Shown: positions 1 through 64,000 of the stretch, in pieces | Position numbering within the stretch: the stretch's first letter is position 1 | Layout of the letters: each line of letters opens with the position of its first letter | DNA from: an uncultured Peptococcaceae bacterium | Lineage (GTDB): Bacteria > Bacillota > Peptococcia > Peptococcales > Peptococcaceae | Length of the DNA stretch: 64,000 bases | Reading direction: 5' to 3' | Assembly: GCA_947254645.1 (NCBI GenBank) | Contig: CAMYDW010000001.1 | Location: 63,433-127,432 of the forward strand | Position numbers and translations under genes: made by a program | Notes under the pieces: model-generated | What the model was told of the DNA's origin: nothing | What the model saw: the letters and a program-made list of their open reading frames with translations, nothing else | The model's database searches: none

Positions 1-63
1 AAAAAAACACTTCGACTTACCAAACAGAGTATGCTATAGTGAATATATCTTAAAGGAGGCGAT

Positions 64-279
64 TTGATGAATCCGCAACAACAATATGTATGTCCGAAGT
101 GTGGCAATAGACATTTTGAGTCAGACCAATTTCAAGCAACAGGTGGCAACTTGTCAAAGATTTTTAATGTGCAAAACAAAAAATTTGTCACGGTGAGTTG
201 TACTGCTTGTGGCTACACAGAGCTCTATCGTGCAGAAACATCCACAGGGATGAACATTCTCGATTTCTTTATGAACTAA
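64..279 (+). CDS. Small zinc-ribbon protein (two CxxC pairs: CPKCG ... CTACG), YjdC/DUF-type Zn-ribbon nucleic-acid-binding protein
   Basis: 71 aa ORF with a CxxC...CxxC architecture; RBS AAAGGAGG upstream of ATG at 67/64. Confidence 0.6.
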   Translation: MMNPQQQYVCPKCGNRHFESDQFQATGGNLSKIFNVQNKKFVTVSCTACGYTELYRAETSTGMNILDFFMN

Positions 280-403
280 TCCTAGCCGCTCATTGAGGCG
301 ATATTGAGATGAATTTGAAGAAATCAGATTAAAGTATCAAATCCCAAGGGTATATAGTATAATAAGATCAGTTAAAATCATCAGAATCTAGGAGGACAAT
401 AAG

Positions 404-712
404 ATGTCAATTGTTAAAGTAACCAAAGAAAATTTTGGTGCAGAAGTTATTAATAGTGATAAACCAGTATTGGTTGATTTTTGGGCAGAATGGTGTGGCC
501 CTTGCCGTATGGTAGGCCCAATTCTTGAAGAAATCGCTCAAGAACGCCCTGATATTAAAGTTTGCAAAATCAATGTAGACGAAGAACGTGAATTGGCTGG
601 ACAATTTCAAGTGATGAGCATTCCTACTTTAATCGCATTTAAAGATGGCAAAATTGCGAACCAAACCGTTGGTGTATTACCAAAACCACAAATCTTGGAA
701 ATGCTCCAATAA
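404..712 (+). CDS. trxA: Thioredoxin
   Basis: WAEWCGPC active-site motif, 102 aa, RBS AGGAGG 8 nt upstream. Confidence 0.95.
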   Translation: MSIVKVTKENFGAEVINSDKPVLVDFWAEWCGPCRMVGPILEEIAQERPDIKVCKINVDEERELAGQFQVMSIPTLIAFKDGKIANQTVGVLPKPQILEMLQ

Positions 713-726
713 TTAAATACGAAATC

Positions 727-762
727 AAAAATACCATGCATGATGTGCATGGTATTTTTTTT
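727..762. terminator. Bidirectional rho-independent terminator between trxA and tag
   Basis: Hairpin ACCATGCA-TGATG-TGCATGGT flanked by an A-run and a T-run. Confidence 0.7.
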
Positions 763-1321
763 ATTTTCCAGCATAACAATGGCAATGAGGCTCGTGGCCG
801 TTGATGATGCCGATTGCTTGCAAATAGGAGTAGATGGTGATACTGCCGACAAAAGACATGCCTCGTTTTTTGAGGTCTTTTGAGATGGTATCTGAGAGTG
901 GTGAGGTTGTTTTTCCAGTCTCATAACATACAGTATCCTTTGTCCAATGCCATAAATACTTTGCAAAAGAGCCCCATTCTTCTTGAATGGCGAGAAAAAC
1001 ACGGGCGTTTTTGGTGGCAGCTTGTATTTTTCCCTTATGACGGATAATGCCTGCATTGTCTGTCAAGGCTTGGTGTTTTTTAGCATCGTAGTGGGCAATT
1101 TTAGTGGCGTTAAAATCATCGAAGGCCTCGCGAAAAGCGGTGCGTTTATTGAGCACACATTCCCAAGAGAGCCCCGATTGAAAGGTTTCTAAGAGTAATA
1201 TCTCAAATAATAAGTGGTCGTCATAGACAGGCACACCCCATTCAGTATCATGATAGGCCACATATGCCTTGTTGTTAAGATTTACCCAAGCACAGCGCGT
1301 CTTGTGAGAAGGGGACATCAT
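761..1321 (-). CDS. tag: DNA-3-methyladenine glycosylase I
   Basis: Strong Tag-family similarity (HDTEWGVPVYDD, C-terminal HxxxCxC zinc site). Start placed at ATGATG at 1321 behind RBS AAAGGAGGTG; the longer ORF to 1405 is an unsupported extension. Confidence 0.9.
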   Translation of the reverse strand: MMSPSHKTRCAWVNLNNKAYVAYHDTEWGVPVYDDHLLFEILLLETFQSGLSWECVLNKRTAFREAFDDFNATKIAHYDAKKHQALTDNAGIIRHKGKIQAATKNARVFLAIQEEWGSFAKYLWHWTKDTVCYETGKTTSPLSDTISKDLKKRGMSFVGSITIYSYLQAIGIINGHEPHCHCYAGK

Positions 1322-1426
1322 ACAACACCTCCTTTTTTCAGTAGTATAGCACAAAAAAAGAAGAAGCCTCGCGGCTTCTTCAATGTGTGGAAAATATAGA
1401 AGCATACATCTTGCGATGTAGACCTA

Positions 1427-3001
1427 CTACAGTACGACAGCAGTGATATAGGAGAAAGCACAAACGATGATACCGAAAAGCACACAGTATTTCGCTGTTT
1501 TCGCCATGATTTGACCATCTGCCCCTTCAAGACCAATTGCTGCGATAGCAACTGCAATACTTTGTGGAGAAATCAATTTCCCGATTGCCCCACCAGCCAT
1601 GTTTGCAGCGACCAATTGTACTGGGTCTGCGCCAAGAATGCCTGCCACTTCTGCTTGCATTTGTGCAAAAATAATACCAGAAGAGGTGGTAGAACCAGTA
1701 ACGAAGGTCCCAATAATCCCAACAAGTGGTGCAAGAGCAGGATACGCACTGCCTGTTAAATCAGCAAGTAAGGTTGCGATGGAAGAAGTCATGCCACTGT
1801 AGCCCATGACCTTTGCCATTGCCACGATGAAAACGATGGTGACGATGGCTTTCCACATGCCCTTAATTGTTTTAACGAGGACTTTGCCAAGGGTGCCAAC
1901 AGAAGCGCCTTGGAATAGCCCACCAATCACGCCAGCAATAAAGATGAGCAAGGCACCATTGATGTAAGCCAGCTTAATCATCCCTGGATTTTCGCCAGAA
2001 TATACAGTGATTTTTGAAACAAACTGGCCAGCCCAAGCATTGATGCCAGGAACAAGCTTAGAGGTAGCGATGATGAGAACGAGCATTAAAATGTATGGGA
2101 GCCATGCAGTCACATAGCCAAATTTGATGTTTGCCAATTCTTTTTCTTCTTCGTTGGACATTTCCATGATGTAGGCTGGGTCTTCAGTTGGTTTACGTTT
2201 CATAGCAACGAGTACCATCACAATCAAGCTGACGGTACAACCGATGATGTCTACGGTTTCAGCGCCTACATAGTGGCCAACGAGCCATGCAGGAATGACA
2301 TAAGAAAGACCAGCAAGTGCAGTAAAGCCCATCATGCCTTTGAAGGCACCGCTTGCATTTTCAGTTTTTCCAGTCAATGCAACAATGATGAATGGGCTAA
2401 GCAAAGCAGGGATTGCCAACATGTTGATAGCTGGGCCTGCAATGACCAATGGGTCTACGCCAACAAGGGTCGCTGCCGTGGTAGTAGGAATCCCGATAGA
2501 ACCAAAGGTAGGTGGTGCAGCATTTGCCACCAGACAAGCAACAGCAGAGAAAAGTGGATTGAAGCCAAGAGCAACCATCATTGCAGCAGGAATTGCCACT
2601 GCAGTACCGAAGCCTGCAACCCCTTCCATGAAGCCACCAAAGCCCCATGCAAGAATAAGAACCAAGACACGCTTGTCATTGGTAACGGAAGTCAACATCT
2701 TCTTGATGAGATCCATTGCCTTGGTTTCAACACAAAGGTTGTAAGTGAACATAGCAGCGATAATGATGAGACCGATTGGCCAGATGGCTGCAATCGCCCC
2801 TTCTAATGAAGCGGTGAGTGATTCCCCAACCGTCAAGCCAGACAACGTTTCGCTGATGCCTGCGGATTTAAAAATAATACTCTCTACAATAGAAATAACA
2901 AGTGCGATGAGACATCCGATGTAACCAGGCATCTTTAATACCAAGAATGCGACAAAAAGCCAAATAATCGGAAGTAAAGCCAAAATAAAATCTAATACCA
3001 T
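1427..3001 (-). CDS. lctP: L-lactate permease (LctP family)
   Basis: 524 aa polytopic membrane protein with LctP-family sequence character; RBS AAGGAGGGGG before start. Confidence 0.85.
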   Translation of the reverse strand: MVLDFILALLPIIWLFVAFLVLKMPGYIGCLIALVISIVESIIFKSAGISETLSGLTVGESLTASLEGAIAAIWPIGLIIIAAMFTYNLCVETKAMDLIKKMLTSVTNDKRVLVLILAWGFGGFMEGVAGFGTAVAIPAAMMVALGFNPLFSAVACLVANAAPPTFGSIGIPTTTAATLVGVDPLVIAGPAINMLAIPALLSPFIIVALTGKTENASGAFKGMMGFTALAGLSYVIPAWLVGHYVGAETVDIIGCTVSLIVMVLVAMKRKPTEDPAYIMEMSNEEEKELANIKFGYVTAWLPYILMLVLIIATSKLVPGINAWAGQFVSKITVYSGENPGMIKLAYINGALLIFIAGVIGGLFQGASVGTLGKVLVKTIKGMWKAIVTIVFIVAMAKVMGYSGMTSSIATLLADLTGSAYPALAPLVGIIGTFVTGSTTSSGIIFAQMQAEVAGILGADPVQLVAANMAGGAIGKLISPQSIAVAIAAIGLEGADGQIMAKTAKYCVLFGIIVCAFSYITAVVL

Positions 3002-3035
3002 AAAATCCCCCTCCTTAAATTTTTTAAAAGTGTCA

Positions 3036-3232
3036 GACCAATTTTAAAGGGATGAAAATAATGTGAGATAATATCGAGAATCCATGTGCCTTATTTTTAA
3101 TCAGATTAAAAGGCGCAATAAAATTGGTCAGTAGACAGAAATGGGATTGTTTAAATTTTCTGTCTTTAATAGTATTAAACACTGTCATAAAAAATATGTC
3201 AATATAAAAGGCGATAAAATGGTTGACCAATT
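3036..3232. promoter_or_regulatory. Three copies of GACCAATT (3036-3043 direct, 3122-3129 inverted, 3225-3232 direct, the last within AATGGTTGACCAATT) in the lctP / GntR divergent intergenic region; FadR/LldR-type TGGT-N-ACCA operators
   Basis: Repeats read directly from the sequence; LldR/PdhR-type FadR-subfamily regulators bind AATTGGT-N3-ACCAATT-like sites. Confidence 0.55.
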
Positions 3233-3301
3233 CATAATGATGTCTTATATTACTAATTATTCTATGATAAAATATGAGCCGACACGTGAGGAGGAAGACA
3301 A

Positions 3302-3991
3302 GTGACAAGAGAACAAAAGAATGATTATGAAAAACTCATTGACTATGTAGAAGAGCAGCTGGTGGGTAACCAATTAAAAATTGGGGATAAGCTTCCTGCT
3401 GAGCGTGAGCTTTCTGCAATGCTCTCTATTAGCAGAAACTCCGTACGCACAGGTCTATCTGTCCTTGAAGCCATAGGCGTTATCAACAATAAACATGGAA
3501 GTGGCAATTATATCAATGGTGCCTATGATTATAAGCTGACCCAAGTAATGATGATGATGTATGCATTGGATGATATTACCAATCGTGAAGTCAGTGGTTT
3601 GCGCTATGCAGCAGAATTACAGGCGATTATGCTGGCGCCACAAAATATCACAGAACGACAAAAAAGTCTGCTGATGAATTACCTCGATATTATGGAAAAT
3701 AGTCATAGCATGGAGGAACAGACCCATTGCGACAAAATGATTCACCAGACAATTGTAGAAGCCAGTGGCAATCGCTTGATTATTGCCAATTATATGGCCC
3801 TCAATCGTATCTTAGACACTGTCATTGGGGAGGTGCGTCGCAAGGTAAGTAAACAGCCAGCATCCACTTTTGAGGAGTTTCAATTTACGCACCGCCAATT
3901 GGTAGAGTTTGTTTGCCAAGGGGATTATGAAAAAGCCAAAGAGGCCCTTGATAAGCATCTCGAATACATGCTGGCAGAAATTAATACCTAA
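3302..3991 (+). CDS. GntR/FadR-family transcriptional regulator (HTH plus FCD domain), LldR-like, divergent from lctP
   Basis: N-terminal GntR HTH (LPAERELSAMLSISRNSVRTGLSVLEAIGVI) with an all-helical C-terminal domain; GTG start 7 nt after GAGGAGG. Confidence 0.8.
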   Translation: MTREQKNDYEKLIDYVEEQLVGNQLKIGDKLPAERELSAMLSISRNSVRTGLSVLEAIGVINNKHGSGNYINGAYDYKLTQVMMMMYALDDITNREVSGLRYAAELQAIMLAPQNITERQKSLLMNYLDIMENSHSMEEQTHCDKMIHQTIVEASGNRLIIANYMALNRILDTVIGEVRRKVSKQPASTFEEFQFTHRQLVEFVCQGDYEKAKEALDKHLEYMLAEINT

Positions 3992-4080
3992 TGGCTATGA
4001 AAATAGATGGTTTTTCTTTCAAAGATGGGTATAGATAGAGTAAAGGCGCTAGGCCATTTGAGAGAAAGAAGGCTATTGTT

Positions 4081-4626
4081 TTGACAACTATCTATGATTA
4101 TTCAGTGTCGCAAGCAGATGGGACCAGTTTGTCCCTAGAAAGCTTGAAAGGCAAAGTTTTACTTATTGTGAATACTGCCACAGGCTGTGGCTTCACCCCT
4201 CAGTATGAACAGCTTGAAGCCATGTATGAGTCCTATCACGAACAAGGCTTGGAGATTATTGATATTCCTTGTAACCAGTTTGCAGGTCAAGCCCCAGGGA
4301 CCGATACAGAAATTCGTCAATTTTGTTTACTGAAATATCAGACCCAATTTCCACAAATGAAAAAGTCCGATGTGAATGGGGAAAATGCCCTCCCTCTTTA
4401 TGCGTATTTGAAAAGTCAGCAAGGGTTTCAATCCTTGGGTAAAGGATTGAAGGCTTTTTTGATGCGTGGCTTGCTTAAGAAGCAGGACAAAAATTATCGC
4501 GACAATCCTGACATCAAATGGAACTTCACCAAGTTTGTTGTGGATCGACAAGGCAAGGTGGTTGCTCGTTTTGAACCCACGCAGGATATGGCAGCCTTGG
4601 AAGCTTGCGTAAAGTCGTTGCTTTAA
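4081..4626 (+). CDS. Glutathione peroxidase
   Basis: GPx motifs NTATGCGFTPQY and NQFAGQAPG; TTG start. Confidence 0.9.
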   Translation: MTTIYDYSVSQADGTSLSLESLKGKVLLIVNTATGCGFTPQYEQLEAMYESYHEQGLEIIDIPCNQFAGQAPGTDTEIRQFCLLKYQTQFPQMKKSDVNGENALPLYAYLKSQQGFQSLGKGLKAFLMRGLLKKQDKNYRDNPDIKWNFTKFVVDRQGKVVARFEPTQDMAALEACVKSLL

Positions 4627-4633
4627 AAGAAAA

Positions 4634-4680
4634 ACCTCCGTTAAATTCATTTTACAACGAATTTAACGGAGGTTTTTTTT
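4634..4680. terminator. Bidirectional terminator (gpx / DMT transporter)
   Basis: CCTCCGTTAAATTC ... GAATTTAACGGAGG hairpin followed by a T-run. Confidence 0.7.
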
Positions 4681-4690
4681 CTTTGTCGTA

Positions 4691-5608
4691 CTATTTGGAG
4701 TCAGTTGCTAGGCAACTGGTGTTTTTTTGATGGATTTTTTTCTGTAAAGTCAGTGGCTTTTTCTCGAGATATTTTGAGAGAAGAATACTCCCGATAATAA
4801 GAATGGCCCCGAGGATGCCACTCATGGTGATGGTTGTCCCCATGAACAGGGCATCGAGCAGCATAATAACCATGGGTGGAATGGCACAAAGTAGCCCGAC
4901 TCTATCAGCCGTGGTGTAGCGTTGTGCCACTGGCTGAAGGGTGAACCCTAGGATGGTACAAAAGATAACGAGAACGACCACGACACTCCATAATTGAGGA
5001 GTGGCAGGCAATTGAGGTTCTTCAAACAAAAAGGCAAGTGGCAAGGCGAAAAGACCTGTAAAGCCATTTTGTAAGATACCGAGAAGCACAGTGTCATCCT
5101 CTTTGGCAAAGCGATCTGTCAAAAGGATGATGAGTGCTAGAAAAATAGCTGCTAGTAAGGTGACCCACTCTCCTATCCCAAGGGTGAGAGCACCATCCTT
5201 CAGCGTCAACAAACCGATGCCCGCCATGGCCATAAGAGCACAGAAAAGAGCGCTCATATTTGGACGTTTTTTTGTGGTGAAAACAGCGAACAACGGAATA
5301 AGTACAATCGCAGTGCTCTCTAGGAAACAACTGCTGGACGAAGAAATGGTTTTTAAACCAACCAATTCTAAAAACATCATTGTAAAACAAATGCCCCCTA
5401 AGAGCATCCCGTGGAATAATGTGCGTCGATTTAAACGGCGCATTCTTTTATGAAAAATAAGCGCCATTGGCAGGAATGCAAGCAAAAAACGTAGGGATAA
5501 TAAAGTCAATGGTGCTATTTCCGAAATACCTAATTTATTAAATAAAAAAGATGAAGCACGAAGAAGCAGTGCCGTGAAAACCAAAAGTTCTGCGTGTTGT
5601 CTACTCAT
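4691..5608 (-). CDS. DMT-superfamily (EamA-like) transporter
   Basis: 305 aa, about 10 TM segments, duplicated EamA-like halves; RBS AAAGGGGG. Confidence 0.75.
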   Translation of the reverse strand: MSRQHAELLVFTALLLRASSFLFNKLGISEIAPLTLLSLRFLLAFLPMALIFHKRMRRLNRRTLFHGMLLGGICFTMMFLELVGLKTISSSSSCFLESTAIVLIPLFAVFTTKKRPNMSALFCALMAMAGIGLLTLKDGALTLGIGEWVTLLAAIFLALIILLTDRFAKEDDTVLLGILQNGFTGLFALPLAFLFEEPQLPATPQLWSVVVVLVIFCTILGFTLQPVAQRYTTADRVGLLCAIPPMVIMLLDALFMGTTITMSGILGAILIIGSILLSKYLEKKPLTLQKKIHQKNTSCLATDSK

Positions 5609-5716
5609 TTTTACGCCCCCTTTAAAGCATTGTCTTTAGTATAAATTTGGAGTAGAATTGAGTAAAGCGACAGATAATCAAGGTTGATGTGATAAAAGGT
5701 CATAACAGGTGATAAA

Positions 5717-6583
5717 ATGGATACAGAAAAATGTAAAGCGTTGTTAATGGTATTGGAAAAAGGCAATTTGTCCGAGGCTGCAGAGATGTTAGGCTATACC
5801 CCTTCTGGTATGAGCCGTATGATGGCGGCCATGGAAAGAGAAAGTGGTGTTTCTCTGTTGGTCCGTACACGCCACGGGGTGCATGCAACAGCAGAATGCA
5901 AAAAATTATTACCGACTATTAGAGAACTGGCTAAATTGGGTGAAGTCTATGACCGAGAATGTGAGGAAATAAGTGGCTTATTTGTGGGGACGGTGCGGAT
6001 TGCATCGGCTTATGCAAGCTTTTTGCCAGCGATTTCTCTTGCCATTCATGCCTTTACCAAAGATTATCCAGGGGTTAAAATTGAAGCACAGGAGCATTTT
6101 AGTACGGTGCTATTAGAGCGTCTCTCACGCCGTGAGCTGGACATTTGTATTGTCAGTAAACGAGAGGGTGATTTTGACTGGCTGCCCTTAACAGATGATG
6201 ATATGCTGGTGTGGGTGCCCATGAGCTACGAAACCCATGGGGAAGAGGTCTATCCAATTAAGCGTTTTGAAACAGATGCCTTTATAGACATCTGTCCAGG
6301 CAATGAAAGTGATAATGCATTGGTTTTTGAACAATATGGTATCCATCCAAATGCCAAGTATTCTGCACTCACTACCTTTTCGGCGCATGCCCTTGTGGAG
6401 GCTGGCATTGGCGTGACGATGACCAATGGTATTGACGGACAGAATTGGGGCGGCAACGTGAAAACCCTTCGACCTTCTCCACGGATTGTGATTCCAATCG
6501 GGATAGCAAGTCAGCGACAAGAAGAAATGACCCCTGCTGCAAAAAGATTTTTAAGCTATGTACGTGATTATTTAAAGGTCTGA
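5717..6583 (+). CDS. LysR-family transcriptional regulator
   Basis: N-terminal LysR HTH (LSEAAEMLGYTPSGMSRMMAAME) and C-terminal substrate-binding domain; divergent from the DMT transporter. Confidence 0.85.
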   Translation: MDTEKCKALLMVLEKGNLSEAAEMLGYTPSGMSRMMAAMERESGVSLLVRTRHGVHATAECKKLLPTIRELAKLGEVYDRECEEISGLFVGTVRIASAYASFLPAISLAIHAFTKDYPGVKIEAQEHFSTVLLERLSRRELDICIVSKREGDFDWLPLTDDDMLVWVPMSYETHGEEVYPIKRFETDAFIDICPGNESDNALVFEQYGIHPNAKYSALTTFSAHALVEAGIGVTMTNGIDGQNWGGNVKTLRPSPRIVIPIGIASQRQEEMTPAAKRFLSYVRDYLKV

Positions 6584-6611
6584 AGTATATTTAAAAAGAA
6601 AGGTGATTGAT

Positions 6612-7271
6612 GTGACATCCCTCAAGGCTTTGCCTGGCGTTAAAAGATGTTATTTTAAAAAGGGTGACTATCTCATTCGTATGGGCCAACGTATTGACTA
6701 TGTGTACTATCTTGAGAAAGGCCATGTCCACCGTGAAATGGTCAACGAAAATGGAGCCCGTACCTTTTTATCCCAGAAAATCGGTGGACAGTCTATTCAA
6801 TCGATTGTAGGCTTGCTCTCTCTTTATGACGAGCAAGGAAGAGATTTTGCGGATAATGATTTCATTGCCGCAACAGATTGTGTGTGTTATCGTATTCCCT
6901 CTGAAGCATGCAAGGAATTTTTTTTATGCCATCCCAAGCTTTTAGAAAAAGTGGTGTGTACAGCAGTGGCTGTTTCCAACGAGGTGCGACGTGTTTATTT
7001 AACAAAAACAGAGGTGCCTGCTTATGTGCATCTTTGCCAGCTGATTCTCCAGAGCTTGGTGGAGGATGAAACAGACTTGATTTTGCCAAAAGTTTTTACA
7101 AATATTGAAATTGCCAAAAGAGTGACCGCACACAAGGTGACGGTTTCAAGAATGCTAAGGGTATTGCGAGAGGAAGGCGTGATTGAAAAGACGCCAAAGG
7201 GATATCGCATTCTAGATATGGCGGCGTTACAGGCTTACGCCAATGGAAAAAAACGTTTGGTTTATCATTAA
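6612..7271 (+). CDS. Crp/Fnr-family transcriptional regulator (cNMP-binding-like domain plus C-terminal HTH), paralog 1
   Basis: C-terminal HTH IAKRVTAHKVTVSRMLRVLREEGVI; no Fnr-type N-terminal Cys cluster; start may be GTG 6603 or 6612. Confidence 0.75.
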   Translation: MTSLKALPGVKRCYFKKGDYLIRMGQRIDYVYYLEKGHVHREMVNENGARTFLSQKIGGQSIQSIVGLLSLYDEQGRDFADNDFIAATDCVCYRIPSEACKEFFLCHPKLLEKVVCTAVAVSNEVRRVYLTKTEVPAYVHLCQLILQSLVEDETDLILPKVFTNIEIAKRVTAHKVTVSRMLRVLREEGVIEKTPKGYRILDMAALQAYANGKKRLVYH

Positions 7272-7392
7272 TAAGAAAAAAAGACTTTTGAAATTTTTTC
7301 CAAAAGTCTTTTTTTATAAAAAAACACTCTTCAAATTAAGAGCAAATCGTGTTAATCTTTAGAACGGTTAAATGAACCTGTAGGAGGTAAAG

Positions 7393-8700
7393 GTGAAAAA
7401 ACTAGTCGTTTTAATACTAATGGTGGGGCTATTAATGCCAAGCCAATATATCGCTGCTGATGAACTCATGGATTTGACACACAAGGCAGGCTACAAAGAT
7501 GCCAAAATGATCAATAGACCAAAGTCGTCAATTGTTATTGATGGTAAAACAGGGGATATTCTTTGGCAGGACAACGTGGATGAAATTCGAGATCCTGCAA
7601 GTATGAGTAAGGTTTTGGCGCTCTACTTGGTTTTTGAAGCAATGGCAGAGGGCAAATTCTCGCCAGATACCATTGTCACAGCCACGCCGGAGGATCAGGC
7701 CATTGCAAAAATTCATAGAATTAGCAATAACAATATTGTTGCTGGTGTGAATTATACGGTGTCAGAATTGATTACAGCAGCGGTGGTGCCATCTTCCAAT
7801 GCAGCGACTTTAATGTTGGCGCGCTTGGTAGAAGAAGATCCAGACCTCTTTCTTGATAAGATGAATGCAAAAGCAAAAGAATTGGGCATGACCAATTCCC
7901 ATTTTTATAATGCCAGTGGTGCAATGGCATGGGCGTTTGATGGCTATTACAAGCCAAAACGCTATGATAATTATCGCAATAATGAAACCACTGCACGTGA
8001 TTATGCGATTTTAACCTATCATTTTCTCAAGGATTATCCAGATATTTTAAAATACAGTGGGGAGTCCACTGTAAAGATCAAGGAAGGGACTCCTTATGAG
8101 GAAAGCTTCGACTCCTATAATTATTCTTTGCCAAATGGCGAATATGGCATCAAAGGGGTAACAGGGCTTAAAACGGGGTCTAGTCCAACAGCGGCTTTCA
8201 ATTTGACTGCCACAGCGAAACGTGGCGAGCAAGAAATTATTGCCGTTATTATGGGTGTCGGGGATTGGTCAGACCAAGGTGGAGAATATTATCGTCACCC
8301 CTTTGCCAATGCCCTGATGGAAAAAGCCTTTGCCGATTATGATTATAAAAAGGTCATCGAAAAGGGTGTTCAACGTATTGGTGACAAAAAGGTCAATGCT
8401 CAAAAGGATGTATATGCAACCGTTTCTGTGGATAAAGCCCCACAAATGCTAGTGAAAGAGGAGCAGCTGGTGATTGACAATGGCTTGAAAAATGTTTCGC
8501 CAATGATCGAAAAAGAGCAACAAGCCATCCTCGACCATGACGTTAGTGTGTCCGATGAATCTGCCACTTCTGCTAAAAAATCAGGGGCCTCAGATCAAGG
8601 AGAGCATGTAAGGAATATTCTTATCACTGGTGGGCTGATTGTTTTGGTTTTTGCAGGTCTGGTAATCATGAATAAGCTGCGCCATTTATTCAAAAAATAA
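7393..8700 (+). CDS. Serine-type D-Ala-D-Ala carboxypeptidase (PBP5/DacA-like) with C-terminal membrane anchor
   Basis: Signal peptide, SMSK (SxxK) active-site motif, SxN and KTG elements, C-terminal TM helix. Confidence 0.85.
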   Translation: MKKLVVLILMVGLLMPSQYIAADELMDLTHKAGYKDAKMINRPKSSIVIDGKTGDILWQDNVDEIRDPASMSKVLALYLVFEAMAEGKFSPDTIVTATPEDQAIAKIHRISNNNIVAGVNYTVSELITAAVVPSSNAATLMLARLVEEDPDLFLDKMNAKAKELGMTNSHFYNASGAMAWAFDGYYKPKRYDNYRNNETTARDYAILTYHFLKDYPDILKYSGESTVKIKEGTPYEESFDSYNYSLPNGEYGIKGVTGLKTGSSPTAAFNLTATAKRGEQEIIAVIMGVGDWSDQGGEYYRHPFANALMEKAFADYDYKKVIEKGVQRIGDKKVNAQKDVYATVSVDKAPQMLVKEEQLVIDNGLKNVSPMIEKEQQAILDHDVSVSDESATSAKKSGASDQGEHVRNILITGGLIVLVFAGLVIMNKLRHLFKK

Positions 8701-8873
8701 TAACTTAGAAAGTGCGCGTTGTTTTATCTATAAATGTCAGTATGGATCATACTGGCATTTATTTTTTTGTTAAAAGAAAATAAAAAAGCGCAAAAAGATA
8801 ACGAATGTTATCATGAAAGTGACACTTAATATATAAAATTAAATTATGTTAAAAATAAGAAAAGGGGGAGAGC

Positions 8874-10283
8874 ATGATGTCTCAAAAAAACATTGTGGCA
8901 CTTGGGCGTACGAAGAATGAGCTGGTGAAGTTGTTCATCACTGTATTCTTGCCGCTATGCTTCTTTTTTGTGCCAGTCAATGACAGTTTTACACCACAAA
9001 TTCGTTTATTCTTTGTTATTACTTTAATTGCAATTATTTCATTTGCGACCGATTCATTGCCACAAATGGGGGTGGCGTTATCCTTACCAATCATTTATGT
9101 ATTGACGGGACTTGCACCAGGACAGGTTGCTTTTGCACCATGGCTTGGTAGCATTCCATGGATGATGATTGGTGGCTTAATGCTCGCTTTGGTGCTTGAA
9201 AAAACAGGGCTTTTAAAGCGTATTGCATTCCTTTGTATTTTAGCAACGGGTGCAAGCTACAAGGGTATTATTTGGGGAATCACCATTGCAGGCGTGATCA
9301 TCAATATCATGATTCCAGGGAAAGGCGTTATTCCAATGGCTGCCTTATCCTATGGGATTTGCAAAGCCCTTGATTTAAAACCTGGGAAAGCATCTGGCGG
9401 TATCACCCTCGCAGCAGCGATGGGGTCTATTATGCCAATTCTTTATCTCTTTGCACCAGGGGGCATCATGATTCCATTGGGCATTGGGGCTTCTGCTGGC
9501 GGACCAAAAACCGTTGGCTGGTTGGAAATATTTACCAATAACGTGCCAATGGTATTCTATACTGTTTTGATGGCTTTTGTTGTGACCTTGATGTTCAAAC
9601 CAGAAAAGCCAATCTCTGGGAAGGATTATTTTCAAAATGAACTCTCTGCCATGGGGAGTATGAGCTTTGATGAAAAGAAATCCTTGTTTGTTACATTGAT
9701 TTTGATTACCTTCTTGGCAACAGGCAAGCTGCATGGTATTGATGCTGGCTGGGGTTTTGCCTTTATTCCTTGCCTATTCTTCCTACCAGGGATGGACTTG
9801 GTAGAAAACAAGGATTTGCCAAAAATGAACTGGGGCTTTATCTTCTTTATCACTGCCTGCCTTTCTATTGGGAATGTTGCTGGGGCAATGGGTATTGGGA
9901 AGATGATTGCTGCTTGGGCATTGCCACTGCTTGAAGGTAGAAGCTTCTATGTATTTTATCTCTTTGTTTGGTTGTTATTCTTTGTGATGAACTTCTTGAT
10001 GACGCCATTGGCAATGTTGGCGGCCTTTACCCAGCCACTTACAGAAATTGCCATCAGCTTGAATATTAATCCAATGACGTTGTACTACGTTATTTTAAAT
10101 GGCGCAGACCAAATTCTTTTGCCATATGAATATGCGCTTTATCTGATTTTCTTCTCCTTTGGTATGGTGAGGGTATCAGACTTTGCGAAACTGATGAGTG
10201 TCAAGGTGGTTGTCAACTTTGCACTGGTCTTTGGCTTGTTAATCCCTTATTGGAATTTGATTGGGCTTATTCCAATGCCATAA
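8874..10283 (+). CDS. Ion-transporter-superfamily permease (YfcC/DcuC/AbgT-like), paralog A
   Basis: 469 aa polytopic protein with hairpin-loop-like motifs; paralogous to the ORF at 14698-16176. Confidence 0.6.
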   Translation: MMSQKNIVALGRTKNELVKLFITVFLPLCFFFVPVNDSFTPQIRLFFVITLIAIISFATDSLPQMGVALSLPIIYVLTGLAPGQVAFAPWLGSIPWMMIGGLMLALVLEKTGLLKRIAFLCILATGASYKGIIWGITIAGVIINIMIPGKGVIPMAALSYGICKALDLKPGKASGGITLAAAMGSIMPILYLFAPGGIMIPLGIGASAGGPKTVGWLEIFTNNVPMVFYTVLMAFVVTLMFKPEKPISGKDYFQNELSAMGSMSFDEKKSLFVTLILITFLATGKLHGIDAGWGFAFIPCLFFLPGMDLVENKDLPKMNWGFIFFITACLSIGNVAGAMGIGKMIAAWALPLLEGRSFYVFYLFVWLLFFVMNFLMTPLAMLAAFTQPLTEIAISLNINPMTLYYVILNGADQILLPYEYALYLIFFSFGMVRVSDFAKLMSVKVVVNFALVFGLLIPYWNLIGLIPMP

Positions 10284-10420
10284 TTTTCCCTAAAAAACAC
10301 CGTGTGTCAGGGAGCACACGGTGTTTTTTTTGCATAAATGACGGTAGTGGTTTATTTTAACATGGGGTTATGGTATGCTAACTATTGGCATTCAACAATC
10401 TAGCGCCAAAGGAGGATACA

Positions 10421-10786
10421 ATGAAACAGTCATCTCAAACCGTACAAGAGAAAATAGAAAAAAAGCGCCAATCAGAGGAAGCGATTGTGGCTCAAATGAT
10501 TGGGCTGTATTGTCATGGCAAAAAACATACTCAAGATGGAAGCTTGTGTGAGGACTGTCAACGGCTTTTGGACTACGCGCATACACGCATTGAACGCTGT
10601 CCCTTTATGGAAACAAAAACATTTTGTGCTTATTGTAAGGTGCACTGCTATAAGCCAGAAGCGAAAGAGCAGATTCGTCAAGTCATGGCTTATGCAGGAC
10701 CACGTATGCTTTTACGCCATCCTTGGATGACCTTGTATCATGCCTTGACAGGCTTGCGAGGAAAGCTCCTTGAGGAGGAAAAGTAA
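10421..10786 (+). CDS. YgbA-like nitrous-oxide-stimulated-promoter family Cys-rich protein
   Basis: CHGK ... CEDC ... CPF ... CAYCKVHCYKP cysteine pattern typical of this family; ATG at 10421 after AAGGAGG. Confidence 0.55.
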   Translation: MKQSSQTVQEKIEKKRQSEEAIVAQMIGLYCHGKKHTQDGSLCEDCQRLLDYAHTRIERCPFMETKTFCAYCKVHCYKPEAKEQIRQVMAYAGPRMLLRHPWMTLYHALTGLRGKLLEEEK

Positions 10787-10871
10787 GTATTTTTGGCGAG
10801 TATTCCTAATAGCATTTTGACAGTTATGGGTCAATCAAACAAAAGATCAAATAAATCAGATAAACATTTAC

Positions 10872-10888
10872 AAAGTGTAGTCTGGACT
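10872..10888. promoter_or_regulatory. 17-bp motif AAAGTGTAGTCTGGACT (core inverted repeat AGTC-TG-GACT) about 25 bp upstream of a TATACT -10 box of the ASST gene
   Basis: Read directly; 16/17 identical to a motif at 14590-14606. Confidence 0.5.
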
Positions 10889-10975
10889 GTTGCTGTTAAA
10901 AAAAATCTTTTGCTATACTAAATATATAAATTGCACTAATGAAAATAATAAATGAGAAAATAACGGAGGTAAATA

Positions 10976-12865
10976 ATGGAAGCATTAAACTTTAAAAAAC
11001 AAGATCATATCATTACTGCTCAAAGAAAATCTGAAGAAGCTTTTTTAGCAGAATTTGAAGCAGGTAATTTTACCCTTACCAACCCTTTGGTAAAAATCAA
11101 CCCTTATTTGATTGCCCCACTCACTGCAATGGTGATGTTTGAAACCCCATCTGTATGTGAAGTGACTGTCATTGTTCATGGCAAAGAAGAAGCAGGGAAT
11201 ATCACCCACACTTTCCCAGCTGAAAAGAAACACGTATTGCCAATCTATGGTTTATATGCCAACTACAACAACCGTGTAGAAATCATCTTGTCTAACGGTG
11301 CACGTCATGATGTGATGATTGAGACCCCAGACTATGATGTAGAAGTGCCACAAGCAACTTCTTGCGAAACCACTCCAGAATACTTTGGCCAAAACATGAT
11401 GTTTGTAACCGCTTCTATTCGTTCTGTACCAGCTGGTTACGACTATAAAGGGGATGTACGTTGGTATTCTAACGTCAACCTTGCTTTTGACATCAAGCGT
11501 TTGAAAAATGGTCACATCCTTGTTGGGACTGAACGTCTTGTGAAGATGCCTTACTTCACCACTGGGTTGTATGAAATGGCATTCAGCGGTAAAGTCTTCA
11601 AGGAATATCAAATTCCATGCGGTGGTTATCACCATGACCAAATGCCAATGGAAGATGGCAACATTCTTTGCCTCACCTTTGATTTCTACTCTGGCACTGT
11701 TGAAGACGTTTGCGTATTGCTCGACAAAGAAACAGGCGAAATCCTCAAAAAATGGGATTACAAAAATGTATTGCCACAATTCCCAACTGCAGGCAGCGGC
11801 AGCCAAAACGAAGAAGACTGGTTCCATAACAACGCTGTTTGGTATGACAAAAAGACCAACTCTCTTTCCTTCTCTGGCCGTCACCAAGATGCCGTTATCA
11901 ACTTGGACTATGAAACTGGCGAATTAAACTGGATTCTTGGCGATCCAGAAGGTTGGCCACAAGAAATGGTAGACAAATACTTCTTTACCCCAGTAGGCGA
12001 TGGAGAATTTGACTGGCAATATGAACAACATGCTTGCATGATCTTGCCAGATGGCGATGTGTTCTTGTTTGACAACGGTCACTTCCGTGCGAAGAACCCA
12101 GACAACTACATCAAGAACAGTGAAAACTTCTCTCGTGGCGTACGTTATCGCATCAACACCGAAGACATGACCATCGAACAAGTATGGCAATATGGTAAAG
12201 AACGTGGTGCAGACTTCTTCTCTCCATACATCTGCAACGTTGAATATTATGATGAAGGCCATGTAATGGTTCACTCTGGTGGTATCGGTTATGAAGATGG
12301 CAAGACCTGCGAAGACTTTGCTGTTATGAAAGCCATGAAACCAGAATTCAAAGACCACATCACCTTCAATTCTATTACCTGTGAATTGGTCAATGATGAA
12401 TTGGTTTATGAACTTCAAGTGCCTGCAAACTGCTATCGTGCAGAAAAATTGCCATTGTACTATGCTGGTGAAGTGGCTGAACTCGGCGCAGGTAAAATCT
12501 TAGGTGAATTGATTGAAACCAAGACCACCAAGATGAAAATGAAAGCTGAAGAAACTGGAGAAATGATTCCAGATAGCTATGTTGTAAAAATCGTAGAAGA
12601 AGAAGACCGTGTATCCATTAACGCTATCTACGAAACAGGCGAAATGGCACAAATCCTTCTTATTGCAGAAAATGGTGACATCCGTCGTTATCCTGTAAAC
12701 ACCATTCCACAAGCATTTGCAGCAATGTGTGTAGGGACCTTCCAAAAAGAAGACCCACGCAATGTAGACGTATTCATCAATAAGAATGGTCTCGAAGGCA
12801 AATATGCTATCAAGATGCTTTGCGAAGACAAAATTTATGAAACAGGTGTTGTCATCAATCAATAA
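10976..12865 (+). CDS. Aryl-sulfate sulfotransferase (ASST family), no signal peptide
   Basis: 629 aa; ASST-family sequence character throughout; N-terminus hydrophilic with no signal sequence. Confidence 0.7.
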   Translation: MEALNFKKQDHIITAQRKSEEAFLAEFEAGNFTLTNPLVKINPYLIAPLTAMVMFETPSVCEVTVIVHGKEEAGNITHTFPAEKKHVLPIYGLYANYNNRVEIILSNGARHDVMIETPDYDVEVPQATSCETTPEYFGQNMMFVTASIRSVPAGYDYKGDVRWYSNVNLAFDIKRLKNGHILVGTERLVKMPYFTTGLYEMAFSGKVFKEYQIPCGGYHHDQMPMEDGNILCLTFDFYSGTVEDVCVLLDKETGEILKKWDYKNVLPQFPTAGSGSQNEEDWFHNNAVWYDKKTNSLSFSGRHQDAVINLDYETGELNWILGDPEGWPQEMVDKYFFTPVGDGEFDWQYEQHACMILPDGDVFLFDNGHFRAKNPDNYIKNSENFSRGVRYRINTEDMTIEQVWQYGKERGADFFSPYICNVEYYDEGHVMVHSGGIGYEDGKTCEDFAVMKAMKPEFKDHITFNSITCELVNDELVYELQVPANCYRAEKLPLYYAGEVAELGAGKILGELIETKTTKMKMKAEETGEMIPDSYVVKIVEEEDRVSINAIYETGEMAQILLIAENGDIRRYPVNTIPQAFAAMCVGTFQKEDPRNVDVFINKNGLEGKYAIKMLCEDKIYETGVVINQ

Positions 12866-12885
12866 TCACAATGTGATAACACTGA

Positions 12886-12925
12886 TGCTAAAAAAGAGCT
12901 GGTTGCTCAAGCAACCAGCTCTTTT
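12886..12925. terminator. Bidirectional terminator between ASST and the Crp/Fnr paralog 2 gene
   Basis: AAAAAAGAGCTGGTTGCTCAAGCAACCAGCTCTTTTGTT. Confidence 0.75.
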
Positions 12926-12935
12926 GTTGTACAAA

Positions 12936-13598
12936 TTATTTTTTGTAATGTAATTTTCTCTCTCCATGGGCATAGGTTTGAAGCAACGCTAAGTCGATGA
13001 TCAAAATCCCCTCGGGAATGCGTCGGAGACAGCCCTCATCTTCCAAAGCAATGATAACTTTGTTGACGGTGATACGATGCATCGCCAAAAATCTAGCGAT
13101 ATCTGTATTGGTATAGTGTCTGTGTAGGAGAAGCCCCTCATGCATTTCTTCTGCCTTGTCGATGATAAAGCTGGCAATACGAGGTGCCGCTTGTCCTTTT
13201 TGTTTTGCAAAGAAATTAGCAGCCAGATATTCATATTGACTAACTGCCATTTGCAATAGCTCAAACATAATAGAAGGATACTGGTGTAGAAAATCAATAA
13301 ATTCAGCATGTTGAATCTTGTAACAACGGCACTTTGTGGTAGTGACAAGACTATAAGTCATGAGGCGATTTTGAGTGATTGCAGCAAGTGAACCGAGGAA
13401 GGCACTCACAGAATCATCGCTGGTACGTTCATCCATGAAAATTTCTTCACCATTTGGGGTGTTACTCATGCGCATACAACTACCTTCTATTAAATAGTAC
13501 ACATAATCAATCTTATCATTACAATGATAAATCATTTCTCCTTTTTCAAAGGTCACGATGGGGAAATCCCTTAAATATTTAAAAAATTCCGGAGCCAT
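12936..13598 (-). CDS. Crp/Fnr-family transcriptional regulator, paralog 2
   Basis: Shares the DYVYYL and HTH architecture with the ORF at 6612-7271; start placed at MAPEFF (13598) behind RBS AAAGGG. Confidence 0.75.
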   Translation of the reverse strand: MAPEFFKYLRDFPIVTFEKGEMIYHCNDKIDYVYYLIEGSCMRMSNTPNGEEIFMDERTSDDSVSAFLGSLAAITQNRLMTYSLVTTTKCRCYKIQHAEFIDFLHQYPSIMFELLQMAVSQYEYLAANFFAKQKGQAAPRIASFIIDKAEEMHEGLLLHRHYTNTDIARFLAMHRITVNKVIIALEDEGCLRRIPEGILIIDLALLQTYAHGERKLHYKK

Positions 13599-13864
13599 AA
13601 GACCGCCCTTTCTTTTTTGCGATATGTTCATTCATATATTTTCAGTGTAACACAGATGAAATAAAAAGATAGCCCTATGTACGAGGAATCATATCAAGTA
13701 AAGTTCAAGAGGAGAATAGAAATTTTTTATGAATAACAAAGAATTGTATAGAGAGAAAATAGAGGAAAAGATGTGACTAAGACTTTTATTATCTTTATCC
13801 ATTGATATAATGGGTTGGGAAAAGAAAATCAAAATATATAACTCCAAGAAAGGTGTGGCTTGAA

Positions 13865-14539
13865 GTGGAACGTTTTCAGACGTCAGAGTCTATTCGATTG
13901 GGTATTGTTTTGGCGATGGCTGGTGGATTTATGGATGCTTATTCCTATATAGGGCGTGGTGGTGTCTTTGCCAATGCTGAAACTGGGAATATTGTGTTGC
14001 TTGCTGTGAGCTTGGGTGATGGACAATTTGGCATGGCGTTGCATTATCTTGCACCTATTATTGCTTTTGCAACAGGGGTATTGCTTTCTGAATGGGTGAA
14101 GCGCACCAAAAAAGGGTCGCTTTCGTTGTTTCATTGGCGTCAAATTGTTCTTATGTATGAAATGCTCTCCATGATTATGGTGGCGTTTTTGCCCCAAGAG
14201 TGGAATTTTTTGGCCAACTCATTGATTTCCTTGGCGTGCGGCATTCAAGTAACGACGTTTGCCAAAATTCATGGACATGGCATGGCCACGACGATGTGCA
14301 CAGGCAATTTGCGAACAGGGACTCAGTCTTTGAATAAATATTTTCAAACAAAGGATGCACGGCATTATAAGGATGCTGTTTTTTACTATGGTTGCATTGC
14401 TTGGTTTGTGATTGGTGCAATGATTGGCAATTTCTACACCCGTCAATGGCAAGAGATGGCGATTCTTGTGGTTGTTGGGCTGTTGGGTGTGGCGTATGTG
14501 ATGATGTTTTTTAACAAGGAAGCCAATAAAGATATGTAG
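13865..14539 (+). CDS. YoaK/DUF1275 (UPF0700) family membrane protein
   Basis: GGFMDAYSY motif and the 6-TM pattern typical of DUF1275; start probably GTG at 13865. Confidence 0.65.
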   Translation: MERFQTSESIRLGIVLAMAGGFMDAYSYIGRGGVFANAETGNIVLLAVSLGDGQFGMALHYLAPIIAFATGVLLSEWVKRTKKGSLSLFHWRQIVLMYEMLSMIMVAFLPQEWNFLANSLISLACGIQVTTFAKIHGHGMATTMCTGNLRTGTQSLNKYFQTKDARHYKDAVFYYGCIAWFVIGAMIGNFYTRQWQEMAILVVVGLLGVAYVMMFFNKEANKDM

Positions 14540-14589
14540 AAATCAATACCATAAGCAAGGGAAAAATGAAATAAATAAATAAAACTTAT

Positions 14590-14608
14590 AAAGTGAAGTC
14601 TGGACTTC
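14590..14608. promoter_or_regulatory. Motif AAAGTGAAGTCTGGACT containing the perfect palindrome GAAGTC-TG-GACTTC, about 20 bp upstream of a TATGAT -10 box of permease B
   Basis: Read directly; paralogous site at 10872-10888. Confidence 0.5.
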
Positions 14609-14697
14609 TCTTCATTGGGTTTTGGATATGATATAGTGCAGAAGAAAAGTCGAAGAAACGATGGCAATCGTTTGAAGGATGAAAAGGAGAAAGAAAA

Positions 14698-16176
14698 ATG
14701 GCAGAAAAGAAGAAAAAAGACCTGTATGCTATTCATGTGTGCATTGGCTTTGCAATCACTGCATTGTTTTGGTTGATGCCAGCGATTGAACCAATCACAC
14801 CCCTTGGTATGCGTTGTGTTGGTGCCTTTTTGGGCATGGTGTATATGTGGTCTACTGTTGACACACTCTGGCCAAGTTTATTAGGATTGTTCCTCTTTGG
14901 GATTTCCGGATTTGGTGGAGAAGGTGGCTTTAACGGCGTTTGGATGAATGCTGTTGGGGTCTACATGGTATTATTAACATTATTTGCAATGGTATTGTTT
15001 GGTGCAATGGATGAAGCTGGCGATACCAAATATATTGCAAAATGGTTTTTGACGAGAAAAGTCTTTAAGGGTCGTCCTTATGTCTTTATCGCTGTATTCT
15101 ATTTGACCTGCTTTGTACTCTCTGCAGTGGTAACCCCTATCACAGAACTTATTATTTTATGGCCAATCGCTTTGAGCTTGATGGCGACAATGGGTGTTAC
15201 AAGAGAAGATACTATTTGGAAATACTTCTTTGTTGGGATGTTCTTGGTGTCTACCTTGGCACAACCACTTTTCCCATTCATGGGTGCACAGCTTATTCCT
15301 TATGCAGCCTTCCAAAGTATGACCAAAACAATGGGCAATCCAATGACCATTCCAATGTTGCCATATATGTTGACCAATATTGTAATGACGACTTTGGTAA
15401 TGGCAGTATTCCTTTTGGCAATCAAATTCATCTGGCGTGCAGATGTAACGAAGTTGAAAGCCATTGACCCAGCACAAGTAGAAGCACAAATGCCACTACC
15501 TGCAATGAATCTTAAGCAAAAAGCGTATTTGGCAATGTTGCCTTCCTACTTGATCATGGTATTGGTACCAAGCTTCCTTAAAAACAATCCTGTTTCTGAT
15601 GCCTTGAATACCATTGGTGTTTTAGGGATCACCGTTGCATGGGTCATCTTGTTCTTGATGGTGCGCTTTGAAGGCAAGCCAATGCTCGACTTTAAAGAAG
15701 TGGCATACAAGCAATTTAACTGGGGCATTTTCTTCATGATTGCAGCAGCAGTATATGGGGCAAACAGCTTGTCCAACCCTACCACTGGTGTACCTGCATT
15801 CCTTATTCAAAGCTTGAAACCAATCTTAGGGGGCCGCAGTGAAATAGTATTTGTTGCCATTATGTTCACCGTGGCACTGATTATCACCAACTTTGCAAAC
15901 AATGCAGCAATGGCTGTTATTTTGATGCCAGTTGTATTGAACTTCTCAAACCAAATTGGTATCAATCCTATGCCTGTGGCAATGGGTGTTATCCTCATGG
16001 TATTCGTTGCAATGTTGACCCCTGCAGCATCTCCACACGCTGGTTTGATGCACGGGATGAAAACCATCTATACCACGAAAGAAATTCTCACCATCGGTTT
16101 CCCAATGTGTTTAGTAACCTTGTTGCTCTACATTTTTGTGGGTTACCCATTGGCAAAAATTTTACTCGGTGTTTAA
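14698..16176 (+). CDS. Ion-transporter-superfamily permease (YfcC/DcuC/AbgT-like), paralog B
   Basis: 492 aa polytopic; motif ITNFANNAAMAVILMPV resembles IT-superfamily hairpin motifs. Confidence 0.6.
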   Translation: MAEKKKKDLYAIHVCIGFAITALFWLMPAIEPITPLGMRCVGAFLGMVYMWSTVDTLWPSLLGLFLFGISGFGGEGGFNGVWMNAVGVYMVLLTLFAMVLFGAMDEAGDTKYIAKWFLTRKVFKGRPYVFIAVFYLTCFVLSAVVTPITELIILWPIALSLMATMGVTREDTIWKYFFVGMFLVSTLAQPLFPFMGAQLIPYAAFQSMTKTMGNPMTIPMLPYMLTNIVMTTLVMAVFLLAIKFIWRADVTKLKAIDPAQVEAQMPLPAMNLKQKAYLAMLPSYLIMVLVPSFLKNNPVSDALNTIGVLGITVAWVILFLMVRFEGKPMLDFKEVAYKQFNWGIFFMIAAAVYGANSLSNPTTGVPAFLIQSLKPILGGRSEIVFVAIMFTVALIITNFANNAAMAVILMPVVLNFSNQIGINPMPVAMGVILMVFVAMLTPAASPHAGLMHGMKTIYTTKEILTIGFPMCLVTLLLYIFVGYPLAKILLGV

Positions 16177-16177
16177 T

Positions 16178-16216
16178 AAAAAAAGAAACCAATGTCATTT
16201 GACATTGGTTTCTTTT
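16178..16216. terminator. Bidirectional terminator (permease B / ribH)
   Basis: AAAAAAAGAAACCAATGTCATTTGACATTGGTTTCTTTTTTTT. Confidence 0.75.
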
Positions 16217-16218
16217 TT

Positions 16219-16686
16219 TTATGCCTTGAGGGAACGCATGAGATTGACCATTTCAATGGCACTGGTAGCTGTGTCAAAGCCTTTATTGCCTGCTTTGGTG
16301 CCTGCACGCTCAATGGCTTGCTCAATATTTTCGGTGGTAACAATGCCAAACATGACTGGTAAATTTTCTGCCAAAGAGATGTGGGCAATGCCCTTGGAGA
16401 CTTCATTGCAAACGTAATCATAGTGGCTGGTTTGACCGCGAATGACTGCCCCTAAGCAGATGATGGCATCGTATTTTTTGCTCTGTGCCATGGTAGAAGC
16501 CACAAGTGGAATTTCAAAAGCCCCAGGCACCCAGCTCAGATGAATGTTTTCATCATCCACGCCGTGTCGATGGAGGGCATCGCACGCCCCTGAGATGAGC
16601 TTAGAGGTGATAAATTCATTGAAGCGAGAGGCCACAATGCCGATGGTGATATTTTCTGCAACGAGTTGTCCTTGGAATGTTTTCAT
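16219..16686 (-). CDS. ribH: 6,7-dimethyl-8-ribityllumazine synthase
   Basis: Full-length lumazine synthase homology ([12 protein letters not shown] ...). Confidence 0.95.
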
Positions 16687-16701
16687 GGTAATAATCTCCT
16701 T

Positions 16702-17898
16702 TTAATTTAAAATATGGTTCATGCGATCGCGCTTGGTATCCATATAGCGCTGGTTTTCAGGGTGTGTTGGCAACTGAATAGGAAGGCGCTCTACAATGTC
16801 TAAGCCAAAGCCAGAAAGCTGATAAATTTTATCTGGATTGTTGGTGAGGAGGCGCAAGGTCTTTGCCCCTAAATCTCGTAGAATTTGGGCGCCAATATAG
16901 TATTCTCTCATGTCGGCTGGGAATCCGAGGGCCAGATTTGCCTCGAGGGTGTCCATGCCTTGGTCTTGAAGGGCATAGGCCTTGAGCTTGTTAATTAAAC
17001 CAATGCCACGGCCTTCCTGGCGCATATAGAGGATGATGCCACGGCCTTCTGCTTCTACCTGCGCCATTGCAGTGGCAAGCTGTTCGCCACAATCACAACG
17101 TAGAGAGGCGAAGGCGTCGCCAGTGAGGCACTCAGAGTGAACACGACACAGCACGTTTTCTCCATCGCCAATATCCCCCTTTACCAAGGCAACATGGTGC
17201 TCGTTGTTGAGGAGATTCACATAGCCATAGGCGGTGAAGTGGCCATGCTTGGTAGGCATATCCGCGATGGCTTCACAACGCACCAGCTTATCATAGCGTT
17301 TTCGATATTCTTGGAGGGCGGCAATGGAAATAATTTTGAGCTGGTATTTTTCCGCCAATGCCACCAGGCCTTTGGTGCGTAGCATGGTACCATCTTCTGC
17401 CATGATTTCACAGCAAAGCCCACATTCGTCAAGTCCTGCCAAACGCATCAAATCGACAGTGGCTTCGGTATGGCCATTGCGTACCAACACGCCCCCTTGG
17501 CGTGCGCGTAAGGGAAACATATGGCCAGGTCGGCGGAAGTCGCTTGCAGTGGCATTGGGATTGATACATTCACGGGCGGTGAGGCCACGCTCTTCGGCAG
17601 AAATACCTGTGGTGGTATTGATGTGGTCGATGGAAACAGTGAAGGCGGTTTCGTGATTATCGGTGTTGTTGGTGACCATTTGTGCCAAGCCTAAGCGTTG
17701 ACAGAGGGCGTCGCTCATCGGCATACAGATGAGTCCTTTGCCGATGCTTGCCATAAAATTCACATTTTCAGTGGTGGCAAATTCAGCGGCACAAATCAAA
17801 TCCCCCTCGTTTTCTCTATCCTCATCATCGGTGACAATGATGAGCTCTCCTTGGCGCAATGCTTCTAATGCTTCTTCGATGGTGTTGAATGTGTACAT
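16702..17898 (-). CDS. ribBA: Bifunctional 3,4-dihydroxy-2-butanone-4-phosphate synthase / GTP cyclohydrolase II
   Basis: DHBP synthase N-terminal half ([11 protein letters not shown]) and GTP cyclohydrolase II C-terminal half (Cys triad [11 protein letters not shown] ... CDCG). Confidence 0.95.
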
Positions 17899-17909
17899 GA
17901 TAATCCTCC

Positions 17910-18563
17910 TTAGAAACCGTTTTCTAGTAAAAATTCATAAGAGATTGTAGAGGGCGATTGCGCTTTGTCTGGGGTCGCATATTGCTGTAAGCGCTCGACA
18001 TATTTGCCAATGCAATCGACTTCTAAATTAACCAGCATTCCTTGCTTGATGGTTGCAAGGGTGGTATTTGCGGCAGTGTGGGGAATGATGGAAACCGTGA
18101 AGGTGTCTTTGTCCAGGGCGGCGATGGTTAAGCTGATGCCGTCAATGGTGATGGCGCCTTTTAAAATGATATAGCGTAATAAATGCTGAGGTGGCTTGAT
18201 GGCAATGCGCCAAGCAATTTCATCCTTTGTGAGATCGACAACGGTGCCTGTATCATCAATATGGCCACTGACAATATGCCCCCCAAAGCGCCGTTGTAGA
18301 GACATGGCACGCTCTAAATTCACTGCCGCCCCAATGCGCACCTGATGCAAAGCAGTGATTTGATAGGTCACTGGCATCACATCTACTGTAAAGCTGTTGC
18401 TGGTAAAAGCCGTGACCGTGAGACAGACCCCGTTTACTGCAATGCTATCGCCGAGATGAATGTCTTCGAGAATCTTCTGACAGCCAATGACAAGGGACCC
18501 AGAGTGGGCACTGATATTTTTGCTGATGAGGTGTCCTTTTTCTTCAATCAATCCTGTGAACAT
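17910..18563 (-). CDS. ribE: Riboflavin synthase alpha chain
   Basis: MFTGLIEE ... duplicated lumazine-binding repeats. Confidence 0.95.
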
Positions 18564-19654
18564 GACACTGTCACTCCTTTGATGAGTAAATCCTCTCCGA
18601 GAGGGTGGTAGCTGATTTCTGTCAAGGCCAAGGCCTGTGTTGCCAACTCAACACCTTGGCCTTTCACAGGGGTAGGGGCCTCGGTGCCACCGAAAAGCTT
18701 GGGTGCAAGATAGGCGTGTACCTCATGAATAAGCCCTTCATCCAGAAAACTGCCATGGATGGTGGCGCCTCCCTCAACGAGAACACTGTCGATATGGCGT
18801 GCCCCTAATGCTTTTACAAGCGCCTTTAAATCAAGGTGGCCATCTTCTTTGGCGGGCAGCACACAGACCTCACAGCCTCTGTCAAGATAGGGCTGATGTT
18901 TGGCAGGGTCTTTCACAGTGGTGGCGATGAGCACTGGTGCGAGGTGGGTGGTTTGCACCAATTGGCTATTGAGGGGGAGCAGTAGGTTGCTGTCGCAAAT
19001 AATCCGGATTGGCTGATGGGCCTCTGGCAAACGTGCGGTCAGCAAGGGGTCGTCTGCTAAGACTGTGCCAATGCCAACTAAAATCCCAGCCACTCGGGCA
19101 CGGGTCTGATGGGTGTGTGTGCGTGCCATTTCACCTGTAATCCATTTGGCATGCCCTGTTCTTGTGGCAATTTTGCCATCTAAGGTCATCGCATATTTGC
19201 TGATGATATAAGGGGTTTGATGGGTGATAAAATGAATGAAGGCAGCATTTTGTTGACGACAGGCTTTCTCACAAATACCTACAGTGACTTCAATGCCAGC
19301 GTCTTCAAGCTGAGCAATGCCCTTGCCAGCGACCAATGGATTGGGGTCTTTTATGCCGATGACAACGCGGGCAAGCTGTGCACCTATAATCGCTTCGGTG
19401 CAAGGGGGTGTTTTGCCAGTATGACAACAGGGTTCTAGTGTCACATACATGGTGGCGCCTTTGGGATTTTCTGTGGTATTGGCCAGTGCTTCACGTTCAG
19501 CGTGCAAGGCGCCAAATTTTGTATGGTAGCCTTCGCCAATGACTCGGCCATTTTTTACAATGACGGCCCCCACAAGGGGATTGGGATTGACATAGCCTGC
19601 GCCTTTTTCCGCAAGGGCGAGGGCGTGTTGCATCATTTTTTCATCTATTTGCAT
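18548..19654 (-). CDS. ribD: Bifunctional diaminohydroxyphosphoribosylaminopyrimidine deaminase / 5-amino-6-(5-phosphoribosylamino)uracil reductase
   Basis: Deaminase motifs HAEREAL ... PCCHTGKTPPC plus reductase domain. Start at MQIDEK (19654) behind GGAGG; the ORF extension to 19900 is the translated riboswitch. Confidence 0.9.
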   Translation of the reverse strand: MQIDEKMMQHALALAEKGAGYVNPNPLVGAVIVKNGRVIGEGYHTKFGALHAEREALANTTENPKGATMYVTLEPCCHTGKTPPCTEAIIGAQLARVVIGIKDPNPLVAGKGIAQLEDAGIEVTVGICEKACRQQNAAFIHFITHQTPYIISKYAMTLDGKIATRTGHAKWITGEMARTHTHQTRARVAGILVGIGTVLADDPLLTARLPEAHQPIRIICDSNLLLPLNSQLVQTTHLAPVLIATTVKDPAKHQPYLDRGCEVCVLPAKEDGHLDLKALVKALGARHIDSVLVEGGATIHGSFLDEGLIHEVHAYLAPKLFGGTEAPTPVKGQGVELATQALALTEISYHPLGEDLLIKGVTVSCSQD

Positions 19655-19721
19655 GGAAACCTCCAAATAAAAAAGCCTTGAAGAAGTCTCTTCAAGGCAA
19701 CGGGAAAATAGATAGGTGCCA

Positions 19722-19912
19722 ACAAAAAAACTCCGAAATGACAGAATCATTCCAGAGCTTTTGCATACACTTATCCTAATACATCTTCTTCTATCCAGAC
19801 TATACTGTTGGTTTTGGAATTTCACCAAATCCTGATTTGAACCTATGCCAAATCCTGCGCAAGTGCGCTCGCGGACTTTACCGCCAATCGGGAATCTCAC
19901 CCTGCCCTGAAG
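19722..19912 (-). ncRNA. FMN riboswitch (RFN element) with terminator expression platform, leader of the rib operon
   Basis: Reverse complement reads AGGGCAGGGTGAGATTCCCGATTGGCGGTAAAGTCCGCGAGC ... GGTGAAATTCCAAAACCAACAGTATAGTCTGGATAGAAGAAG, then CTCTGGAATGATTCTGTCATTTCGGAG followed by a T7 terminator; promoter TTGACG-17-TATACT upstream. Confidence 0.9.
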
Positions 19913-20068
19913 ATACTATGAAATTGACTAAAGTATAATGAAAAAAAAGTGTGCCGTCAAGAGAGAAATCTTCTTTCAAAAAATGATTTATGGTATACTG
20001 TTTAGTAAATAACCGTTTTTGCCTTTGTATAAATCAATAAATTATACTATGCTTTTTATCATGAAAGG

Positions 20069-20701
20069 ATGAGTGCGTTGTCAGAAAAAGAAAAGCTTCA
20101 ACAGCTTGCATCTCAGATTCAGGCTTGTAAATGTGACCAGCCTTATTACTATGTAAGCTACTCCACACGTGATGGTGAGAGTGTCTATCAGGATGTATTG
20201 GCCCTACAACAAGCTGGCAAAAATTTATGGATTGATGTCGATGTGAATTTCAATACGGGTGAAGGCTATAACAGCACTATTTTCAATAGACTTGCAGATA
20301 CCAATTGTCTTGGCATTTTGTTTTTTATGAGTGCTCAGTCGATGACCTCTGCGCAAAGCACCAAGGAAGTGGCTTTTGCCACCAGTCATCGTGTGCTTGA
20401 TGGACGTGGCGAAGCATTGCCAATTTGCGTTGTTGCCCTTGAAGACATTGAGTTTGGAGATATTGAAAAGTGGGTGGAGGGCTCTCTGTATAGCCGCTAC
20501 CGTGAAGAAAAATTGAGTGCCTTAGAAGCAGAACGTATCGAAAAATATCGTCATAAATATAATAATAAAGTCAACCAAGCAGTGACAAAATTTGATTTAT
20601 CAGAGTGTATTTTAAAAGTGCTCAAAACCCAAGAAAAGGCATTTGTACCAATGCAGGACGGCGCTGAAAAAAGAGTAGAAAAAATACTGTCAAGCTTATA
20701 A
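20069..20701 (+). CDS. TIR-like domain protein (about 130 aa TIR/flavodoxin-like N-terminal domain plus about 80 aa helical C-terminal tail)
   Basis: YYVSYSTRDGESVYQDVLALQQAGKNLWID and ILFFMSAQSMTSAQSTKE match the TIR beta-A/alpha-A/beta-B and beta-D/alpha-C pattern (FISYS..D ... L..AL...G..V..D ... vvLS.nY..S.WC..E); own promoter; monocistronic. Confidence 0.5.
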   Translation: MSALSEKEKLQQLASQIQACKCDQPYYYVSYSTRDGESVYQDVLALQQAGKNLWIDVDVNFNTGEGYNSTIFNRLADTNCLGILFFMSAQSMTSAQSTKEVAFATSHRVLDGRGEALPICVVALEDIEFGDIEKWVEGSLYSRYREEKLSALEAERIEKYRHKYNNKVNQAVTKFDLSECILKVLKTQEKAFVPMQDGAEKRVEKILSSL

Positions 20702-20742
20702 TTTCCTTGACGGCTCTATGATGCTCCTGTATAATTAATATT

Positions 20743-20839
20743 CGGATGTGGGTTTATTCCCAGATCGAAACCGCATGTCGCTGGTTCCAAAAGACTTCGG
20801 TCACCTCGTGGCAGCGAGTATTCTCAGGGAGGTGTAATC
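20743..20839 (+). promoter_or_regulatory. Ribosomal protein L21 (rplU) leader, structured 5' UTR downstream of promoter TTGACG-18-TATAAT (20706-20735)
   Basis: About 95-nt GC-rich structured leader (GGTTCCAAAAGACTTCGGTCACCTCGTGGCAGCGAG) preceding rplU, as in the Firmicutes L21 leader family. Confidence 0.55.
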
Positions 20840-21151
20840 ATGTACGCTATTATTGAAACTGGTGGTAAACAATACAAAGTTGAAGAAGGTATGACTTTAG
20901 ATGTTGAACTTCTCCATGCTGAAGCTGGTGACGTTATCGACGTTGACGCTGTATTGATGTTAAACCAAGATGGTCAAGTAAAAGTTGGTAGCCCTTATGT
21001 AGAAGGCGCTAAAGTAAGCTTGAAAGTTGTTGAAAACGGCAAAGCACCAAAGATTGTTGTTTTCAAATACAAAGCTAAAAAGAACTATCGTCGTAAAAAA
21101 GGTCATCGTCAACCTTATACCCGCGTAACTGTTGAAAAGATTGTTGGCTAA
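20840..21151 (+). CDS. rplU: 50S ribosomal protein L21
   Basis: [17 protein letters not shown] ... Confidence 0.97.
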
Positions 21152-21480
21152 TGATTCATGTAGCCTTGTTTTATAGTGATAAGCACACATTGTGTGGCTA
21201 CACCTTAGAGGGACATGCCGATTCGGCGCCACACGGTGAAGACATTGTATGTGCTGCTGCATCAACCTTGGCTATTGTGACTGAAAATAGCTTAGATATA
21301 CAAGGAGTGCACTACGACGCCGAGATGGAAGAAGGTTATTTTAAGCTTTTTCTACAAGAGGCAAGGGATGAGAAAGAAGTGGTTATTGCACAAGCTGTGC
21401 TAAAAACTTTGGAAATCGGTCTCTTGCAATTGGCAAAGAATTATCCGAAATTTATTGAGACAGACCATGTTTTTGTTTGA
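21151..21480 (+). CDS. prp: Ribosomal-processing cysteine protease Prp (YsxB family)
   Basis: Conserved gene between rplU and rpmA; Cys/His motifs (GHADSAPHGEDIVCAAAS). Confidence 0.85.
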   Translation: MIHVALFYSDKHTLCGYTLEGHADSAPHGEDIVCAAASTLAIVTENSLDIQGVHYDAEMEEGYFKLFLQEARDEKEVVIAQAVLKTLEIGLLQLAKNYPKFIETDHVFV

Positions 21481-21492
21481 GGAGGTGGACAC

Positions 21493-21774
21493 ATGTTCAC
21501 ATTAGACTTACAATTATTTGCATCTAAAAAAGGGGTAGGTAGTACCAAGAATGGTCGTGACTCCCACTCCAAACGTTTGGGCGCTAAAAAAGGTGATGGC
21601 CAATCTGTAAAGGCTGGTAACATCTTGTATCGTCAAAGAGGCACCAAGATTCATCCAGGTGCTGGTGTAGGCAGAGGTGGCGATGACACCTTGTTTGCAA
21701 TGATTGACGGTGTTGTACGTTATGAACGTAAAGGTAAAAATAGAACCCAAGTGAGCGTTTACGCTGCTGAATAA
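21493..21774 (+). CDS. rpmA: 50S ribosomal protein L27 (with N-terminal propeptide cleaved by Prp)
   Basis: [24 protein letters not shown] ... typical Firmicutes L27 with N-terminal extension. Confidence 0.95.
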
Positions 21775-21840
21775 GAGGTTTTAGTAGGGATGGCCGCTAG
21801 GTCATCCCTTTTTTGCTATTTTTAAAGAAAGAGATGTGCA

Positions 21841-24943
<3,103 letters not shown>

Positions 24944-24952
24944 GTGAAGACG

Positions 24953-25510
24953 ATGCCATCTCCTGTTATTTGGGACATTGTGTTTTTCTTTTTGCTGATG
25001 GGGCTCCTCTCTCTCAATTTACAAACAAGTCATGCCACCATTCCTTTGTGGTGTCCCCTCGCCTTTCTTTTGTGTGAGGGCAATATTTTGACATGGGTGT
25101 GGCAAAATGGGTGGAATCACCTTAACCGCTGGGCATGGCTTGTGTCTTTTGTGTTGGTAGGATGTATGCTTTTACAGCAATCCTTTGGCCGCAGACGTTG
25201 GTATATTTTTCATGGTGGCGGCTTTCGGCGTGAACGTGAAAGCTATGAACTCTTGGCAAAAAATATTTCGCAATTTTTGTGGCTGAACGGTGCTTCTCCT
25301 GCAGATGTGTTGTTCAAATATGAGGGCTTTTTGGGATTGGCGCCTATGAGCGAGCAAAGAGAAAAGGATTTTTTCAAAGAAATTGATCAGACACTAGAGG
25401 ATACCAAATGGTGTTCTTGGTCCTTGTGGCACACCATGTTTGCCTTTCAGGGCGTTTTTATGATGTGCTTTCTAAGTATTCATGCACTTTATATGATGGG
25501 GGTTTTCTAA
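24953..25510 (+). CDS. Hypothetical Trp-rich membrane protein
   Basis: ORF with 4-5 predicted TM segments; ATG after RBS TAGGTGA; no recognisable family. Confidence 0.45.
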   Translation: MPSPVIWDIVFFFLLMGLLSLNLQTSHATIPLWCPLAFLLCEGNILTWVWQNGWNHLNRWAWLVSFVLVGCMLLQQSFGRRRWYIFHGGGFRRERESYELLAKNISQFLWLNGASPADVLFKYEGFLGLAPMSEQREKDFFKEIDQTLEDTKWCSWSLWHTMFAFQGVFMMCFLSIHALYMMGVF

Positions 25511-25713
25511 TGGGACAACAGCTCTTGTTTTATCTTGCCGTACTGCTTTTGATAATCGGTATTGCCATTAAAATATATGGAATGGCTTGCTTGGCGAATA
25601 AAAAATGGCCAGAAGCAGAACGTCTCGCACGTTACAAAAAAACCATCCCAGTGAGTTATGCGTTGTTGCTACCAACAATTGCCATTATCATCTATCTAAT
25701 AGTAACGAAATAA
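25510..25713 (+). CDS. Small (67 aa) two-TM membrane protein
   Basis: ATG overlapping the upstream stop (TAATG); hydrophobic. Confidence 0.35.
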   Translation: MGQQLLFYLAVLLLIIGIAIKIYGMACLANKKWPEAERLARYKKTIPVSYALLLPTIAIIIYLIVTK

Positions 25714-25810
25714 AGAAAATCACAACGAAAGTATATTGTTTTAGAAACAAACATGCCCTATAATATGAGTTAAGCATTTCGACAAGAGCCCATGCTCGAT
25801 AGGGGGATCG

Positions 25811-26323
25811 TTGATGATGAAAAAAACAGCGATTATTTTAACAGCCTTTGCTATGCTGCTTTTTGTGGCAGGCTGTAGCAGTATGCACAAAATGGAGCAA
25901 CCAAAATCTTTCGCAGAATCGCTTTATGCAGCTAAAAATCCTTATATAGGAAATAATAGTGCAGACGCGGATTTGGTGAGCTTGATGCGTCTCGGCAATT
26001 TTGGAAAGTACACCCTTTCTGTGGAAGCAAAGGAGCATCCTTATACCTTATCTATCCGTTATATGTATCTCAACAGCAGCGTAGACAGGGAAAAATTCAA
26101 TACCACAATGACCAATAGTGCGATATTGCTCTTGGCATTGATTGACAACTGCGAACAAATTTCATGGACCTATGCATCCGATGAAGGACAACAATCCAAT
26201 GCCATTGGTGTGGATTATGTCAAAGATGTGATGGAGATAGATGTGAAAAATATAGCCAAGGATGAGAAAAAATTTACAGAACTCTGTAATCAGCTCTTTC
26301 CTGACCGTGCAACGACATCTTAA
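25811..26323 (+). CDS. Hypothetical lipoprotein (lipobox FVAGC)
   Basis: Signal peptide with lipobox cysteine; no family recognised. Confidence 0.55.
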   Translation: MMMKKTAIILTAFAMLLFVAGCSSMHKMEQPKSFAESLYAAKNPYIGNNSADADLVSLMRLGNFGKYTLSVEAKEHPYTLSIRYMYLNSSVDREKFNTTMTNSAILLLALIDNCEQISWTYASDEGQQSNAIGVDYVKDVMEIDVKNIAKDEKKFTELCNQLFPDRATTS

Positions 26324-26435
26324 TAATGAAAAGCAAAAGTGACGAAAGTGACTTTTGCTTTTTTTGTTTTTTTGTCTAAACCTTGAAAAGTTATAATCAC
26401 TGACTATGCTATAATGAATCAAAGAGGTGGGTATG

Positions 26436-27200
26436 ATGTTACGTTTAAAGAAGCTGAAGAAAAAATTTTTTGGTAATAAACGCCCTGTGAATAAAGCCTT
26501 GCGTCGTCGCCAATTTGAAAAAGATTTGCCTGGATTTATTATTCTAGGTGTGCTATTTATCCTCATGTGTATCGTTGGCTGGATTCTCTATATCAAAGTC
26601 GGTCGTCCTCTGTATGAAGTGATGATTCAACCAGATGCCGCCCGTCAGTGGATTGTTTCTCGTGGGAAATGGAGTTATTTGTTCTTTGTTTTTATGGTCT
26701 TTCTGCAAATTGTGGTTGCCGTCATTCCTGGGGAACCTTTCCAAATAGCGGCAGGGCTGGCCTTTGGTCCTGTGCTGGGGACAGTACTTTGTATGATTGG
26801 GATGTTGACAGGGTCGATTACCACCTTTATGTTGACACGTGTTTTTGGCTATCGTTTATTAGAACGGTTGTTTTCAGAGCGCTCCCTATCAAAACTGGAC
26901 TTAGGAGATTATTCCAAAGAAACCATAGAGCGTGTGGTTTTTGTCGCCTTTATCATCCCTGGAACGCCAAAAGATTTATTGAGCTATGCAGTGGGCTTAA
27001 CGCCACTGTCCTTGGCAAGCTGGATACGGATCACCTTGATTGCACGGTTTCCGTCGGTATTGATGGCAAGTGTTGGTGGCGATGCCATCAGCAGTGGCAA
27101 TTTTAAGGCAGCAGCGATTTATTTGGGGATTGGGGTAGCTATGTCCTTGGTCATGTATGTTGTTTATGAATGGATGCATCGCTATCGTTTAAGCCGTTAA
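26436..27200 (+). CDS. TVP38/TMEM64 (DedA/SNARE-associated) family membrane protein
   Basis: GEPFQIAAGLAFGP ... FIIPGTPKDLLSYAVG motifs typical of DedA/TVP38. Confidence 0.75.
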   Translation: MLRLKKLKKKFFGNKRPVNKALRRRQFEKDLPGFIILGVLFILMCIVGWILYIKVGRPLYEVMIQPDAARQWIVSRGKWSYLFFVFMVFLQIVVAVIPGEPFQIAAGLAFGPVLGTVLCMIGMLTGSITTFMLTRVFGYRLLERLFSERSLSKLDLGDYSKETIERVVFVAFIIPGTPKDLLSYAVGLTPLSLASWIRITLIARFPSVLMASVGGDAISSGNFKAAAIYLGIGVAMSLVMYVVYEWMHRYRLSR

Positions 27201-27202
27201 AA

Positions 27203-27240
27203 AAAGAGCTTCTCCTCGAGGAGAAACTCTTTTTCTATTT
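27203..27240. terminator. Bidirectional terminator (TVP38 / tmk)
   Basis: AAAAAAGAGCTTCTCCTCGAGGAGAAACTCTTTTTC. Confidence 0.75.
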
Positions 27241-27242
27241 GA

Positions 27243-27845
27243 TTATAAATAATCCTGTAGGACTTCCCAGGTTTCAGCATATACAGCATCCTCATTTTGA
27301 TTGGCATTGATGACAATAACATTGTCATCGGTGCGCACCTGAGCAAGCATCAGATAAAGCTGACGTATTTGATACAGCTGATGGAGTGTTTCGTAACGTT
27401 CTGCAATTTCGCCACGTTGTTCAATACGCGCCATAGCCTCTTGCTCTGGAAGGTCATAGAGCAAGGTGACTGTTGGGTGAAGGCGTGCGTCTGCTTCCTT
27501 ATTGAGGTTTAGCACCCATTCGAGGGTCAGGTGTTGGCTATTGTAGGCCAAGGAAGAGAGCAGATAACGGTCACAGAGAACAATTTCTCCTTGGGCAAGA
27601 TGTGCTTCGATGGTTTTGATGTGATCAAGGCGGTCGGCGGCAAATAGGAGTGTCAGTGTGGCTTCATCAAAGCTGGTGTCAGTGAGGAGCGCTTTGCGCA
27701 CCATGCTGCCAATCGGTCCATCGCTTGGCTCTCGAGTCACAAAAACCTTCTTGCCAGTCGCTTCTAAGTGGTCTTTTAGATGAAGGAGTTGGGTGCTTTT
27801 TCCACTGCCGTCAATGCCTTCAAAGACGATTAACGTTCCACTCAT
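27243..27845 (-). CDS. tmk: Thymidylate kinase (dTMP kinase)
   Basis: P-loop FEGIDGSGKST, DRY motif (CDRYLLS), lid region; overlaps the trpS stop by 4 nt. Confidence 0.8.
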   Translation of the reverse strand: MSGTLIVFEGIDGSGKSTQLLHLKDHLEATGKKVFVTREPSDGPIGSMVRKALLTDTSFDEATLTLLFAADRLDHIKTIEAHLAQGEIVLCDRYLLSSLAYNSQHLTLEWVLNLNKEADARLHPTVTLLYDLPEQEAMARIEQRGEIAERYETLHQLYQIRQLYLMLAQVRTDDNVIVINANQNEDAVYAETWEVLQDYL

Positions 27846-28849
27846 AATCCACCATTGAGGGTCAAGTGCATGGCTTCCTTCGCACGTGCAACATTTTCAT
27901 TACCGATGGCATTGGCACGGGCATTACCAGCGTTGATGATATCACGTACTTCGTCTAAATGTGCTTCATAGTAAGCACGTCTCTCACGGAATGGATCCAA
28001 TAAGGTATTTAAGCTAGTGGTGAGTTGTTTTTTACAAGCCACACAACCAATGGTGCCGGCCTTGCAACGCTCGCAGATGTCGGCGTATTGGTCTTTGGTG
28101 AAAATTTGATGATATTTGCTGACCACGCAAATATCTGGATGTCCTGGGTCTGTCGCACGAATACGGCTTGGGTCGGTGACGGCTTTTGCTACTTTTTCCT
28201 TGACTGTTTCTGCTGTGTCAGAAAGATAAATGGCATTGCCTAGGCTCTTGCCCATTTTGGCATTGCCATCAAGGCCCATGAGGCGCGGAAACTCACTAAG
28301 TTTGATTTCAGGTTCAGTGAAAATTGGCGCATCCTTGGCATAGAGGTCATTGAAACGGCGCACCAATTTGCGTGCCAACTCTAGGTGTGGCTTTTGGTCT
28401 TCGCCAACAGGCACCAAATCGGCATTACAGAAGGTGATGTCTGCCGTTTGGCTCACTGGATAGCCAATGAAGCCATAGGTCATATCGTCATAGCCATAAT
28501 TGGCTGCTTCAGTCTTGACAGTGGGATTATGACGCAAGGTGTTCATTGTCACAAACATTGAATAGAAGATGGTCAATTCTGCAATAGATGGAATCTGAGA
28601 TTGTAAAAATAGGGTTACTTTTTCAGGATTCAAGCCTACAGAAAGGTTGTCCATTGCCACCTGCATGATGCTGTCGCTGATTAACTCCGGACGCTCAAAA
28701 TGGGTGGTCAAGGCTTGAATATCTGCAATTTCAATAAAAGTGTCGTACTCATCTTGTAATTTTACACGGTTACTAAGACTGCCAACATAGTGACCGATGT
28801 GTAGACGGCCTGTTGGACGGTCGCCTGTCAGAATGCGTTTACGTGTCAT
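27842..28849 (-). CDS. trpS: Tryptophan--tRNA ligase
   Basis: HIGH motif (GRLHIGHY) and KMSKS motif (KMGKS); start at MTRKRILTG behind AAAGGAG. Confidence 0.93.
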   Translation of the reverse strand: MTRKRILTGDRPTGRLHIGHYVGSLSNRVKLQDEYDTFIEIADIQALTTHFERPELISDSIMQVAMDNLSVGLNPEKVTLFLQSQIPSIAELTIFYSMFVTMNTLRHNPTVKTEAANYGYDDMTYGFIGYPVSQTADITFCNADLVPVGEDQKPHLELARKLVRRFNDLYAKDAPIFTEPEIKLSEFPRLMGLDGNAKMGKSLGNAIYLSDTAETVKEKVAKAVTDPSRIRATDPGHPDICVVSKYHQIFTKDQYADICERCKAGTIGCVACKKQLTTSLNTLLDPFRERRAYYEAHLDEVRDIINAGNARANAIGNENVARAKEAMHLTLNGGL

Positions 28850-29033
28850 TTCTATACTCCTTTTAGGTTTTAGGATGATAAAAGCCATTATATTTTAGTA
28901 TAGAATTTAAGGATTTTTTTGTCAATCAAAGGGCCAATAGGTTATCTATAAATTGTTGCAATGAGTCATTGCTTGATTATAAAATTTTTATACCTTATAA
29001 TGTTTTCACACCAAAACAGTAGGAGGAATGGAA

Positions 29034-30281
29034 ATGACATTATTAGCAAAGCATGCCCAAGGGAAAGGTGGCCCAGATACGATTTTTGCTTACGCAGCAC
29101 AAGCAGGAAAGCGTGCTGAAGAAGTGGGCAAAGAAAATATCATCAATGCGACCATTGGCGCATTTTTAGATGCAGAAGGCAACTTGAAAACGATGAAGAC
29201 TGTGGAAGAGGCATTGAAATCCATTCCTTTTGAAGTGGGTGCCAACTACGCACCGATTAATGGTTTGCCAGGCTATATTGAAGGGATGACAGAAAGCGTG
29301 TTGCGCGACCATCGTCCAGCACACACCTTTATTGGTGGGATTGCCACACCAGGTGGCACAGGGGCGTTGCACAACGCATTCTACAACTACCTCAATGAAG
29401 GAGAAGTGTGCCTCACTACCGATTACTATTGGGGCAACTATAAGACCTTATTAGAAGAATTGGGACGTGGACTAGAAACCTTCAATACCTTTGATGAAGA
29501 GGGGCATTTTGATGTCGCAAGTTGTGTGACGGCTTGTAAGAAGGTTGGAGAAAAGCAAACCAATATCCAGTTGCTGTTGAATACCCCAGCACACAATCCA
29601 ACTGGTTTTTCAATGACTGACGATGAATGGAAAGCCCTTGTTGATGAATTGGTTGTGATTGCCAATAACGGGAAAAACAATATCATTCTAATGGTTGACG
29701 TGGCCTATTTAGACTATGCTGGCAGTGACGCACGTCGTTTCTTTGAATTTTTCACTGACCTACCAGAAAACTTCTTGACCATTGTTTGCGCTAGTACCTC
29801 TAAAGGCTATACCCTTTATGGGTATCGCTTGGGCTTGATGATTGGGATTGCCCAAACAGAAGCTGTCCTCAATGACTTCCTTTTGGCGAATGGTGCTTCT
29901 GCACGTGCCACCTGGTCAAATTGTAGCCGTCCAGCAATGGAAGCCATCAACCATTTGGCAAACAACCCAGAAAAATTGGCAGCGTTCCGTCAAGAGCAAG
30001 ACGATTTTGCCATGAGCTTGGCACGCCGCTCTGATATTTTCATGGCAGAAGCCAAAGAAGTGGGATTGAAGGTTTGCCCATATCATTCAGGATTTTTCAT
30101 CTACGTGCCAACCGAGAACCATGAAGAAGCCGTAAAGGTCTTTGACATCTTGGCGGCGCAAAACTTATTTGTGGTGCCTCTTGGGGAAGGCTTGCGTATT
30201 GCCATTTGTGCAGTAGATGACGCACAAATCCCAGGCATGGCAACAAAATTTAAACAAGCCCTTGATCAAGCGCGCGCATAG
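29034..30281 (+). CDS. PLP-dependent class-I aminotransferase (aspartate/aromatic aminotransferase-like)
   Basis: Fold-type I architecture with conserved Lys in SKGYTLYGYRLG; 415 aa. Confidence 0.75.
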   Translation: MTLLAKHAQGKGGPDTIFAYAAQAGKRAEEVGKENIINATIGAFLDAEGNLKTMKTVEEALKSIPFEVGANYAPINGLPGYIEGMTESVLRDHRPAHTFIGGIATPGGTGALHNAFYNYLNEGEVCLTTDYYWGNYKTLLEELGRGLETFNTFDEEGHFDVASCVTACKKVGEKQTNIQLLLNTPAHNPTGFSMTDDEWKALVDELVVIANNGKNNIILMVDVAYLDYAGSDARRFFEFFTDLPENFLTIVCASTSKGYTLYGYRLGLMIGIAQTEAVLNDFLLANGASARATWSNCSRPAMEAINHLANNPEKLAAFRQEQDDFAMSLARRSDIFMAEAKEVGLKVCPYHSGFFIYVPTENHEEAVKVFDILAAQNLFVVPLGEGLRIAICAVDDAQIPGMATKFKQALDQARA

Positions 30282-30394
30282 TTTTTTTCAACGTCACTGC
30301 CAAGCAGTGGCGTTTTTATCTTTAAGCTTTAAATTAGGCAAAATTGTCTGCAATTCGTTCTTGACGATTGCTTGAAAAAGCACTAGAATATATT

Positions 30395-30650
30395 GATATA
30401 TAAAGATGCAGTGATAAGGAGGAATCCTATTCGTCACATGACAGAGAGGGCGGTCTTGGCTGGAAATCGCCTATGGGAGATAGGTATTCTACCACCTTTG
30501 AGCAATGATGGGATAAACCATCATCGGTCGCTACCGTTACCAAGCACTGAAAGTGGATTAATTATTTAATCAATCTGGGTGGAACCACGGGAATGTTCGG
30601 CGCTCTCGTCCCTATTGGGATGAGGGCGCCTTTTTATTTTATAAAAAACA
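30395..30650 (+). ncRNA. T-box riboswitch leader of thrS (Thr specifier ACC) with terminator
   Basis: GA/K-turn AGTGA, AGAGAG stem-I element, T-box motif AATCTGGGTGGAACCACGG at 30572-30590, terminator GGCGCTCTCGTCCC ... GGGATGAGGGCGCC plus T-run; promoter TTGACG-17-TAGAAT. Confidence 0.85.
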
Positions 30651-30669
30651 ATTTGAGGAGGATGTTGGT

Positions 30670-32577
30670 ATGTTAAAAATTACCTTGCCTAACGGCAGTG
30701 AAAAAGAATTTGATCAAGCAAGTGTGACCCCAATGGAAGTGGCAAAAAGCCTTTCTAATAGCTTGCCTAAAAAGGCAGTGGCAGCGAAGGTTGATGGGGT
30801 GGTTGTGGATTTAATGACCCCTATCGAAAAAGATGCCAGTGTGGCTATTTTGACCTTTGATGAAGAAGAAGGCAGAGAAGTTTTCCGTCACTCTTCCAGT
30901 CACGTTTTAGCAGAAGCGGTACAACGCTTGTGGCCAGGGACTAAGATTGCCATTGGGCCAGCGATTGACAATGGCTTCTATTATGACTTTGATAGTGAAC
31001 ACACCTTTGTGCCAGAAGACTTAGAAAAAATTGAAGCTGAAATGAAAAAAATCGTCAAAGCTGGGGCTGCTTTTGAACGCCGTGAACTGCCTCGTGAAGA
31101 AGCGATTGCCTTCTTCCAAGCACGTCATGAAGATTATAAAGTAGAATTGATTCAAGACCTTCCAGAAGATGCAGTTATTTCTCTTTATGAAGATGGCGAA
31201 TATGTAGACCTATGTGCAGGCCCACACTTGCCAAAAACCTCTCAAATTAAAGCCGTCAAGCTAATGAGCATTGCAGGCGCTTACTGGCGTGGCGATGAAA
31301 AAAATAAGATGCTCCAACGTATCTATGGCACCAGCTTCCCAAAACAACAAGAATTGGATGATTACCTCAACATGCTTGAAGAAGCAAAACGTCGTGACCA
31401 TCGTAAGCTTGGGAAAGAATTAGAATTGTTCTCCTTTGTGGATGAAGCACCAGGATTCCCTATCTTCCATCCAAAGGGCATGATTTTGCGTAATGCCCTT
31501 GAAGCCTTCTGGAGAGAAGAGCACGCTAAAGCAGGCTATTCTGAAGTGCGCACCCCGCTCATTATGAACCGTCAATTGTGGGAACGTTCTGGTCACTGGG
31601 ATCATTACAAAGACAATATGTATTTCACTGAAATCGATGAACAACCATTTGCGATTAAACCAATGAACTGCCCAGGTGGCATTTTGTTGTACAATGAATC
31701 CCTGCACAGCTATCGTGAATTGCCACTTCGTTGGGCTGAAATGGGCTTGGTACACCGTCATGAATTAAGTGGTGCATTGCACGGCTTGATGCGTGTGCGT
31801 GCTTTTACCCAAGACGATGCGCATATCTTCATGCGTGAAGACCAAATCATTGACGAATTGATTGGCGTTATGAACTTGGTAGACCGTATGTATTCAAAGT
31901 TTGGTTTTGAATACCACGTAGAATTGTCTACCCGTCCAGAAGATTCCATGGGCTCTGAGGAATTGTGGGAAAAAGCCACCGATGGCTTGCGCACTGCTCT
32001 TGAAAGCGTGGGTCGTGACTACATCATCAATCCAGGGGATGGGGCATTCTATGGTCCAAAAATCGACTTCCATTTGAAGGACACCCTTGGACGTACCTGG
32101 CAATGTGGGACCATCCAATTGGACTTCCAATTACCAGAAAAATTTGATATGACTTATATTGGCGAAGATGGTGAAAAGCATCGTCCAGTCATGGTGCATA
32201 GAACCATTTTTGGTAGCATTGAACGCTTTATCGGTATCTTGACAGAGCATTATGCTGGGGCATTCCCAGCATGGTTGACCCCTGTGCAAGCGATGATTAT
32301 TCCAATCACCTCTGCACAAGCAGACTATGCCGATGAAGTGGCTAAAAAATTAAAAGACGCTGGTGTACGTGTTGAAGTAGACCATCGTTCTGAAAAAATG
32401 GGCTACAAGATTCGTGAAGCAACAGTGAAGAAAATCCCATATATGTTGGTTGCTGGGGCAAAAGAAGCAGAAAGCAATGAAATTTCCTTGCGCTCCTATA
32501 AAGTGGGGGATGAAGGTGCCGTTGCAGTTGATGTCTTTGTAGACCGTCTTAAGAAAGAAATTGCAGAACGTGCATGA
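30670..32577 (+). CDS. thrS: Threonine--tRNA ligase
   Basis: TGS N-terminal domain, class II synthetase core, 635 aa. Confidence 0.95.
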   Translation: MLKITLPNGSEKEFDQASVTPMEVAKSLSNSLPKKAVAAKVDGVVVDLMTPIEKDASVAILTFDEEEGREVFRHSSSHVLAEAVQRLWPGTKIAIGPAIDNGFYYDFDSEHTFVPEDLEKIEAEMKKIVKAGAAFERRELPREEAIAFFQARHEDYKVELIQDLPEDAVISLYEDGEYVDLCAGPHLPKTSQIKAVKLMSIAGAYWRGDEKNKMLQRIYGTSFPKQQELDDYLNMLEEAKRRDHRKLGKELELFSFVDEAPGFPIFHPKGMILRNALEAFWREEHAKAGYSEVRTPLIMNRQLWERSGHWDHYKDNMYFTEIDEQPFAIKPMNCPGGILLYNESLHSYRELPLRWAEMGLVHRHELSGALHGLMRVRAFTQDDAHIFMREDQIIDELIGVMNLVDRMYSKFGFEYHVELSTRPEDSMGSEELWEKATDGLRTALESVGRDYIINPGDGAFYGPKIDFHLKDTLGRTWQCGTIQLDFQLPEKFDMTYIGEDGEKHRPVMVHRTIFGSIERFIGILTEHYAGAFPAWLTPVQAMIIPITSAQADYADEVAKKLKDAGVRVEVDHRSEKMGYKIREATVKKIPYMLVAGAKEAESNEISLRSYKVGDEGAVAVDVFVDRLKKEIAERA

Positions 32578-32629
32578 TAATTGAATTGTGCATCTGTCGC
32601 TCTAAATAGTGTTGTTGAGGAGAATTTTT

Positions 32630-33769
32630 ATGGGGAGAGAGCGTCCGACATCACGCACATCACAGACAAAAAGCACCTCCTCGCGCCCGTCTACAAGGCG
32701 TGCGAAGAGTGAGCGTGTGCCATCAGCATCTAACCGACGTCGTCCTGTAGAGGAAAGAACGACCCCTCCTCGTCCTGTACGTCAGGCTTCGCCACAAAGA
32801 AGGAAGCGTTGGCGCTTGCGAGGATGGGTGAAAATTGCCCTTTTGCTGTTGCTGGTTCTGCTGGTGGTGCGATTTTCGCCTGTTGGCCGTGCCAGCCATC
32901 AAAGTGCACCAGCGCCATCGGTGGTGGTGAAACAGGTGACCCATGGCATTGTGGATAAAAAAGATAAAAGTGGTTTTGATGAGAGCATTGGCAGTGATTC
33001 TGCCATCCTCATCAATGCCGACAATGGCGATGTGCTGTATGACAAGGATGCAGGTGCCCAACGTGCACCAGCCTCCTTGACAAAAATGATGACTGCCTAT
33101 GTTGCTGTGAAATACAATAAGGATTTGGACCGCAAGGTGCAGATGCCGAAAGCAGCCTTTGAGGTCATTGACGATACTGGTGCTGCGACAAGTGGGCTGA
33201 TTGTTGGGGAAACCGTGACCATCAAGGATATTCTGTATGCAGCGATGTTGTCCTCAGGGGCAGAGGCGGCAGAGGCGCTGGCATTGATTACCAGTGGGAA
33301 TGAAAAATCCTTCGTGGAATTGATGAACAAGGAAGCCAAGGCGATGGGCCTAGACAGCAGTCACTTTACCAATGTGACTGGACTAGACAATGAGAAACAA
33401 TATTCCACCTGTCGTGACATGGCAAGGCTTCTCAAAACAGCCATGGGCAATAGCACCTTTAAAAGCATTGTGACCACACGCAGCTATACCACCTCTGCCA
33501 ACGATGTGCATCCAAATGGGCTGGTATTGACCCATACCATGGACAAGTATTTGGCAGATTTCCAGCGTTATTTTGAAACCAGTGAGTACAAAATTTTAGG
33601 GGGCAAAACGGGCTTTACTGAGAATGCAGGTAACTGCTTGGCCTCTATTGCAGAAAAGAAAAAGAAACCGACCTATATTGTGGTGACCATGCACGCAACA
33701 GGCAATGGCGACCAGTATTATCAATCCGTCAAGGATGCGGTGAATCTTTATGGCAAAGCCTATGAGTAA
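32630..33769 (+). CDS. Serine-type D-Ala-D-Ala carboxypeptidase (S11 family) with a long basic disordered N-terminal cytoplasmic tail and TM anchor
   Basis: SLTK (SxxK) active-site motif; about 70 aa Arg/Pro/Ser/Thr-rich N-terminus followed by TM LLLLLVLLVV. Confidence 0.8.
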   Translation: MGRERPTSRTSQTKSTSSRPSTRRAKSERVPSASNRRRPVEERTTPPRPVRQASPQRRKRWRLRGWVKIALLLLLVLLVVRFSPVGRASHQSAPAPSVVVKQVTHGIVDKKDKSGFDESIGSDSAILINADNGDVLYDKDAGAQRAPASLTKMMTAYVAVKYNKDLDRKVQMPKAAFEVIDDTGAATSGLIVGETVTIKDILYAAMLSSGAEAAEALALITSGNEKSFVELMNKEAKAMGLDSSHFTNVTGLDNEKQYSTCRDMARLLKTAMGNSTFKSIVTTRSYTTSANDVHPNGLVLTHTMDKYLADFQRYFETSEYKILGGKTGFTENAGNCLASIAEKKKKPTYIVVTMHATGNGDQYYQSVKDAVNLYGKAYE

Positions 33770-34056
33770 TCTTCTCCTAGTAAGATAATAAAAATTGTTG
33801 ATTGCTCAAAAAATATTTGCCTATGATATTTGTGAAATATGAAAAGAAGCCTCTGAAAAGGGATTACTTGTGTATTTCGCATGAAAAAATAAAAAATTCA
33901 TTTGCTTGACAACCGTCTTGTACGATGATAACATTCTGGTATCATATGACTGACGGATAATGTGGAGCACCACATGGAGTATGATAGATGATAAAAGCCG
34001 ACCGTCTGGGCGAAAAGCCCAGATAGTCGGCTTTTTTGTGTGAAAAAGGAGATGAA

Positions 34057-34788
34057 ATGATGGTGCTAGGACGCATTCATTCCATTGAATCAATGGGATT
34101 GGTTGATGGTCCAGGGATTCGTGCAGTGATTTTCTTTCAGGGCTGCCGCCTGAGATGCTGTTATTGTCACAATCCAGACACTTGGCAAATGGCTGAGGAA
34201 GGTAATCTGGTGCTTTCAGCAGAGGCATTGGTGGCACGAATGAGTCGTTTCAAAACGTACTGGGGCAATAATGGTGGCATTACCTGCTCTGGCGGAGAGC
34301 CTTTGCTCCAGAGTGATTTTTTAAAAACCTTTTTGCCCCTGTGCAAACAAGCAGGGATTCATACCTGCTTAGACACGGCAGGCTGTGGCGATGGGGACTA
34401 TGCGGATATTCTCAAATACACCGATTTGGTATTGTATGACATCAAGCATTACACCGAAGAAGGGTATCAACGTATCACTGGATGGCCGATGAGAGCCACG
34501 CAACAATTTTTAGAAGCGGTGCAGCGGCACGATATTCCTCTATGGATACGCCATGTGGTTGTACCCACTCTGACCGATGGTGACAAGCATTTTGAAGGGC
34601 TGGAAAAATATTTGCAGACCATTCGAGGGATTGAAAAGGTCGAGCTTCTTCCTTATCACACCTTAGGGGTGCATAAATACGACACTCTTCATCTTTCTTA
34701 TTCTTTAAAAGAGGTTCAACGAGTGGAAGCAAGCACACTTCAAGCATGGGAAAAACGACTCAATACAAATTGTGTGACCTTGAAATAA
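34057..34788 (+). CDS. pflA: Pyruvate formate-lyase activating enzyme (radical SAM)
   Basis: CxxxCxxC-type radical SAM motif (CRLRCCYCHNPDTW), GGEPLLQ; start at MMVLG after AAAGGAG. Confidence 0.92.
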   Translation: MMVLGRIHSIESMGLVDGPGIRAVIFFQGCRLRCCYCHNPDTWQMAEEGNLVLSAEALVARMSRFKTYWGNNGGITCSGGEPLLQSDFLKTFLPLCKQAGIHTCLDTAGCGDGDYADILKYTDLVLYDIKHYTEEGYQRITGWPMRATQQFLEAVQRHDIPLWIRHVVVPTLTDGDKHFEGLEKYLQTIRGIEKVELLPYHTLGVHKYDTLHLSYSLKEVQRVEASTLQAWEKRLNTNCVTLK

Positions 34789-34806
34789 GCTTAGGAGGCT
34801 AATCAA

Positions 34807-37056
34807 ATGACAATGGATATGACAAACAACGCATGGGATGGATTTCGTACTGGTGAATGGAAGTATTCGGTCAATGTAGGCAATTTTATTCAAAAAAATG
34901 TGACCCCTTATGAAGCAGATGAACAATTTTTGGCCCCTATTTCAAAAAACACTCAAGCTGTTTGGGAAAAAGCCAGTGCCTTAATCGTTGAAGAAATCAA
35001 AAAAGGGATTATTGACGTAGAAACCAATGCAGTGAGTGGTGTTAATAATTTTAAACCAGGCTACATTGACCAAGACCACGAAGTGATTGTTGGCTTGCAA
35101 ACCGATGCCCCATTGAAGCGTATCGTGAATCCCTATGGTGGGATGCGCAATGCCATTACTTCCTTGGCAGAATATGGCTATGAACTGAATCCAGATATTG
35201 AAAAGCATTTTCGCACCTACCGCAAAACCCACAACGAAGGGGTGTTTGATGCTTATCCAGAACGCACCCGTTTGGCACGTACAGCAGGGCTTTTGACAGG
35301 CCTACCAGATGCTTATGGGAGAGGACGTATTGTAGGGGATTATCGCCGTGTGCCACTGTACGGAACAGACTTCTTGATTGCTGAAAAGAAAAAAGACTTG
35401 GCGTCCCCAGCGCTTAACGGGCCAATGACCGATGAAACCATCCGCTTGCGTGAAGAAGTGCAAATGCAAATTCGTGCCTTGGAAGAAATGCGCTTGATGG
35501 CAGAAGGCTATGGCTGCGATATTTCTCGTCCAGCAGAAAATGCACGTGAAGCGGTACAAAATCTATACTTGGCTTATCTTGCTGGGGCAAAAGAAAACAA
35601 CGGTGCAGCGACCTCTTTGGGACGCACCTCCACCTTCTTGGATATTTACATCCAACGTGATATGGAAAAAGGCTTGTTGACCGAAGAAGAAGCCCAAGAA
35701 TTGATTGACCAATTCATCATCAAGCTGCGTTTGATTCGTCACTTGCGCACGCCAGAATACAACGAATTGTTTGGCGGGGATCCAACCTGGGTGACTGAAG
35801 CCATTGGCGGGATGAGCACCGATGGAAGAACCTTGGTGACAAAGACCTCCTATCGCTATCTTCACAGTCTGACCAACCTTGGCACTGCCCCAGAACCAAA
35901 TTTGACGGTGCTTTGGAGTCAGTCCTTGCCAGAGCCTTTCAAGGCTTACTGTGCAAAAATGAGTATTGATACAGACTCTATTCAATACGAAAATGATGAC
36001 ATCATGCGCCCAGTGTATGGCGATGATTATTGCATAGCTTGCTGCGTATCAGCGATGACGGTGGGCAAACAAATGCAATTTTTCGGTGCACGTGCCAACC
36101 TAGCAAAGAGCTTGCTCTATGCCATCAATGGTGGGGTAGATGAAAAGAAAGGCATTGAAGTGGTGCCACATATCACCGCCATTGAAGATGACGTATTAGA
36201 TTATCAGACGGTATTGGCAAACTACAAAAAGGTGCTTTCTTATGTGGCAGAGTTGTATGTGGATACCATCAACATCATCCATTATATGCATGATAAATAT
36301 GCCTACGAAAGCAGTCAAATGGCACTACACGATACATTGGTAGAACGCTTGGCGGCTTTTGGGGTGGCTGGACTCTCTATTGCGGCAGATTCCCTTTCTG
36401 CCATTAAGTTTGCCAAGGTGCGCCCAATCCGCAATGAAGCAGGCATTGCCATTGACTTTGAAACTGAAGGGGATTTTCCAAAATACGGCAACGATGACGA
36501 TTTAGTCGATGACATCGCTGTAGAAATTGTGACCTATTTTACCAGGGAACTTAAAAAGCATCCCCTTTATCGTCATGGCGTACATACCCTTTCTGCTTTG
36601 ACCATCACTAGTAATGTCATGTATGGCAAGAAAACAGGCAGTACCCCAGATGGCCGTCAAGCAGGAGAGCCTTTTGCACCGGGGGCCAATCCAATGCACG
36701 GTCGTGATGCCAATGGGGCCCTATCCTCTCTCAATTCAGTGGCAAAAATTCCTTATCGCAATGTGTGCCAAGACGGGATTTCTAATACCTTCTCAATTGT
36801 GCCAACCGCATTGGGTAAAACCCCAGAGGCACAAAAAACGAACTTGGTTGGGGTATTGGATGGCTACTTTGGCAGAGGCGCCCATCATTTGAATGTCAAT
36901 GTGCTGAACCTTTCCTTGCTGATGGATGCGATGGAACATCCAGAACAATATCCAACCTTGACCATTCGTGTATCAGGCTATGCAGTGAATTTCAATCGCT
37001 TGAGTCGTGAACAACAACTAGAAGTGATTAAACGTACCTTCCATCAAAGCATGTAA
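34807..37056 (+). CDS. pflB: Formate C-acetyltransferase (pyruvate formate-lyase)
   Basis: 749 aa; C-terminal glycyl-radical motif RVSGYAVNF; catalytic CC (IACCVSA). Confidence 0.95.
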
Positions 37057-37057
37057 T

Positions 37058-37100
37058 AAAAAAACCGACGTGAGAAACTCACGTCGGTTTTTTGCTTTTA
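37058..37100. terminator. Bidirectional terminator (pflB / CBS gene)
   Basis: AAAAAAACCGACGTGAGAAACTCACGTCGGTTTTTTG. Confidence 0.8.
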
Positions 37101-37102
37101 TC

Positions 37103-37579
37103 TTAGTGCTGATAAGCGTTATAGCTATCAAAGAAGGAGAGAATGACATTACGGCGGCTCAATAAGCCAACGAGCTTGTCATTTTCAAGAATTGGAAGAT
37201 GTTTCAAATGCTTGTTGTCCATTAATGACGTCACTTTTGCAAGATTATCATTGATGTCTGCAGCGAGCACCTTTTTGGTGGCACAGAAGAGCACAGAAAT
37301 GGTCATGAGTTCGTCAAGAATTTCTTTGTCATTAAAGTATTCTTCATCGCTCAACATGCTTGCATAAATCAGTGGTAAGTGATCTTGTTGTTTGGTTTTG
37401 CGAGCCAAGTAACTGATGATGTCTCCATCGCTAAGAAACGCAACAACGTGTTGATTGTCATCGACAACAGGAAGGCAACCATAGCCGTGTTTGCTGAAAA
37501 GAACGATAGCATCATGTACAGTGACCTTATCGGAAATCGACTGAGGACTTTGGATCATTACATCGCTAATACTTTTCAT
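37103..37579 (-). CDS. Standalone CBS-pair domain protein
   Basis: Two CBS motifs (VTVHDAIVLFSKHGYGCLPVVDD ... ; AKVTSLMDNKHLKHLPILENDKLVGLLSRRNV); start at MKSISD. Confidence 0.75.
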   Translation of the reverse strand: MKSISDVMIQSPQSISDKVTVHDAIVLFSKHGYGCLPVVDDNQHVVAFLSDGDIISYLARKTKQQDHLPLIYASMLSDEEYFNDKEILDELMTISVLFCATKKVLAADINDNLAKVTSLMDNKHLKHLPILENDKLVGLLSRRNVILSFFDSYNAYQH

Positions 37580-37647
37580 GAGTAACACTTCCTCTTTATA
37601 TTTTTTTATTATTATATCACTAAATAGTTTATTGGCAAGTGCCATTT

Positions 37648-38895
37648 TTAGTCATTGATAGAGCGTTTGTTGAACCATTCTTTGTAGCGTTGCCATTGTT
37701 GATAATAAAAACGATTGATCATGATGCTGCGATACCAAGAGCGATCTTTGTCGGTCAGCAAGGTGCAGTCCCAACGGCCGCTGTTGAGTAGGCGGCGGAT
37801 TTGTGGCAAGGTGCGCTCTGGTGCGTAGGTAAGGAGCAGCTTCTTTGGCACATGAATCCAAAGGGAAGGATTGTTGTGATAGTGGGTGACATCATTTTTG
37901 ACATGGTCGATGCGGTCACGCACCAAATAAGGCACCAAGTTACAACCACTGACAGTGGTAAAGAAGCTGGAGCGTCCTTGGCGAATATTGATTTCAAACA
38001 CTTTGTATTTGCCGTCGCGTTCATCATACTTCATGTCAAAGTTGGAGAAGCCAACAAAACCAATCGCTTCTAGGAAGCTTTTGTATTGGTCATAGACTTC
38101 TTGCACCCCTTCTTGGATGATGGCATTGTAGTTGCCAATCCCTGCTGGGGTGTAGTCCTCTAAGACGCAGTGCCCAAGACACATCGCTTGCACCTTGCCC
38201 TGCGCATCAGAGTAGGAATTGAGCACATACATGGTTGCATCATCTCCAGGGATGAAATCCTGTACAATCAAGGTGCCAGGGTAGCCTGCTCTGTAAATAT
38301 CTGCATGGATTTGCGCCAACTCTTCGGCAGTATTGGCCTTATAGGCTTTCTTTTTGCCAGGAAAATCAAGGTCCACATAGGCGATGGAGTCGCTGGCCTT
38401 TACTGCCACAGGAAAATCAAAAGGCAGGTCGAAAGGTGCTTGGTCCTCTTTGTGCAACACAAGGGTCGCAGGATAATCTAAGCCGTATTGCTCACAAATA
38501 TTATAGAAATCCTCTTTGTTTTCAAGCTGTTCTTTGAGTGCACGGTCAATGTAGGGAATCACAAATTGCTCTTGTAGTTGTTCCTTGTGATTACAGAGGA
38601 GCTCTGTGTAGCGATCGCCACAAGCAATTAAAATAAGCTGGTCGTAAAAGCCTTTGTAGGTCAAAAGCACATCTTGCAAAATTTCCAGAAAACGCTCATC
38701 TTTGTCAAAGCCATCAAAGGTTTCTACATGAACAATATGACTGTGACGTGTTTCGAGTAGGGGGATTTTACCAAGGGCGAGAGATTTCATGCCATAGGCT
38801 TCATAAAAATTTCTTGCCATTCCGTAGGCATTGGCATCAGTGCCAAGCAAAATTGGCAAAAAACGTGTATCTGTATTTTTTATCATTCGTTCCAT
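37648..38895 (-). CDS. ATP-grasp family carboxylate-amine ligase (COG3919-like; possibly a D-aspartate-ligase-like peptidoglycan amino-acid ligase)
   Basis: 415 aa; ATP-grasp fold signatures (KAYKANTAEELAQI ..., LIVQDFIPG, FEINIRQGRS). Confidence 0.6.
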   Translation of the reverse strand: MERMIKNTDTRFLPILLGTDANAYGMARNFYEAYGMKSLALGKIPLLETRHSHIVHVETFDGFDKDERFLEILQDVLLTYKGFYDQLILIACGDRYTELLCNHKEQLQEQFVIPYIDRALKEQLENKEDFYNICEQYGLDYPATLVLHKEDQAPFDLPFDFPVAVKASDSIAYVDLDFPGKKKAYKANTAEELAQIHADIYRAGYPGTLIVQDFIPGDDATMYVLNSYSDAQGKVQAMCLGHCVLEDYTPAGIGNYNAIIQEGVQEVYDQYKSFLEAIGFVGFSNFDMKYDERDGKYKVFEINIRQGRSSFFTTVSGCNLVPYLVRDRIDHVKNDVTHYHNNPSLWIHVPKKLLLTYAPERTLPQIRRLLNSGRWDCTLLTDKDRSWYRSIMINRFYYQQWQRYKEWFNKRSIND

Positions 38896-39029
38896 AAAAG
38901 CGTCCGCCTTTCTGTTGTGCTGCTATAATGGTAGTATAGCATAAATAGCAAGGGGCTGCACTGGTATTTGACGCCTCAAAAGGCTTTCGCTACAATGACA
39001 AGGAAAGAATCAGAAGCGAGGAAAATAAA

Positions 39030-40622
39030 ATGATAATCATCAATCAGTTATATCTCGGCATCGAAGAGCCGTTAAGTAATTTGCGTGGACAAATTGCAAC
39101 CCGTCTGCGTTTAAAAGAAGAAGGGATTTCCTATACAATCCTAAAAGAATCCTTAGATGCACGTCGACGTGACACCCCACGCTTTAGTTATCAAGTGGCG
39201 GTGGATGTCCCAATGAGCGAAAAGCAAGTGCAGCAACTCAAAGATAAAAATATCACTTGGCAAGCATCGGCAACCCCACAAATATTGGTGCCAGGGGAGC
39301 GTCCTCTTGAAAGTGCACCACTCATCGTTGGTGCAGGCCCAGCAGGGCTTTTTGCTGCCTATACCTTGGCAAAGCATGGTTATCGGCCAATGCTTCTGGA
39401 GCAAGGGGAAGCGGTGCCAAAGCGGAGTGAACAGGTGGAGCAATTTTGGCAGGATGGCACCTTGGATGTTTTGTCCAATGTGCAGTTTGGGGAAGGGGGC
39501 GCAGGAACTTTTTCTGATGGCAAGCTCACCAGTCGCAGTAAAAATCCCCTCGGAAAGCGTGTACTACAGATTTTTGCCAATCATGGGGCTCCTAAAGAAA
39601 TCACCTATCAAGCAAAACCTCACATTGGCACAGACCTCCTCAAAGGGGTCATCGTGTCGATGCGCGAACAGCTCATCGCATGGGGGGGCAGTGTGCAGTT
39701 TGGCGTACAGGTGCAGGACCTACTTCTTGATGGCAATCGTGTCAAAGGGGTCGTTACCAATCAAGGCACCTTCTATAGCGATGTGGTCATTCTGGCCCTT
39801 GGCCATAGCAGTCGTCCGTTGTTTAGAAAGCTTCATGAGCAAGGCTTGGCAATGGAGAGCAAGCCTTTTGCCATGGGCTTCCGCATCGAACACCCACAAA
39901 CGATGATAAATGAGCGCCAGCATCGCCAACTAGCAGGGCATCCACGTCTTGGGGCGGCAGATTATCAGCTCACATGGCATGACGATGTGAGTGGCCGTGG
40001 GGTCTATACCTTTTGTATGTGTCCAGGGGGACAAGTCGTGGCAGCATCTTCAGAAAAAGAGCGCCTTGTTGTCAACGGCATGAGTTATCATGCGCGCGAC
40101 CTAGAAAATGCCAACAGTGCGCTGTTGGTCAATGTGTCTGCCAAGGATTATGGCGATGGTGTTTTAGATGGCATGCATTTCCAAGAAAAAATTGAGAGCG
40201 CCTGCTACGGCCTAGGAGGCGGTGGCTATGTGGCACCAGTGCAAACAGTTGGCGATTTCCTCATCGGCGCACCAAGTACCACCTTAGGAGCAGTAAAGCC
40301 AAGTGTACAGCCAGGGTACCAGCTGACCGATTTGAGTCGCCTCTATCCTGCTGAACTGACCACGTGCTTGCGTGCAGGCATTGGTGGCATGGGCAAAAAG
40401 CTCGCAGGCTTCGATCGAAAAGACGCCATTTTAACAGGTGCCGAAACCCGCTCCTCCTCACCAGTGCGTTTATTGCGTGACAAAGCCACCTGGGAATCGG
40501 TGAATATCAGTGGCGTTTACCCAATCGGTGAGGGCGCCGGCTACGCAGGAGGCATCGTCAGCTCCGCCATCGATGGCATCGCCTGCGCAGAGCAGCTGAT
40601 TCGTACCTATCAAAAGCGATAG
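39030..40622 (+). CDS. FAD-dependent protein of the COG2509 family (uncharacterised NAD(FAD)-utilising dehydrogenase), paralog 1
   Basis: GAGPAGLFAAY Rossmann motif, GxGGAGxFSDGKL motif, 530 aa; promoter TTGACG-17-TACAAT. Confidence 0.75.
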   Translation: MIIINQLYLGIEEPLSNLRGQIATRLRLKEEGISYTILKESLDARRRDTPRFSYQVAVDVPMSEKQVQQLKDKNITWQASATPQILVPGERPLESAPLIVGAGPAGLFAAYTLAKHGYRPMLLEQGEAVPKRSEQVEQFWQDGTLDVLSNVQFGEGGAGTFSDGKLTSRSKNPLGKRVLQIFANHGAPKEITYQAKPHIGTDLLKGVIVSMREQLIAWGGSVQFGVQVQDLLLDGNRVKGVVTNQGTFYSDVVILALGHSSRPLFRKLHEQGLAMESKPFAMGFRIEHPQTMINERQHRQLAGHPRLGAADYQLTWHDDVSGRGVYTFCMCPGGQVVAASSEKERLVVNGMSYHARDLENANSALLVNVSAKDYGDGVLDGMHFQEKIESACYGLGGGGYVAPVQTVGDFLIGAPSTTLGAVKPSVQPGYQLTDLSRLYPAELTTCLRAGIGGMGKKLAGFDRKDAILTGAETRSSSPVRLLRDKATWESVNISGVYPIGEGAGYAGGIVSSAIDGIACAEQLIRTYQKR

Positions 40623-40903
40623 GCGAGGAACTCTACAAAATTTTAAAATTAAGGGCTTCTGTCTTTATCATGTCTTTATCATAGAACAACAATGCTTTTA
40701 CTCAAACCATTACCATTACAAGCAATAAATAATTGATTAAAAACACCAGTTTTTCAAAAGCCAGATGAAATCTAATCCTCGGGAGAGTGGTGTTTTTACT
40801 CATCAATCTAGTTTAAAGGGCACATTTTTTCAAAGACGATTGCAAAATCGTCTTTTTTTTATTTGACAATTTTGATACAAAGTGTATACTGTGTATTAAA
40901 GAA

Positions 40904-40916
40904 CATCACAGTGATG
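40904..40916. promoter_or_regulatory. Perfect palindrome CATCAC-A-GTGATG just downstream of promoter TTGACA-16-TATACT (40863-40890) of the ytrA-like operon; candidate autoregulatory operator
   Basis: Read directly from the sequence. Confidence 0.45.
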
Positions 40917-40927
40917 AGGGGTCAATA

Positions 40928-41311
40928 ATGAATATTATTATTTCCAATACTTCGGAAATCCCGTTGTATAAACAAATTAAAGAACAAATCAAAGACAGTA
41001 TTTTGCGTGGTGAATTATCGGAGGGAGATTTATTGCCTTCTATTCGTCAATTTGCCAATGAGATTAAGGTGAGTGTGCTGACAATTCGCCGTGTGTACGG
41101 GGAATTAGAGGAAGAGGGCTTTGTGCACAGCCAAGCAGGCTTAGGGACCTTTGTTTCAGCGGGCAATTTAGAATTGATTCGTGATGCGAAATATCGTGTG
41201 GTTGAAGAAAAAATGCGTGCGCTCATTGATGATGCGAAATCTCTTTCTATTACCATGGATGAATTGGAGGAGATGATGCACATTTTATTTGAGGAGGATT
41301 CCAATGACTGA
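40928..41311 (+). CDS. GntR-family (YtrA subfamily) transcriptional regulator
   Basis: 127 aa; GntR HTH with short C-terminal extension; first gene of a regulator-ABC operon. Confidence 0.8.
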   Translation: MNIIISNTSEIPLYKQIKEQIKDSILRGELSEGDLLPSIRQFANEIKVSVLTIRRVYGELEEEGFVHSQAGLGTFVSAGNLELIRDAKYRVVEEKMRALIDDAKSLSITMDELEEMMHILFEEDSND

Positions 41312-42170
41312 TGTAATGGTTGTAAAAAATTTATGCAAGGATTATAGACGATTTTCCTTGAAAAATGTTTCTTTTTCTATTCCAGAGGGATGTGTGGCAG
41401 GCTTTATTGGTTTGAATGGTCAAGGAAAAACCACCACCATTCGTACCATGCTGGGGCTTTCTCCAAAAAAATCTGGAGAAGTGATGCTGTTTGGTCAGGA
41501 TTTTGATGCCAATTCACAGCAGCTCAAGGAAAATATAGGGGTGGTTTTTGATGAAGGATACCTTTATGAAACTCTTAAAATGAAAGAGATGAAGGGGATT
41601 GTGGCAAGGGCGTATCACCAATGGGATGAGGCGCAGTATCAATCCTTTATGAAGCGTTTCGGGCTTGATGAAAATCAAGTCATTGCCACCTTATCCAAAG
41701 GGATGCGCATGAAATTTGCGCTGGCCTTGGCGTTGTCACACCATGCGGAGCTGTTGATTATGGATGAGCCAACGTCTGGCTTAGACCCATTGATTCGTAA
41801 GGAACTGTTGGATATTTTGAAAGATTATATGGCCACAGATGGGAAGGGTGTTCTCTATTCTAGCCATATCACCTCTGACCTTGATAAGTTTGCGGATTTG
41901 TTGATTTTTATTGACCAAGGACAAATTGTTTTAGTGGAAGAAAAGGACTTTTTGTTGGAAACCCATCGACGGGTGAAGGGCAATATCAACGACCTCACAG
42001 CAGACAATAGGGCGTTTTTTATTCAGCTTGAAGAAAATAGCTATGGCTTTACAGGCATCACCAAGGACATCGATTTATTGAAAAAAGAACTGCCAAAGGC
42101 TATTTTTGAACGGGTGAATATTGAGGACTTGATGATTGCATATATTGGAGGAGGGAAGGCACATGCTTGA
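41304..42170 (+). CDS. ABC transporter ATP-binding protein (YtrB-like)
   Basis: Walker A GLNGQGKTT, signature LSKGMRMKF, Walker B LLIMDEPTSGLD. Confidence 0.88.
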   Translation: MTDVMVVKNLCKDYRRFSLKNVSFSIPEGCVAGFIGLNGQGKTTTIRTMLGLSPKKSGEVMLFGQDFDANSQQLKENIGVVFDEGYLYETLKMKEMKGIVARAYHQWDEAQYQSFMKRFGLDENQVIATLSKGMRMKFALALALSHHAELLIMDEPTSGLDPLIRKELLDILKDYMATDGKGVLYSSHITSDLDKFADLLIFIDQGQIVLVEEKDFLLETHRRVKGNINDLTADNRAFFIQLEENSYGFTGITKDIDLLKKELPKAIFERVNIEDLMIAYIGGGKAHA

Positions 42171-42804
42171 TTTGCTCAAGAAAGATTTTCTGATTACCAA
42201 GAAAATGTCGATGATGGTAGGGGTTATTGCTTTGCTGGTGCCGGCCTTTCTGGCTTTTGCTGGCGGAGACAAAGCGCTGCCGGCAGGGGTGCTGTTGGCG
42301 GCTTATGCCCCTTTGCTAGGGCTGATGCTTTTGACGAACATTTATGAAGAAGAAGCGCGTTTTCCGAAGGCGGCCGCTTTTATGGTCGCCATTGGCTATC
42401 CACGTAAAGCACAAATGATGGCACGTTACTTTCTTGCCATTGCTGTTTTCCTTTGCTGTATGCTGATTTATTGGGGCGAAACTTTTTTGGTTCAAAACCT
42501 ACTGACGCCAACCACGATAGACATCATTGCCGCTTTTTTTGCCTTTAGTGTATTTATGAGTCTGTTTTTGTTTACCACCACAAAGTATGGCTTAAAGGCA
42601 GGAAAATATATTTTGTTTTCATTGATTTTATTGGTTTCCCTCGGGCCAACCTTCTTGGTACGATTGCCAATTTCCATTAATTGGGACTTCTTCCTACAAT
42701 TTAGCAAAATGCAATGGTCTGTGGCACTCTTGGTTTTGGCGGTTTTGATGATTGCGCTGTCCTTTATGGCAGCGGTTCAGGCATATGAGCAAAAAGAATT
42801 ATAA
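42163..42804 (+). CDS. ABC-2 family transporter permease
   Basis: About 6 TM segments; start overlaps the ATPase stop (ATGCTTGA). Confidence 0.7.
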   Translation: MLDLLKKDFLITKKMSMMVGVIALLVPAFLAFAGGDKALPAGVLLAAYAPLLGLMLLTNIYEEEARFPKAAAFMVAIGYPRKAQMMARYFLAIAVFLCCMLIYWGETFLVQNLLTPTTIDIIAAFFAFSVFMSLFLFTTTKYGLKAGKYILFSLILLVSLGPTFLVRLPISINWDFFLQFSKMQWSVALLVLAVLMIALSFMAAVQAYEQKEL

Positions 42805-42910
42805 ATGAAAGACAATGGGCGCTTGCCAATAGGTGAGCGTCCTCTTTTCTTTGTCCTGTTTTTAACATGGGTATAATGACAGTAAGGACTTCAAGAAAAG
42901 GAGATTGCAC

Positions 42911-43828
42911 ATGAAAAAAGAAATATATTTTGCGGGTGGTTGCTTCTGGGGCACTGAAAAGGTTTTTCAAAGCGTGCCAGGGGTGCTTGATACGACAGTC
43001 GGCTATGCCAATGGACATAAAGACCATCCAAGCTATAAAGAGGTATGTACAGATACCACAGGGCATCGTGAAACAGTAAAGGTGGTTTATGAGGACCAGT
43101 GGGTTTCTTTAGAAACACTTGTAGACGTCTTTTTTATGACCATTGATCCTACCCTTGCCAATCAGCAAGGCAATGACCGAGGGTCTCAATATCAAACAGG
43201 TGTGTATTATACCGATGAAAAGGAAGCGGCAGTCTTGGAGAAAATTTTTGCAACGAAGCGTCAAAGGGTGCAGCCGTTTTTTGTGGAGTTGGCGCCATTG
43301 ACACATTTTTGGGATGCGGAGGAAATGCACCAAAATTATCTTGAGAAAAATCCAAGAGGCTATTGTCATATTCATCCGCGAGAACTGCAGGAGGTAGAAG
43401 CTTATTTAGCGCAACAGCTCAAAGCAAAAATTGGTCAAACCGCCTATGAGGTGGTCAAGCATGCCGCAACAGAACGTCCTTTCACAGGGCAATATGATCA
43501 GTTTTTTGAAAAGGGCATCTATGTAGATGTTGTCAGCGGGGAGCCGCTCTTCTTATCAGCGGATAAATTTGATGCAGGCTGTGGTTGGCCAGCCTTTAGC
43601 AAGCCGATAGACAAAGGGGCGATTCAATATCATCGCGACAGCAGTCATGGCATGGAGCGCACTGAAGTAACCAGTCAGCAAGCCAAGAGCCATCTTGGAC
43701 ACGTCTTTCAAGATGGGCCAGCAGCCTTGGGTGGCAGTCGCTATTGTATCAATTCAGCAGCCCTGCGCTTTGTGCCTGTGGATGAGATGAAAGCTGAGGG
43801 GTATGGCGCCTATCTTGAGTTGCTGTAA
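42911..43828 (+). CDS. msrAB: Bifunctional peptide methionine sulfoxide reductase MsrA/MsrB
   Basis: MsrA motif GGCFWG at the N-terminus; MsrB domain with CGWPAF and HLGHVF at the C-terminus. Confidence 0.92.
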
Positions 43829-43967
43829 ACTGGTGATGAACAAGCGTTATATGCAAGCTTGTTGAAAAGGCTGAAGAATCTAAGAAAAAACATTTTACAA
43901 TTTCTCAAAATTGTATATAATACCAAAGGCATTTATTGCAGCACTTTCTACAGTATAGGAGAATAGT

Positions 43968-45344
43968 ATGATGAATAAGATGTATGACGTGATTATTATC
44001 GGTGCAGGGCCTGGGGGTATTTTTTCTGCCTATGAGCTGCTCAAGCTACAGCCAAGTTTAAAGGTGGCGGTATTTGAAGCAGGCAATCCATTGGCGAAAA
44101 GACATTGTCCCATTGATGGGGAAAAGATTACCTCTTGTATCAGCTGCCCTAGCTGTTCCATCATGAGTGGCTTTGGTGGTGCAGGGGCATTTTCAGATGG
44201 GAAGTACAATATCACCAATGATTTTGGTGGCACCTTATACGAATACATTGGTAAGCAAAAAGCCACCGATTTGATGGAATATGTGGATACCATTAACCTT
44301 GCCTATGGGGGCGAGGGAACAAAGCTGTATTCCACAGCAGGAACCGACTTGAAAAAAATCTGCATGCAAAATAAATTAAAGCTTTTGGATGCGTCTGTGC
44401 GCCATTTGGGAACGGATATCAACTATACTGTTTTGGAAAATATGTATGCAGATTTAAAAGATAAAGCAGATTTTTACTTTAGAATGCCTGTGGAAAGTAT
44501 TGAACCATTGGCAAATGGCTATCGCATTCACACTAAAGATGAGGCCTTTGACTGCGAAAAATGCATAATTTCTGTTGGTCGTAGCGGCAGCAAGTGGATG
44601 GAGAAAACCTGCCACTCTCTGAACATCCCAACAAGCTCCAATCGTGTGGATATTGGTGTGCGTGTGGAATTGCCAGCAGAAATTTTCTCTCATTTGACAG
44701 ATGAACTCTACGAAAGTAAGATTGTCTATCGCACAGAAAAATTTGAGGACAATGTGCGTACCTTCTGTATGAACCCGCGTGGCAGTGTGGTAAATGAAAA
44801 CACCAATGGCATCATCACCGTGAATGGCCATAGCTATGAGGATCCAGCCAAGCAAACGAACAATACAAACTTTGCCCTTTTGGTGTCCAAGCATTTCTCT
44901 GAGCCCTTCAAGGACAGCAATGGCTATGGTGAAAGCATTGCACGTCTTTCCAATATGCTCGGTGGCGGGGTCATTGTACAGCGCTTTGGGGATTTGATTC
45001 GTGGCCGCCGAAGTACTAAAGACCGCATCCGCTCAAGCTTTGTGGTACCAACCTTGCAAGCAGAGCCAGGAGATTTGAGCTTGGTTTTACCAAAGCGTAT
45101 TTTAGATGGCATCATGGAAATGATTTACGCCCTTGATAAAATTGCCCCAGGGACTGCCAACGATGACACCCTTTTGTATGGGGTAGAAGTAAAGTTTTAC
45201 AATATGGAAGTCAAGCTGAATGAAAACCTTGAGAGCAATCATAAAAATCTCTTTGTGATTGGAGATGGCAGTGGTGTCACCCATTCCTTGTCCCATGCGT
45301 CAGCAAGTGGGGTCTATGTGGCGAGATACATTGCAGGGGAGTAA
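43968..45344 (+). CDS. FAD-dependent protein of the COG2509 family, paralog 2
   Basis: IIGAGPGGIFSAYEL, FGGAGAFSDGKY; 458 aa. Confidence 0.75.
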   Translation: MMNKMYDVIIIGAGPGGIFSAYELLKLQPSLKVAVFEAGNPLAKRHCPIDGEKITSCISCPSCSIMSGFGGAGAFSDGKYNITNDFGGTLYEYIGKQKATDLMEYVDTINLAYGGEGTKLYSTAGTDLKKICMQNKLKLLDASVRHLGTDINYTVLENMYADLKDKADFYFRMPVESIEPLANGYRIHTKDEAFDCEKCIISVGRSGSKWMEKTCHSLNIPTSSNRVDIGVRVELPAEIFSHLTDELYESKIVYRTEKFEDNVRTFCMNPRGSVVNENTNGIITVNGHSYEDPAKQTNNTNFALLVSKHFSEPFKDSNGYGESIARLSNMLGGGVIVQRFGDLIRGRRSTKDRIRSSFVVPTLQAEPGDLSLVLPKRILDGIMEMIYALDKIAPGTANDDTLLYGVEVKFYNMEVKLNENLESNHKNLFVIGDGSGVTHSLSHASASGVYVARYIAGE

Positions 45345-45520
45345 AAGGATAAAAGCCCGCTCTTTTTCATGCTATTCTGTCGAGAGAAGTGGTTGACGAA
45401 TAATGGCTTTGTAGTCATAATAGTATTAAAATGGGAATGTTCTGTGTTTTTGTTTACAAACATTGGGGGATAAACTGGTACAATCCATTTTACGAATATT
45501 GCTCAGGGGGAGGGCTTTTA

Positions 45521-46072
45521 ATGAAGAGTTCCAAGAAAATAGTTGTGTTATTTTTGCTCGTGGCAGTTTGCTTTGCGGGGCTGATGTTCTATGTTCCTCA
45601 ATCAAGTGAGGCATATCCCAAGGACTTGACCCTTGAAGAATATAAAGACAACGTGGGCAAAAACATTGATTTGATCATTCAGACGTATGAAAAAATTGAT
45701 ACACCTAGTTTTAGAGCCTGTGAAAAAATTTATCAAAAAGAAGTGGTCAATCTGGTGTTTTTTCCAACAGCAGAAAGCACCTTGGATAAAGCTGCAGAAA
45801 CCTTTTTGAAAGATGATAAATTAATGGTGATGAAAAAATGGCGTGCAAAACGTTTTTTGCATAAATATTATCCGCATGCCTATGAATTTGATGCGGCCTA
45901 TCGGGCCTCACTCGAAAAACCAGCTGACGAAAATCAGCCAGTGACACCTTTTATTGAAGATCGAGTATACACCTATCAGGATGGCAGCGTAATCACCTTT
46001 GGCGTTGGCGGCATGAGCATCCAGTATGCCGATGAAAATCCAGAGATTGCTGCTGCAAGAGAAAAGAAATAA
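45521..46072 (+). CDS. Hypothetical exported/membrane-anchored protein
   Basis: N-terminal signal-anchor (IVVLFLLVAVCFAGLMFYV), RBS GGGGGAGGG; no family recognised. Confidence 0.5.
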   Translation: MKSSKKIVVLFLLVAVCFAGLMFYVPQSSEAYPKDLTLEEYKDNVGKNIDLIIQTYEKIDTPSFRACEKIYQKEVVNLVFFPTAESTLDKAAETFLKDDKLMVMKKWRAKRFLHKYYPHAYEFDAAYRASLEKPADENQPVTPFIEDRVYTYQDGSVITFGVGGMSIQYADENPEIAAAREKK

Positions 46073-46125
46073 TAAACTAAAAAACACCTACTTGTTGAAC
46101 CAAGTAGGTGTTTTTCTTTGTCTGA

Positions 46126-48054
46126 TTATGCTTCGTTTTTAATAGAGGTGAGCAAGCCGCCTGCGAGCAATAATTTTTCTTGGCGTGCACCAAGCTCAAT
46201 ATCGAGATCGTAGGTTTTGCCAGTGGTTTCGTTTTTCACGCTGACAGCGCCTGCTTTGATTTGTGCTGGAAGATTTTCAAAAATCAAGCTGTCACCGATA
46301 GAAATATCGTTGTAGTCTTCTGGGTTTTTGAAGGTCAAAGGCAAGATGGCATTGTTGATAAGGTTTGCCTTGTGAATACGTGCAAAGCTCTTTGCAATAA
46401 CAGCCTTGACACCTAAGAACAATGGTGCAAGGGCAGCGTGTTCACGGCTAGAGCCTTGGCCATAGTTATCGCCAGCAACGATGATTGGAGAAGCGTCAAC
46501 GGTTTCTTTGCAGCGTTCTGGGAATTTTGCATCAGATGGGGTAAGGCAGAAATCAGCCAAATATGGAATATTAGAGCGGAATGGCAATAATTTTGCATTA
46601 CTTGGCATGATGTGGTCAGTGGTGATGTTATCTTCAAGGTGTGCAGCCACTTTACCAACAAAGCCTTCTGGTACAGGTTCACCAACAGGTACCCCTTTGA
46701 TGTTTGGCCCTTTGATGAGCTCGGTATGACCAATTTTTTCTTCATCTGGCTTGATGAAGAGGTTATCATCCACATCGTAGTAATCTGGTACTTGAATATT
46801 TGCAAAGCGAATGTCCTCAGCTGGATTGGTCAATACCCCAGCAATAGCACTCATTGCTGCTGTTTCAGGGCTAACGAGGTAGACATCAGCGGATTTTGTA
46901 CCACTTCTGCCATAGAAGTTACGGTTAAAGGTACGTAGTGAAATACCGTTGGTGTTAGGGGCTTGACCCATGCCGATGCAAGGTCCGCAACCACATTCTA
47001 AAATACGTGCCCCTGCTTCAAGGAATACAGAGAGGGTGCCATCGGTGGCCATTTGCTTCAAGATGGTACGAGACCCTGGAGAAATAACAAGGCTCACATC
47101 AGGATGTACCTTGTTGCCACGAAGGACTGCTGCACATTTTGCCAAGTCCATGTAAGAGGAGTTGGTGCAGCTGCCGATTGCCACTTGGTTGACCTTCAAA
47201 CCTGCTAAGCTTGCAACGGTCACAACCTTGTCTGGGCTGTGTGGGCAAGCAGTCATAGGTTCGAGGGTAGAGAGGTCGACATGAATGGTTTTGCTGTAGA
47301 TGGCGTCTGCATCTGCTTGCAGTTGTACCCATTGGTCTGCACGGTCCATGGATTGCATGTAAGCTTTGGTGCGATAGTCACTTGGGAAAATAGAGGTGGT
47401 TGCACCCAATTCAGCACCCATGTTGGTAATGGTGGAGCGTTCTGGAATGGTCAAATTGGTAACGCCATCACCAGTGTATTCATATACTTTATTGACGCCG
47501 CCTTTAACGGTTTCTTGTTGTAAAACATAAAGAATAATATCTTTTGCAGCAACCCCAGTACGGAGCTTGCCAGTGAGACGTACTTCGATGACTTCTGGCA
47601 TGGTGATATAGTAGCTGTGTCCAGCCATGGCAGCGGCAACATCAACGCCGCCTGCACCAATTGCCAACATCCCGAGACCACCGCCTGTTGGGGTGTGAGA
47701 GTCAGAGCCAATGAGGGTTTGTCCAGGTACACCGAAATTTTCTAAATGGACTTGGTGGCAAATCCCGTTCCCTGGTTTGGAAAACCAAATGCCAAAATTT
47801 TCAGCAGCACTTTGGATAAATAAATGGTCGTCAAAGTTTTCTGGACCGCTTTGTAGCATGTTATGGTCAATGTAAGCAACAGAACGTTGTGTTTTTACAC
47901 GGTCGATGCCCATCGCTTCCAATTCAAGATAAGCCATTGTTCCAGTTGAGTCTTGGGTTAAGGTTTGATCGATACGAATTCCAATTTCATTTCCTGCTTT
48001 CATTTCACCATCGGTCAAATGCGCAGCAATAATTTTCTCTGTTAATGTTGGCAT
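46126..48054 (-). CDS. Aconitate hydratase, mitochondrial-type (about 640 aa) aconitase family
   Basis: IGSCTNSSY motif, Fe-S Cys ligands, C-terminal swivel domain. Confidence 0.85.
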
Positions 48055-48183
48055 GTATACTCCTCCTTGGTTTTGCGTTTATCGTTTCTATTATACGCTG
48101 AATTGGAATGGCTCGCAAGAAGATATAATCACTGGTCAGGTATTAGTAAAAACGATAGAATAATAAAGGAAAGGAGCCTGCCT

Positions 48184-48873
48184 ATGATGAAGAAAATTTT
48201 GAATATCGTTTTTCCGCATCCTTCTATGTGTATTTTTTGCGAAGAAAAATGGAAACAGCTTGGCATCTGCGAAGCTTGTGAGACCCATTTAGCAACCTTG
48301 GGTGAACGAGAAGGACAATGTCGGCGATGTGGGAGCTTTGGCTTTCGAGGAAAGGTGTGCGACACTTGCCGCGAGTGGCCAAGCTATTACAAAGGCAATC
48401 AAGCCTTATTCCCCTATACAGAGGAAGTGCGTGAGATGATTGTGCGGATGAAGTTTCATCATGAGCCATGGCGACTAGAGGGCTTGATGGGTGTGTTGGA
48501 AAAAACGACCTATCCACCAGTAGACGCTATTGTCCCAGTGCCTCTCCACCCTATTCGTCTGCGTGAGCGTGGCTATAATCAAAGCTTGATTTTGGCAAAT
48601 CTCATCGGTCAATGTACTGGTGTTACGGTGGAAAAGACGTGGCTGGAGCGTTGTGTGAATACTGCCCATCAGGTGGATTTGCCTCGCAGCCAGCGGATGC
48701 AAAATGTTGCCCAGGCCTTTGTTGTTCCAAAAAATTTGAAAAATATACAGTCGGTGCTCTTGGTGGATGACGTATTAACCACTGGCGCTACCCTCTTGAG
48801 CTGCGCACGCGTCCTACATCAAGGCGGTGTTAAAGAGATTTATAGCATGACCATTGCTGCGGGGATTCACTGA
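48184..48873 (+). CDS. comFC: ComF family protein (ComFC-like phosphoribosyltransferase with double zinc-ribbon)
   Basis: N-terminal CxxC x4, C-terminal PRTase motif LLVDDVLTTGAT. Confidence 0.8.
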   Translation: MMKKILNIVFPHPSMCIFCEEKWKQLGICEACETHLATLGEREGQCRRCGSFGFRGKVCDTCREWPSYYKGNQALFPYTEEVREMIVRMKFHHEPWRLEGLMGVLEKTTYPPVDAIVPVPLHPIRLRERGYNQSLILANLIGQCTGVTVEKTWLERCVNTAHQVDLPRSQRMQNVAQAFVVPKNLKNIQSVLLVDDVLTTGATLLSCARVLHQGGVKEIYSMTIAAGIH

Positions 48874-49080
48874 TATACATGATATTCACAACTTTATGCA
48901 TAATGCATAAATATTCATAAAACACTATGAAACGCAGAAAAAACAATAAAAACAACCTTTTTTATAAAAAAAATATAAAAAAAGCTTGCAATTTTATTCA
49001 TGGTGGCGTATACTTTGATTCAGTTAGAAAAAACATAAAATCACTGACAGAAATAGGAAGAAAAGAAGGGAATTGAGGAT

Positions 49081-49902
49081 ATGAATAAGAAAATTGTGGC
49101 AATGTTATTAACTGCAGCAATGTCTGTGACCTTGCTTGCTGGTTGTGGTGGTAGCGGCGATGCAGCAAAAACCGATGGGGACAAGAACAGCAATAAAATT
49201 GTGATGGGGACAAATCCAACCTTCGAACCATTTGAATATCAAGATGAAAGTGGGAAGATGAAAGGCTTTGACCTTGATTTGGTAAAAGCGATTGGTGAAG
49301 ACCAAGGCTTTGAAGTAGAAGTCAAATCTCTCGAATTTGATGCTTTGGTTGGTGCGTTGCAATCTGGTTCTATTGACTTGATTGCTGCTGGGATGAGCAT
49401 TACCCCAGACCGTCAAGAAAATGCCATCTTCTCCAAACCATACATGGATGCAAGCTTGGGGATTATTGTTGCAAATGACAGCGATATTAAGACCGCAGAT
49501 GACTTAAAAGGTAAAGTGGTTGCCGCTCAAATCGGTAGCACTGGTGCAGATGCTTGCCAAGAGTTGAAGAAGAAAGGCGTTGTTAAAGAAGTGAAGCTCC
49601 TTGATAACTTCAACACCTGCATTCAAGACTTGAAGAGTGGTGGCACAGATGCAATCATCAATGACATGCCTGTGAACCAAGCATACATGAAGTCTCATCC
49701 AAATGATGTTGTCCTTGTAGGCGAACCATACGTTGCTGATTATTATGGCATTGCTTGTGCAAAAGACAATAAGGAACTTGCTGATAAGATCAATGCTGGT
49801 TTGGACAACCTCATTAAAAACGGTAAATATCAAGAGCTTTGCAAAAAGTACAACTTAGAAGTACCAGAAGCGATTGTCAATGGGACTGCAAAAGTAGCAT
49901 AA
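49081..49902 (+). CDS. Amino-acid ABC transporter substrate-binding lipoprotein (polar amino acid / Gln-type)
   Basis: Lipobox LLAGCGG, SBP_bac_3 fold features. Confidence 0.85.
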   Translation: MNKKIVAMLLTAAMSVTLLAGCGGSGDAAKTDGDKNSNKIVMGTNPTFEPFEYQDESGKMKGFDLDLVKAIGEDQGFEVEVKSLEFDALVGALQSGSIDLIAAGMSITPDRQENAIFSKPYMDASLGIIVANDSDIKTADDLKGKVVAAQIGSTGADACQELKKKGVVKEVKLLDNFNTCIQDLKSGGTDAIINDMPVNQAYMKSHPNDVVLVGEPYVADYYGIACAKDNKELADKINAGLDNLIKNGKYQELCKKYNLEVPEAIVNGTAKVA

Positions 49903-49986
49903 TTTTTGATTAATGAAATTGAGATGCGAAGAAAATTCTTTGCATCTCAATTTGTGTTCATTTATGAATTTGAAGGAGGATACTAA

Positions 49987-50697
49987 ATGGAAGGATTTTT
50001 TGGCAAATTATTACACGTTTTGCCTATTCTAATTCCAGGGGCAACCTACACCATTGGCATCACCATTGTGGCGGTAAGCTGTGGGATTGTCATTGGGATG
50101 TTGATGGCGCTCATGAAATTGAGCAATAACCGTCTGTTGCAAGGGATTGCCAATGTTTATATTGAAGCGTTGAGAGGGACCCCTCTTTATGTACAAATTT
50201 TCTTGTTCCACTTTGGGGTAGCAAGTTTGATTGGTTCTATTATCCATGACAAGTTTGCATTCCCTGTTCTTGTAACTGGTATTGTTGTTTTATCATTAAA
50301 TAGTGGGGCTTATGTGGCGGAAATCTTCCGTGGCGGTATTCAAAGCATCGATAAAGGTCAAACAGAGGCGGCACGTTCTTTGGGCATGACCCAAAAACAA
50401 ACCATGCGTTATGTGGTATTGCCACAAGCAATCAAGGTCGTTATTCCACCTCTTGGCAATGAATTTGTCATGCTGTTAAAGGATACTTCTTTGTTGGCAG
50501 CCATTGGCTTGGCAGAAATCATGAAGCGTGGGATGATTTACAACTCTGTGACCTTTGAAGCCTTCCCGACTTTCTTTGGGGTGGCGTTGGTGTACTTTGT
50601 GATTACCTTTACCCTCACACGTTTTATCAATCGATATGAACGTGGATTGAATCAATCCTCTGGCAAAAAAACACGTCAGCAAGAAGCTGTGAAATAA
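49987..50697 (+). CDS. Amino-acid ABC transporter permease (His/Glu/Gln/Arg/opine family)
   Basis: EAA-loop region (EAARSLGMTQKQTMRYVVLPQA). Confidence 0.88.
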   Translation: MEGFFGKLLHVLPILIPGATYTIGITIVAVSCGIVIGMLMALMKLSNNRLLQGIANVYIEALRGTPLYVQIFLFHFGVASLIGSIIHDKFAFPVLVTGIVVLSLNSGAYVAEIFRGGIQSIDKGQTEAARSLGMTQKQTMRYVVLPQAIKVVIPPLGNEFVMLLKDTSLLAAIGLAEIMKRGMIYNSVTFEAFPTFFGVALVYFVITFTLTRFINRYERGLNQSSGKKTRQQEAVK

Positions 50698-50706
50698 TAG
50701 GAGGTC

Positions 50707-51435
50707 ATGAAAATGATTGAAATTAAAAACTTACATAAATCCTTTGATGATCTCGAAGTCCTCAAAGGTATCACTGAAACCATCCAAGATGGTGAAATTG
50801 TTTCTATTATCGGTCCATCTGGTTCTGGTAAAAGTACATTTTTGCGTTGCATTAACTTATTAGAAACACCGACCTCTGGTCAAATCATTATTGATGGGGA
50901 AGAAATTACCAATCCAAAGCATGACATCAATAAAATGCGTGAACGTCTTGGGATGGTATTCCAACGCTTTAATCTTTTCCCACACAAAACCGTTCTAGAC
51001 AATATCACCCTTGCACCAATTTTTGTCAAAGGGGTCGACAAAGCCACTGCTGAAGCAGAAGCAAGAGAGCTTTTAAGAAAAGTTGGCTTAAAAAACAAGG
51101 AAGATGTGTATCCAAATTCTCTTTCTGGTGGGCAACAACAACGTGTGGCGATTGCACGTGCCTTGGCAATGAAACCAGAAATCATGCTCTTTGACGAACC
51201 AACCTCTGCCCTTGACCCAGAAATGGTAGGGGAAGTATTGAGCGTTATTCGTGGTCTAACCCAAACAGGCATGACGATGATGATTGTAACCCACGAAATG
51301 GGCTTTGCCCGTGAAGTGAGTGACCGTGTATTCTTTATGGATCAGGGCATCATCATGGAACAAGGTAGCCCAGATGCCATTTTTGGCAATCCAACCCAAC
51401 CACGTACCAAAGATTTTTTGGCGAAAGTCCTTTAA
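50707..51435 (+). CDS. Amino-acid ABC transporter ATP-binding protein (GlnQ-like)
   Basis: [34 protein letters not shown]. Confidence 0.92.
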
Positions 51436-51485
51436 TAAAAGCAATAAAAAAAATACCTGATGCCTTGGTATCAGGTATTTTTTTA

Positions 51486-52379
51486 TTAATGTCCATCAGG
51501 AAATTCATCATCATCAAGAGGCTCTACATGCACAATGACGCTGGCGTTTGGTGCTAATTTTTCCTTAATGCACAGCTCTATAAGATGGCTTAAATTATGT
51601 GCTTCACTAATACAGAGCGAGGGATTGACCTTGATGTGCATATCGACATAAGGGGCGTCCTTGGTGCCACGAGAGCGAATTTCGTGGATTTCCTTGACGT
51701 CAGGAAAAACGGCAGCACATTGACGGATATCTTCTTCCTCGAGGACCTTTCCATCTATTAGGACATGGCTGTTATCATAAAAGATTTCCCAAGCGGCATG
51801 GAAAATGAAACCAGCAACCACTAAGGAAATAATAGGGTCGATGACAGGTGGCAAGCCGAGCTTCACACCAACCAATCCGATTAAGACACCGATGGTGACA
51901 AAAATATCACTGGCAGTGTGTGAGGCGTCTGCAATTAGGAAGCTGCTGCCCAATTCATTGCCTTTGCGGCGTTCATAGGTGGTGACAAAAATATTGGTGG
52001 CAAGGGTCAAGAGCATGACCACCAAGCTGCTTGTGGTGACATTGATAATGTGTGGCTGTTGGAAAGCAACAATCGCTTCTTTGACAACCTTGATGCCGAT
52101 GCTCAATAAGAAGGCGGCAATGACAAGGCTTGAAAGGGTCTCGATTTTTTCATGACCATAAGGATGAGAAGGGTCATTTGGGGTGCCTGCAAGACGTACG
52201 CTGATCAAGCCGATGATATTGGAGGTGCCATCTGTCAGAGAGTGAAAGCCATCGGCTGTCATAGAGGTACTTTGAATCAACGTCCCGAAAATAATTTTAA
52301 TGGTGGCAACCGCCATATTAGCAACGAGGATCACCGCCAATATCCATTGGACCTTTTTTGTTTTTTCATTCATTGTCAT
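51486..52379 (-). CDS. Cation diffusion facilitator family divalent metal exporter (CzcD-like)
   Basis: CDF signature (HSLTDGTSN ..., HxxxD pairs), 6 TM plus C-terminal cytoplasmic domain; start at MTMNEK behind AAAGGAG. Confidence 0.85.
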   Translation of the reverse strand: MTMNEKTKKVQWILAVILVANMAVATIKIIFGTLIQSTSMTADGFHSLTDGTSNIIGLISVRLAGTPNDPSHPYGHEKIETLSSLVIAAFLLSIGIKVVKEAIVAFQQPHIINVTTSSLVVMLLTLATNIFVTTYERRKGNELGSSFLIADASHTASDIFVTIGVLIGLVGVKLGLPPVIDPIISLVVAGFIFHAAWEIFYDNSHVLIDGKVLEEEDIRQCAAVFPDVKEIHEIRSRGTKDAPYVDMHIKVNPSLCISEAHNLSHLIELCIKEKLAPNASVIVHVEPLDDDEFPDGH

Positions 52380-52385
52380 AATTAA

Positions 52386-52470
52386 AACTCCTTTTTTGAG
52401 GTAAAAAAAACACGAGGCAGTGTATGTCCTGTCCCGTGGTGTGTGCCACTGTTTTTCAACCCGACCTCTG
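52386..52470 (-). promoter_or_regulatory. Structured leader of the CDF exporter: intrinsic terminator (CACGGGACAGG-GACATACA-CUGCCUCGUG plus U8) immediately upstream of the RBS; candidate NiCo (czcD-motif) metal riboswitch
   Basis: Read directly: minus-strand transcript CAGAGGUCGGGUUGAAAAACAGUGGCACACACCACGGGACAGGACAUACACUGCCUCGUGUUUUUUUU with alternative pairings (GAGG/CCUC, CAGUG/CACUG, GUGG/CCAC); the NiCo family is known upstream of czcD-type CDF genes. Confidence 0.35.
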
Positions 52471-52651
52471 ATATGATATATCAAGTCTGCTCAGTTCATC
52501 ATTTATTGTTTTATAAGAGTGTATCATTAGGTCTTTGAGTTGGTCAAGCGTAACTCTTGGCGTTTTTTGAGGGAGAAAAAAATGATAAAAAGACGTCAAA
52601 AAACCTGCTATTAAAGCATTTGATGGAGTATAATAGAAACGATGAAGTGAG

Positions 52652-53557
52652 GTGAATTTTTTGGAAAGTAAGCAGAGGGAATGTAAGCAGAGGGAAAATC
52701 GAGCAGTGGCCAATGTACTAATTGCTGGAACGGCTTGGGGATGTATTGGCTTTTTTACCAGAACCTTGAGCGCATTGGGCATGTCGCCGTTGAGTATTTC
52801 GTTTTTTAGAAGTCTGGTGGCGGCGCTATTGCTCGGTATTTATCTTGGTATTTCGCAGCGTGACATTCTGCGGATTGCCATCAAAGATTTATGGATGTTT
52901 TTTGGGACAGGCGTGGTGTCGATTGGGGCCTTTAATGTCTTTTATTTTTACACCCAAACAAAAACAACCTTGAGTATTGCGGCGGTGTTGCTTTATACTG
53001 CCCCTTTTTTTGTGATTATGATGTCGGCTTTGATTTTTAAGGAGAAAATCACGAAACAAAAAATCATCGCTCTGTGTCTCGCCTTTACAGGCTGTTTGTG
53101 TGTTACAGGGGTCATTGGCGGCAAACTGGATTTGGTGCCAATAGCAGTTGTTTCGGGGATTGCCGCAGCCATTTGCTATGCCTTGTATAGCATCTTTGGT
53201 CGCATTGCATTGGCGAAATATCCAGCGATGACAGTCACCTTTTATTCCCTTTTTGTCTCTGGTATAGGGATCGGAGTGGTTTTCGCAGGCAGTGGTGCCG
53301 AAATGCCTGCCATCAGCATGAAGCTGATTGTATTTATTATTTTATTGGCGATTATATCCACCATGCTTCCATATATTTTCTATACCAAAGGGCTGCAGGT
53401 GTTAGCACCAAGTAAGGCGAGTGTTTTGGCCTTTGTAGAACCAATGGTTGCCACCATTCTTGGCATGGTGGTCATGCATGAACCGCTGACGCTTATATCC
53501 ATGCTTGGTATCATTTTGATTTTTCTAGGGATTATTGTTTTAAATAGACGTGTTTGA
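52652..53557 (+). CDS. DMT-superfamily (EamA-like) transporter
   Basis: 10 TM, two EamA repeats; start uncertain (GTG 52652 or TTG 52661). Confidence 0.75.
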   Translation: MNFLESKQRECKQRENRAVANVLIAGTAWGCIGFFTRTLSALGMSPLSISFFRSLVAALLLGIYLGISQRDILRIAIKDLWMFFGTGVVSIGAFNVFYFYTQTKTTLSIAAVLLYTAPFFVIMMSALIFKEKITKQKIIALCLAFTGCLCVTGVIGGKLDLVPIAVVSGIAAAICYALYSIFGRIALAKYPAMTVTFYSLFVSGIGIGVVFAGSGAEMPAISMKLIVFIILLAIISTMLPYIFYTKGLQVLAPSKASVLAFVEPMVATILGMVVMHEPLTLISMLGIILIFLGIIVLNRRV

Positions 53558-53571
53558 GAGGAGATTTAAGA

Positions 53572-53901
53572 ATGAATAAGGAACAAATTGAACCAGAATT
53601 GGTGTCTTACTTTGGCTCAGAATATGAACGTGTGCCACGTTTTTACATCATAGATGAAGAAGGGCAGGAACGTATTCACCCTGCTTTTTGTGATTCTCCA
53701 GAAGGGGATATTGATTGCTTTTATGTGCGTCAGCCATTGATGTTGAGCTTTTGCCGTTTGCGCACTGCTGCACGTTTACGCTATGATGAGGTCAATCCAC
53801 GTCTGTTCCGTGATTTTGACTCTCATTATCGTGAAATGACTCGAGATCAAATAGATGCCTACACACGCTATATTGAAGGAGACTTTTCTAAATTGGCGTA
53901 G
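53572..53901 (+). CDS. Hypothetical cytoplasmic protein (109 aa)
   Basis: ORF with RBS GAGAGGAG; no family recognised. Confidence 0.45.
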   Translation: MNKEQIEPELVSYFGSEYERVPRFYIIDEEGQERIHPAFCDSPEGDIDCFYVRQPLMLSFCRLRTAARLRYDEVNPRLFRDFDSHYREMTRDQIDAYTRYIEGDFSKLA

Positions 53902-54020
53902 CGACCTTCCATCAAATAGAAAAATACCTTTATCAAAGCAGGTGTGATAAAGGTATTTTTCTTGTTTTTTTGTCTAAAAGGACTATAATTTAATCTATCG
54001 TTCAAAAAGGAGGAAATAAA

Positions 54021-54917
54021 ATGAAATTAAAAGGGCCGTGGCTGGTGCTGCTTTGTTATCTGTTATTTGGTATATTTCCTCTTTATTGGAAATTGCTTTC
54101 CAATCTAAATCCTTATTTTATTTTAACTAACCGTGTGATTTGGTCTCTTGGCTTTGCGGTGATGATTCTCATTGTGCAGAATCAATTCGCGCACTTGGGT
54201 GAGATGCTTCATGATGCAAAAATGCGTAGGGTACTTGCTCTTAGTGGCTTTTTATTGGTCGTCAACTGGGGCACCTATATTATTGCCATCAATACCAACC
54301 ATGTGATTGATGCATCGTTGGCTTATTATTTGAATCCAATCATCTCGATTATATTGGGGCAATTCTTCTTTAAAGAAAAGCTGACTGGCTTGCAAAAGCT
54401 ATCAGTGGTGATTGCCACAGCGGGCGTGTTATATGCAGTCATCAGCTTCCATACAGTACCTTGGTTGGCGCTGATTATGGGTGGGAGTTTTTCTTTTTAT
54501 GGGGCACTCAAAAAAACCGTCAAAAATATCGATGGTGTGACCTCTCTGGCCATTGAAAATATAATGATGCTTCTGCCAGCAATGCTTGGCTTTGTCTATC
54601 TTTTGACGCATGGGCAAACAGCCTCGGGTAGCCCTGTGCTTTGGTGGCAATGGCTGCTTTTGCCAACCACAGGGATTATCACAGGATTGCCGCTGGTCAT
54701 TTATGCAAAGGGCATTCGTGATACAAGCTATTCCTTAAGTGGGATTTTAATGTACATTAATCCAACGATGCAGCTATTGTGTGGGATATTTATTTTTAAT
54801 GAGCCATTTACCCATGTGTATGCTGTTTTGTTTGGTTTTGTTTGGTGTGCGGTTTTCTTGTATCTATGCAGCACCTTGGGTCAGCTTTGGTGGCAAACCC
54901 ATAAAAAAGAAGGATGA
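54021..54917 (+). CDS. rarD: EamA-family transporter RarD
   Basis: RarD-like N-terminus (GIFPLYWKLL), 10 TM. Confidence 0.7.
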   Translation: MKLKGPWLVLLCYLLFGIFPLYWKLLSNLNPYFILTNRVIWSLGFAVMILIVQNQFAHLGEMLHDAKMRRVLALSGFLLVVNWGTYIIAINTNHVIDASLAYYLNPIISIILGQFFFKEKLTGLQKLSVVIATAGVLYAVISFHTVPWLALIMGGSFSFYGALKKTVKNIDGVTSLAIENIMMLLPAMLGFVYLLTHGQTASGSPVLWWQWLLLPTTGIITGLPLVIYAKGIRDTSYSLSGILMYINPTMQLLCGIFIFNEPFTHVYAVLFGFVWCAVFLYLCSTLGQLWWQTHKKEG

Positions 54918-54940
54918 ACCATTTGGTTCATCCTTCTTTT

Positions 54941-55657
54941 TTATGCTTGGATTTTGTCCGCTTCTTCTCGCGGTAAGAAATGATATTTAACCATGGCATC
55001 CAGCACCTGTCGTTGACGCTGGCGTGCCAAGTTCATATTGGTGTTTGGTGCGTAAGCATTGGGGGCATTGGGCACCCCTGCTAGCAAAGTGGCTTGGTTT
55101 TTTGTGAGCTCGGAAGGCAAGGCATCATAATAGCCTACAGCGGCTTTATAAATACCATAATAACCATTGCCAAAGTAGATGGTATTAATGTAAGCTTCTA
55201 AAATTTCGACTTTATTGTAATTTTTTTCTAATGCCCGTGCCATGAAGATTTCAGCAATCTTTCGGTTCAGGGATTTCTCGTGAGAAAAGTAGAGATTTTT
55301 TGCCAGCTGCTGAGAAATGGTGCTGCCGCCTTCTGCGTAGCTCCCTGTTTGAATATCGGTTTTGATGGCACGCAACATTGCCCGTGCATCAATGCCTTGA
55401 TGCTTATAAAAACGATGGTCCTCAATAGCGATGACGGCATCTAAATAAATGGGATTGACCTCTGCAAGAGGTACAAAATTAGATTGTCCGTGCACCGATT
55501 GCATGGCGATTTCAAGAGGCTCTTCTTGGATGGCATGACGATAAGTCATATAGCCATTGCCAACAATCACTGTCGAAACGGTCATGGCAATACAGATAAG
55601 AAAAAATAATAGCATTAAGAACCAACGCTTGATGGTACGACGAAATGATCTTTTCAT
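54941..55657 (-). CDS. Monofunctional peptidoglycan glycosyltransferase (GT51, MtgA-like) with N-terminal TM anchor
   Basis: GT51 motifs EDHRFYKHQGID and GGSTISQQLAKNLY. Confidence 0.85.
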   Translation of the reverse strand: MKRSFRRTIKRWFLMLLFFLICIAMTVSTVIVGNGYMTYRHAIQEEPLEIAMQSVHGQSNFVPLAEVNPIYLDAVIAIEDHRFYKHQGIDARAMLRAIKTDIQTGSYAEGGSTISQQLAKNLYFSHEKSLNRKIAEIFMARALEKNYNKVEILEAYINTIYFGNGYYGIYKAAVGYYDALPSELTKNQATLLAGVPNAPNAYAPNTNMNLARQRQRQVLDAMVKYHFLPREEADKIQA

Positions 55658-55823
55658 AGGCCCCTCCAATAGATATGTCATGCATTTATTTTAACATACC
55701 CAACCTTACCATTTATGGTGTAAATGTACGATTTTTTTGAAATTTTTCTTAATTGTAGTATAATCACCCTATGAGTGCTCATATTGTATATGTTATAATA
55801 GGCACACAAAGGAGGATTGTTGC

Positions 55824-58121
55824 ATGGGAAAAAAGAAAAACCATTCCTTGGTAAAAGGTGTAAAAAAAGCAACAAAGAGCTTGAAATTATCTCATTTTTT
55901 TATTCTCGTCATATTATTAGTTTTTGTTGCAGGCGTTAGTACAGTAGGTACTGTGATACTAGCAGCCATGAGTGGCATGCCTTCACTCGATAACACCGAC
56001 GTAACAGATTATAACGTGACAAGCTACATTGTCGATAAGGATGATGCTTTTGTTGAAAAATTGTCCTCAAATAATACCAACTACGTAGCGGCAAATTATA
56101 ATCAAATTTCACCAAACATGGTCAAAGCAGTTGTGTCAATTGAAGATAGACGCTTCTATAATCATCATGGTGTTGACCCTGTTCGTATCACAGGTGCAAT
56201 GGTTGCGAATTTAAAAGCAGGCCATACCGTACAAGGTGGGAGTACCATTACCCAGCAGCTGGCTGGCTTGGCACTTTTAGACCGAAACGAAAAGACCTAT
56301 AAACGTAAAATTCAAGAAGCCATTTTAGCAATGCGTATTGAAAACAAATATAGCAAAGAGGATATCATCACCGCTTATCTGAATCGTTGTTACTTTGGTA
56401 TTGGTAAAAGTGGTATGAACTGCTACGGCATTGAAGCTGCAGCAAACGATATTCTAGGCAAGCACGCCTCAGAACTGACCGTGAGTGATGCGGCATTATT
56501 GGCAGGGATGATTCAAAATCCGTCAAGCTGGTCACCACTGACAAATATTGACAATGCAAAGGTTCGTCGTGGACAAGTTTTGCAAGCAATGGAAAGCAAC
56601 GGTGTCATTTCTAAAGACGATTTGAACAAATTTAATGAAGAAAAGATTGAAACAGGCTCCATTACTGAGATGGATACCAATGTGAAGCAATCTTTCAACC
56701 AAAGCTATATCGACTATGTTGTTGAAGAGGCCTTGCAAATTCTTGGTTTACAACGTGATCCTCAAAAGCTTTACACAGGCGGCTATGTGATTCATACCGA
56801 CCTTGACCAAAGCATTCAAGAGCATGCGTACTATTATTTTGAAAACGATGGGAATTTCCCAGGTGGCAGCTATACCCAAATGATGCAAGGGGCGATGGTT
56901 GTCATGAATACCAAAGACTCTGGCATAGCGGCCATTATTGGTGGGCGTCACATGGATGAAGGGCAAGAGCGCAGCTTCAACCGTGCCAGTCAAGCGAAGC
57001 GTCAACCAGGTTCTACCTTTAAGCCAGTCTTTGTGTATGGGCCAGCCTTTGAAGAAGGAAAAGGCACAGGGAGTGTTTTCACAGATGAACCTTATAAAGG
57101 CTATGAAGGACACACCATTAAAAATGCGGATTTAAAATATCGTGGGCCTGTCACTATTCGTTATGCATTACAAGAATCTTTGAATACTGTTGCAGCACGT
57201 TGTACTGAAGAAATTGGCCCTGAAAAAGGGGTGGCCTTTGCGAAAAAATGCGGCATTACCACCTTGGTAGAAGATAAAGGAAAAGCCAATGACTTTACAA
57301 TCTCTGCAGGTATTGGTGGTTTGACCGATGGGGTTACCCCTCTTGAAATGGCAGGTGCCTATGGTGCCTTTGCCAATGAAGGGACTTACACCAAACCACA
57401 TGCCATCACCAAGATTACCACTGAAGAAGGCGATATCATCTGGAAAGAAAAACCAGAAAGCCATCGTGCCATGAGTGAGCAAACCGCTTATATGATGAAT
57501 AGCTGCTTACAAAGTGTTGTAACCAATGGGATTGGGAACTATGGTGCCATCTATGATGGTCGTGTGACTGCTGGTAAAACAGGGACCACCGACAATGCAA
57601 AAGACCTTTGGTTCTGCGGCTATACCCCACAATACGTTGGTGTGGTATGGATGGGCTATGACCAACCAGAAGCCATTTATGCGACCTCTAATGTGCCTGC
57701 TATGGCCTTTGCAAACATTATGAGCTATGCACATCGAGGTCTTGATTTCAAAGAATTTAAGCGACCAGATGATATTGTGGATGTATTGGTAGACTCTAAG
57801 AATGGGAACTTGGCAACACGCTCTACGCCATTCCGTTATCGTGTCAATGAATTATACAAGGCTGGTACAGAACCAACCACTTATTCCAATAATGTATATT
57901 CTTATTATCAATACGAAAATGCGAATAGCCAAACACAGAAGCCGACACAAAACCAAAACCAAAACAATAATCAAACGCAAAATACCACGAATAATCAAAC
58001 CAACACTCAGACCCAGGGACAAGGCACTGGTCAGGGGACTGGTGGTGCTACCCCTAATCCAAATGTTGGAACAGGTGGCACGCAAGGAAACAATACGGCG
58101 AATGTCACAACGGGTGGTTAA
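55824..58121 (+). CDS. Class A penicillin-binding protein (PBP1A-type bifunctional glycosyltransferase/transpeptidase) with Q/N/T-rich C-terminal tail
   Basis: GT51 motifs EDRRFYNHHGVD and GGSTITQQL; transpeptidase STFK, SxN, KTGT. Confidence 0.9.
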   Translation: MGKKKNHSLVKGVKKATKSLKLSHFFILVILLVFVAGVSTVGTVILAAMSGMPSLDNTDVTDYNVTSYIVDKDDAFVEKLSSNNTNYVAANYNQISPNMVKAVVSIEDRRFYNHHGVDPVRITGAMVANLKAGHTVQGGSTITQQLAGLALLDRNEKTYKRKIQEAILAMRIENKYSKEDIITAYLNRCYFGIGKSGMNCYGIEAAANDILGKHASELTVSDAALLAGMIQNPSSWSPLTNIDNAKVRRGQVLQAMESNGVISKDDLNKFNEEKIETGSITEMDTNVKQSFNQSYIDYVVEEALQILGLQRDPQKLYTGGYVIHTDLDQSIQEHAYYYFENDGNFPGGSYTQMMQGAMVVMNTKDSGIAAIIGGRHMDEGQERSFNRASQAKRQPGSTFKPVFVYGPAFEEGKGTGSVFTDEPYKGYEGHTIKNADLKYRGPVTIRYALQESLNTVAARCTEEIGPEKGVAFAKKCGITTLVEDKGKANDFTISAGIGGLTDGVTPLEMAGAYGAFANEGTYTKPHAITKITTEEGDIIWKEKPESHRAMSEQTAYMMNSCLQSVVTNGIGNYGAIYDGRVTAGKTGTTDNAKDLWFCGYTPQYVGVVWMGYDQPEAIYATSNVPAMAFANIMSYAHRGLDFKEFKRPDDIVDVLVDSKNGNLATRSTPFRYRVNELYKAGTEPTTYSNNVYSYYQYENANSQTQKPTQNQNQNNNQTQNTTNNQTNTQTQGQGTGQGTGGATPNPNVGTGGTQGNNTANVTTGG

Positions 58122-58230
58122 AGAAGCTTTTATGAAAGAGAACATCATTGATGTTCTCTTTTTTTTGCCGATGTCTTGAATGAAATAAAAAATAGAGTAG
58201 AATAAAATAGAACAATAGCGAGGAGGTTGC

Positions 58231-59715
58231 ATGATGAAATACATCGTGGCGTTAGATGTAGGCACAACGAGTAGTCGTGCCATCGTGTTTAATCATCAGC
58301 AAGAAATTGTTGGTGTCAAACAACAAGAGATACAACAATACTATCCCCATGCAGGTTGGGTTGAACAGAATCCCATGGATTTATGGGCAGCATCTTATGG
58401 GGTGTTGCAAGAAGTTTTGGCCATGCAGAGCATTCATCCCCAGGATGTCGGTGGCATCGGCATCACCAATCAACGTGAAACCACCATTGTATGGGAAAAA
58501 TCAACAGGGCGTCCTGTGTACAATGCCATCGTTTGGCAGTGTCGACGTACCGCTGGCTTCTGCGAAACCATGAAAAAAGAAGGCTGGAAGGACCCTATCT
58601 TAGAAAAGACAGGTCTTGTGATTGATGCGTATTTCTCTGCAACAAAGCTCAAATGGATTTTAGATAAAGTGGACCCAGATCGTTCAAGAGCCGCCGCTGG
58701 CGAATTGCTTTTTGGGACGGTAGATACGTGGATTTTATGGAAGCTGACAGAAGGGCGTGTGCATGCCACCGACTATACCAATGCTTCTCGAACCATGCTT
58801 TTTAATATCAATACCCTGGAATGGGATCAGGAGTTACTTTCTTACTTCAATATTCCCGCTTGTATGCTGCCAGAGGTTCAACCCTCTAGCCATTTATTCG
58901 GCGAATGCCATATTGGCTTTGGCAAAAAAGGGGTACCGATTTCTGGCATTGCAGGAGATCAGCAAGCCGCCCTTTTTGGTCAGCTTTGTTGGGAAAAAGG
59001 CGAAGCCAAGAACACCTATGGCACAGGCTGTTTCCTATTAATGAATATTGGCAAAGAAGCCACCAAAAGCAAGCATGGATTGGTGACAACCATTGCAGCA
59101 GGAAGAGATGCCAAGCCGTCCTATGCCCTTGAAGGCTCAGTTTTCATTGGTGGCGCAGTGGTGCAATGGCTGCGAGATGAAATGAAGTTTATTGAAAGTG
59201 CTGCCGACTCTGAATTACTTGCTCGCTCCTTAAGGGACAATGGCGGTGTTTATGTGGTGCCTGCTTTTGTTGGCCTAGGGGCGCCTTATTGGGATATGTA
59301 TGCACGTGGGGCGATTTATGGCTTGACCCGTGGTACTGGGCGCACCCATATTGTGCGTGCTGCCCTTGAAGCAGTCGCTTATCAAACAAGGGATGTGCTG
59401 GAGGCCATGGTGGCGGATACTGCTGTTGAAATCAGCAGCTTGCGTGTCGATGGTGGCGCTTCACAAAACCAATTTTTGATGCAGTTCCAAGCAGATATCT
59501 TAGACCGTCAAGTGGAACAACCACAAAATGTTGAGAGCACTGCTTTAGGTGTGGCCTTCCTTTCCGGATTGGCTGTTGGTTTTTGGAAGGATGAAGGGGA
59601 TATCAGGGCAACCCATCGTATGGCACGTGGGTATCTACCGACCATGTCCGAGGAACAACGAAAAGAAAATTACGCAGGTTGGCAAAAGGCCATTGCTTGC
59701 ACAAGAACCCTATAA
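58231..59715 (+). CDS. glpK: Glycerol kinase
   Basis: FGGY kinase signatures; start 58231 or 58234. Confidence 0.93.
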
Positions 59716-59758
59716 AAAAACACACCATGCTTTTAAGCATGGTGTGTTTTTTTATAGA
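59716..59758. terminator. Bidirectional terminator (glpK / SAS gene)
   Basis: AAAAAAACACACCATGCTTTTAAGCATGGTGTGTTTTTTTAT. Confidence 0.8.
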
Positions 59759-60453
59759 CAAAGATGCTGCTTGGCAACATCAGAACGCAATCGATTCATT
59801 TTTTCGTCAAGCTCTGCACTCACATGGGCGCATTCTAGCAATTCATCGGCCATTTCATTGGTAAAGGTCGATAGCTTTTTGTAGCGTAAGTGATGCTCTA
59901 AGGTGGCCCAGAAATCCATTGCGATGGTGCGTAATTGAATTTCAACACGCATGTTTTTCTTTTCGCAGGTGAGGAAAATTGGCACCGATACAATCAGGTG
60001 AAGGCTGCGATAGCCATTCTCTTTTGGATTTTCAATATAGTCTTTTCTCTCTAGCAAGGTGATGTCATCTTGCTTTTCAAGGGCATTGGCAAGGGTATAG
60101 ACGTCATCTATAAAAGAGCAAATAATACGCACACCAGCCACATCGTTGAGGGCTTCTTCAACATTTTCCGTGGTGAACTCATAGCCACGCTTTTCCAGTT
60201 TATCGCGGATACTTGTAACCTCTTTCAGACGTGTCTTGATGCTTTCTATCGGGTTACGTTCATATTGATAAGAAAATTCTTCGCTTAATACTTTAAACTT
60301 TGTTTCAATCTCCATCATGGCACAGCGATAATAGGCCATTAATTCGTTGAAACCGTAGACTTGATTACGTACATAATCTAATAAATCGTTGCGTTTAAAA
60401 ATTTCTTGAAATTCTTGTTGTAAGGCAAGTTCTTGGAATTCATCGTTTGTCAT
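59752..60453 (-). CDS. Small alarmone synthetase (RelQ/YjbM-type GTP pyrophosphokinase)
   Basis: RelA/SpoT synthetase domain only, 233 aa (GVRIICSFIDDVY, YRSLHLIV). Confidence 0.85.
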   Translation of the reverse strand: MTNDEFQELALQQEFQEIFKRNDLLDYVRNQVYGFNELMAYYRCAMMEIETKFKVLSEEFSYQYERNPIESIKTRLKEVTSIRDKLEKRGYEFTTENVEEALNDVAGVRIICSFIDDVYTLANALEKQDDITLLERKDYIENPKENGYRSLHLIVSVPIFLTCEKKNMRVEIQLRTIAMDFWATLEHHLRYKKLSTFTNEMADELLECAHVSAELDEKMNRLRSDVAKQHLCL

Positions 60454-60477
60454 ATTCGAAGGCTCCTTTTTGCAATA

Positions 60478-61320
60478 CTAATGATTTAATGAAGAACGTT
60501 CATCAGGTAGAAAAGTGTCGCAAATGACGATTTGAAAGTCATCCTGTACGGCATGAAGGGTCTCTTTATCCCGTACTGTCCATGCAGCATTGATGGGATG
60601 ATAGAGCTTGCGACAGAGCCAGTAAAACAATTGATTCTTATAGCGATAATTGTAAGCAATAAAATCTGGCCCAATAAGAAAATTTGTCCATAGATGTGTT
60701 GCGATGGCCTTTTTAAAGAAGGACATTTCTTTTTTACTCTTGAAAAAGTTGGTAGATAAGATGCCGCGAAGCACCTGCGGTCGATTTTTCTTAAACCATC
60801 TTATGACACGTGGGTCAAAGGCTTCCACACAATAGAGGCCAGTATAGGCATCTAAAAGCGCTGCCACCTTGCTGGCACTTTCACGCCAATTGTCATCGGT
60901 GTTTTTTATTTCGATAATGAGTGGCACCTGTCCATCCACCAAGTCTAGGACTTCTTGTAATGTAGGAATGGTGGCGGTGCTTGCACAAAGGGGATAGGTA
61001 CCGAGTTCCTGGGCTGTTTTTGTAATGATTTTTTCAGGAGAATGTGCCAAACGTTTGAGGGAAAAATCATGATGCACAATAGGCACGTGGTCGGCACTTA
61101 ATTGAACGTCAAGCTCAATGCCATAATTTCCAGTGATTGCTTTTTTGAAGGCTGGCAGTGTATTTTCTGGTGCCTCCCCTTCGTTATCAAATAGCCCACG
61201 ATGGGCAATGATGGTTTGGGTGAAAGGGCTCATCGCTGCTTTTCTTGAGCGTGTCGGTTTGATGGCGATGAATGGAACAAGCAATAAGATGAAGAAAAAT
61301 AAATAAATAAACCAGGTCAT
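60478..61320 (-). CDS. Glycerophosphodiester phosphodiesterase (GDPD family) with N-terminal signal-anchor
   Basis: IIAHRG ... ENT ... ELDVQLSADHVPIVHHD catalytic motifs. Confidence 0.85.
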   Translation of the reverse strand: MTWFIYLFFFILLLVPFIAIKPTRSRKAAMSPFTQTIIAHRGLFDNEGEAPENTLPAFKKAITGNYGIELDVQLSADHVPIVHHDFSLKRLAHSPEKIITKTAQELGTYPLCASTATIPTLQEVLDLVDGQVPLIIEIKNTDDNWRESASKVAALLDAYTGLYCVEAFDPRVIRWFKKNRPQVLRGILSTNFFKSKKEMSFFKKAIATHLWTNFLIGPDFIAYNYRYKNQLFYWLCRKLYHPINAAWTVRDKETLHAVQDDFQIVICDTFLPDERSSLNH

Positions 61321-61414
61321 AGCAATCTCCTTTAAACATTCTCTTACCAGTATACCACGATATATTCATCTATATGAGCAAAAATCGTTCAAAAATTATA
61401 AAGATTTTTTTGAG

Positions 61415-61767
61415 ATGATGCTTATACGCCTTGGCTGGCAAAGCAAAAATGACTATGCTAAAAAACGCTATCTAAAAGATTGGCAGGAGCTTCTTGTAGA
61501 GGCCCAGGTCGTTTTATCCCAATGCGTTGATGAAGTCTCCGTGAAATTTTTAGACGCACAGCATTTGTGCCCTATGCATTTGACTTTGATTACGAGGAAG
61601 CCATTGTCAATATAGATTTTAGCAATTACCTCGAACAGATTGAGCAGACCGTGACAGGGCCTGTAATGATTTACTTTCCGTCGTTGAAAGAAAAATTGTC
61701 TGGTGTACCACAATCTGTAGCAATTCTTCAGAGAGGCATGAGACCTTTAGCAGTAGAGAGAAAATAA
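61415..61767 (+). pseudogene. Possible frameshifted small gene (two overlapping ORFs, 61415-61615 frame 2 and 61567-61767 frame 1, together about 117 aa) ending at a terminator
   Basis: Two consecutive ORFs in different frames overlapping by 49 nt, one shared terminator at 61768-61800. Confidence 0.25.
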
Positions 61768-61867
61768 AAAAAAGAACCACAAAGGTGGTTCTTTTTTTAT
61801 TGACAGCATTGAAAATAAGTAATAACATTATGATATCAAAATGATATCATAAAAAGGGGCGATAAAA

Positions 61868-62734
61868 ATGGAGAAAAAAGCAACACGTATTTATTTGTTT
61901 TGGACCTTTGCCTGTGCTTGGGTGCTTCAAATAACAGCCAGTCTTTTAGATAAAAATGGTGGCATGTTATTTGGTAGCCTACTAGCAGTCAGCATGTATG
62001 TACCACTTTTTGCAACGTGGATGGCAAGGAAATCCTTGAGCGGGATGGGCTGGAAGCCAGTGCTTAAAAGAAAGAAGCGATACTATCTTATTGCATGGTT
62101 TTTTCCAGCTGTTTTAGGCACCATAGGCGCTGTGCTTTACTATTTGCTGTTTTCAAACCGTTTGGATTGGTCTGCGCCGATGGTTGTTGCTCAAATTGGA
62201 GCGGCTGGCTTAGACAAGCTTGCTGAACAAGGCTTAAATGTGAAAATGCTCATGGGTATTTCATTTATTCAAGCGATTACCTATGCGCCATGGCTGAATA
62301 TGCTCTTTGCTGTTGGTGAAGAGGCAGGGTGGCGAGGATTTTTGTATCCGAATCTCAAGGCGTCTTATGGGGTCAATGTCGGCCGTGTGCTAGGGGGCGT
62401 GATTTGGGGTGTCTGGCATTGGCCAGTCATGCTCTTAGCAGGCTATGAGTATGGAAAAGACTATATTGGCGCACCTGTATTAGGGCCGATACTGTTTTGT
62501 GTCTTTACCGTGGTCGCTGGGATTATATTGGACGAGCTTTATGAAAAAGCAGAATCCATTTGGGCACCAGCCCTTGGACATGGCGCCATTAACGCTTTTG
62601 CAGGTGTCACAGTGATGATGCTCAATCCTGATTATGCCAATGCCTTGATACTGGGACCATCCATGATTGGTGTTATTGGTGGGCTGCCAATGATTCTTGC
62701 GGCTGTTTGGATTTGCTATAGACGAAAACAATAA
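61868..62734 (+). CDS. CPBP-family intramembrane metalloprotease (CAAX protease / Abi)
   Basis: EEAGWRGF, WGVWHWP and HGAINAF motifs (EExxxR, FxxxH, HxxxN). Confidence 0.85.
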   Translation: MEKKATRIYLFWTFACAWVLQITASLLDKNGGMLFGSLLAVSMYVPLFATWMARKSLSGMGWKPVLKRKKRYYLIAWFFPAVLGTIGAVLYYLLFSNRLDWSAPMVVAQIGAAGLDKLAEQGLNVKMLMGISFIQAITYAPWLNMLFAVGEEAGWRGFLYPNLKASYGVNVGRVLGGVIWGVWHWPVMLLAGYEYGKDYIGAPVLGPILFCVFTVVAGIILDELYEKAESIWAPALGHGAINAFAGVTVMMLNPDYANALILGPSMIGVIGGLPMILAAVWICYRRKQ

Positions 62735-62736
62735 AA

Positions 62737-62772
62737 AAAGAACCTCTCCCTAGGGAGAGGTTCTTTTTTGGC
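62737..62772. terminator. Bidirectional terminator (CPBP gene / tRNA-Lys)
   Basis: AAAAAAGAACCTCTCCCTAGGGAGAGGTTCTTTTTTG. Confidence 0.8.
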
Positions 62773-62792
62773 AAATATCCGAAGAGGATAGA

Positions 62793-62865
62793 TGGACCGT
62801 CAGGGGATCGAACCCTGGACAACACGATTAAGAGTCGCGTGCTCTACCAGCTGAGCTAACGGTCC
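62793..62865 (-). tRNA. tRNA-Lys (anticodon CUU), 73 nt, CCA not encoded
   Basis: Manual fold: acceptor GGACCGT/ACGGTCC, D-arm GCTC-AGCTGGTA-GAGC, anticodon arm CGCGA-CTCTTAA-TCGTG, T-arm CAGGG-TTCGATC-CCCTG. Confidence 0.9.
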
Positions 62866-62920
62866 ATTTCAATCTGCAAGATATATTATAGAACGATGCA
62901 GAATGAATGTCAAGGATTTG

Positions 62921-63244
62921 TTAGCAGTCTTCGATGATAGGCTCTGGTGTCCATCGAGCTGCAACGGTCACAAGCCCTTTTTCCTTGCTATAGTCTTTGA
63001 TGACGTCCACACAATGGTCATCACCTTCTAAAACAACCACATCGCCTGCTTCGGTGACACGGTCGAGCCATTTTTTTATTTCTTCAAGTTGTTCGGTGCT
63101 ATTTTCATAGTCCGCAGGATGTTTCCAGAAGCGATTTAAAGTAATTGGTGGTTTTTGCATATCACGTGCTTCGCGCAAAGCAATCGCAAGGTAATGAGCG
63201 TCGGTAAGACGTTGTTGTGTCAGTAAAAAAGCATTGCCACTCAT
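62921..63244 (-). CDS. Hypothetical cytoplasmic protein (107 aa)
   Basis: ORF with RBS AAAGGAGA; start at MSGNAFL; no family recognised. Confidence 0.45.
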   Translation of the reverse strand: MSGNAFLLTQQRLTDAHYLAIALREARDMQKPPITLNRFWKHPADYENSTEQLEEIKKWLDRVTEAGDVVVLEGDDHCVDVIKDYSKEKGLVTVAARWTPEPIIEDC

Positions 63245-63413
63245 AATAAGTCTCCTTTTCAGCATAGTACGAATTTATTATAGCGACTAAAAGGGTGTGT
63301 TGCAAGAAGATGAAATAGTTTACTCAAATTCCTAAAGAATTAGTGGATTTGAGTAAAATCTGTGATATACTAATTCTACTAAAATAGAATGAATTATTGA
63401 TGGAGGTTTTAGC

Positions 63414-63860
63414 ATGAAAATATCTACCAAAGGTCGCTATGGATTACGTGTGATGGTTGACCTAGCAACACATGGTGGCAATAAGCATATTCCGCTAAGA
63501 GAAATTTCTGAGCGACAAAATATTACAGTGAAATATTTAGAGCAAATTATGACACCTTTGCTCAAGGCAGGATTTGTCACCAGCTTCCGTGGAAACAGTG
63601 GCGGCTATCAGCTGAAGCGCTCTGCTGATGAAGTGACTGTCGGTGAAATTATTCGAACCATGGAGGGCTCCTTGGCACCTGTGGCTTGCTTAGAAGGGGA
63701 AGAAAATAATTGCCCTCAACGCAATGAATGTCAGACCTTGCCTGTATGGGAAAAATTGGATCAGTTGATTGAAGATTATCTGAATAGCATTACATTGAGT
63801 GATCTTTTGAGGACTGGAGAACATGAAACTTGTCCGTTGACGCAAGGTGGACGAAGTTAA
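63414..63860 (+). CDS. Rrf2-family transcriptional regulator with three C-terminal cysteines (IscR/CymR-like)
   Basis: Rrf2 HTH (MKISTKGRYGLRVMVDLA ...), CLEGEENNCPQRNEC. Confidence 0.85.
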   Translation: MKISTKGRYGLRVMVDLATHGGNKHIPLREISERQNITVKYLEQIMTPLLKAGFVTSFRGNSGGYQLKRSADEVTVGEIIRTMEGSLAPVACLEGEENNCPQRNECQTLPVWEKLDQLIEDYLNSITLSDLLRTGEHETCPLTQGGRS

Positions 63861-63883
63861 CTTTTATGGAGGAGAGAGGCTAA

Positions 63884-64000
63884 GTGTTGCTTCATGTGAG
63901 TTATATTGTTGCTATTGTTCTTTTCATTGGTTGTTCTGCCTTCTTTACAGCGGCAGAAATGTCTATTTTCAAAGCCAGTCCGATTGTACTGCGTCACTGG
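63884..64000 (+). CDS. CNNM/DUF21-family (hemolysin/CorC-like) membrane protein, 5' fragment truncated by the window end
   Basis: GTG start after GGAGAGAGG; N-terminal DUF21-like motif SAFFTAAEMSIF. Confidence 0.5.
   Translation, partial: MLLHVSYIVAIVLFIGCSAFFTAAEMSIFKASPIVLRHW

Follow-up and report, generated by a model that had tools for sequence, protein, structure and literature searches.

Gene content and transcription units

Six genes, encoding permease A, a YgbA-like protein, an aryl-sulfate sulfotransferase (ASST), the Crp/Fnr-family regulator Crp2, a YoaK membrane protein and permease B, lie next to one another in the window, which is the whole 64-kb stretch of DNA that was analysed (Table 1). 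The ORF check confirmed their coordinates and order as given in the first-pass annotation, and Pfam searches confirmed the family labels of all six. Public identical contigs carry shorter calls for four of the genes. The locus had been described as accessory-looking; however, its G+C content (0.38–0.43) was unremarkable, no mobility genes or flanking tRNA were found at it, and the same gene arrangement was present in four independent assemblies.

Table 1. Genes, terminators and operator-like sites of the locus (positions in the window)
Feature	ORF reading	Position	Strand	Basis or sequence
Perfect 16-bp palindrome 5' of permease A		8797..8812	.	GATAAC-GAAT-GTTATC; sequence scan
Permease A, DASS/SLC13-like IT-superfamily anion permease, 468 aa, monocistronic	8874-10283	8877..10283	+	PF00939
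Intrinsic terminator 3' of permease A		10292..10332	+	ACACCGTGTG-loop-CACACGGTGT then T8; direct sequence reading
YgbA_NO-family Cys-rich protein, 121 aa	10385-10786	10421..10786	+	PF11756, NF007714
Predicted operator 5' of ASST		10872..10889	+	AAAGTGTAGTCTGGACTG, core TAGT-CTGG-ACT(G); shared 17-mer, conservation in relatives
ASST, leaderless, PAPS-independent, Cluster II (DhAST/DsAST) type, 629 aa	10976-12865	10976..12865	+	PF05935, PF17425
Bidirectional intrinsic terminator, convergent ASST/Crp2		12890..12929	.	A6-GAGCTGGTTGC-TCAA-GCAACCAGCTC-T4; direct sequence reading
Crp2, Crp/Fnr-family regulator, 220 aa	12936-13631	12936..13598	-	cNMP_binding + HTH_Crp_2
DUF1275/YoaK membrane protein, 224 aa, between Crp2 and permease B	13853-14539	13865..14539	+	PF06912
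Predicted operator 5' of permease B		14590..14607	+	AAAGTGAAGTCTGGACTT, perfect palindrome GAAGT-CTGG-ACTTC; shared 17-mer, conservation in relatives
Permease B, CitMHS-like IT-superfamily anion permease, 492 aa	14698-16176	14698..16176	+	PF03600

Direct reading of the sequence revealed terminators between the genes, which are organized in at least five separate transcription units and form no operon. The first-pass annotation had also listed the YgbA and YoaK genes as parts of the locus. Their family assignments were firm (YgbA_NO, E = 5.6e-41, and NF007714, 122.9 bits against a cutoff of 88; DUF1275, E = 3.9e-53); however, a tblastn search that covered 80 ASST loci and 83 permease loci found no YgbA homolog, that is, none in 160 related loci. 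YoaK homologs occurred near ASST only in three loci of one related Erysipelotrichaceae lineage and in none of 83 further loci. Both genes are lineage-specific neighbors and not conserved partners of ASST. The separate transcription units and the missing ASST linkage of YgbA and YoaK are in line with a coincidental neighborhood, in which the permeases would be ordinary di-/tricarboxylate or sulfate carriers, Crp2 would regulate other genes, and the ASST label alone would be meaningful.

The sulfotransferase and the two permeases

The ASST matched Arylsulfotrans (PF05935, E = 8.9e-104, 347.9 bits) and Arylsulfotran_N (76.5 bits). Neither outcome that the first-pass annotation had set against its own reading was found: the ORF matched PF05935 strongly, and the permeases did not prove to be unrelated housekeeping carriers lacking a conserved gene order. 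The protein is 74% identical to DsAST of Desulfosporosinus sp. HMP52, an enzyme reported to be active (PMC11468790), and 70% identical to DdAST of D. dichloroeliminans; by sequence similarity, it belongs to the biochemically characterized DhAST/DsAST clade. With DhAST (Desulfitobacterium hafniense), DsAST and DalAST it shares an Ig-like N-domain, a beta-propeller ASST domain, a C-terminal extension, a length of ~628 aa, the lack of a leader and invariant catalytic residues. No earlier start codon is available to the ORF, which follows a GGAGG ribosome-binding site; its N-terminus is hydrophilic and conserved in 106 homologs, and there is no room for a leader. The enzyme is therefore cytoplasmic, as had been proposed.

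Among the same 106 homologs, residues H219/H220, H284, N286, R302/H303, H352 and Cys585 were invariant and Cys420 nearly so. Alignment with AssT of E. coli was distant and local (E = 1e-28); in it, H219/H220, H284, N286, R302 and H352 correspond to positions in the catalytic region of 3ELQ, and the mutant entry 4P04 (H436N) identifies the aligned histidine. His352 is the predicted sulfo-histidine. AssT of E. coli CFT073 (Cluster I) has the same fold family and the sulfo-histidine ping-pong mechanism in common with the window enzyme, but it is a secreted, periplasmic enzyme that requires a disulfide and has its own Dsb oxidase pair, DsbL/DsbI, whereas the window ASST is cytoplasmic and linked to putative importers and a Crp/Fnr regulator.

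Permease B matched CitMHS with 72 bits, and its C-terminal hairpin region matched VcINDY at E = 2e-6. It is 71–78% identical to the tandem permeases at ASST loci of gut Peptococcaceae. Members of its family were found in 61 of 81 ASST loci overall and near ASST in 40 of the 52 species loci that had full flanks (5 kb or more on either side). In the reverse test, based on 30 metagenome permease-B loci with flanks of at least 4 kb, an ASST lay within 7 kb in 27 and a Crp gene was present in 26. ASST, permease B and Crp/Fnr occur together in Peptococcaceae, Desulfosporosinus, Lachnospiraceae, Erysipelotrichaceae and Cellulosilyticaceae. The co-occurrence in both directions sustains the earlier suggestion that a dedicated permease and a dedicated regulator accompany the ASST, and assigns permease B, on synteny, to an ASST-dedicated transporter family.

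The suggestion that both permeases are tied to ASST was upheld only in part for permease A. This permease (Na_sulph_symp, 83.9 bits), which one strain carries as two separate ORFs, belongs to a small family (~250 matches), whose members are named "SLC13 family permease" or di-/tricarboxylate transporters in the sources. An ASST link was found for four of the seven homologs looked up and in Holtiella, but not for the other three, nor at one additional locus. Genes of this family directly adjoin ASST-type genes in five independent contexts. Nor are the two permeases clear paralogs, as had been claimed: in BLASTP they were 24% identical over a stretch of 118 aa (E = 0.002) that surrounds their common NWG(F/I)(I/F)F region, and the best Pfam families differ, which makes them remote superfamily relatives.

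Since both proteins (permease A, 82 bits; permease B, 53 bits) fall far below the curated DASS cutoff of TIGR00785 (198.6 bits), homology tells nothing about their substrates. Like VcINDY and other DASS/CitMHS proteins, both match PF00939 or PF03600; together with the alignment of the permease-B hairpin to VcINDY, this leads us to expect elevator-type anion carriers. They differ from DASS/CitMHS carriers in forming families of their own, the defining trait of which is ASST adjacency. The coincidental reading gains from the best Pfam names ("sodium:sulfate symporter" and "citrate transporter") and from the names of the permease-A homologs; however, it is at odds with the permease-B synteny, which holds in both directions across several families, and with the five contexts in which the permease-A family adjoins ASST genes. 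In different lineages, three unrelated transporter families (CitMHS-like, DASS-like and MFS) stand beside Cluster II ASSTs, which fits the logic of import.

Crp2 and the shared operator

Crp2 and the upstream Crp1 (6603-7271) are full-length homologs (28% identity, E = 5e-31), in agreement with the relationship noted earlier. Crp2 is 40–42% identical to the Crp proteins transcribed divergently from permease-B genes in gut Peptococcaceae relatives, and it occupies the same divergent position. Crp genes lay within 6 kb of ASST in 24 of the 52 species loci with full flanks.

An identical 17-mer containing a 5-N4-5 palindrome has just two copies in the 64 kb, one lying 104 nt upstream of the ASST start codon and the other 108 nt upstream of that of permease B, although the pattern was derived from these same two sites. 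From the center of the ASST site downstream to the -10 box TATACT (10914-10919) is 30.5 nt, which puts the site at about -42 relative to the likely start of transcription; for the permease-B site, located downstream of the YoaK stop codon, the corresponding distance to the -10 candidate TATAGT (14632-14637) is 31.5 nt. Independent support comes from conservation in the Peptococcaceae clade, although the loci compared are themselves related by phylogeny. There, 28 of the 29 sites in 285 kb precede an ASST or permease-B gene, such a site is present at 28 of the 34 genes of these two kinds, and its distance from the -10 box is constant (30.5–31.5 nt). An operator that is kept in relatives and is almost exclusive to these promoters also contradicts the coincidental reading, which we strongly disfavor and consider very improbable. 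We propose that Crp2 activates the ASST and permease-B promoters. The six-gene unit of the first-pass annotation thus holds for three or four genes by synteny and fails for the full six; the real unit is ASST, permease B and Crp2.

A scan of the window revealed no shared operator upstream of permease A. The palindrome found there is the sole perfect copy in the window, but about two sites of its pattern class are expected by chance (two mismatches allowed), which makes it weak evidence; it may possibly represent a separate operator.

In 16 of the 52 species loci, the ASST is neighbored by a LysR-type regulator instead of a Crp; in Desulfosporosinus HMP52 the order is LysR-LysR-PermB-ASST-Trx-TrxR. 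A LysR-type protein could be what binds the operator in these relatives. The window contains no ortholog of this LysR (its own LysR is just 23% identical), and yet it keeps both the operator and Crp2.

CprK of Desulfitobacterium, the Crp/Fnr regulator of the dehalobox regulon, responds to a phenolic ligand. Crp2 resembles it in protein family, bacterial order, a 5-N4-5 inverted repeat near -41.5 and several separately transcribed targets, and by this analogy a phenolic effector is plausible. The half-sites differ, however ((G/T)(A/T)AGT-N4-ACT(A/T)(C/A) for the operator described above against TTAAT-N4-ATTAA for CprK), and a comparison of Crp2 with solved structures gave no CprK match at E <= 0.01.

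Proposed aryl-sulfate uptake and possible fates of the sulfuryl group

Work on Cluster II enzymes has treated them only as in vitro biocatalysts and does not describe what they do in the cell, which donors they use naturally or which genes surround them (PMC13426309, PMC11468790). Unlike the accounts of DhAST, DsAST and DalAST, the present analysis sets the enzyme in one regulon together with permease B and Crp2. As the earlier reading had supposed, no description of an ASST-permease-Crp unit was found in the published literature. The trio, carried here by a gut Firmicute and present across many Firmicutes, often together with thioredoxin and sulfite-reductase genes, provides a testable lead on the role of ASST in cells.

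We consider it probable that the three genes form a regulon for the uptake of aryl sulfates and transfer of their sulfuryl group. The mechanism that we infer, including ligand, DNA binding, substrate and transport direction, would begin with Crp2 sensing an aryl sulfate or its phenol and binding the palindrome ~42 nt upstream of both transcription starts, with class II activation of the FNR/CprK type. Production of AST in Eubacterium A-44 is induced by the donor substrate pNPS (PMC13426309). Permease B would then import aryl-sulfate monoesters, which do not pass the membrane on their own; the phenyl, p-cresyl, indoxyl, catecholamine and flavonoid sulfates of host or diet are candidates. Permease A, as a member of a second ASST-linked family, probably also imports aryl sulfates. 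By homology with the characterized enzymes, the sulfuryl group would be transferred onto His352 in a ping-pong reaction and handed to an intracellular acceptor, with release of the free phenol. To our knowledge, phenol-to-phenol transfer is the only demonstrated chemistry of the DhAST-type family. Import of a sulfate donor merely to re-sulfate another phenol counts against this explanation.

The opposite direction of transport would follow if the ASST sulfated toxic phenols diffusing into the cell and the permeases exported the products or exchanged them for the donor. The very wide range of phenols sulfated in vitro (PMC13426309, PMC12809581) is in line with such detoxification. The locus also has two permeases of different families, and some relatives from the DASS and CitMHS groups work by exchange. 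However, the donor aryl sulfate would still need import, for which export by itself does not account, and the linkage of ASST to thioredoxin, TrxR and AsrABC genes in relatives is left unaccounted for. We regard this alternative as improbable.

The same linkage points to sulfite production in relatives, and not only to phenol-to-phenol shuffling. Within 6 kb of ASST, the 52 species loci with full flanks contained TrxR-like genes in 31 cases, thioredoxin in 28 and AsrABC in 10; we found no paper describing any such link. The typical order, seen in Hungatella hathewayi DSM 13479 and in many metagenome contigs, is a divergent Crp followed by PermB, TrxR, Trx, two ASSTs, AsrA, AsrB, AsrC and CysG/HemCD, in which AsrA, AsrB, AsrC and the CysG N-terminal domain scored above the curated NCBIfam cutoffs. 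In Desulfosporosinus orientis, Trx/TrxR stand beside a short ASST type and a permease-A homolog. Gene content in the relatives therefore suggests a route from aryl sulfate through sulfite to sulfide, and their TrxR, Trx, AsrABC and siroheme genes point to a thiol as the acceptor, with release of sulfite instead.

In such a pathway, the sulfo-histidine would pass its group to a thiol of thioredoxin or to an enzyme cysteine, and the thiosulfonate would resolve into a disulfide and sulfite. TrxR would re-reduce the thioredoxin, and AsrABC or Dsr would respire or assimilate the sulfite to sulfide. Aryl sulfates would thus serve as an ATP-free "activated sulfate", resolved by the chemistry of PAPS/APS reductase (CysH), which likewise converts an activated sulfate ester to sulfite through a protein-bound sulfo intermediate resolved by thioredoxin; however, no CysH homolog would be involved, and the donor would be an aryl sulfate, not a nucleotide. 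We know of no ASST for which thiol-acceptor chemistry has been shown, and the characterized Cluster II enzymes are described as transferases only (PMC13426309).

As an explanation of the locus, we consider this reductive pathway rather unlikely, though less so than detoxification. TrxR, Asr and siroheme genes are absent from the 64-kb window, and its sole thioredoxin (404-712) is of the canonical WCGPC type and lies 10 kb away. The loci most closely related to that of the window, from the gut Peptococcaceae clade, all lack Trx/TrxR beside the ASST. In the window organism, the steps would fall to the housekeeping thioredoxin and to unlinked genes; without the Trx/TrxR/AsrABC/siroheme cluster, reduction to sulfide is inference here. 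Cys354, beside the catalytic histidine, showed no correlation with Trx linkage, whereas the conservation of Cys585 and Cys420 is in favor of the pathway. Moreover, the ASST-linked thioredoxins are a subgroup of their own, in which 35 of 44 have the active site TCGPC, and the ASST-linked reductases carry CAICD in 40 of 52.

The locus and its sulfotransferase

The six open reading frames were found at exactly the positions and in the order that the first-pass annotation had proposed, and all of its family labels were upheld by Pfam. Four independent public assemblies with an identical aryl-sulfate sulfotransferase (ASST) showed the same gene order, with slightly shorter start calls. In one of these four (L002/L086, Logan SRR18765394), the permease A gene was split into two called ORFs (250 and 230 aa), which points either to an assembly error or to a frameshift or pseudogene; permease A would be dispensable if the split is real.

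Features of the window and their assignments
Feature	Position	Strand	Assignment or remark
Thioredoxin	404-712		WCGPC type
Crp1	6603-7271		Upstream Crp/Fnr homologue
Palindrome GATAACGAATGTTATC	8797-8812		Perfect, 16 bp; 65 nt upstream of permease A
Permease A	8877-10283	+	Na_sulph_symp/CitMHS (Pfam)
YgbA			YgbA_NO (Pfam)
Shared site, ASST	10872-10888		104 nt before start codon
ASST	10976-12865	+	Arylsulfotrans + Ig-like N-domain (Pfam)
Crp2	12936-13598	-	cNMP_binding + HTH_Crp_2 (Pfam)
YoaK			DUF1275 (Pfam)
Shared site, permease B	14590-14606		108 nt before start codon
Permease B	14698-16176	+	CitMHS (Pfam)
FMN riboswitch	19779-19918	-	Rfam; before rib operon
210-aa protein	20069-20701	+	Between rib operon leader and rplU
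T-box leader	30402-30616	+	Rfam
ZTP riboswitch	33936-34018	+	Rfam; directly upstream of the next entry
Pyruvate formate-lyase activase + PFL pair	34036-37056
415-aa ORF	37648-38895	-	No Pfam match at E<=1e-5
Cation-diffusion-facilitator gene	51486-52484		Preceded by NiCo riboswitch
NiCo riboswitch	52427-52504	-	Rfam

Transcription of the six genes as a single operon is ruled out by terminators between the genes and by separate promoters of ASST and permease B. A strong terminator directly follows permease A, the gap between the convergent ASST and Crp2 genes holds a perfect bidirectional terminator, and both ASST and permease B are equipped with a promoter region and an operator of their own. 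These two obvious terminators were read directly from the sequence and were missed by a generic promoter and terminator scan, which performed no better than on shuffled sequence. The upstream flank (EamA, LysR, Crp1, and a PBP4-like carboxypeptidase) and the downstream flank (the rib operon preceded by an FMN riboswitch, then rplU and rpmA) are ordinary chromosome. Because the G+C content is unremarkable and mobility genes are absent, the initial description of the locus as accessory-looking was not borne out. No riboswitch or other known RNA was found at the locus itself, the Rfam matches of the window (FMN, T-box, ZTP, NiCo, and one tRNA) lying elsewhere. The L27 protein of the window fell into a cluster of at least 90% identity with gut MAGs named "Peptococcaceae bacterium."

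The ASST-like ORF matched PF05935, as had been claimed, with high significance and over the full length (347.9 bits against a cutoff of 24.2; model positions 3-367 of 374), so a failed match did not arise; the Ig-like N-domain PF17425 was found with 76.5 bits. Direct reading placed the start of the ORF at the first possible start codon, with a GGAGG site in front and a hydrophilic N-terminus; the protein is predicted to be leaderless, since a signal peptide could not be accommodated. It was 70-76% identical to enzymes of Desulfosporosinus, Desulfitobacterium, and Peptococcaceae, with values of 74% for the enzyme of Desulfosporosinus sp. HMP52 (DsAST), 70% for that of D. dichloroeliminans (DdAST), and 76% for the closest ASST among the GTDB species representatives. 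DsAST, which is reported to be active, and DdAST are 84 and 88% identical, respectively, to the Desulfitobacterium hafniense enzyme, DhAST (PMC11468790). A 2026 review assigned these ASTs to Cluster II, a Firmicutes group, and the periplasmic, Dsb-dependent enzymes, as in E. coli, to Cluster I (PMC13426309). The window enzyme, being close to DhAST and DsAST and devoid of a secretion signal, belongs to Cluster II; no dsb genes were found in the Pfam-annotated neighbourhood of ASST, the remaining window being only partly annotated.

Alignment with E. coli AssT (3ELQ) paired its residues H436, H252, H356/N358, and R374 with H352, H219/H220, H284/N286, and R302 of the window enzyme, and R302/H303 also fell within the aligned catalytic region of the solved E. 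coli structure. Since an H436N mutant entry marks the aligned E. coli histidine, H352 is assigned to the sulfo-histidine position. H219/H220, H284/N286, R302/H303, and H352 were unchanged in all 106 homologues. The window thus encodes a cytoplasmic ASST of the DhAST type that is predicted to be catalytically intact, and its 74% identity to active DsAST suggests PAPS-independent sulfuryl transfer between phenols. Given its clade membership and intact catalytic residues, we therefore class the enzyme as a new but ordinary representative of an already characterised clade. In addition, Cys585, located in a C-terminal extension outside the Pfam domain, was invariant in the 106 Cluster II homologues, while Cys420 was kept in 101 and Cys246 in 94 of them; all three are candidate thiol acceptors or structural residues. 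Cys354, which lies beside the catalytic His352, was considered as a marker of enzymes linked to thioredoxin and was rejected, as it did not correlate with that linkage.

Conserved neighbours and the two permeases

The gene neighbourhood was compared among 80 species-level loci with ASST homologues of 44-76% identity, 81 with the window, in which the ORFs were clustered without prior labels. The permease-B family was present in 61 of the 81 loci, followed by thioredoxin reductase-like (TrxR) genes in 46, thioredoxin (Trx) genes in 44, Crp/Fnr genes in 40, LysR genes in 28, an unannotated 238-aa protein in 25, AsrA, AsrB, and AsrC in 12-15, and siroheme genes in 9-12. In the 52 loci whose flanks reached 5 kb or more to either side of ASST, permease B was counted within 6 kb of this gene in 40, TrxR in 31, Trx in 28, Crp in 24, LysR in 16, and Asr in 10. 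In the opposite direction, metagenomes were scanned with an alignment of permease B. This yielded 30 loci with at least 4 kb of flanks, of which 27 had an ASST-type gene no more than 7 kb away and 26 a Crp gene; the number of independent cases is below 30, because many of these contigs are near-duplicates. The permease-B family is essentially dedicated to ASST loci. The proposal that the six genes travel together accordingly held for permease B and Crp, held in part for permease A, and failed for YgbA and YoaK. YgbA was found in no related locus, and YoaK was limited to three related loci of Erysipelotrichaceae, where it lay 4-5 kb from ASST; both were rejected as components of the system.

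In the closest relatives, the gut Peptococcaceae MAGs, the order was Crp< PermB> PermB> AzlD< AzlC< LysR> ASST>, with identities to the window of 71-78% for permease B, 73-76% for ASST, and 40-42% for Crp. Compared with these relatives, the window has retained the divergent arrangement of Crp2 and permease B, but YoaK has been inserted between these two genes and ASST is located on the other side. The protein of about 238 aa found in 25 loci (e.g., L053:3498-4211(-)) is usually divergent from or beside Crp and recurs next to the Crp-PermB-ASST module in Lachnospiraceae and Erysipelotrichaceae; it has no Pfam or NCBIfam match and by eye resembles a phosphoribosyltransferase with a C-terminal CxxC.

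The two permeases had been described as clear paralogs, a view that comparison did not support: BLASTP aligned them with 24% identity over 118 aa (E=0.002), around NWG(F/I)(I/F)F, and their sequences indicate remote relatives within a superfamily. Both missed the TIGR00785 (DASS/SLC13) cutoff of 198.6 bits (permease A, 82.3; permease B, 52.8) and reached Pfam-level families only (PF00939, PF03600).

The permease-A family is small (about 250 matches, named "SLC13 family permease" in the sources). Four of the seven homologues that were looked up lay directly downstream of a short ASST-type gene (486-495 aa, matching PF05935 and PF14269), usually accompanied by a Crp gene or Trx/TrxR-like genes. 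This short type has 24% identity to the ASST of the window, and its DWxHxN and QH motifs are retained. In Holtiella, the place of permease B, next to Crp and a long ASST, was taken by a 39% permease-A homologue. No ASST was found near the other three homologues (Gordonibacter, Peptococcus simiae, and one related Clostridiales contig) or near that of locus L109, giving five ASST-adjacent contexts against four without. The Gordonibacter sp. An230 locus (L090, 8001-15280) represents a different anion-catabolic context for this family, in which two LysR genes precede a 43% permease-A homologue that is followed by a glycyl-radical enzyme, an activase, an amidohydrolase, and an ArsB/CitMHS-type carrier.

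One of the four homologues next to a short ASST-type gene belongs to a second ASST locus in the metagenome assembly that holds the window contig (L087, ENA ERZ28567016 scaffold_1, 1697-9383), with the order Crp> short ASST (489 aa)> PermB-like (41% identity)> Crp> short ASST (495 aa)> PermA-like (71% identity), with another Crp gene and a hybrid-cluster protein (Prismane) downstream. This locus probably comes from the window organism or a close relative; if from the same organism, several ASST-permease-Crp modules would coexist in it. Desulfitobacterium sp. THU1 and one Desulfosporosinus locus have an MFS transporter beside ASST instead. The occurrence of three unrelated transporter families next to a predicted leaderless ASST would fit the need to import a charged substrate. 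A PF03601 (Cons_hypoth698, YeiH-type) membrane protein was also located directly beside ASST in several loci (L064:11962-13008, L072, L079, L081, and L089:15672-17021) where Trx/TrxR genes are present and permease B is missing downstream; this protein may represent a further anion carrier of the ASST system.

The shared operator and its candidate regulator

The sequence AAAGTG(T/A)AGTCTGGACT was common to the upstream regions of ASST and permease B. No third match was found in the window with three mismatches allowed, a count that is circular because the pattern was derived from the same two sites. Comparison with the relatives, as an independent line of support, demonstrated that the operator is kept there, as is the position of Crp relative to permease B. 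The core palindrome (G/T)(A/T)AGT-N4-ACT(A/T)(C/A) occurred upstream of nearly all permease-B and ASST genes of the Peptococcaceae clade. Its strict form, TAGTCYRGACTA, was present once per locus in 17 loci, always before ASST. A degenerate 11-mer gave 29 sites in 285 kb, of which 28 preceded the start of an ASST or permease-B gene by 98-147 nt; such a site was present for 28 of the 34 genes of these two kinds. In the window, the operator was absent upstream of permease A, YgbA, YoaK, and Crp2 itself. The perfect palindrome upstream of permease A occurred in the window only once.

In the window and relatives alike, 30.5-31.5 nt separated the centre of the operator palindrome from the -10 hexamer, which places the operator near -42. 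Class II activators of the FNR/CprK type typically have sites of this 5-N4-5 form at such a position. Crp2 matched PF00027 (49.3 bits) and PF13545 (37.3 bits) and aligned over its full length with solved Crp-family structures. Its proposed paralogy with the upstream Crp gene was confirmed, the two being distant paralogs (28% identity over the full length, E=5e-31). Two assignments of Crp2 within the superfamily were rejected. The sequence does not support FNR proper, as the N-terminal Cys-X2-Cys-X5-Cys is absent and NCBIfam FNR-type models scored only 19-23 against cutoffs of 300 bits. Nor does it support a CprK orthologue, since CprK was absent among its 33 solved-structure matches (E<=0.01) and the operator half-sites differ: the CprK dehalobox is TTAAT-N4-ATTAA and shares with the operator of the window no more than the 5-N4-5 architecture and a location around -42.

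Crp2 is the most economical candidate for the operator-binding protein, because the window keeps the operator and Crp2 and has no orthologue of the LysR gene adjacent to ASST in the relatives. An aryl sulfate or a phenol would prompt Crp2 to bind the operator, permease B and probably also permease A would import aryl-sulfate monoesters, and ASST would move the sulfuryl group via His352. In Eubacterium A-44, the donor pNPS induces AST production (PMC13426309), which by analogy would fit a ligand-responsive activator.

Linkage to thioredoxin and sulfite reductase genes

The order Crp-PermB-TrxR-Trx-ASST-ASST-AsrABC-siroheme recurred in Hungatella, Lachnospiraceae, Roseburia-like, and Erysipelotrichaceae genomes, and the AsrA, AsrB, AsrC, and CysG N-domain sequences of the relatives scored above the curated NCBIfam cutoffs. 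TCGPC replaced WCGPC in 35 of the 44 ASST-linked thioredoxins (loci L008-L081, e.g., L060:9580-9888), and 40 of the 52 ASST-adjacent TrxR-like genes encoded CAICD (e.g., L076:11948-12874). The scores of the linked Trx and TrxR were just below the NCBIfam equivalog cutoffs, so both look like specialised paralogues; their sequences suggest a dedicated redox pair.

The gene order and the TCGPC thioredoxins of the relatives suggest that the sulfuryl group might be transferred to a thiol, with release of sulfite and its subsequent reduction to sulfide; sulfite release via a thiol would resemble PAPS reductase. To our knowledge, the demonstrated chemistry of the ASST family is phenol-to-phenol transfer only. 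We tentatively consider that Cluster II ASSTs might act in vivo as entry enzymes of an aryl-sulfate reduction pathway, and not as phenol-to-phenol "shufflers." In such a pathway, the permeases would import host or diet aryl sulfates, the sulfo-histidine would pass its group to the TCGPC thioredoxin, which TrxR would recycle, sulfite would be formed without ATP sulfurylase or APS/PAPS, and AsrABC or Dsr would convert it to H2S; as a whole, this reading is rather doubtful. If true, it would add a new sulfide route in sulfate-non-reducing gut Firmicutes (Hungatella, Lachnospiraceae, Erysipelotrichaceae, Peptococcaceae), by which sulfated phenols, drugs, and hormones would be deconjugated without a sulfatase.

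No Trx, TrxR, Asr, or siroheme genes linked to ASST were detected in the window by tblastn. The thioredoxin gene of the window was rejected as a dedicated partner, as it is of the canonical type and has no adjacent reductase. Because the window and its closest clade are both without linked Trx, TrxR, and Asr, a reductive route in the window organism is to be taken as a possibility only; under the proposed pathway, this organism would have a reduced system of regulator, permeases, and ASST.

According to two recent papers (PMC13426309, 2026; PMC12809581, 2025), neither the physiological role nor the natural donors are known for the PAPS-independent aryl sulfotransferases of bacteria. Handles on this role are provided by the dedicated importer family, by a Crp/Fnr regulator with a defined candidate operator, and, in many gut Firmicutes, by the fixed linkage to a specialised thioredoxin system and an anaerobic sulfite reductase. 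No description of ASST links to transporters, a regulon, an operator, or Trx/TrxR/Asr was found in a literature search that left most subscription journals uncovered, so that an earlier description is possible; within that scope, the enzyme is a new member of a known clade, and no account was met of the regulon, of its operator, of either ASST-linked transporter family, or of the linkage to Trx/TrxR/Asr. The interest comes mostly from the relatives and less from the reduced locus of the window. Should the linkage represent a pathway, sulfated metabolites of the host and of drugs, for example p-cresyl, indoxyl, acetaminophen, catecholamine, and steroid sulfates, could be converted by gut bacteria to free phenols, sulfite, and H2S, which would be relevant to uraemic toxins, to enterohepatic recycling, and to the production of sulfide in the colon. 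If it does not, the regulon would still provide the first candidate aryl-sulfate transporters and sensor in Firmicutes.

Outside the locus, the 210-aa protein encoded alone between the rib operon leader and rplU showed a borderline TIR_2 match (27.8 bits against a cutoff of 28).

Follow-up and report, generated by a model that had tools for sequence, protein, structure and literature searches.

Organization of the locus and its Crp/Fnr regulators

The window, by which we mean the whole 64,000-nucleotide stretch of Peptococcaceae DNA, contains two rightwards transcribed genes with a regulatory gene of the opposite strand between them. The first encodes an aryl-sulfate sulfotransferase of the PAPS-independent type (ASST; 10976-12865, forward strand; 629 amino acids; PF05935, 8.9e-104, and PF17425), the second a CitMHS-family permease, permease B (14698-16176, forward strand; 492 amino acids; PF03600), and the third a Crp/Fnr-family regulator, Crp#2 (12936-13598, reverse strand; 220 amino acids; PF00027 and PF13545). 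The ASST and regulator genes are convergent, and a bidirectional terminator-like hairpin (12890-12929) can be read from the sequence between them, with the stem GAGCTGGTTGC/GCAACCAGCTC at 12896-12921, an A-tract on the 5′ side and TTTTGTTG on the 3′ side; a simple terminator scan does not list it. No signal peptide is visible at the N-terminus of the ASST, which is 72-76% identical to its Peptococcaceae orthologs and about 70-74% identical to the ASSTs of Desulfosporosinus and Desulfitobacterium. Permease B shares 71-78% identity with permeases that adjoin homologs of the regulator and carry the box described below. An ASST and a CitMHS permease are also paired in lineages without the regulator, and some genomes add a PF01663 phosphodiesterase-family enzyme and a DASS permease to the module.

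Crp#2 has an N-terminal beta-roll of the cNMP-binding type (PF00027, E 4.9e-13, above the curated cut-off) and a C-terminal Crp-type winged helix-turn-helix (PF13545, E 2.6e-9) whose HTH region reads DIARFLAMHRITVNKVIIAL. Its AlphaFold model (pLDDT 84) has the CRP fold, with beta strands at residues 14-96, a long central dimerisation helix at 108-133, and helices at 164-171 and 175-187 followed by a beta hairpin; Foldseek searches with this model place GlxR, M. tuberculosis CRP and E. coli CRP at the top (E ~1e-16, TM 0.6-0.7), and identity to solved structures is at most 21%. Homologs are rare, forming only 28 clusters among 5.8 billion proteins, and elsewhere the subfamily occurs only in uncultured gut Peptococcaceae. 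The window protein is 40-45% identical to these Peptococcaceae homologs, with 57% identity in the HTH region and 32% in the sensor domain. Conservation is thus highest in the DNA-reading part, and the recognition helix MHRIT(A/V)NK hardly varies within the subfamily. In a HMMER alignment the arginine aligned with Arg180 of CRP is invariant, as is the G at position -7 of the box; structural work on CRP has established that Arg180 contacts the equivalent base there.

The earlier note on this DNA had reported that the Fnr-type Cys cluster is absent, and this is borne out for Crp#2, which has no CX2CX5C or other Fnr-type cluster; no cysteine is invariant among 25 subfamily members. In addition, where E. 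coli CRP has the cAMP-contacting residues Glu72, Arg82 and Ser83, a HMMER alignment shows Ser, Met and Thr in Crp#2. The effector of Crp#2 is neither an Fnr-type Fe-S cluster nor cAMP. We rejected its assignment as FNR proper, a [4Fe-4S] oxygen sensor, for want of the Cys cluster, and as CRP proper, a cAMP receptor, because the cAMP-contacting residues are replaced; a halophenol sensor of the CprK type was also rejected, given the box GWAGT-N4-ACTWC and a set of PDB matches at E<=1 that does not contain CprK.

A 14-bp palindromic box and its promoter geometry

Two 17-nucleotide words, AAAGTGTAGTCTGGACT (10872-10888) and AAAGTGAAGTCTGGACT (14590-14606), are 16/17 identical and were located exactly where the earlier note had placed them. 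They are the only two copies within the 64 kb, as it had also claimed, and a pattern search of the whole window allowing up to 3 mismatches returned these two sites alone. The perfect palindrome described at the second site was likewise found, with arms GAAGTC (14595-14600) and GACTTC (14603-14608) about a TG centre. The functional core is, however, a 14-mer and not the 17-mer of that note. Box 1 is GTAGTCTGGACTGT (10877-10890, forward strand; 12/14 against the consensus GWAGYCYRGRCTWC), centred between 10883 and 10884 and placed here inside the 17-mer of 10872-10888, and box 2 is GAAGTCTGGACTTC (14595-14608, forward strand; 14/14), centred between 14601 and 14602, overlapping its 17-mer and extending 2 nt beyond the end of it. 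Box 2 lies 56 nt past the stop codon of a DUF1275 gene. The operator consensus G-W-A-G-Y-C-Y|R-G-R-C-T-W-C, or GWAGT-N4-ACTWC, spans 14 bp and is two-fold symmetric.

A search of the window with AGTCNNGACT also gives two sites only, and at least two matches occur in 3/100 shuffles. With a weight matrix trained exclusively on sites outside the window, site 2 scores 18.0 and site 1 scores 13.3; the reverse-strand readings of the same two sites score 14.0 and 4.7, and no other position in the window exceeds 3.2. The copy at site 1 is weak, its score falling inside the range of shuffle maxima. Direct 17-mer pairs with at most one mismatch are themselves plentiful (20 independent pairs in the window, against 3-9 in shuffles), and since pairs this similar are not rare by chance the repeat alone is not significant; the case therefore rests on position and on comparative data. 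Neither site has an Rfam match or is listed by the terminator scan of the window, no T-tract comes after the boxes, and the arm at site 1 is only 4 bp long.

The position of the boxes is regular. The extended -10 element of the ASST promoter, TGCTATACT (10911-10919, forward strand), lies 23 nt 3′ of box 1, with no usable -35 and a predicted start at about 10925-10927; that of the permease B promoter, TGATATAGT (14629-14637, forward strand), lies 23 nt 3′ of box 2, with a predicted start at about 14643-14645. A sigma-70 scan finds no canonical -35/-10 pair in either window promoter. Of the two -10 hexamers named previously, TATACT at site 1 stands, and TATGAT at site 2 (14627-14632) is probably wrong and is replaced by TGATATAGT, which restores the 23-nt spacer seen at site 1 and in orthologous promoters. 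Orthologous ASST promoters carry the same TG(C/T)TATACT at 22-23 nt from the box, and of the unique promoter-oriented sites 49 have a spacer of 23 nt between box and -10, and 7 a spacer of 22 nt. The -10 matches TATAAT in at least 5/6 positions in 49/51 promoters and is TG-extended in 34/51, and the -35 matches 3/6 or fewer in 48/51, which is chance level. With a box 23 nt 5′ of the -10, the box centre is predicted to fall at about -41.5 to -43.5, the class II position. The best reading that we infer from this arrangement is a site for a class II activator with its centre near -42, and the fixed 22-23-nt spacer, strong -10 and chance-level -35 agree with the placement first suggested for these sites.

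The same protein and box could instead act in repression, the regulator covering the -35 region of an otherwise self-sufficient extended -10 promoter and leaving it only upon induction. Because extended -10 promoters can be active with no -35, a box over the -35 could equally suit a repressor; the high proportions of TG-extended and near-consensus -10 elements fit this, as does the overlap of the box with the expected position of sigma region 4. However, the spacing is held at 23 or 22 nt over more than 50 diverged promoters, as is expected of an activator that touches RNA polymerase, whereas steric repression needs no fixed spacing. Crp/Fnr proteins centred at -41.5, including CRP, FNR, PrfA, CprK and NtcA, are activators. 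We consider repression unlikely and, given binding, activation the probable outcome.

Distribution of the box and its candidate binders

Homologs of the regulator were collected from 11 GTDB species of gut Peptococcaceae and from metagenome contigs. Wherever promoter sequence is available, a box matching GWAGYCYRGRCTWC at 12-14 of the 14 positions is present at each ASST and CitMHS promoter of the regulator-encoding loci, with 13-14/14 in the other loci and 12 and 14 in the window. It is found in 10/11 GTDB Peptococcaceae species, the contig of the eleventh (L010) being too short to reach a promoter, and 15 metagenome loci show the same pattern. L006, with a regulator 45% identical to Crp#2, has the box at each of its three target promoters (two CitMHS and one ASST). 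Orthologous ASST promoters have CTGTAGTCCAGACTA-type boxes at the same position, and orthologous CitMHS promoters have GTGAAGTCTAGACTAC-type boxes. This phylogenetic footprinting, which the earlier note had proposed as its own check, recovers the same box at the same distance from the -10 in regulator-bearing loci. Nor does the motif behave as the dispersed repeat that the note had named as an alternative outcome, as there are two copies in 64 kb, and across about 25 related loci 14/14 matches are confined to ASST and CitMHS promoters.

The box is absent from ten loci that contain ASST or CitMHS orthologs (59-75% identical) and lack the regulator (L030, L042, L043, L047, L049, L051, L053, L057, Desulfosporosinus meridiei L063 and Desulfitobacterium L064), where the best upstream match is 10/14 or less. 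The regulator gene is missing from flanks that cover 8 kb to either side at most of these loci and less on one side at L030 and L042. Box and regulator subfamily thus co-occur strictly, in a regulator-positive set that is subject to ascertainment bias from having been found by searching with the regulator, a bias only partly offset by a permease-seeded metagenome scan. The co-occurrence across loci supports the proposal that the Crp/Fnr gene between the two sites encodes their binder, and the Crp#2 protein very probably binds the box. The two half-site arms vary independently and without compensatory changes (symmetric in 17/29 at position 3 and 12/29 at position 6), which fits protein recognition and not a hairpin.

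Other proteins could read the box. A LysR-type gene, 71-93% identical among Peptococcaceae loci, is co-directional with and directly 5′ of the ASST box at every Peptococcaceae locus with an ASST, L019, L021 and L054 have a LysR gene of another type in front of a CitMHS box, and LysR genes adjoin ASST or CitMHS genes in regulator-less lineages (L051, L063). If a LysR-type regulator rather than the Crp/Fnr protein were the binder, however, two types only ~23% identical to each other would have to recognise a box that is everywhere the same. Neither type has an ortholog in the window, where the sole nearby LysR is 24% identical and 4.4 kb away; boxes adjoining the Crp/Fnr gene have no neighbouring LysR, LysR-flanked ASST and CitMHS loci without the Crp/Fnr gene are without the box, and Crp/Fnr sites have just this form, a compact 5-N4-5 palindrome in the -35 region. 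Binding by LysR in place of Crp#2 is improbable, although the conserved LysR gene 5′ of these boxes means that a LysR protein may contribute at those loci.

A second Crp/Fnr paralog, Crp#1 (6603-7271), is encoded 4 kb upstream and is a distant member of the Crp#2 subfamily with 27% identity and a similar C-terminal tail, so that the box might be read by it or by both paralogs. Its recognition helix differs, however (AHKVTVSR, versus MHRIT(A/V)NK in Crp#2), and the Peptococcaceae loci carry only a Crp/Fnr gene of the Crp#2 type; the tblastn matches to Crp#1 there (19-28% identity) all overlap the Crp#2-family gene, so that these loci have no Crp#1 gene of their own. Where Crp#1 orthologs are encoded, another palindrome, WTAAC-N4-GTTAT, is found with them in front of DASS permease genes, and a candidate box of this kind, ATAAC-N4-GTTAT (8798-8811), lies upstream of the DASS permease in the window. 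Crp#1 appears from these motifs to serve a box and target of its own, and a role at the Crp#2 box is quite improbable. Least credible of all are readings of the box as a chance repeat, as a dispersed repeat element or as a hairpin in RNA or DNA (e.g. the terminator of an upstream gene), for although 16/17 word pairs arise by chance in 64 kb and box 2, behind the DUF1275 gene, could fold into a short hairpin, both copies are promoter-placed, the perfect matches elsewhere keep to the same two promoter types, the conserved arms show no compensation, and the short site 1 arm, missing T-tract and terminator scan all speak against it.

Proposed control of the ASST module and its relationship to known systems

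Our preferred reading, to which we give a probability of roughly 0.8, is that both words represent one conserved 14-bp palindrome, to which the neighbouring Crp/Fnr regulator binds as a class II activator. A Crp#2 dimer would recognise GWAGT-N4-ACTWC at both sites and, from near -42, recruit RNA polymerase by direct contact; with a small-molecule effector bound, the regulator would turn on two single-gene transcription units, one producing a cytoplasmic aryl-sulfate sulfotransferase and the other a CitMHS permease that is probably an importer of an anionic aryl substrate. We speculate that the effector is related to aryl sulfates or phenols. A more specific proposal, which we put forward tentatively and regard as somewhat less than an even chance, is that the Crp#2 subfamily is a dedicated sensor of the physiological substrate of PAPS-independent ASST, this substrate being either the aryl sulfate that serves as donor or the phenolic compound that serves as acceptor, imported through the co-regulated CitMHS permeases.

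PAPS-independent aryl sulfotransferases from bacteria have found wide use in biocatalysis, and in the gut they act on phenolic sulfates that derive from the host or from drugs. Two recent papers describe the physiological donors and acceptors of these enzymes, and their role in the cell, as unknown (PMC13426309; bioRxiv 10.1101/2025.07.07.663557), and we found no description of PAPS-independent ASST regulation in the literature. With its defined box and two clean target promoters, a regulator dedicated to sensing a ligand offers a handle on the natural substrates, which would likely be among the matches of an inducer screen with a promoter-reporter. If the more specific proposal of a substrate sensor is correct, the sensor, box, permeases and cytoplasmic ASST, in some genomes with the PF01663 enzyme and DASS permease, would constitute an inducible cytoplasmic aryl-sulfate pathway in gut anaerobes, and the ligand of the sensor would name the natural substrate of the enzyme.

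The window ASST belongs to the same enzyme family as AssT of E. coli CFT073 (PDB 3ELQ; E 1.3e-28), a periplasmic enzyme co-expressed with the dedicated disulfide system DsbL/DsbI (PMC13426309). In contrast, no signal peptide is visible in the window enzyme, whose partners are permeases and a Crp/Fnr regulator. The mechanism proposed is textbook Crp/Fnr class II control, and what is new is the subfamily, the box and the regulon, not the principle. The E. coli class II boxes at -41.5 are TTGAT-N4-ATCAA for FNR and TGTGA-N6-TCACA for CRP. As in these systems, Crp#2 has a beta-roll sensor, a long dimer helix and a winged HTH, and its site is two-fold symmetric and takes the place of the -35; the 5-N4-5 spacing is the FNR format, and the conserved G at -7 and Arg180 equivalent are shared with CRP. 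It departs from both in the half-site GWAGT, in the missing Cys cluster and replaced cAMP residues, and in a regulon that is a small local module rather than a global one. PrfA of Listeria (TTAACA-NN-TGTTAA, 22-23 bp from the -10) and NtcA of cyanobacteria (GTA-N8-TAC, about 22 nt from TAN3T) share the 14-bp palindrome, the near-fixed 22-23-nt spacer and a good -10 with no -35, but their boxes, effectors and biology are unrelated. CprK of Desulfitobacterium recognises the dehalobox TTAAT-N4-ATTAA with ortho-chlorophenol as effector. The window box differs in sequence, CprK is missing from the PDB matches at E up to 1, and both the Crp#2 regulator and the box are missing from the ASST loci examined in Desulfitobacterium and Desulfosporosinus. 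Nevertheless, CprK is likewise a local Crp/Fnr protein, found in a related clostridial group. It activates from a 14-bp 5-N4-5 box in the class II position, where the window boxes are also predicted to lie, and it senses a phenolic compound and controls the genes that act on that compound; by this analogy, which is the best functional one for Crp#2, we conjecture that the effector here may also be phenolic.

Palindromic sites upstream of the ASST and permease B genes

Two 17-mers lie upstream of the genes for a PAPS-independent aryl-sulfate sulfotransferase (ASST) and for permease B, a CitMHS-family permease, at 10872-10888 (site 1) and 14590-14606 (site 2), as described in the earlier note. 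They are one base apart, and no third copy is present on either strand of the 64-kb window with up to three mismatches allowed; AGTCNNGACT likewise occurs in the window at the same two sites only. The shared element is a 14-bp palindrome, GWAGT-N4-ACTWC (the box; 10877-10890 and 14595-14608), whose positions are counted outward from its centre. We have dropped the 16/17 repeat as statistical evidence, because such pairs are common by chance, with 20 independent direct 17-mer pairs of no more than one mismatch in the window compared to 3-9 in mononucleotide shuffles. The repeat alone is thus not beyond chance, and the case must come from position and from other genomes. The site 1 box centre is 92 nt from the ASST start codon and site 2 is 96 nt upstream of permease B, and each gene is preceded by a good Shine-Dalgarno sequence. 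Outside the 17-mer and the -10 there is no likeness between the two upstream regions, and they are therefore not a duplicated segment.

The genes of this region, identified by Pfam, are a LysR-type regulator (5717-6583, + strand), the Crp/Fnr paralog Crp#1 (6603-7271, +), a D-Ala-D-Ala carboxypeptidase (7393-8700, +), permease A of the DASS/Na:sulfate-symporter family (8874-10283, +), a YgbA_NO-family protein (10385-10786, +; PF11756, E 5.6e-41), ASST (10976-12865, +), the second Crp/Fnr paralog, Crp#2 (12936-13598, -), a DUF1275 membrane protein (13853-14539, +), and permease B (14698-16176, +). Between the convergent ASST and Crp#2 genes is a strong hairpin (12890-12929) flanked by A- and T-tracts. 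The conserved module does not include the YgbA_NO gene, which intervenes between DASS permease A and the promoter of ASST; the spacer upstream of that gene contains a terminator-like hairpin (~10300-10330) and no box. A scan of the window revealed no further boxes upstream of the DASS permease A, YgbA, DUF1275 or Crp#2 genes, and auto-regulation of Crp#2 through this box is therefore not indicated there; in the Peptococcaceae loci one box sits in the divergent regulator-permease spacer.

To the right of permease B is a leftwards-transcribed riboflavin operon (from 16219, - strand; Pfam and Rfam) behind an FMN riboswitch (19779-19918, -). The other Rfam matches above the gathering score are a T-box leader (30402-30616, +) before a 635-aa ORF at 30670, a ZTP riboswitch (33936-34018, +), a NiCo riboswitch (52427-52504, -), and a tRNA (62793-62865, -); FMN, ZTP and NiCo riboswitches and T-boxes are typical of Firmicutes, and mark the window organism (43% GC) as one. 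Horizontal transfer of the module was considered and gave no signal, the GC content from ASST to the permease being 39-44% against a window average of 43%, and ASST being ~70-75% identical across many clostridial lineages. Exact copies of the window proteins are present in a handful of metagenome assemblies and in one NCBI record. Gene order in the metagenome contig L059 agrees with that of window positions 1-10283 (lactate permease, GntR, glutathione peroxidase, EamA, LysR, Crp#1, carboxypeptidase, DASS), and the contig is probably from a sister species of the window organism; it stops short of the ASST position.

Co-occurrence of the box and Crp#2-type genes

Homologs of Crp#2 form only 28 clusters among 5.8 billion proteins, and the closest, its own sequence aside, is 45% identical. 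Scanning GTDB at one genome per species with an alignment of Crp#2 homologs as query yielded 11 loci, all from uncultured gut Peptococcaceae; the window species itself was not among them. The earlier note had proposed phylogenetic footprinting of the orthologous promoters, and this shows the box to be kept at the ASST and CitMHS promoters of the regulator-bearing loci. For example, in L006 the regulator gene is divergent from two CitMHS permease genes with an ASST gene further along, and all three promoters contain the box (GTGAAGCCTAGACTAC, GTGAAGTCTAGACTAC and CTGTAGTCCAGACTAT). It is likewise present at the promoters of the GTDB loci L011-L020, of L021 and L023, and of 15 metagenome loci found with the permease protein as query. 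Identity to permease B is 71-78% for the permeases of box-bearing loci, and their ASSTs are 72-76% identical to that of the window. Against GWAGYCYRGRCTWC, matches at 13-14 of 14 positions are found at every ASST or CitMHS promoter of the regulator-bearing loci, and at 12/14 and 14/14 for the window sites. The dispersed repeat that the earlier note had set against its own reading is not seen in the window or in these loci, where perfect matches occur only at ASST/CitMHS promoters.

For the metagenome collection the permease protein was chosen as query, since a 14-16-base pattern would be expected to match by chance hundreds to thousands of times in ~1 Tb, and it yielded loci with and without the box. 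This permease-seeded scan provided loci with orthologous permease or ASST genes (59-75% identical) and several kb of flank, among which eight (L030, L042, L043, L047, L049, L051, L053 and L057) have no gene of the regulator subfamily; the flanks cover 8 kb on both sides for most, and are shorter on one side for L030 and L042. The ASST loci of two named organisms, Desulfosporosinus meridiei (CP003629; L063) and a Desulfitobacterium (contig L064), likewise lack the regulator. Upstream of the ASST/CitMHS genes of these ten loci the best match to the box is at most 10/14, which is background. Three short contigs (L050, L054 and L056) have the box and end before the expected regulator position, and are thus uninformative. 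Comparison of the two groups shows gene and box to be both there or both missing, with no discordant loci. The positive set was found in part through the regulator, which introduces an ascertainment bias of which the permease-seeded scan is free.

In one Peptococcaceae species (L021 4562-9758, and identically L019) a box is at the head of an operon encoding CitMHS, a PF01663-family enzyme (660 aa, phosphodiesterase/alkaline-phosphatase superfamily) and a DASS permease, and this species has no ASST within 10 kb, so the regulon is wider than ASST. In D. meridiei, a lineage without the Crp/Fnr box, a different common word, AAAACCTATATTA(C/T), is found at 7856-7869 and 14692-14705, upstream of the ASST gene and of a separate cluster in which two LysR genes accompany a CitMHS permease and a second ASST, and may be bound by another regulator.

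Candidate proteins acting at the box

The pattern of conservation fits the site of a protein dimer that would tolerate imperfect half-sites, and not a selected hairpin. The arms are conserved in sequence, with A-5, G-4, C+4 and T+5 invariant, and the variable positions change independently in each half, being symmetric in 17/29 at position 3 and 12/29 at position 6. The site 1 arm is only 4 bp, and neither site is followed by a T-tract or has an Rfam match.

Among the proteins that could act there, LysR-type regulators have position in their favor: every Peptococcaceae locus with ASST has a conserved, co-directional LysR gene immediately before the ASST box (L006 2102-2965, L023 1952-2815, with equivalents in L011-L020), and a second, unrelated LysR precedes one CitMHS box in L019, L021 (3548-4492) and L054. 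However, the two types are only ~23% identical to each other, neither has an ortholog in the window, the boxes adjoining the Crp#2-type gene have no LysR beside them, and LysR-flanked ASST/CitMHS loci without a Crp#2-type gene lack the box. LysR is thus a poor candidate for reader of the shared box, though control at the Peptococcaceae loci may have a LysR component as a second layer. Crp#1 has a recognition helix unlike that of Crp#2 and an apparent site of its own ahead of DASS permease A. Crp#2, the binder proposed in the earlier note, is the sole regulator whose presence tracks the box, and stands as the candidate.

The putative Crp#1 site is a perfect 16-bp palindrome, GATAACGAATGTTATC, at 8797-8812 (core 8798-8811), with a single copy in the window that is not significant alone. 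The contig L059 (Crp#1 79% identical, shared gene order) has ATAAC-ATTT-GTTAT at 11245-11258, upstream of its DASS gene, and L061, with Crp#1 (49% identical) directly upstream of the DASS gene, has TTAAC-GCTT-GTTAT at 9767-9780. WTAAC-N4-GTTAT is thus common to the window and the two informative orthologs, and at both orthologs a TAAAAT hexamer lies 22 nt downstream. Crp#1 and its DASS permease are a candidate second regulon, seen at three loci only, and with that scope the two paralogs seem to run separate small regulons.

The helix-turn-helix of the Crp#2 subfamily is nearly invariant (DIARFLGMHRITANKIILAL; DIARFLAMHRITVNKVIIAL in the window protein) and is accompanied by a conserved tail, RK(I/L)xYKK; identity between the window protein and other members is 57% in the HTH region and 32% in the sensor domain. 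The AlphaFold model of the 220-aa protein (pLDDT 84) combines a canonical beta-roll with a long helix (108-133) and a winged HTH, with GlxR, mycobacterial CRP and E. coli CRP as the best structural neighbours (17-21% identity). Kinship with CprK or another characterised subfamily was sought by PDB sequence and fold searches, which returned only generic CRP, GlxR and NtcA at no more than 21% identity; the top PDB sequence match is 7pza (E 2.5e-8), and CprK is absent from the sequence matches. The Arg aligned with CRP Arg180, which in CRP contacts the base at the position of box G-7, is invariant in the subfamily, as is that G. Ile stands in place of CRP Glu181 and the box has A at -5, compared to G in CRP, a plausible rationale for the new half-site. 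Crp#2 lacks an Fnr-type Cys motif, as previously noted, and the subfamily has no invariant Cys; in the alignment Ser, Met and Thr take the places of CRP Glu72, Arg82 and Ser83. An Fe-S cluster and cAMP are therefore both unlikely as the signal, and the earlier suggestion of another small-molecule effector is reasonable.

Promoter architecture and function of the module

The spacer from the 14-mer to a TAnnnT hexamer is 23 nt at 49 and 22 nt at seven unique promoter-oriented sites. The -10 matches TATAAT at five or more of six positions in 49 of 51 promoters, and is TG-extended in 34 of them. The best -35 at 16-18 nt matches at no more than 3/6 in 48/51, random positions being as good, and a simple scan for sigma-70 promoters gives no -35/-10 pair for either of the two in the window. 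The -10 assigned earlier at site 1 stands; that at site 2 (TATGAT), which would give a spacer of 18 nt, is probably wrong and is replaced by TGATATAGT (14629-14637), which gives 23 nt as at site 1. Most Peptococcaceae CitMHS/ASST promoters (e.g. L016, L019, L015) have the short conserved word (G)ATAAG starting 6-7 nt past the -10, close to where transcription is predicted to start; neither window promoter has it.

Neighbouring ASST and CitMHS permease genes are seen in several lineages irrespective of the regulator (L044-L046, L051, L063), which suggests that the permease carries the anionic substrate of ASST. The E. coli ASST is periplasmic (PMC13426309), whereas the window ASST has no visible signal peptide. 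The physiological donors, acceptors and roles of ASSTs are described as unknown in a 2026 review (PMC13426309) and a 2025 preprint (bioRxiv 10.1101/2025.07.07.663557), and we found nothing in the literature on ASST regulation or on the box. The putative Crp#2 regulon offers a practical means of finding the natural ASST substrates, and it is mainly for this that we consider it of moderate interest.

The observation of the paired sites is real, and its interpretation is supported by strong comparative evidence; binding, the sign of regulation and the effector are all inferred. The subfamily, the box and the regulon are new; the Crp/Fnr class II scheme is already known, and is the arrangement of CRP, FNR, PrfA (22-23 bp), NtcA (~22 nt) and CprK. 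With the usual 5-7 nt from the -10 to the start, which predicts starts at about 10925-10927 for ASST and 14643-14645 for permease B, the box centre would lie at -41.5 to -43.5, in agreement with the class II position proposed earlier.

Follow-up and report, generated by a model that had tools for sequence, protein, structure and literature searches.

Gene, start codon and transcription signals

The window, by which we mean the whole 64-kb stretch of Peptococcaceae DNA analyzed here, carries a 210-codon open reading frame on the forward strand at positions 20069–20701. The YYYVSYSTRD, VYQDVLALQQAGKNLWID and ILFFMSAQSMTSAQSTKE motifs, on which the original prediction of a TIR-like protein was based, are all found in its sequence. 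Housekeeping operons lie on both sides, as had been described: the rib operon with its FMN riboswitch on one side (Table 1), and on the other side rplU-prp-rpmA, followed by a gene for a MutS_V-domain protein and then by obg.

Throughout, residues are numbered according to the 210-aa reading frame from the ATG at 20069. The true start is probably not this ATG but the TTG at 20078, giving a protein of 207 aa, because the sole Shine-Dalgarno sequence overlaps the ATG, the orthologues begin 7–9 nt past the same motif, and a length of 207 aa is also given by the public gene call for the identical protein. The Shine-Dalgarno sequence is kept as GA(A/G)AGGA in 9 of the 10 orthologous upstream regions.

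That the gene has its own promoter, as was proposed, is plausible, since the candidate extended −10 element is conserved in orthologues despite different upstream genes. The sequence TGnTATAAT is present approximately 50–80 nt before the start of the TIR gene in lineages L001, L008, L009, L010, L012, and L014, and, across lineages that differ in their upstream genes, a terminator of the preceding gene comes before the TIR gene. A weaker promoter-like site (20019–20048) was picked up upstream of the gene by pattern scan.

At the 3′ end, the promoter and leader of rplU follow the TIR stop codon in every lineage, and are also present in L027, which lacks the TIR gene at this position. In L009, L014, and L042 an intrinsic terminator is located between the TIR stop codon and the rplU promoter. 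On the basis of the conserved promoter and leader and of these terminators, we rejected the TIR gene as a member of the rplU operon. A pattern scan found no terminator between the two genes in the window, so some read-through into rplU is possible there. No L21 leader or other RNA family of Rfam was detected in 19900–20900 at E ≤ 1. Judged from its conserved promoter and ribosome-binding site, the TIR gene is predicted to form a separate, monocistronic transcription unit.

Table 1. Features of the TIR gene and its immediate surroundings (positions in the window).
Feature	Position	Strand	Basis or remark
FMN riboswitch heading the divergent ribD-ribE-ribBA-ribH	19779..19918	-	Rfam RF00050, 106 bits, E = 2e-24
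Candidate extended −10 of the TIR gene, TGgTATACT	19991..19999	+	Read from the sequence and the orthologue alignment
Shine-Dalgarno sequence GAAAGGA	20063..20069	+	8 nt before TTG 20078
TIR-domain protein, most likely CDS	20078..20701	+	207 aa, TTG start
TIR core	20141..20455	+	Residues 25–129; Pfam TIR_2, secondary structure of the model, invariant columns
Glu100 codon GAA (Glu97 in the 207-aa protein)	20366..20368	+	Position of the TIR catalytic glutamate
C-terminal half	20456..20698	+	Residues 130–210
rplU promoter TTGACG-17-TATAAT	20707-20735	+	Promoter scan, 11/12 matches; begins 6 nt past the TIR stop
rplU promoter with conserved leader (5′, ~100 nt)	20707..20839	+	Alignment of 10 loci; context, outside the TIR gene

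Fold, invariant residues and sequence relatives of the protein

The protein matches the Pfam family TIR_2 (PF13676) over residues 28–129 with an E-value of 3.8e-6; at 27.8 bits, the match falls narrowly short of the curated cutoff of 28. All 20 aligned family members match the same model, with a best E-value of 1.5e-10. Other profile searches gave less: no meaningful match was obtained from NCBIfam, a single-sequence search of solved structures returned noise only, and the family profile run against solved structures at E ≤ 10 gave a TLR TIR chimera (7ylf, E = 0.076) as its sole match. An AlphaFold2 model computed from the 20-sequence family alignment has a mean pLDDT of 92.3 and a pTM of 0.90 for the whole chain, and shows a flavodoxin-like α/β fold with a parallel sheet (βA–βE) that superposes on solved TIR domains. 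Foldseek matched it to the TIR domains of RPS4, RPPT, SPARTA, AbTir, BtpA/TcpB, and PdTIR, with SARM1 and the plant TIR domains matching more strongly than BtpA. The TIR pattern read from the N-terminal sequence in the original prediction, for which a structure search had been suggested as a check, is thus borne out by the Pfam match and by the fold, and AlphaFold2 and Foldseek place the protein among TIR domains. Membership of the nucleoside 2-deoxyribosyltransferase or LOG-like families was rejected, as the best structural and profile matches do not lie there.

Within the TIR core we identified βA (YYYVS), αA, βB (LWID), a BB-loop-like segment (NFNTGEGYNS), βC (GILFFM), αC with E100, and βD. 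The C-terminal half had been predicted to be a coiled-coil tail of approximately 80 aa, which is at odds with the model: residues 132–144, 151–163, 174–188, and 199–209 form four helices of 11–15 residues that, together with a strand at 189–193, belong to a single compact domain (pTM 0.90). The Foldseek alignments to plant TIR domains extend over approximately 189 columns, so that part of residues 130–210 corresponds to the latter half of a TIR fold into which the family has placed insertions of its own. The protein consists entirely of this N-terminal TIR domain.

The alignment of 20 family sequences contains 42 invariant columns. These include Y28, Y31, and S32 in βA, W54, I55, and D56 in βB, the BB-loop-like series N60..G64.G66-Y67-N68, the cysteines C20 and C80 and, in the C-terminal half, K159, Y160, K163, Y164, and N165 (motif KYxxKYN). 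E100 is invariant in 20/20 members, and in the family-profile search the segment SAQSAKE is aligned to CWCQYEL of 7ylf in such a way that E100 falls on the glutamate of the WCxxEL motif. The assignment of a glutamate to the catalytic position of TIR domains therefore stands, a position we take to be that of the catalytic glutamate in SARM1 (E642), RPS4 (E88), and RUN1 (E100). The tryptophan that usually precedes the catalytic glutamate (WCxxE) is absent and Ala/Gln are found instead (SAQSxKE), which counts against an NADase activity.

A word-indexed search recovered 43 homologue clusters at 90% identity, with proteins of approximately 200–210 aa that are 46–70% identical to the window protein. 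All 43 clusters carry a precomputed PF13676 match, and two bear the name toll/interleukin-1 receptor domain-containing protein (Peptococcaceae bacterium). In an exhaustive profile search of 1.84 billion representatives only three sequences, one full-length and two fragments, scored at E < 1e-30, with a gap in score between 325 and 119 bits below them. Next come 352 relatives at E < 1e-10, in which the TIR module forms the N-terminus of a long multidomain protein (300–1700 aa) and the C-terminus varies, consisting of Sel1 repeats or of regions without a Pfam match; these relatives show weak matches to the ThsB, SAVED-TIR, and Argonaute-TIR defense models. When prokaryotic species were scanned, each represented by a single genome, all 14 loci found belonged to Peptococcaceae, including the cultured Peptococcus simiae. 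By these searches the TIR gene belongs to a very small family that appears confined to Peptococcaceae. The labels of several source genomes identify them as metagenome assemblies from the human gut.

The nearest of the multidomain relatives (P0049-P0071, E = 1e-29 to 1e-17) share with the window family an N-terminal helix, a βA strand of the form C-D-x-x-K-P-(F/Y)-x-(F/Y)-(V/I)-S-Y, the W-I-D motif, a cysteine before βC and the glutamate, and some of the alignments reach profile position ~190, thereby including the helical extension. In P0049, P0050, P0052, P0055, and P0057 a glutamate is present in the matching motif, as read by eye from the unaligned sequences. Unlike these proteins, with their 300–1700 aa and variable C-termini, the window family has no such additional region, and it is set apart by the NFNTGEGYNS loop, invariant and specific to it, and by the motif KYxxKYN. 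The window protein thus looks like a stand-alone derivative of the N-terminal TIR module of multidomain proteins.

Conservation of the locus and descent of the gene

The TIR gene is located directly upstream of rplU-prp-rpmA-mutS-like-obg in approximately 12 species-level lineages of Peptococcaceae, on the same strand as rplU and 142–415 nt from it (the window species, L044-L047, and L005/6, L008, L009, L010/L038, L012, L013/L023/L024, L014, L016, L017/L026, L018/L025, and L042/43). What precedes the gene in this group differs: the rib operon in the window, a beta-lactamase-like gene in L005, rpsF-ssb-rpsR in L008, and proC in the L009-L042 group. In L001-4/L019 a tetR gene and an MCRA (oleate hydratase family) gene are found between the TIR gene and rplU; L011 begins with a like arrangement and then reaches the end of its contig.

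Three lineages hold the TIR gene away from rplU. In Peptococcus simiae (L020/L021) it is placed between rpsF-ssb-rpsR and a pirin gene, which makes this the second lineage, after L008, with rpsF-ssb-rpsR directly upstream. In the most divergent lineage (L022/L040) its neighbors are speB (arginase) and a cation-diffusion-facilitator gene, and in L015, a complete MAG chromosome, it is followed by two tetR genes, an ABC transporter, an MCRA gene and an LCP-family gene, with rplU elsewhere. One species (L027-31, L035, L036) has the order AI-2E, DUF1002, MacB-type ABC, flavodoxin, class IV aminotransferase, rplU, and the TIR gene is absent within 9 kb upstream of rplU. L015 and L027 have no diagnostic flank in common. 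When the clade was sampled through the MutS_V protein, independently of the TIR gene, the TIR gene was found to adjoin rplU in 4/5 species groups, the fifth being the species that lacks it upstream of rplU. Neither integrases nor defense genes nor any conserved partner adjoin the TIR gene at any of the loci.

These arrangements suggest that the ancestral order was probably rpsF-ssb-rpsR, TIR, rplU-prp-rpmA-mutS-like-obg. In the simplest history, later rearrangements or insertions would have occurred on either side, with the TIR gene retained after each one that can be traced. Strict conservation at this position in all relatives, which had been named as a sign of a housekeeping role and hence as evidence against a defense module, is therefore largely what the neighborhood survey found: it holds in approximately 12 lineages, the exceptions being the three lineages with the gene elsewhere and the one species without it.

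Pairwise protein identities of the TIR protein and the adjacent MutS_V protein are closely correlated over nine non-redundant loci (Pearson 0.92), the mean identities being 65.8 and 64.8%, respectively. The synonymous divergence of the gene is similar to that of its neighbors, with dS values of 0.60 (TIR), 0.70 (MutS_V), and 0.62 (Obg) for L014/L016, and of 0.32, 0.39, and 0.39 for L016/L017. For the same pairs, where divergence was usable, dN/dS is about 0.014–0.10 for the TIR gene and 0.024–0.15 for MutS_V. The GC content of the gene tracks that of the host locus between 35 and 55% (r = 0.90); in the window it amounts to 40.4%, against 43.6 ± 3.1%, and the likelihood of its codon usage is native. 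Recent horizontal acquisition was rejected on the grounds of GC content, codon usage, dS and co-divergence with the neighboring genes. The comparisons point to a gene that is vertically inherited and held under strong purifying selection.

Relatives of the TIR gene were found neither among IMG/VR viral contigs, in a family-profile scan, nor among INPHARED phages and PLSDB plasmids, by tblastn, and carriage on mobile elements was rejected on this basis. No defense-type partner is present within ±10 kb of the gene or across the 64-kb window. PADLOC, applied to the 52 other ORFs of the window and to the 10 nearest genes, returned generic ATPase-, ABC-transporter-, and kinase-like matches only, in agreement with the reported lack of a SIR2, SLOG, STING, or Macro partner nearby. 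The sole match that was traced to an ORF (27243–27842) is likely a thymidylate kinase. The further proposal, that the gene is a minimal defense or abortive-infection module or the partner of a distal effector, receives no support from the comparative data on position, co-divergence, selection and the lack of mobile copies.

Proposed activity and role

We propose that the gene probably encodes a cytoplasmic, single-domain TIR protein of ~207 aa that is ancient, single-copy and vertically inherited, rather than a mobile defense cassette or a member of the rplU operon. By analogy with characterized TIR domains, we put slightly better than even confidence in a Glu100-dependent activity, that of an NAD(P)+ glycohydrolase or cyclase, which is switched on by self-association of the TIR domain; the case for NAD+ cleavage comes from the fold and one residue (E100). 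As a monomer the protein would be inactive, as in SARM1, AbTir, ThsB, SpbK, and the plant TIRs, a latency that would be required of any constitutively transcribed NADase. Once the TIR domains have self-associated, Glu100 would serve to break the bond between nicotinamide and ribose in NAD(P)+, and ADP-ribose, a cyclic ADPR isomer or both would be released. As an adjacent effector is absent, the protein would act either by depleting NAD+ or through a signal detected by a receptor that is encoded at an unlinked locus. Compared with the TIR domains of SARM1, AbTir, and RPS4/RUN1/RPP1, the window family shows 10–19% identity, lacks the Trp-Cys before the glutamate, and has extra helices inserted in its C-terminal half; the biological context differs from that of SARM1, AbTir, and the plant TIRs as well.

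For the role of the protein, a cell-intrinsic physiological function in stress, dormancy or NAD-derived signaling is favored because the pattern is that expected of a core gene, although we place it somewhat short of an even chance. A more specific version is tentative: the protein may be a domesticated, non-immune TIR enzyme, in which an NAD-derived signal or a controlled depletion of NAD(P)+ would couple growth, dormancy or translational state to a cue. Equally tentative is its evolutionary component, namely that such an enzyme may have been fixed beside ribosomal-protein and Obg genes through the whole history of the Peptococcaceae. To our knowledge, every functionally characterized bacterial TIR protein is immune- or virulence-related, with roles in anti-phage defense or virulence and usually a mobile or patchy locus, so the prior for a defense role stays high, and we know of no physiological, non-conflict role described for a bona fide bacterial TIR domain. 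The variable C-termini of the closest sequence relatives, typical of conflict systems, also count against a non-defense reading.

A precedent of another fold exists for an NAD-depleting enzyme that belongs to the core genome and has a physiological role unrelated to phages: NatT of the NatR-NatT system in Pseudomonas aeruginosa is reported to be a core-genome RES-domain toxin that depletes NAD(P)+ and drives persister formation (PMC11535050). NatT has a RES fold and a cognate antitoxin, whereas the window gene encodes a TIR domain and has no adjacent partner.

The domain call itself is already public, as the gene is annotated as a TIR domain-containing protein in MAGs. What appears to be new, from these comparisons, is its evolutionary behavior: family-wide synteny by ribosomal-protein operons, co-divergence, purifying selection and absence from mobile elements. 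A literature search of incomplete coverage returned no described bacterial TIR with housekeeping or core-genome behavior. The finding as a whole is one of sequence-level comparison, in which a TIR protein with a catalytic glutamate behaves as a core gene and is constrained by purifying selection no less strongly than its housekeeping neighbor. If the protein is immune, this would be an innate-immunity gene fixed over family-level timescales, which is rare and bears on the retention of defense genes; if it is not, TIR NAD+ chemistry would have been recruited for ordinary bacterial physiology, comparable to SARM1 in animals. The case is testable, since Peptococcus simiae has named strains that can presumably be grown in culture, and the protein is both small and modeled with high confidence.

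Among the alternatives to a physiological function, a credible one, if clearly below even, is that this single gene, fixed in the chromosome, encodes an SpbK-type sensor-effector of abortive infection. SpbK, encoded on the mobile element ICEBs1 of Bacillus subtilis, is a single-gene TIR abortive-infection protein triggered by the SPβ portal protein YonE, which induces filaments that activate the production of ADPR and N1-cADPR (PMC12847820). Unlike that of SpbK, the window gene is a chromosomal one that shows synteny and vertical inheritance throughout the family, with no mobile or patchy distribution, and a search of solved chains with the family profile (E ≤ 10) found no sequence relationship between SpbK and the window family. 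The remaining probability for the role is shared by a split, ThsB-like generator, a protein with another substrate or a scaffold function, and a host-directed, Tcp-like protein.

It is unlikely that the protein is not an NADase at all but an N-glycosidase or transferase of TIR fold whose substrate is another nucleotide (compare nucleoside 2-deoxyribosyltransferase, LOG/PpnN, and MilB), or a non-catalytic TIR scaffold.

A ThsB-like generator, which upon infection would produce a cADPR-type or His-ADPR-type messenger activating an effector encoded elsewhere in the genome, is improbable. PADLOC does report a match to ThsB1, which is weak and not significant (E = 0.013), and a thsA-like gene (SIR2-SLOG or Macro-TM) is adjacent neither in the window nor at ~20 distinct loci. 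As far as we know, the genes of known Thoeris systems are adjacent to each other and patchily distributed. Unlike them, the window gene lies outside a defense island and without an adjacent thsA, which is also missing at the orthologous loci with called genes. Membership of Thoeris appears unlikely, given the lack of an adjacent thsA at these loci and a ThsB match short of significance.

Very improbable, in our view, is a host-directed protein of the Tcp type (compare TcpB/BtpA, TcpC, and TirS), through which gut Peptococcaceae would disturb TLR signaling or NAD+ of the host. The human-gut labels of several source genomes and the Foldseek matches to BtpA/TcpB and PdTIR fit such a protein, but the BtpA matches are the weaker ones, no signal peptide or known translocation domain was seen when the sequence was read by eye, the TIR domain is N-terminal and occupies the entire protein, and the most divergent lineages keep the gene too.

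Hardly tenable, finally, is a sporadic and recently acquired minimal defense or abortive-infection cassette that ended up between housekeeping operons by chance. Such a cassette would fit with a TIR domain that has a catalytic-type glutamate, with a single gene under its own promoter, and with nearest relatives that carry variable C-termini, a trait of conflict systems, and show weak matches to the ThsB, SAVED-TIR, and Argonaute-TIR models, but phage, plasmid and viral-contig collections hold no copies, the surroundings hold no defense genes, and its sporadic or recently acquired status appears already contradicted by the one locus shared across a bacterial family, the co-divergence, a dS equal to that of the neighbors, a dN/dS of 0.01–0.10, and host-like GC content and codon usage.

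Junction between the TIR gene and rplU

An insertion site separates the TIR gene from rplU in the related Peptococcaceae loci listed in the table below. One lineage carries a tetR gene paired with a gene of the MCRA (oleate hydratase) family at this position. In the complete MAG chromosome OZ007004.1 (L015), the same junction has also gained a second tetR gene and an ABC transporter, and rplU is no longer adjacent.

The 5' leader of rplU is strongly conserved across 10 Peptococcaceae loci, based on an alignment of the window with L005, L008, L009, L010, L012, L013, L014, L042 and L027, the last from a species that has rplU and no TIR gene within 9 kb upstream. The conserved blocks within the leader include GGATATGGGTnTTTTCCCAGATCGAAACCGCATGC and GGCAGCGAGTATTCTCAGGGAGGTG. 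No Rfam family matched this region, even at E<=1, and it is therefore not recognized as an L21 leader. Folding of the single sequence gave a z-score of only -1.1.

Further downstream, the gene encoding the MutS_V protein is located between rpmA and obg in all Peptococcaceae loci examined, with 52-64% identity of the protein between loci. MutS_V is the sole Pfam domain of this 601-aa protein, which has a long, hydrophobic N-terminal part that apparently spans the membrane. A PADLOC search returned no match for it.

Features of the TIR locus and of related loci
Feature	Location	Strand	Remarks
Codons of C20 and C80, TIR protein	window 20126-20128 and 20306-20308
rplU 5' leader, ~100 nt	window 20736-20839	+	from consensus rplU promoter to rplU start codon
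601-aa MutS_V protein	window 21841-23646	+	between rpmA and obg
Insertion at TIR-rplU junction	L001-L004, L019 (about 6690-9335); L011; L015 8600-15700
P0057 and upstream gene	L048 186-3368

Conserved cysteines and multidomain relatives

The TIR family contains two invariant cysteines, C20 and C80. Reading by eye of five distant multidomain relatives identified a cysteine at both sites in most of them, P0050 being a relative that lacks the first (the C20 site). In four of the five, a further cysteine is found, also by eye, three residues ahead of the catalytic-type glutamate (VCAEL). A redox or metal role for the family cysteines is conceivable in these anaerobes.

Among the nearest multidomain relatives is P0057, a protein of 414 aa with an N-terminal TIR domain. 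Its gene lies 24 nt downstream of a gene for a 637-aa protein, in which no Pfam match was found, and the two genes look like a two-gene operon. By eye, P0057 shares a C-terminal module of unknown function with P0049, another multidomain relative, in which the module looks duplicated.

Neighboring genes and annotation

In a single lineage (L008), genes for a NUDIX hydrolase and for the NAD-salvage enzyme nicotinate phosphoribosyltransferase (L008 1734-4064) precede rpsF-ssb-rpsR, at a distance of 2-4 kb from the TIR gene on its upstream side; this proximity is probably a coincidence.

The TIR orthologue P0031 (L005 6001-6627), a 208-aa member of the TIR_2 family, contains no substrate-binding-protein domain. 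Its JGI/IMG name, 'ABC-type branched-subunit amino acid transport system substrate-binding protein', looks like a mis-annotation.

Starts in the mechanical ORF list are overextended, as exemplified by the 450-aa 'ribD' ORF (window 18548-19900, minus strand), which overruns the FMN riboswitch at 19779-19918 on the same strand. The true length of RibD is 368 aa, in line with the public gene call for the identical locus at L044 1470-2576.

Follow-up and report, generated by a model that had tools for sequence, protein, structure and literature searches.

A compact riboswitch of the NiCo/czcD class predicted to control a CDF metal exporter gene in an uncultured Peptococcaceae bacterium

Introduction

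On the minus strand of a 64,000-nucleotide stretch of DNA from an uncultured Peptococcaceae bacterium, called the window throughout, a gene for a CDF metal exporter is preceded by a leader that ends in a hairpin and a run of uridines shortly before the start codon. This arrangement raises the question whether the leader is a metal-sensing RNA and, if it is, how it would switch and which metal it would report to the exporter gene. The original prediction had proposed a candidate riboswitch of the NiCo/czcD type. Riboswitches of this class were first described as sensors of Ni2+ and Co2+ (PMC9389577). In the general scheme of the class, metal bound at the junction of the aptamer keeps the switching strand within helices P1 and P4 and the terminator is blocked, whereas without metal the terminator wins. 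Other members of the class bind Co2+ and Ni2+, and also Fe2+, cooperatively at micromolar levels, and they answer metal with read-through.

We find that the leader very probably belongs to the NiCo/czcD class and acts on the CDF exporter as a riboswitch of the transcriptional ON type. What the analysis itself supplies is the match to the family, the folded structure with its conserved nucleotides, the way in which aptamer and terminator overlap, the folding energies, and the conservation of the element in an ortholog and in more distant homologs. That the RNA binds metal, which ligand it recognises and which way it switches are carried over from the family and are to be read as predictions, as is the start of transcription. 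The element is a previously undescribed instance of a class that is already known, as are its mechanism and the kind of gene that it controls.

Results

Covariance models assign the leader to the NiCo family

Searching the whole 64-kb window with Rfam 15 placed the NiCo model (RF02683) at this leader, on the strand of the exporter gene, at 39.0 bits, where the gathering score is 37 (E=3e-5, or 1.7e-7 when the intergenic region only was searched). The covariance-model check that had been proposed for the locus was thus positive, under a corrected accession, as RF01704 had been cited for the family. The yybP-ykoY model, named at the same time as a possible alternative, gave no match in 52330-52700 even at E<=10, and neither did any other riboswitch family in Rfam. 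The NiCo score exceeds the threshold by just 2 bits because three of the helices are short: P3 has 3 bp closed by a GNRA loop, P4 has 4 bp, and P1 is short as well.

The same leader was recovered with a leave-one-out model, R2, which was trained solely on elements that precede distant CDF homologs, with the window and its orthologs left out. With filters off, R2 gave the leader 43.1 bits (E ~1e-10), and the runner-up site in the 64 kb reached 12.5 bits. A further model, R1, used a hand-registered alignment padded with N; a MAFFT alignment of five aptamers had P3 and P4 out of register.

These searches also define the limits of the element. The interval first proposed, 52386-52470, lies in the right leader and misses the 5' third of the aptamer (52471-52504, which holds the 5' strands of P1 and P2) together with a promoter-like site at 52547-52518; the true element starts 34 nt past it. 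The features of the locus are collected in Table 1.

Table 1. Features of the exporter gene and its leader, in window coordinates
Feature	Position	Strand	Details and basis
NiCo/czcD riboswitch aptamer, four-way junction	52427..52504	(-)	Rfam RF02683
P1 5' strand and junction	52488..52495	(-)	A(C U G) 52495-52492, then A G C A
P2	52463..52487	(-)	outer GACU/GGUC, GA bulge, inner UGAUAU/AUAUCA, loop AUC
J2/3 GG (52462-52461) and P3 GUU-GAAA-AAC (52460-52451)	52451..52462	(-)	covariance-model alignment, fold
J3/4 A52450 and P4 GUGG-CACACA-CCAC (52449-52436)	52436..52450	(-)	covariance-model alignment, fold
J4/1 and P1 3' strand, GGG A CAGG	52428..52435	(-)	belongs to switching strand
Intrinsic terminator (expression platform)	52403..52438	(-)	stem 52438-52428 with 52420-52411, then U8
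Promoter-like site	52518..52547	(-)	-35 TTGACC 52547-52542, 18-nt spacer, extended -10 TG-A-TACACT 52526-52518
Ribosome-binding site AAGGAG	52388..52393	(-)	8 nt 5' of ATG; read from sequence; kept in ortholog L162
CDF metal exporter gene	51486..52379	(-)	ATG 52379-52377, stop 51486; 297 aa

The A6-GGAG that follows the U tract here is similar to a putative motif, NiCo-AnGGAG, placed 3' of certain NiCo riboswitches. Searched separately to avoid masking by NiCo, Rfam returned nothing relevant in 52360-52452, a literature search on the name of the motif gave no match, and the resemblance was set aside. Elsewhere in the window, four other Rfam matches lie above the gathering score, namely an FMN riboswitch (106 bits; 19779-19918, minus strand), a T-box leader (97 bits; 30402-30616, plus strand), a ZMP/ZTP riboswitch (58 bits; 33936-34018, plus strand) and a tRNA (62793-62865, minus strand).

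A four-way junction with short helices

On the minus strand the leader reads ...AAAUGAUGAACUGAGCAGACUUGAUAUAUCAUAUCAGAGGUCGGGUUGAAAAACAGUGGCACACACCACGGGACAGGACAUACACUGCCUCGUGUUUUUUUUACCUCAAAAAAGGAGUUUUAAUUAUG. Folded alone, the 78-nt aptamer adopts a four-way junction of P1-P4 as its minimum-energy structure (-13.2 kcal/mol), with a core of 68 nt from P1 to P1 (52495-52428). The 3' end of the aptamer is 47 nt from the ATG of the gene, which lies on the same strand. P1 consists of three standard base pairs, CUG/CAG, and one inner C-G pair; its outermost pair, A52495.G52428, is non-standard and is the sole such pair flagged in the covariance-model alignment.

Three helices had been proposed for the leader from the sequence, and only one of them belongs to this structure. 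The GUGG-CACACA-CCAC hairpin is real and corresponds to P4 of the aptamer (52449-52436). The strings of the other two, GAGG/CCUC and CAGUG/CACUG, are present, but both helices fall outside the family structure and outside every computed minimum-energy fold. In the ortholog L162, which is described below, GAGG is changed to GAAG, which disrupts GAGG/CCUC and keeps the P2 pair, and the CCUC that follows the U tract is deleted.

The invariant junction letters of the family are all present: GAGCAG, the GGG that separates P2 from P3, the A that separates P3 from P4, and GGGACAG. The crystal structure 4RUM, of an aptamer from an Erysipelotrichaceae bacterium, was reportedly determined by Furukawa et al. 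in 2015. According to a recent preprint, A9, G40-42 and G82-83 of 4RUM contact the metal (cobalt), and A12, A56 and G81 are partners in sheared G.A pairs, with A84 in the same combined set of junction purines (bioRxiv 10.1101/2025.08.02.668262). We mapped the numbering of 4RUM onto the family consensus by way of the strings G8-A9-G10, C39-GGG-C43 and G81-83-A84 given there (bioRxiv 10.1101/2025.08.02.668262). Matching GAgCAG of the Rfam consensus gives A52491 and A52488 as the counterparts of A9 and A12; G40-G42 and A56 correspond to G52462-52460 and A52450, and G81-G83 and A84 to G52435-52433 and A52432. Read through this mapping, the metal-contact and sheared-pair nucleotides of the class are all intact in the window element. 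Compared with shuffled sequence, the whole leader is not significantly more stable (z = -1.33), a value that is not unusual for a switch whose two folds compete.

An overlapping terminator and the predicted switch

The intrinsic terminator with its tract of eight uridines is borne out by the fold. Its arms, CACGGGACAGG (52438-52428) and CUGCCUCGUG (52420-52411), enclose the loop ACAUACA (52427-52421) and form nine pairs with one A.C mismatch (-12.0 kcal/mol), followed directly by U8 at 52410-52403. Between the end of the U tract and the ATG lie 23 nt, where about 20 nt had been given at first. A simple terminator scan overlooked this terminator, and the internal mismatch is probably responsible.

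To form its 5' arm, the terminator draws on the final three nucleotides of P4, on the GGGA junction and on the P1 3' strand, and aptamer and terminator are therefore mutually exclusive. The layout is that of transcription attenuation, as had been suggested, and the terminator overlaps the 3' strands of P4 and P1 as it does in the characterised class. Across the full leader, the state with the terminator (-22.3 kcal/mol) is favoured by 3.9 kcal/mol over the state in which the aptamer is enforced (-18.4 kcal/mol), and before the 3' arm of the terminator has been made the aptamer is the best fold, in keeping with the competition between folds known for the class.

The promoter-like site matches the hexamers at nine of 12 positions and has the TG of an extended -10; the transcript is predicted to start at about 52512-52510, a few nucleotides 5' of the aptamer. 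Combining these features with the family scheme, transcription would proceed from the promoter-like site (52547-52518), starting a few nucleotides upstream of 52504, and the nascent RNA would fold into the four-helix junction P1-P4 (52495-52428). At high free Co2+, Ni2+ or Fe2+, the metals known from other members, ions would occupy A52491, G52462-52460 and G52435-52433 and would lock the GGGA junction and the 3' strands of P4 and P1 within the aptamer. With these strands engaged, CUGCCUCGUG (52420-52411) would be unable to pair with them, no terminator would form, and read-through would allow the exporter to be made. When metal is lacking, the more stable terminator (52438-52411 plus U8) would displace P1 and P4, and transcription would stop 23 nt before the ATG.

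Two other arrangements were considered and set aside. Pairing of the CCUC at 52400-52397 with the ribosome-binding site, as an anti-Shine-Dalgarno element, would comprise just three pairs by inspection, and this CCUC is deleted in L162. A start codon at TTG 52484, which would open an ORF of 332 aa, falls within the aptamer; on a 225-kb metagenome scaffold that carries the exact protein the gene is called at 297 aa, and the ribosome-binding site precedes the ATG at 52379.

The leader lies in a divergent intergenic region (52380-52660). The upstream genes, at 52652-54917, are on the opposite strand, and the nearest upstream ORF on the minus strand, 54941-55681, lies beyond them, which leaves the terminator with no upstream gene to end. 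The plus-strand genes of this interval are two EamA-family transporter genes around a 115-aa ORF that has no Pfam match, and the arrangement is kept in L162. The extreme 5' end of the divergent EamA ORF holds 2.3 copies of a 15-nt unit (GGAAAGTAAGCAGAG) on the plus strand (52663-52697), encoding ...KQRECKQRE...; the intergenic DNA next to this repeat is strongly diverged in L162. A terminator-like hairpin followed by a T run is also found on the plus strand of the intergenic region, at 52543-52561, over the -35 of the CDF promoter. It appears poorly conserved in L162 and is probably a chance occurrence.

The leader is conserved in an ortholog

Species-representative genomes contained no homolog of the exporter above about 53% identity. 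A protein search returned one homolog of 99% identity and one of 77% (L162), both in the same gene neighbourhood as in the window. Between the window and L162, the coding DNA is 73% identical and the third codon positions 48%. The region from the promoter to the ATG is 87% identical, as against 51% upstream of the -35, and the promoter-like site agrees at 28 of its 30 positions. Within the aptamer (88% identical) there are nine differences. Two fall in the unpaired 5' tail, three in the apical loop of P2 and three in the loop of P4 (52443-52441); the ninth, G to A at 52466, replaces a U.G pair of P2 by U-A. The L162 element likewise reaches the gathering score of the Rfam NiCo model, with 39.0 bits. 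By this comparison, the orthologous leaders are conserved far above the neutral level, with changes that preserve the structure. Neither of the two outcomes that were to count against the original prediction, a missing covariance-model match and a leader not conserved in relatives, was thus seen.

This pattern bears directly on whether the element still works. A score 2 bits above the gathering threshold, truncated P3 and P4 helices and an A.G mismatch at the outer end of P1 could all be expected of a NiCo riboswitch in decay or already without function, one in which the short P1, P3 and P4 are unfit for metal and the terminator is either a constitutive attenuator or inactive. We regard this as very unlikely. 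The compact form is kept in L162, where neutral sites have diverged by about 50% and the changes in the element fall in loops or preserve pairing, and the metal-contact nucleotides are all intact. A 3-bp P3 is also found in two elements from other loci (L081 and L082) that score 48-49 bits, and a strong constitutive terminator behind the sole promoter would silence a conserved exporter.

NiCo elements precede some but not all CDF homologs

The comparison of orthologous leaders that had been called for extends to more distant relatives. Immediately 5' of CDF genes whose products are 51-54% identical to the exporter, in the position seen in the window, lie NiCo elements that score 48-66 bits (L084, 66 bits; L001, 62; L082, 49; L081, 48), and further NiCo elements were scored at the CDF homologs of L166 (61 bits) and L171 (57 bits). 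Most of the close CDF homologs (L002-L011, L083, L085-L093, L164 and L170) are without a NiCo element, and at the Rfam gathering threshold most CDF homologs in L002-L020, L083 and L085-L100 had no such element before them. Applied to all 160 loci, model R1 added weak matches at L051 and L135 only. The association of NiCo with CDF genes is patchy, as is usual for riboswitches, and the comparative support had to come from look-ups of the exact proteins.

The many close CDF homologs that lack a NiCo element must be controlled in some other way, and the same could in principle hold for the window gene. A protein regulator would then act at the promoter, and the hairpin with its U tract would be an incidental terminator or a structure that stabilises the mRNA. 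We consider this scarcely credible here, given that two independent covariance models match the site with E between 1e-5 and 1e-10, that conservation of the leader goes far beyond neutral sites, and that there is no gene upstream for the terminator to end. Among the neighbouring genes, which are EamA transporters and an amino-acid ABC system, no regulator gene adjoins the CDF gene, in line with the earlier remark that no metal-responsive regulator is adjacent.

Alignment of 12 CDF-associated elements gave standard pairs in 87.7% of the cells, with 18 of the 27 pairs changed on both sides, figures that come from a model-fitted alignment and so lean towards the structure. As a control, sliding the 3' partners of the same 12 elements by 1-3 columns left 30-44% of the cells paired. 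In P2, seven of ten pairs are changed on both sides among the 12 elements. The GGGA string is invariant in all 12, and a terminator that overlaps GGGA and is followed by a U run is present in ten of 11 related elements.

Several further NiCo-like elements came to light among the loci. Those of Paraclostridium bifermentans (L168:1211-1292, 34.4 bits) and Romboutsia lituseburensis (L169:1378-1451, 25.6 bits) fall under the gathering score of 37, and a third lies upstream of the CDF homolog in L051 (2827-2910; 22 bits with our own model). All three precede CDF homologs and retain both GGG junction strings and a terminator that overlaps GGGA. In L168 and L169 the innermost G-C pair of P1 is replaced by U.U or A.G. 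The three may represent a variant subclass that standard annotation overlooks. In L135 (39-304 and 475-566), a GC-rich NiCo element (Rfam 37.2 bits, at the threshold) lies upstream of a distant CDF homolog, with no U run after it and with three tRNA genes just upstream; this element may have a translational expression platform instead of a terminator.

The exporter and the metal that it may handle

The product of the downstream gene contains PF01545 (Cation_efflux, 153 bits) and PF16916 (ZT_dimer, 65 bits), the Pfam domains by which a CDF is recognised, and scores 215 bits against the CDF model TIGR01297 (cutoff 82); its description as a CDF metal exporter is therefore correct. The more specific label is another matter. 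At the NCBIfam equivalog level the exporter reaches no cutoff, with 222 bits of the 460 needed for Cdf31, 138 of 420 for FieF, 133 of 500 for MntE, 87 of 408 for ZitB and 45 of 250 for DmeF, and so does not qualify as a zinc CDF of the CzcD/ZitB type. "CzcD-like" is accordingly sound as to the family and loose as to the member, as the sequence is closer to FieF/YiiP than to ZitB/CzcD. On sequence grounds the exporter is a CDF without the specificity of a named transporter, and "czcD" is here only the historical name of the riboswitch.

The nearest solved structures are those of YiiP/FieF, deposited as "ferrous-iron efflux pump" or as "cadmium and zinc efflux pump". Read off the alignment to Shewanella YiiP, in which we take D47, D51, H155 and D159 to be the transport-site residues, the predicted transport site of the exporter is H46, D50, H154 and D158. 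The exporter would thus have an H-D-H-D site, whereas that of YiiP is D-D-H-D. The H-D-H-D pattern is known mainly from CDFs of the Zn/Co type.

Within the same fold and the same switch, the metal sensed in the cell could be Fe2+, which would make the element an iron-overload sensor for a FieF/YiiP-like exporter in an anaerobe. Three czcD riboswitches were found to bind Fe2+, Co2+ and Ni2+ with similar affinities of ~1 uM, and Xu & Cotruvo (2022) argue that only Fe2+ attains such a free concentration in cells and is the physiological ligand (PMC9389577). The exporter itself points both ways. Its nearest solved relatives are YiiP/FieF and the NCBIfam FieF model outscores ZitB (138 against 87 bits), yet its top NCBIfam match is the zinc efflux model Cdf31 (222 bits, far under the cutoff of 460), and its H-D-H-D site departs from the D-D-H-D of YiiP towards the Zn/Co type. 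Moreover, the sequence does not discriminate among Fe2+, Co2+ and Ni2+, and selectivity in vivo is still debated in the literature. We hold iron to be a tentative reading that falls somewhat short of an even chance, and the assignment to the NiCo/czcD class stands with any of the three metals.

Discussion

The main outcome is one of correct annotation: the gene at 51486-52379 is best described as a metal exporter under riboswitch control, and a standard Rfam run would label the element. Its host is predicted to sense an excess of Fe2+, Co2+ or Ni2+ through RNA. The aptamer is a very compact natural example that is still under selection, and may interest those who build metal sensors from czcD riboswitches. 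With this locus, the genes under the switch also come to include a FieF/YiiP-like CDF whose site is H-D-H-D, which bears on the debate between iron and nickel/cobalt.

A more far-reaching interpretation would join several of these threads. The 68-nt core, with its 3-bp P3 capped by GAAA and its 4-bp P4, would be a naturally minimised aptamer under selection in an uncultured clade, perhaps serving as a cellular sensor of Fe2+ overload for a FieF-like exporter, and the look-alikes from Paraclostridium (34 bits) and Romboutsia (26 bits), which keep the terminator but lack the innermost P1 pair, would form a variant subclass with altered metal tuning that lies below the Rfam threshold. We think this combination, taken as a whole, improbable.

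Comparison with known systems places the element within its class. As far as sequence can tell, every feature that defines the NiCo/czcD class is present, and the differences are of degree. Members of the class lie in the 5' leader of a metal-efflux gene, for a CDF or a P-type ATPase, and the window element does likewise, in a host that is uncultured and known from metagenome assemblies only. The exporter can be aligned over its full length with the Shewanella and E. coli structures of YiiP/FieF (E 7e-26 to 4e-19), and has Cation_efflux and ZT_dimer across the full length in common with the YiiP/FieF and CzcD/ZitB CDFs. Among other switches, yybP-ykoY, which responds to Mn2+, is likewise a metal-sensing ON riboswitch with a competing terminator before metal exporters, but its fold and ligand differ from those of the NiCo element. 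With the RF02683 family and its 4RUM structure, the window element shares the P1-P4 four-way junction and the strings GAGCAG, GGG, CA and GGGACAG. It departs from the RF02683 consensus in having a P3 of 3 bp with a GAAA loop instead of 5 bp, and a P4 of 4 bp with a 6-nt loop in place of 6 bp and a loop of ~12 nt. Finally, in the NiCo/czcD class the 5' arm of the terminator is formed by the 3' strands of P4 and P1, and the same arrangement in the window element predicts a switch that is turned on by metal.
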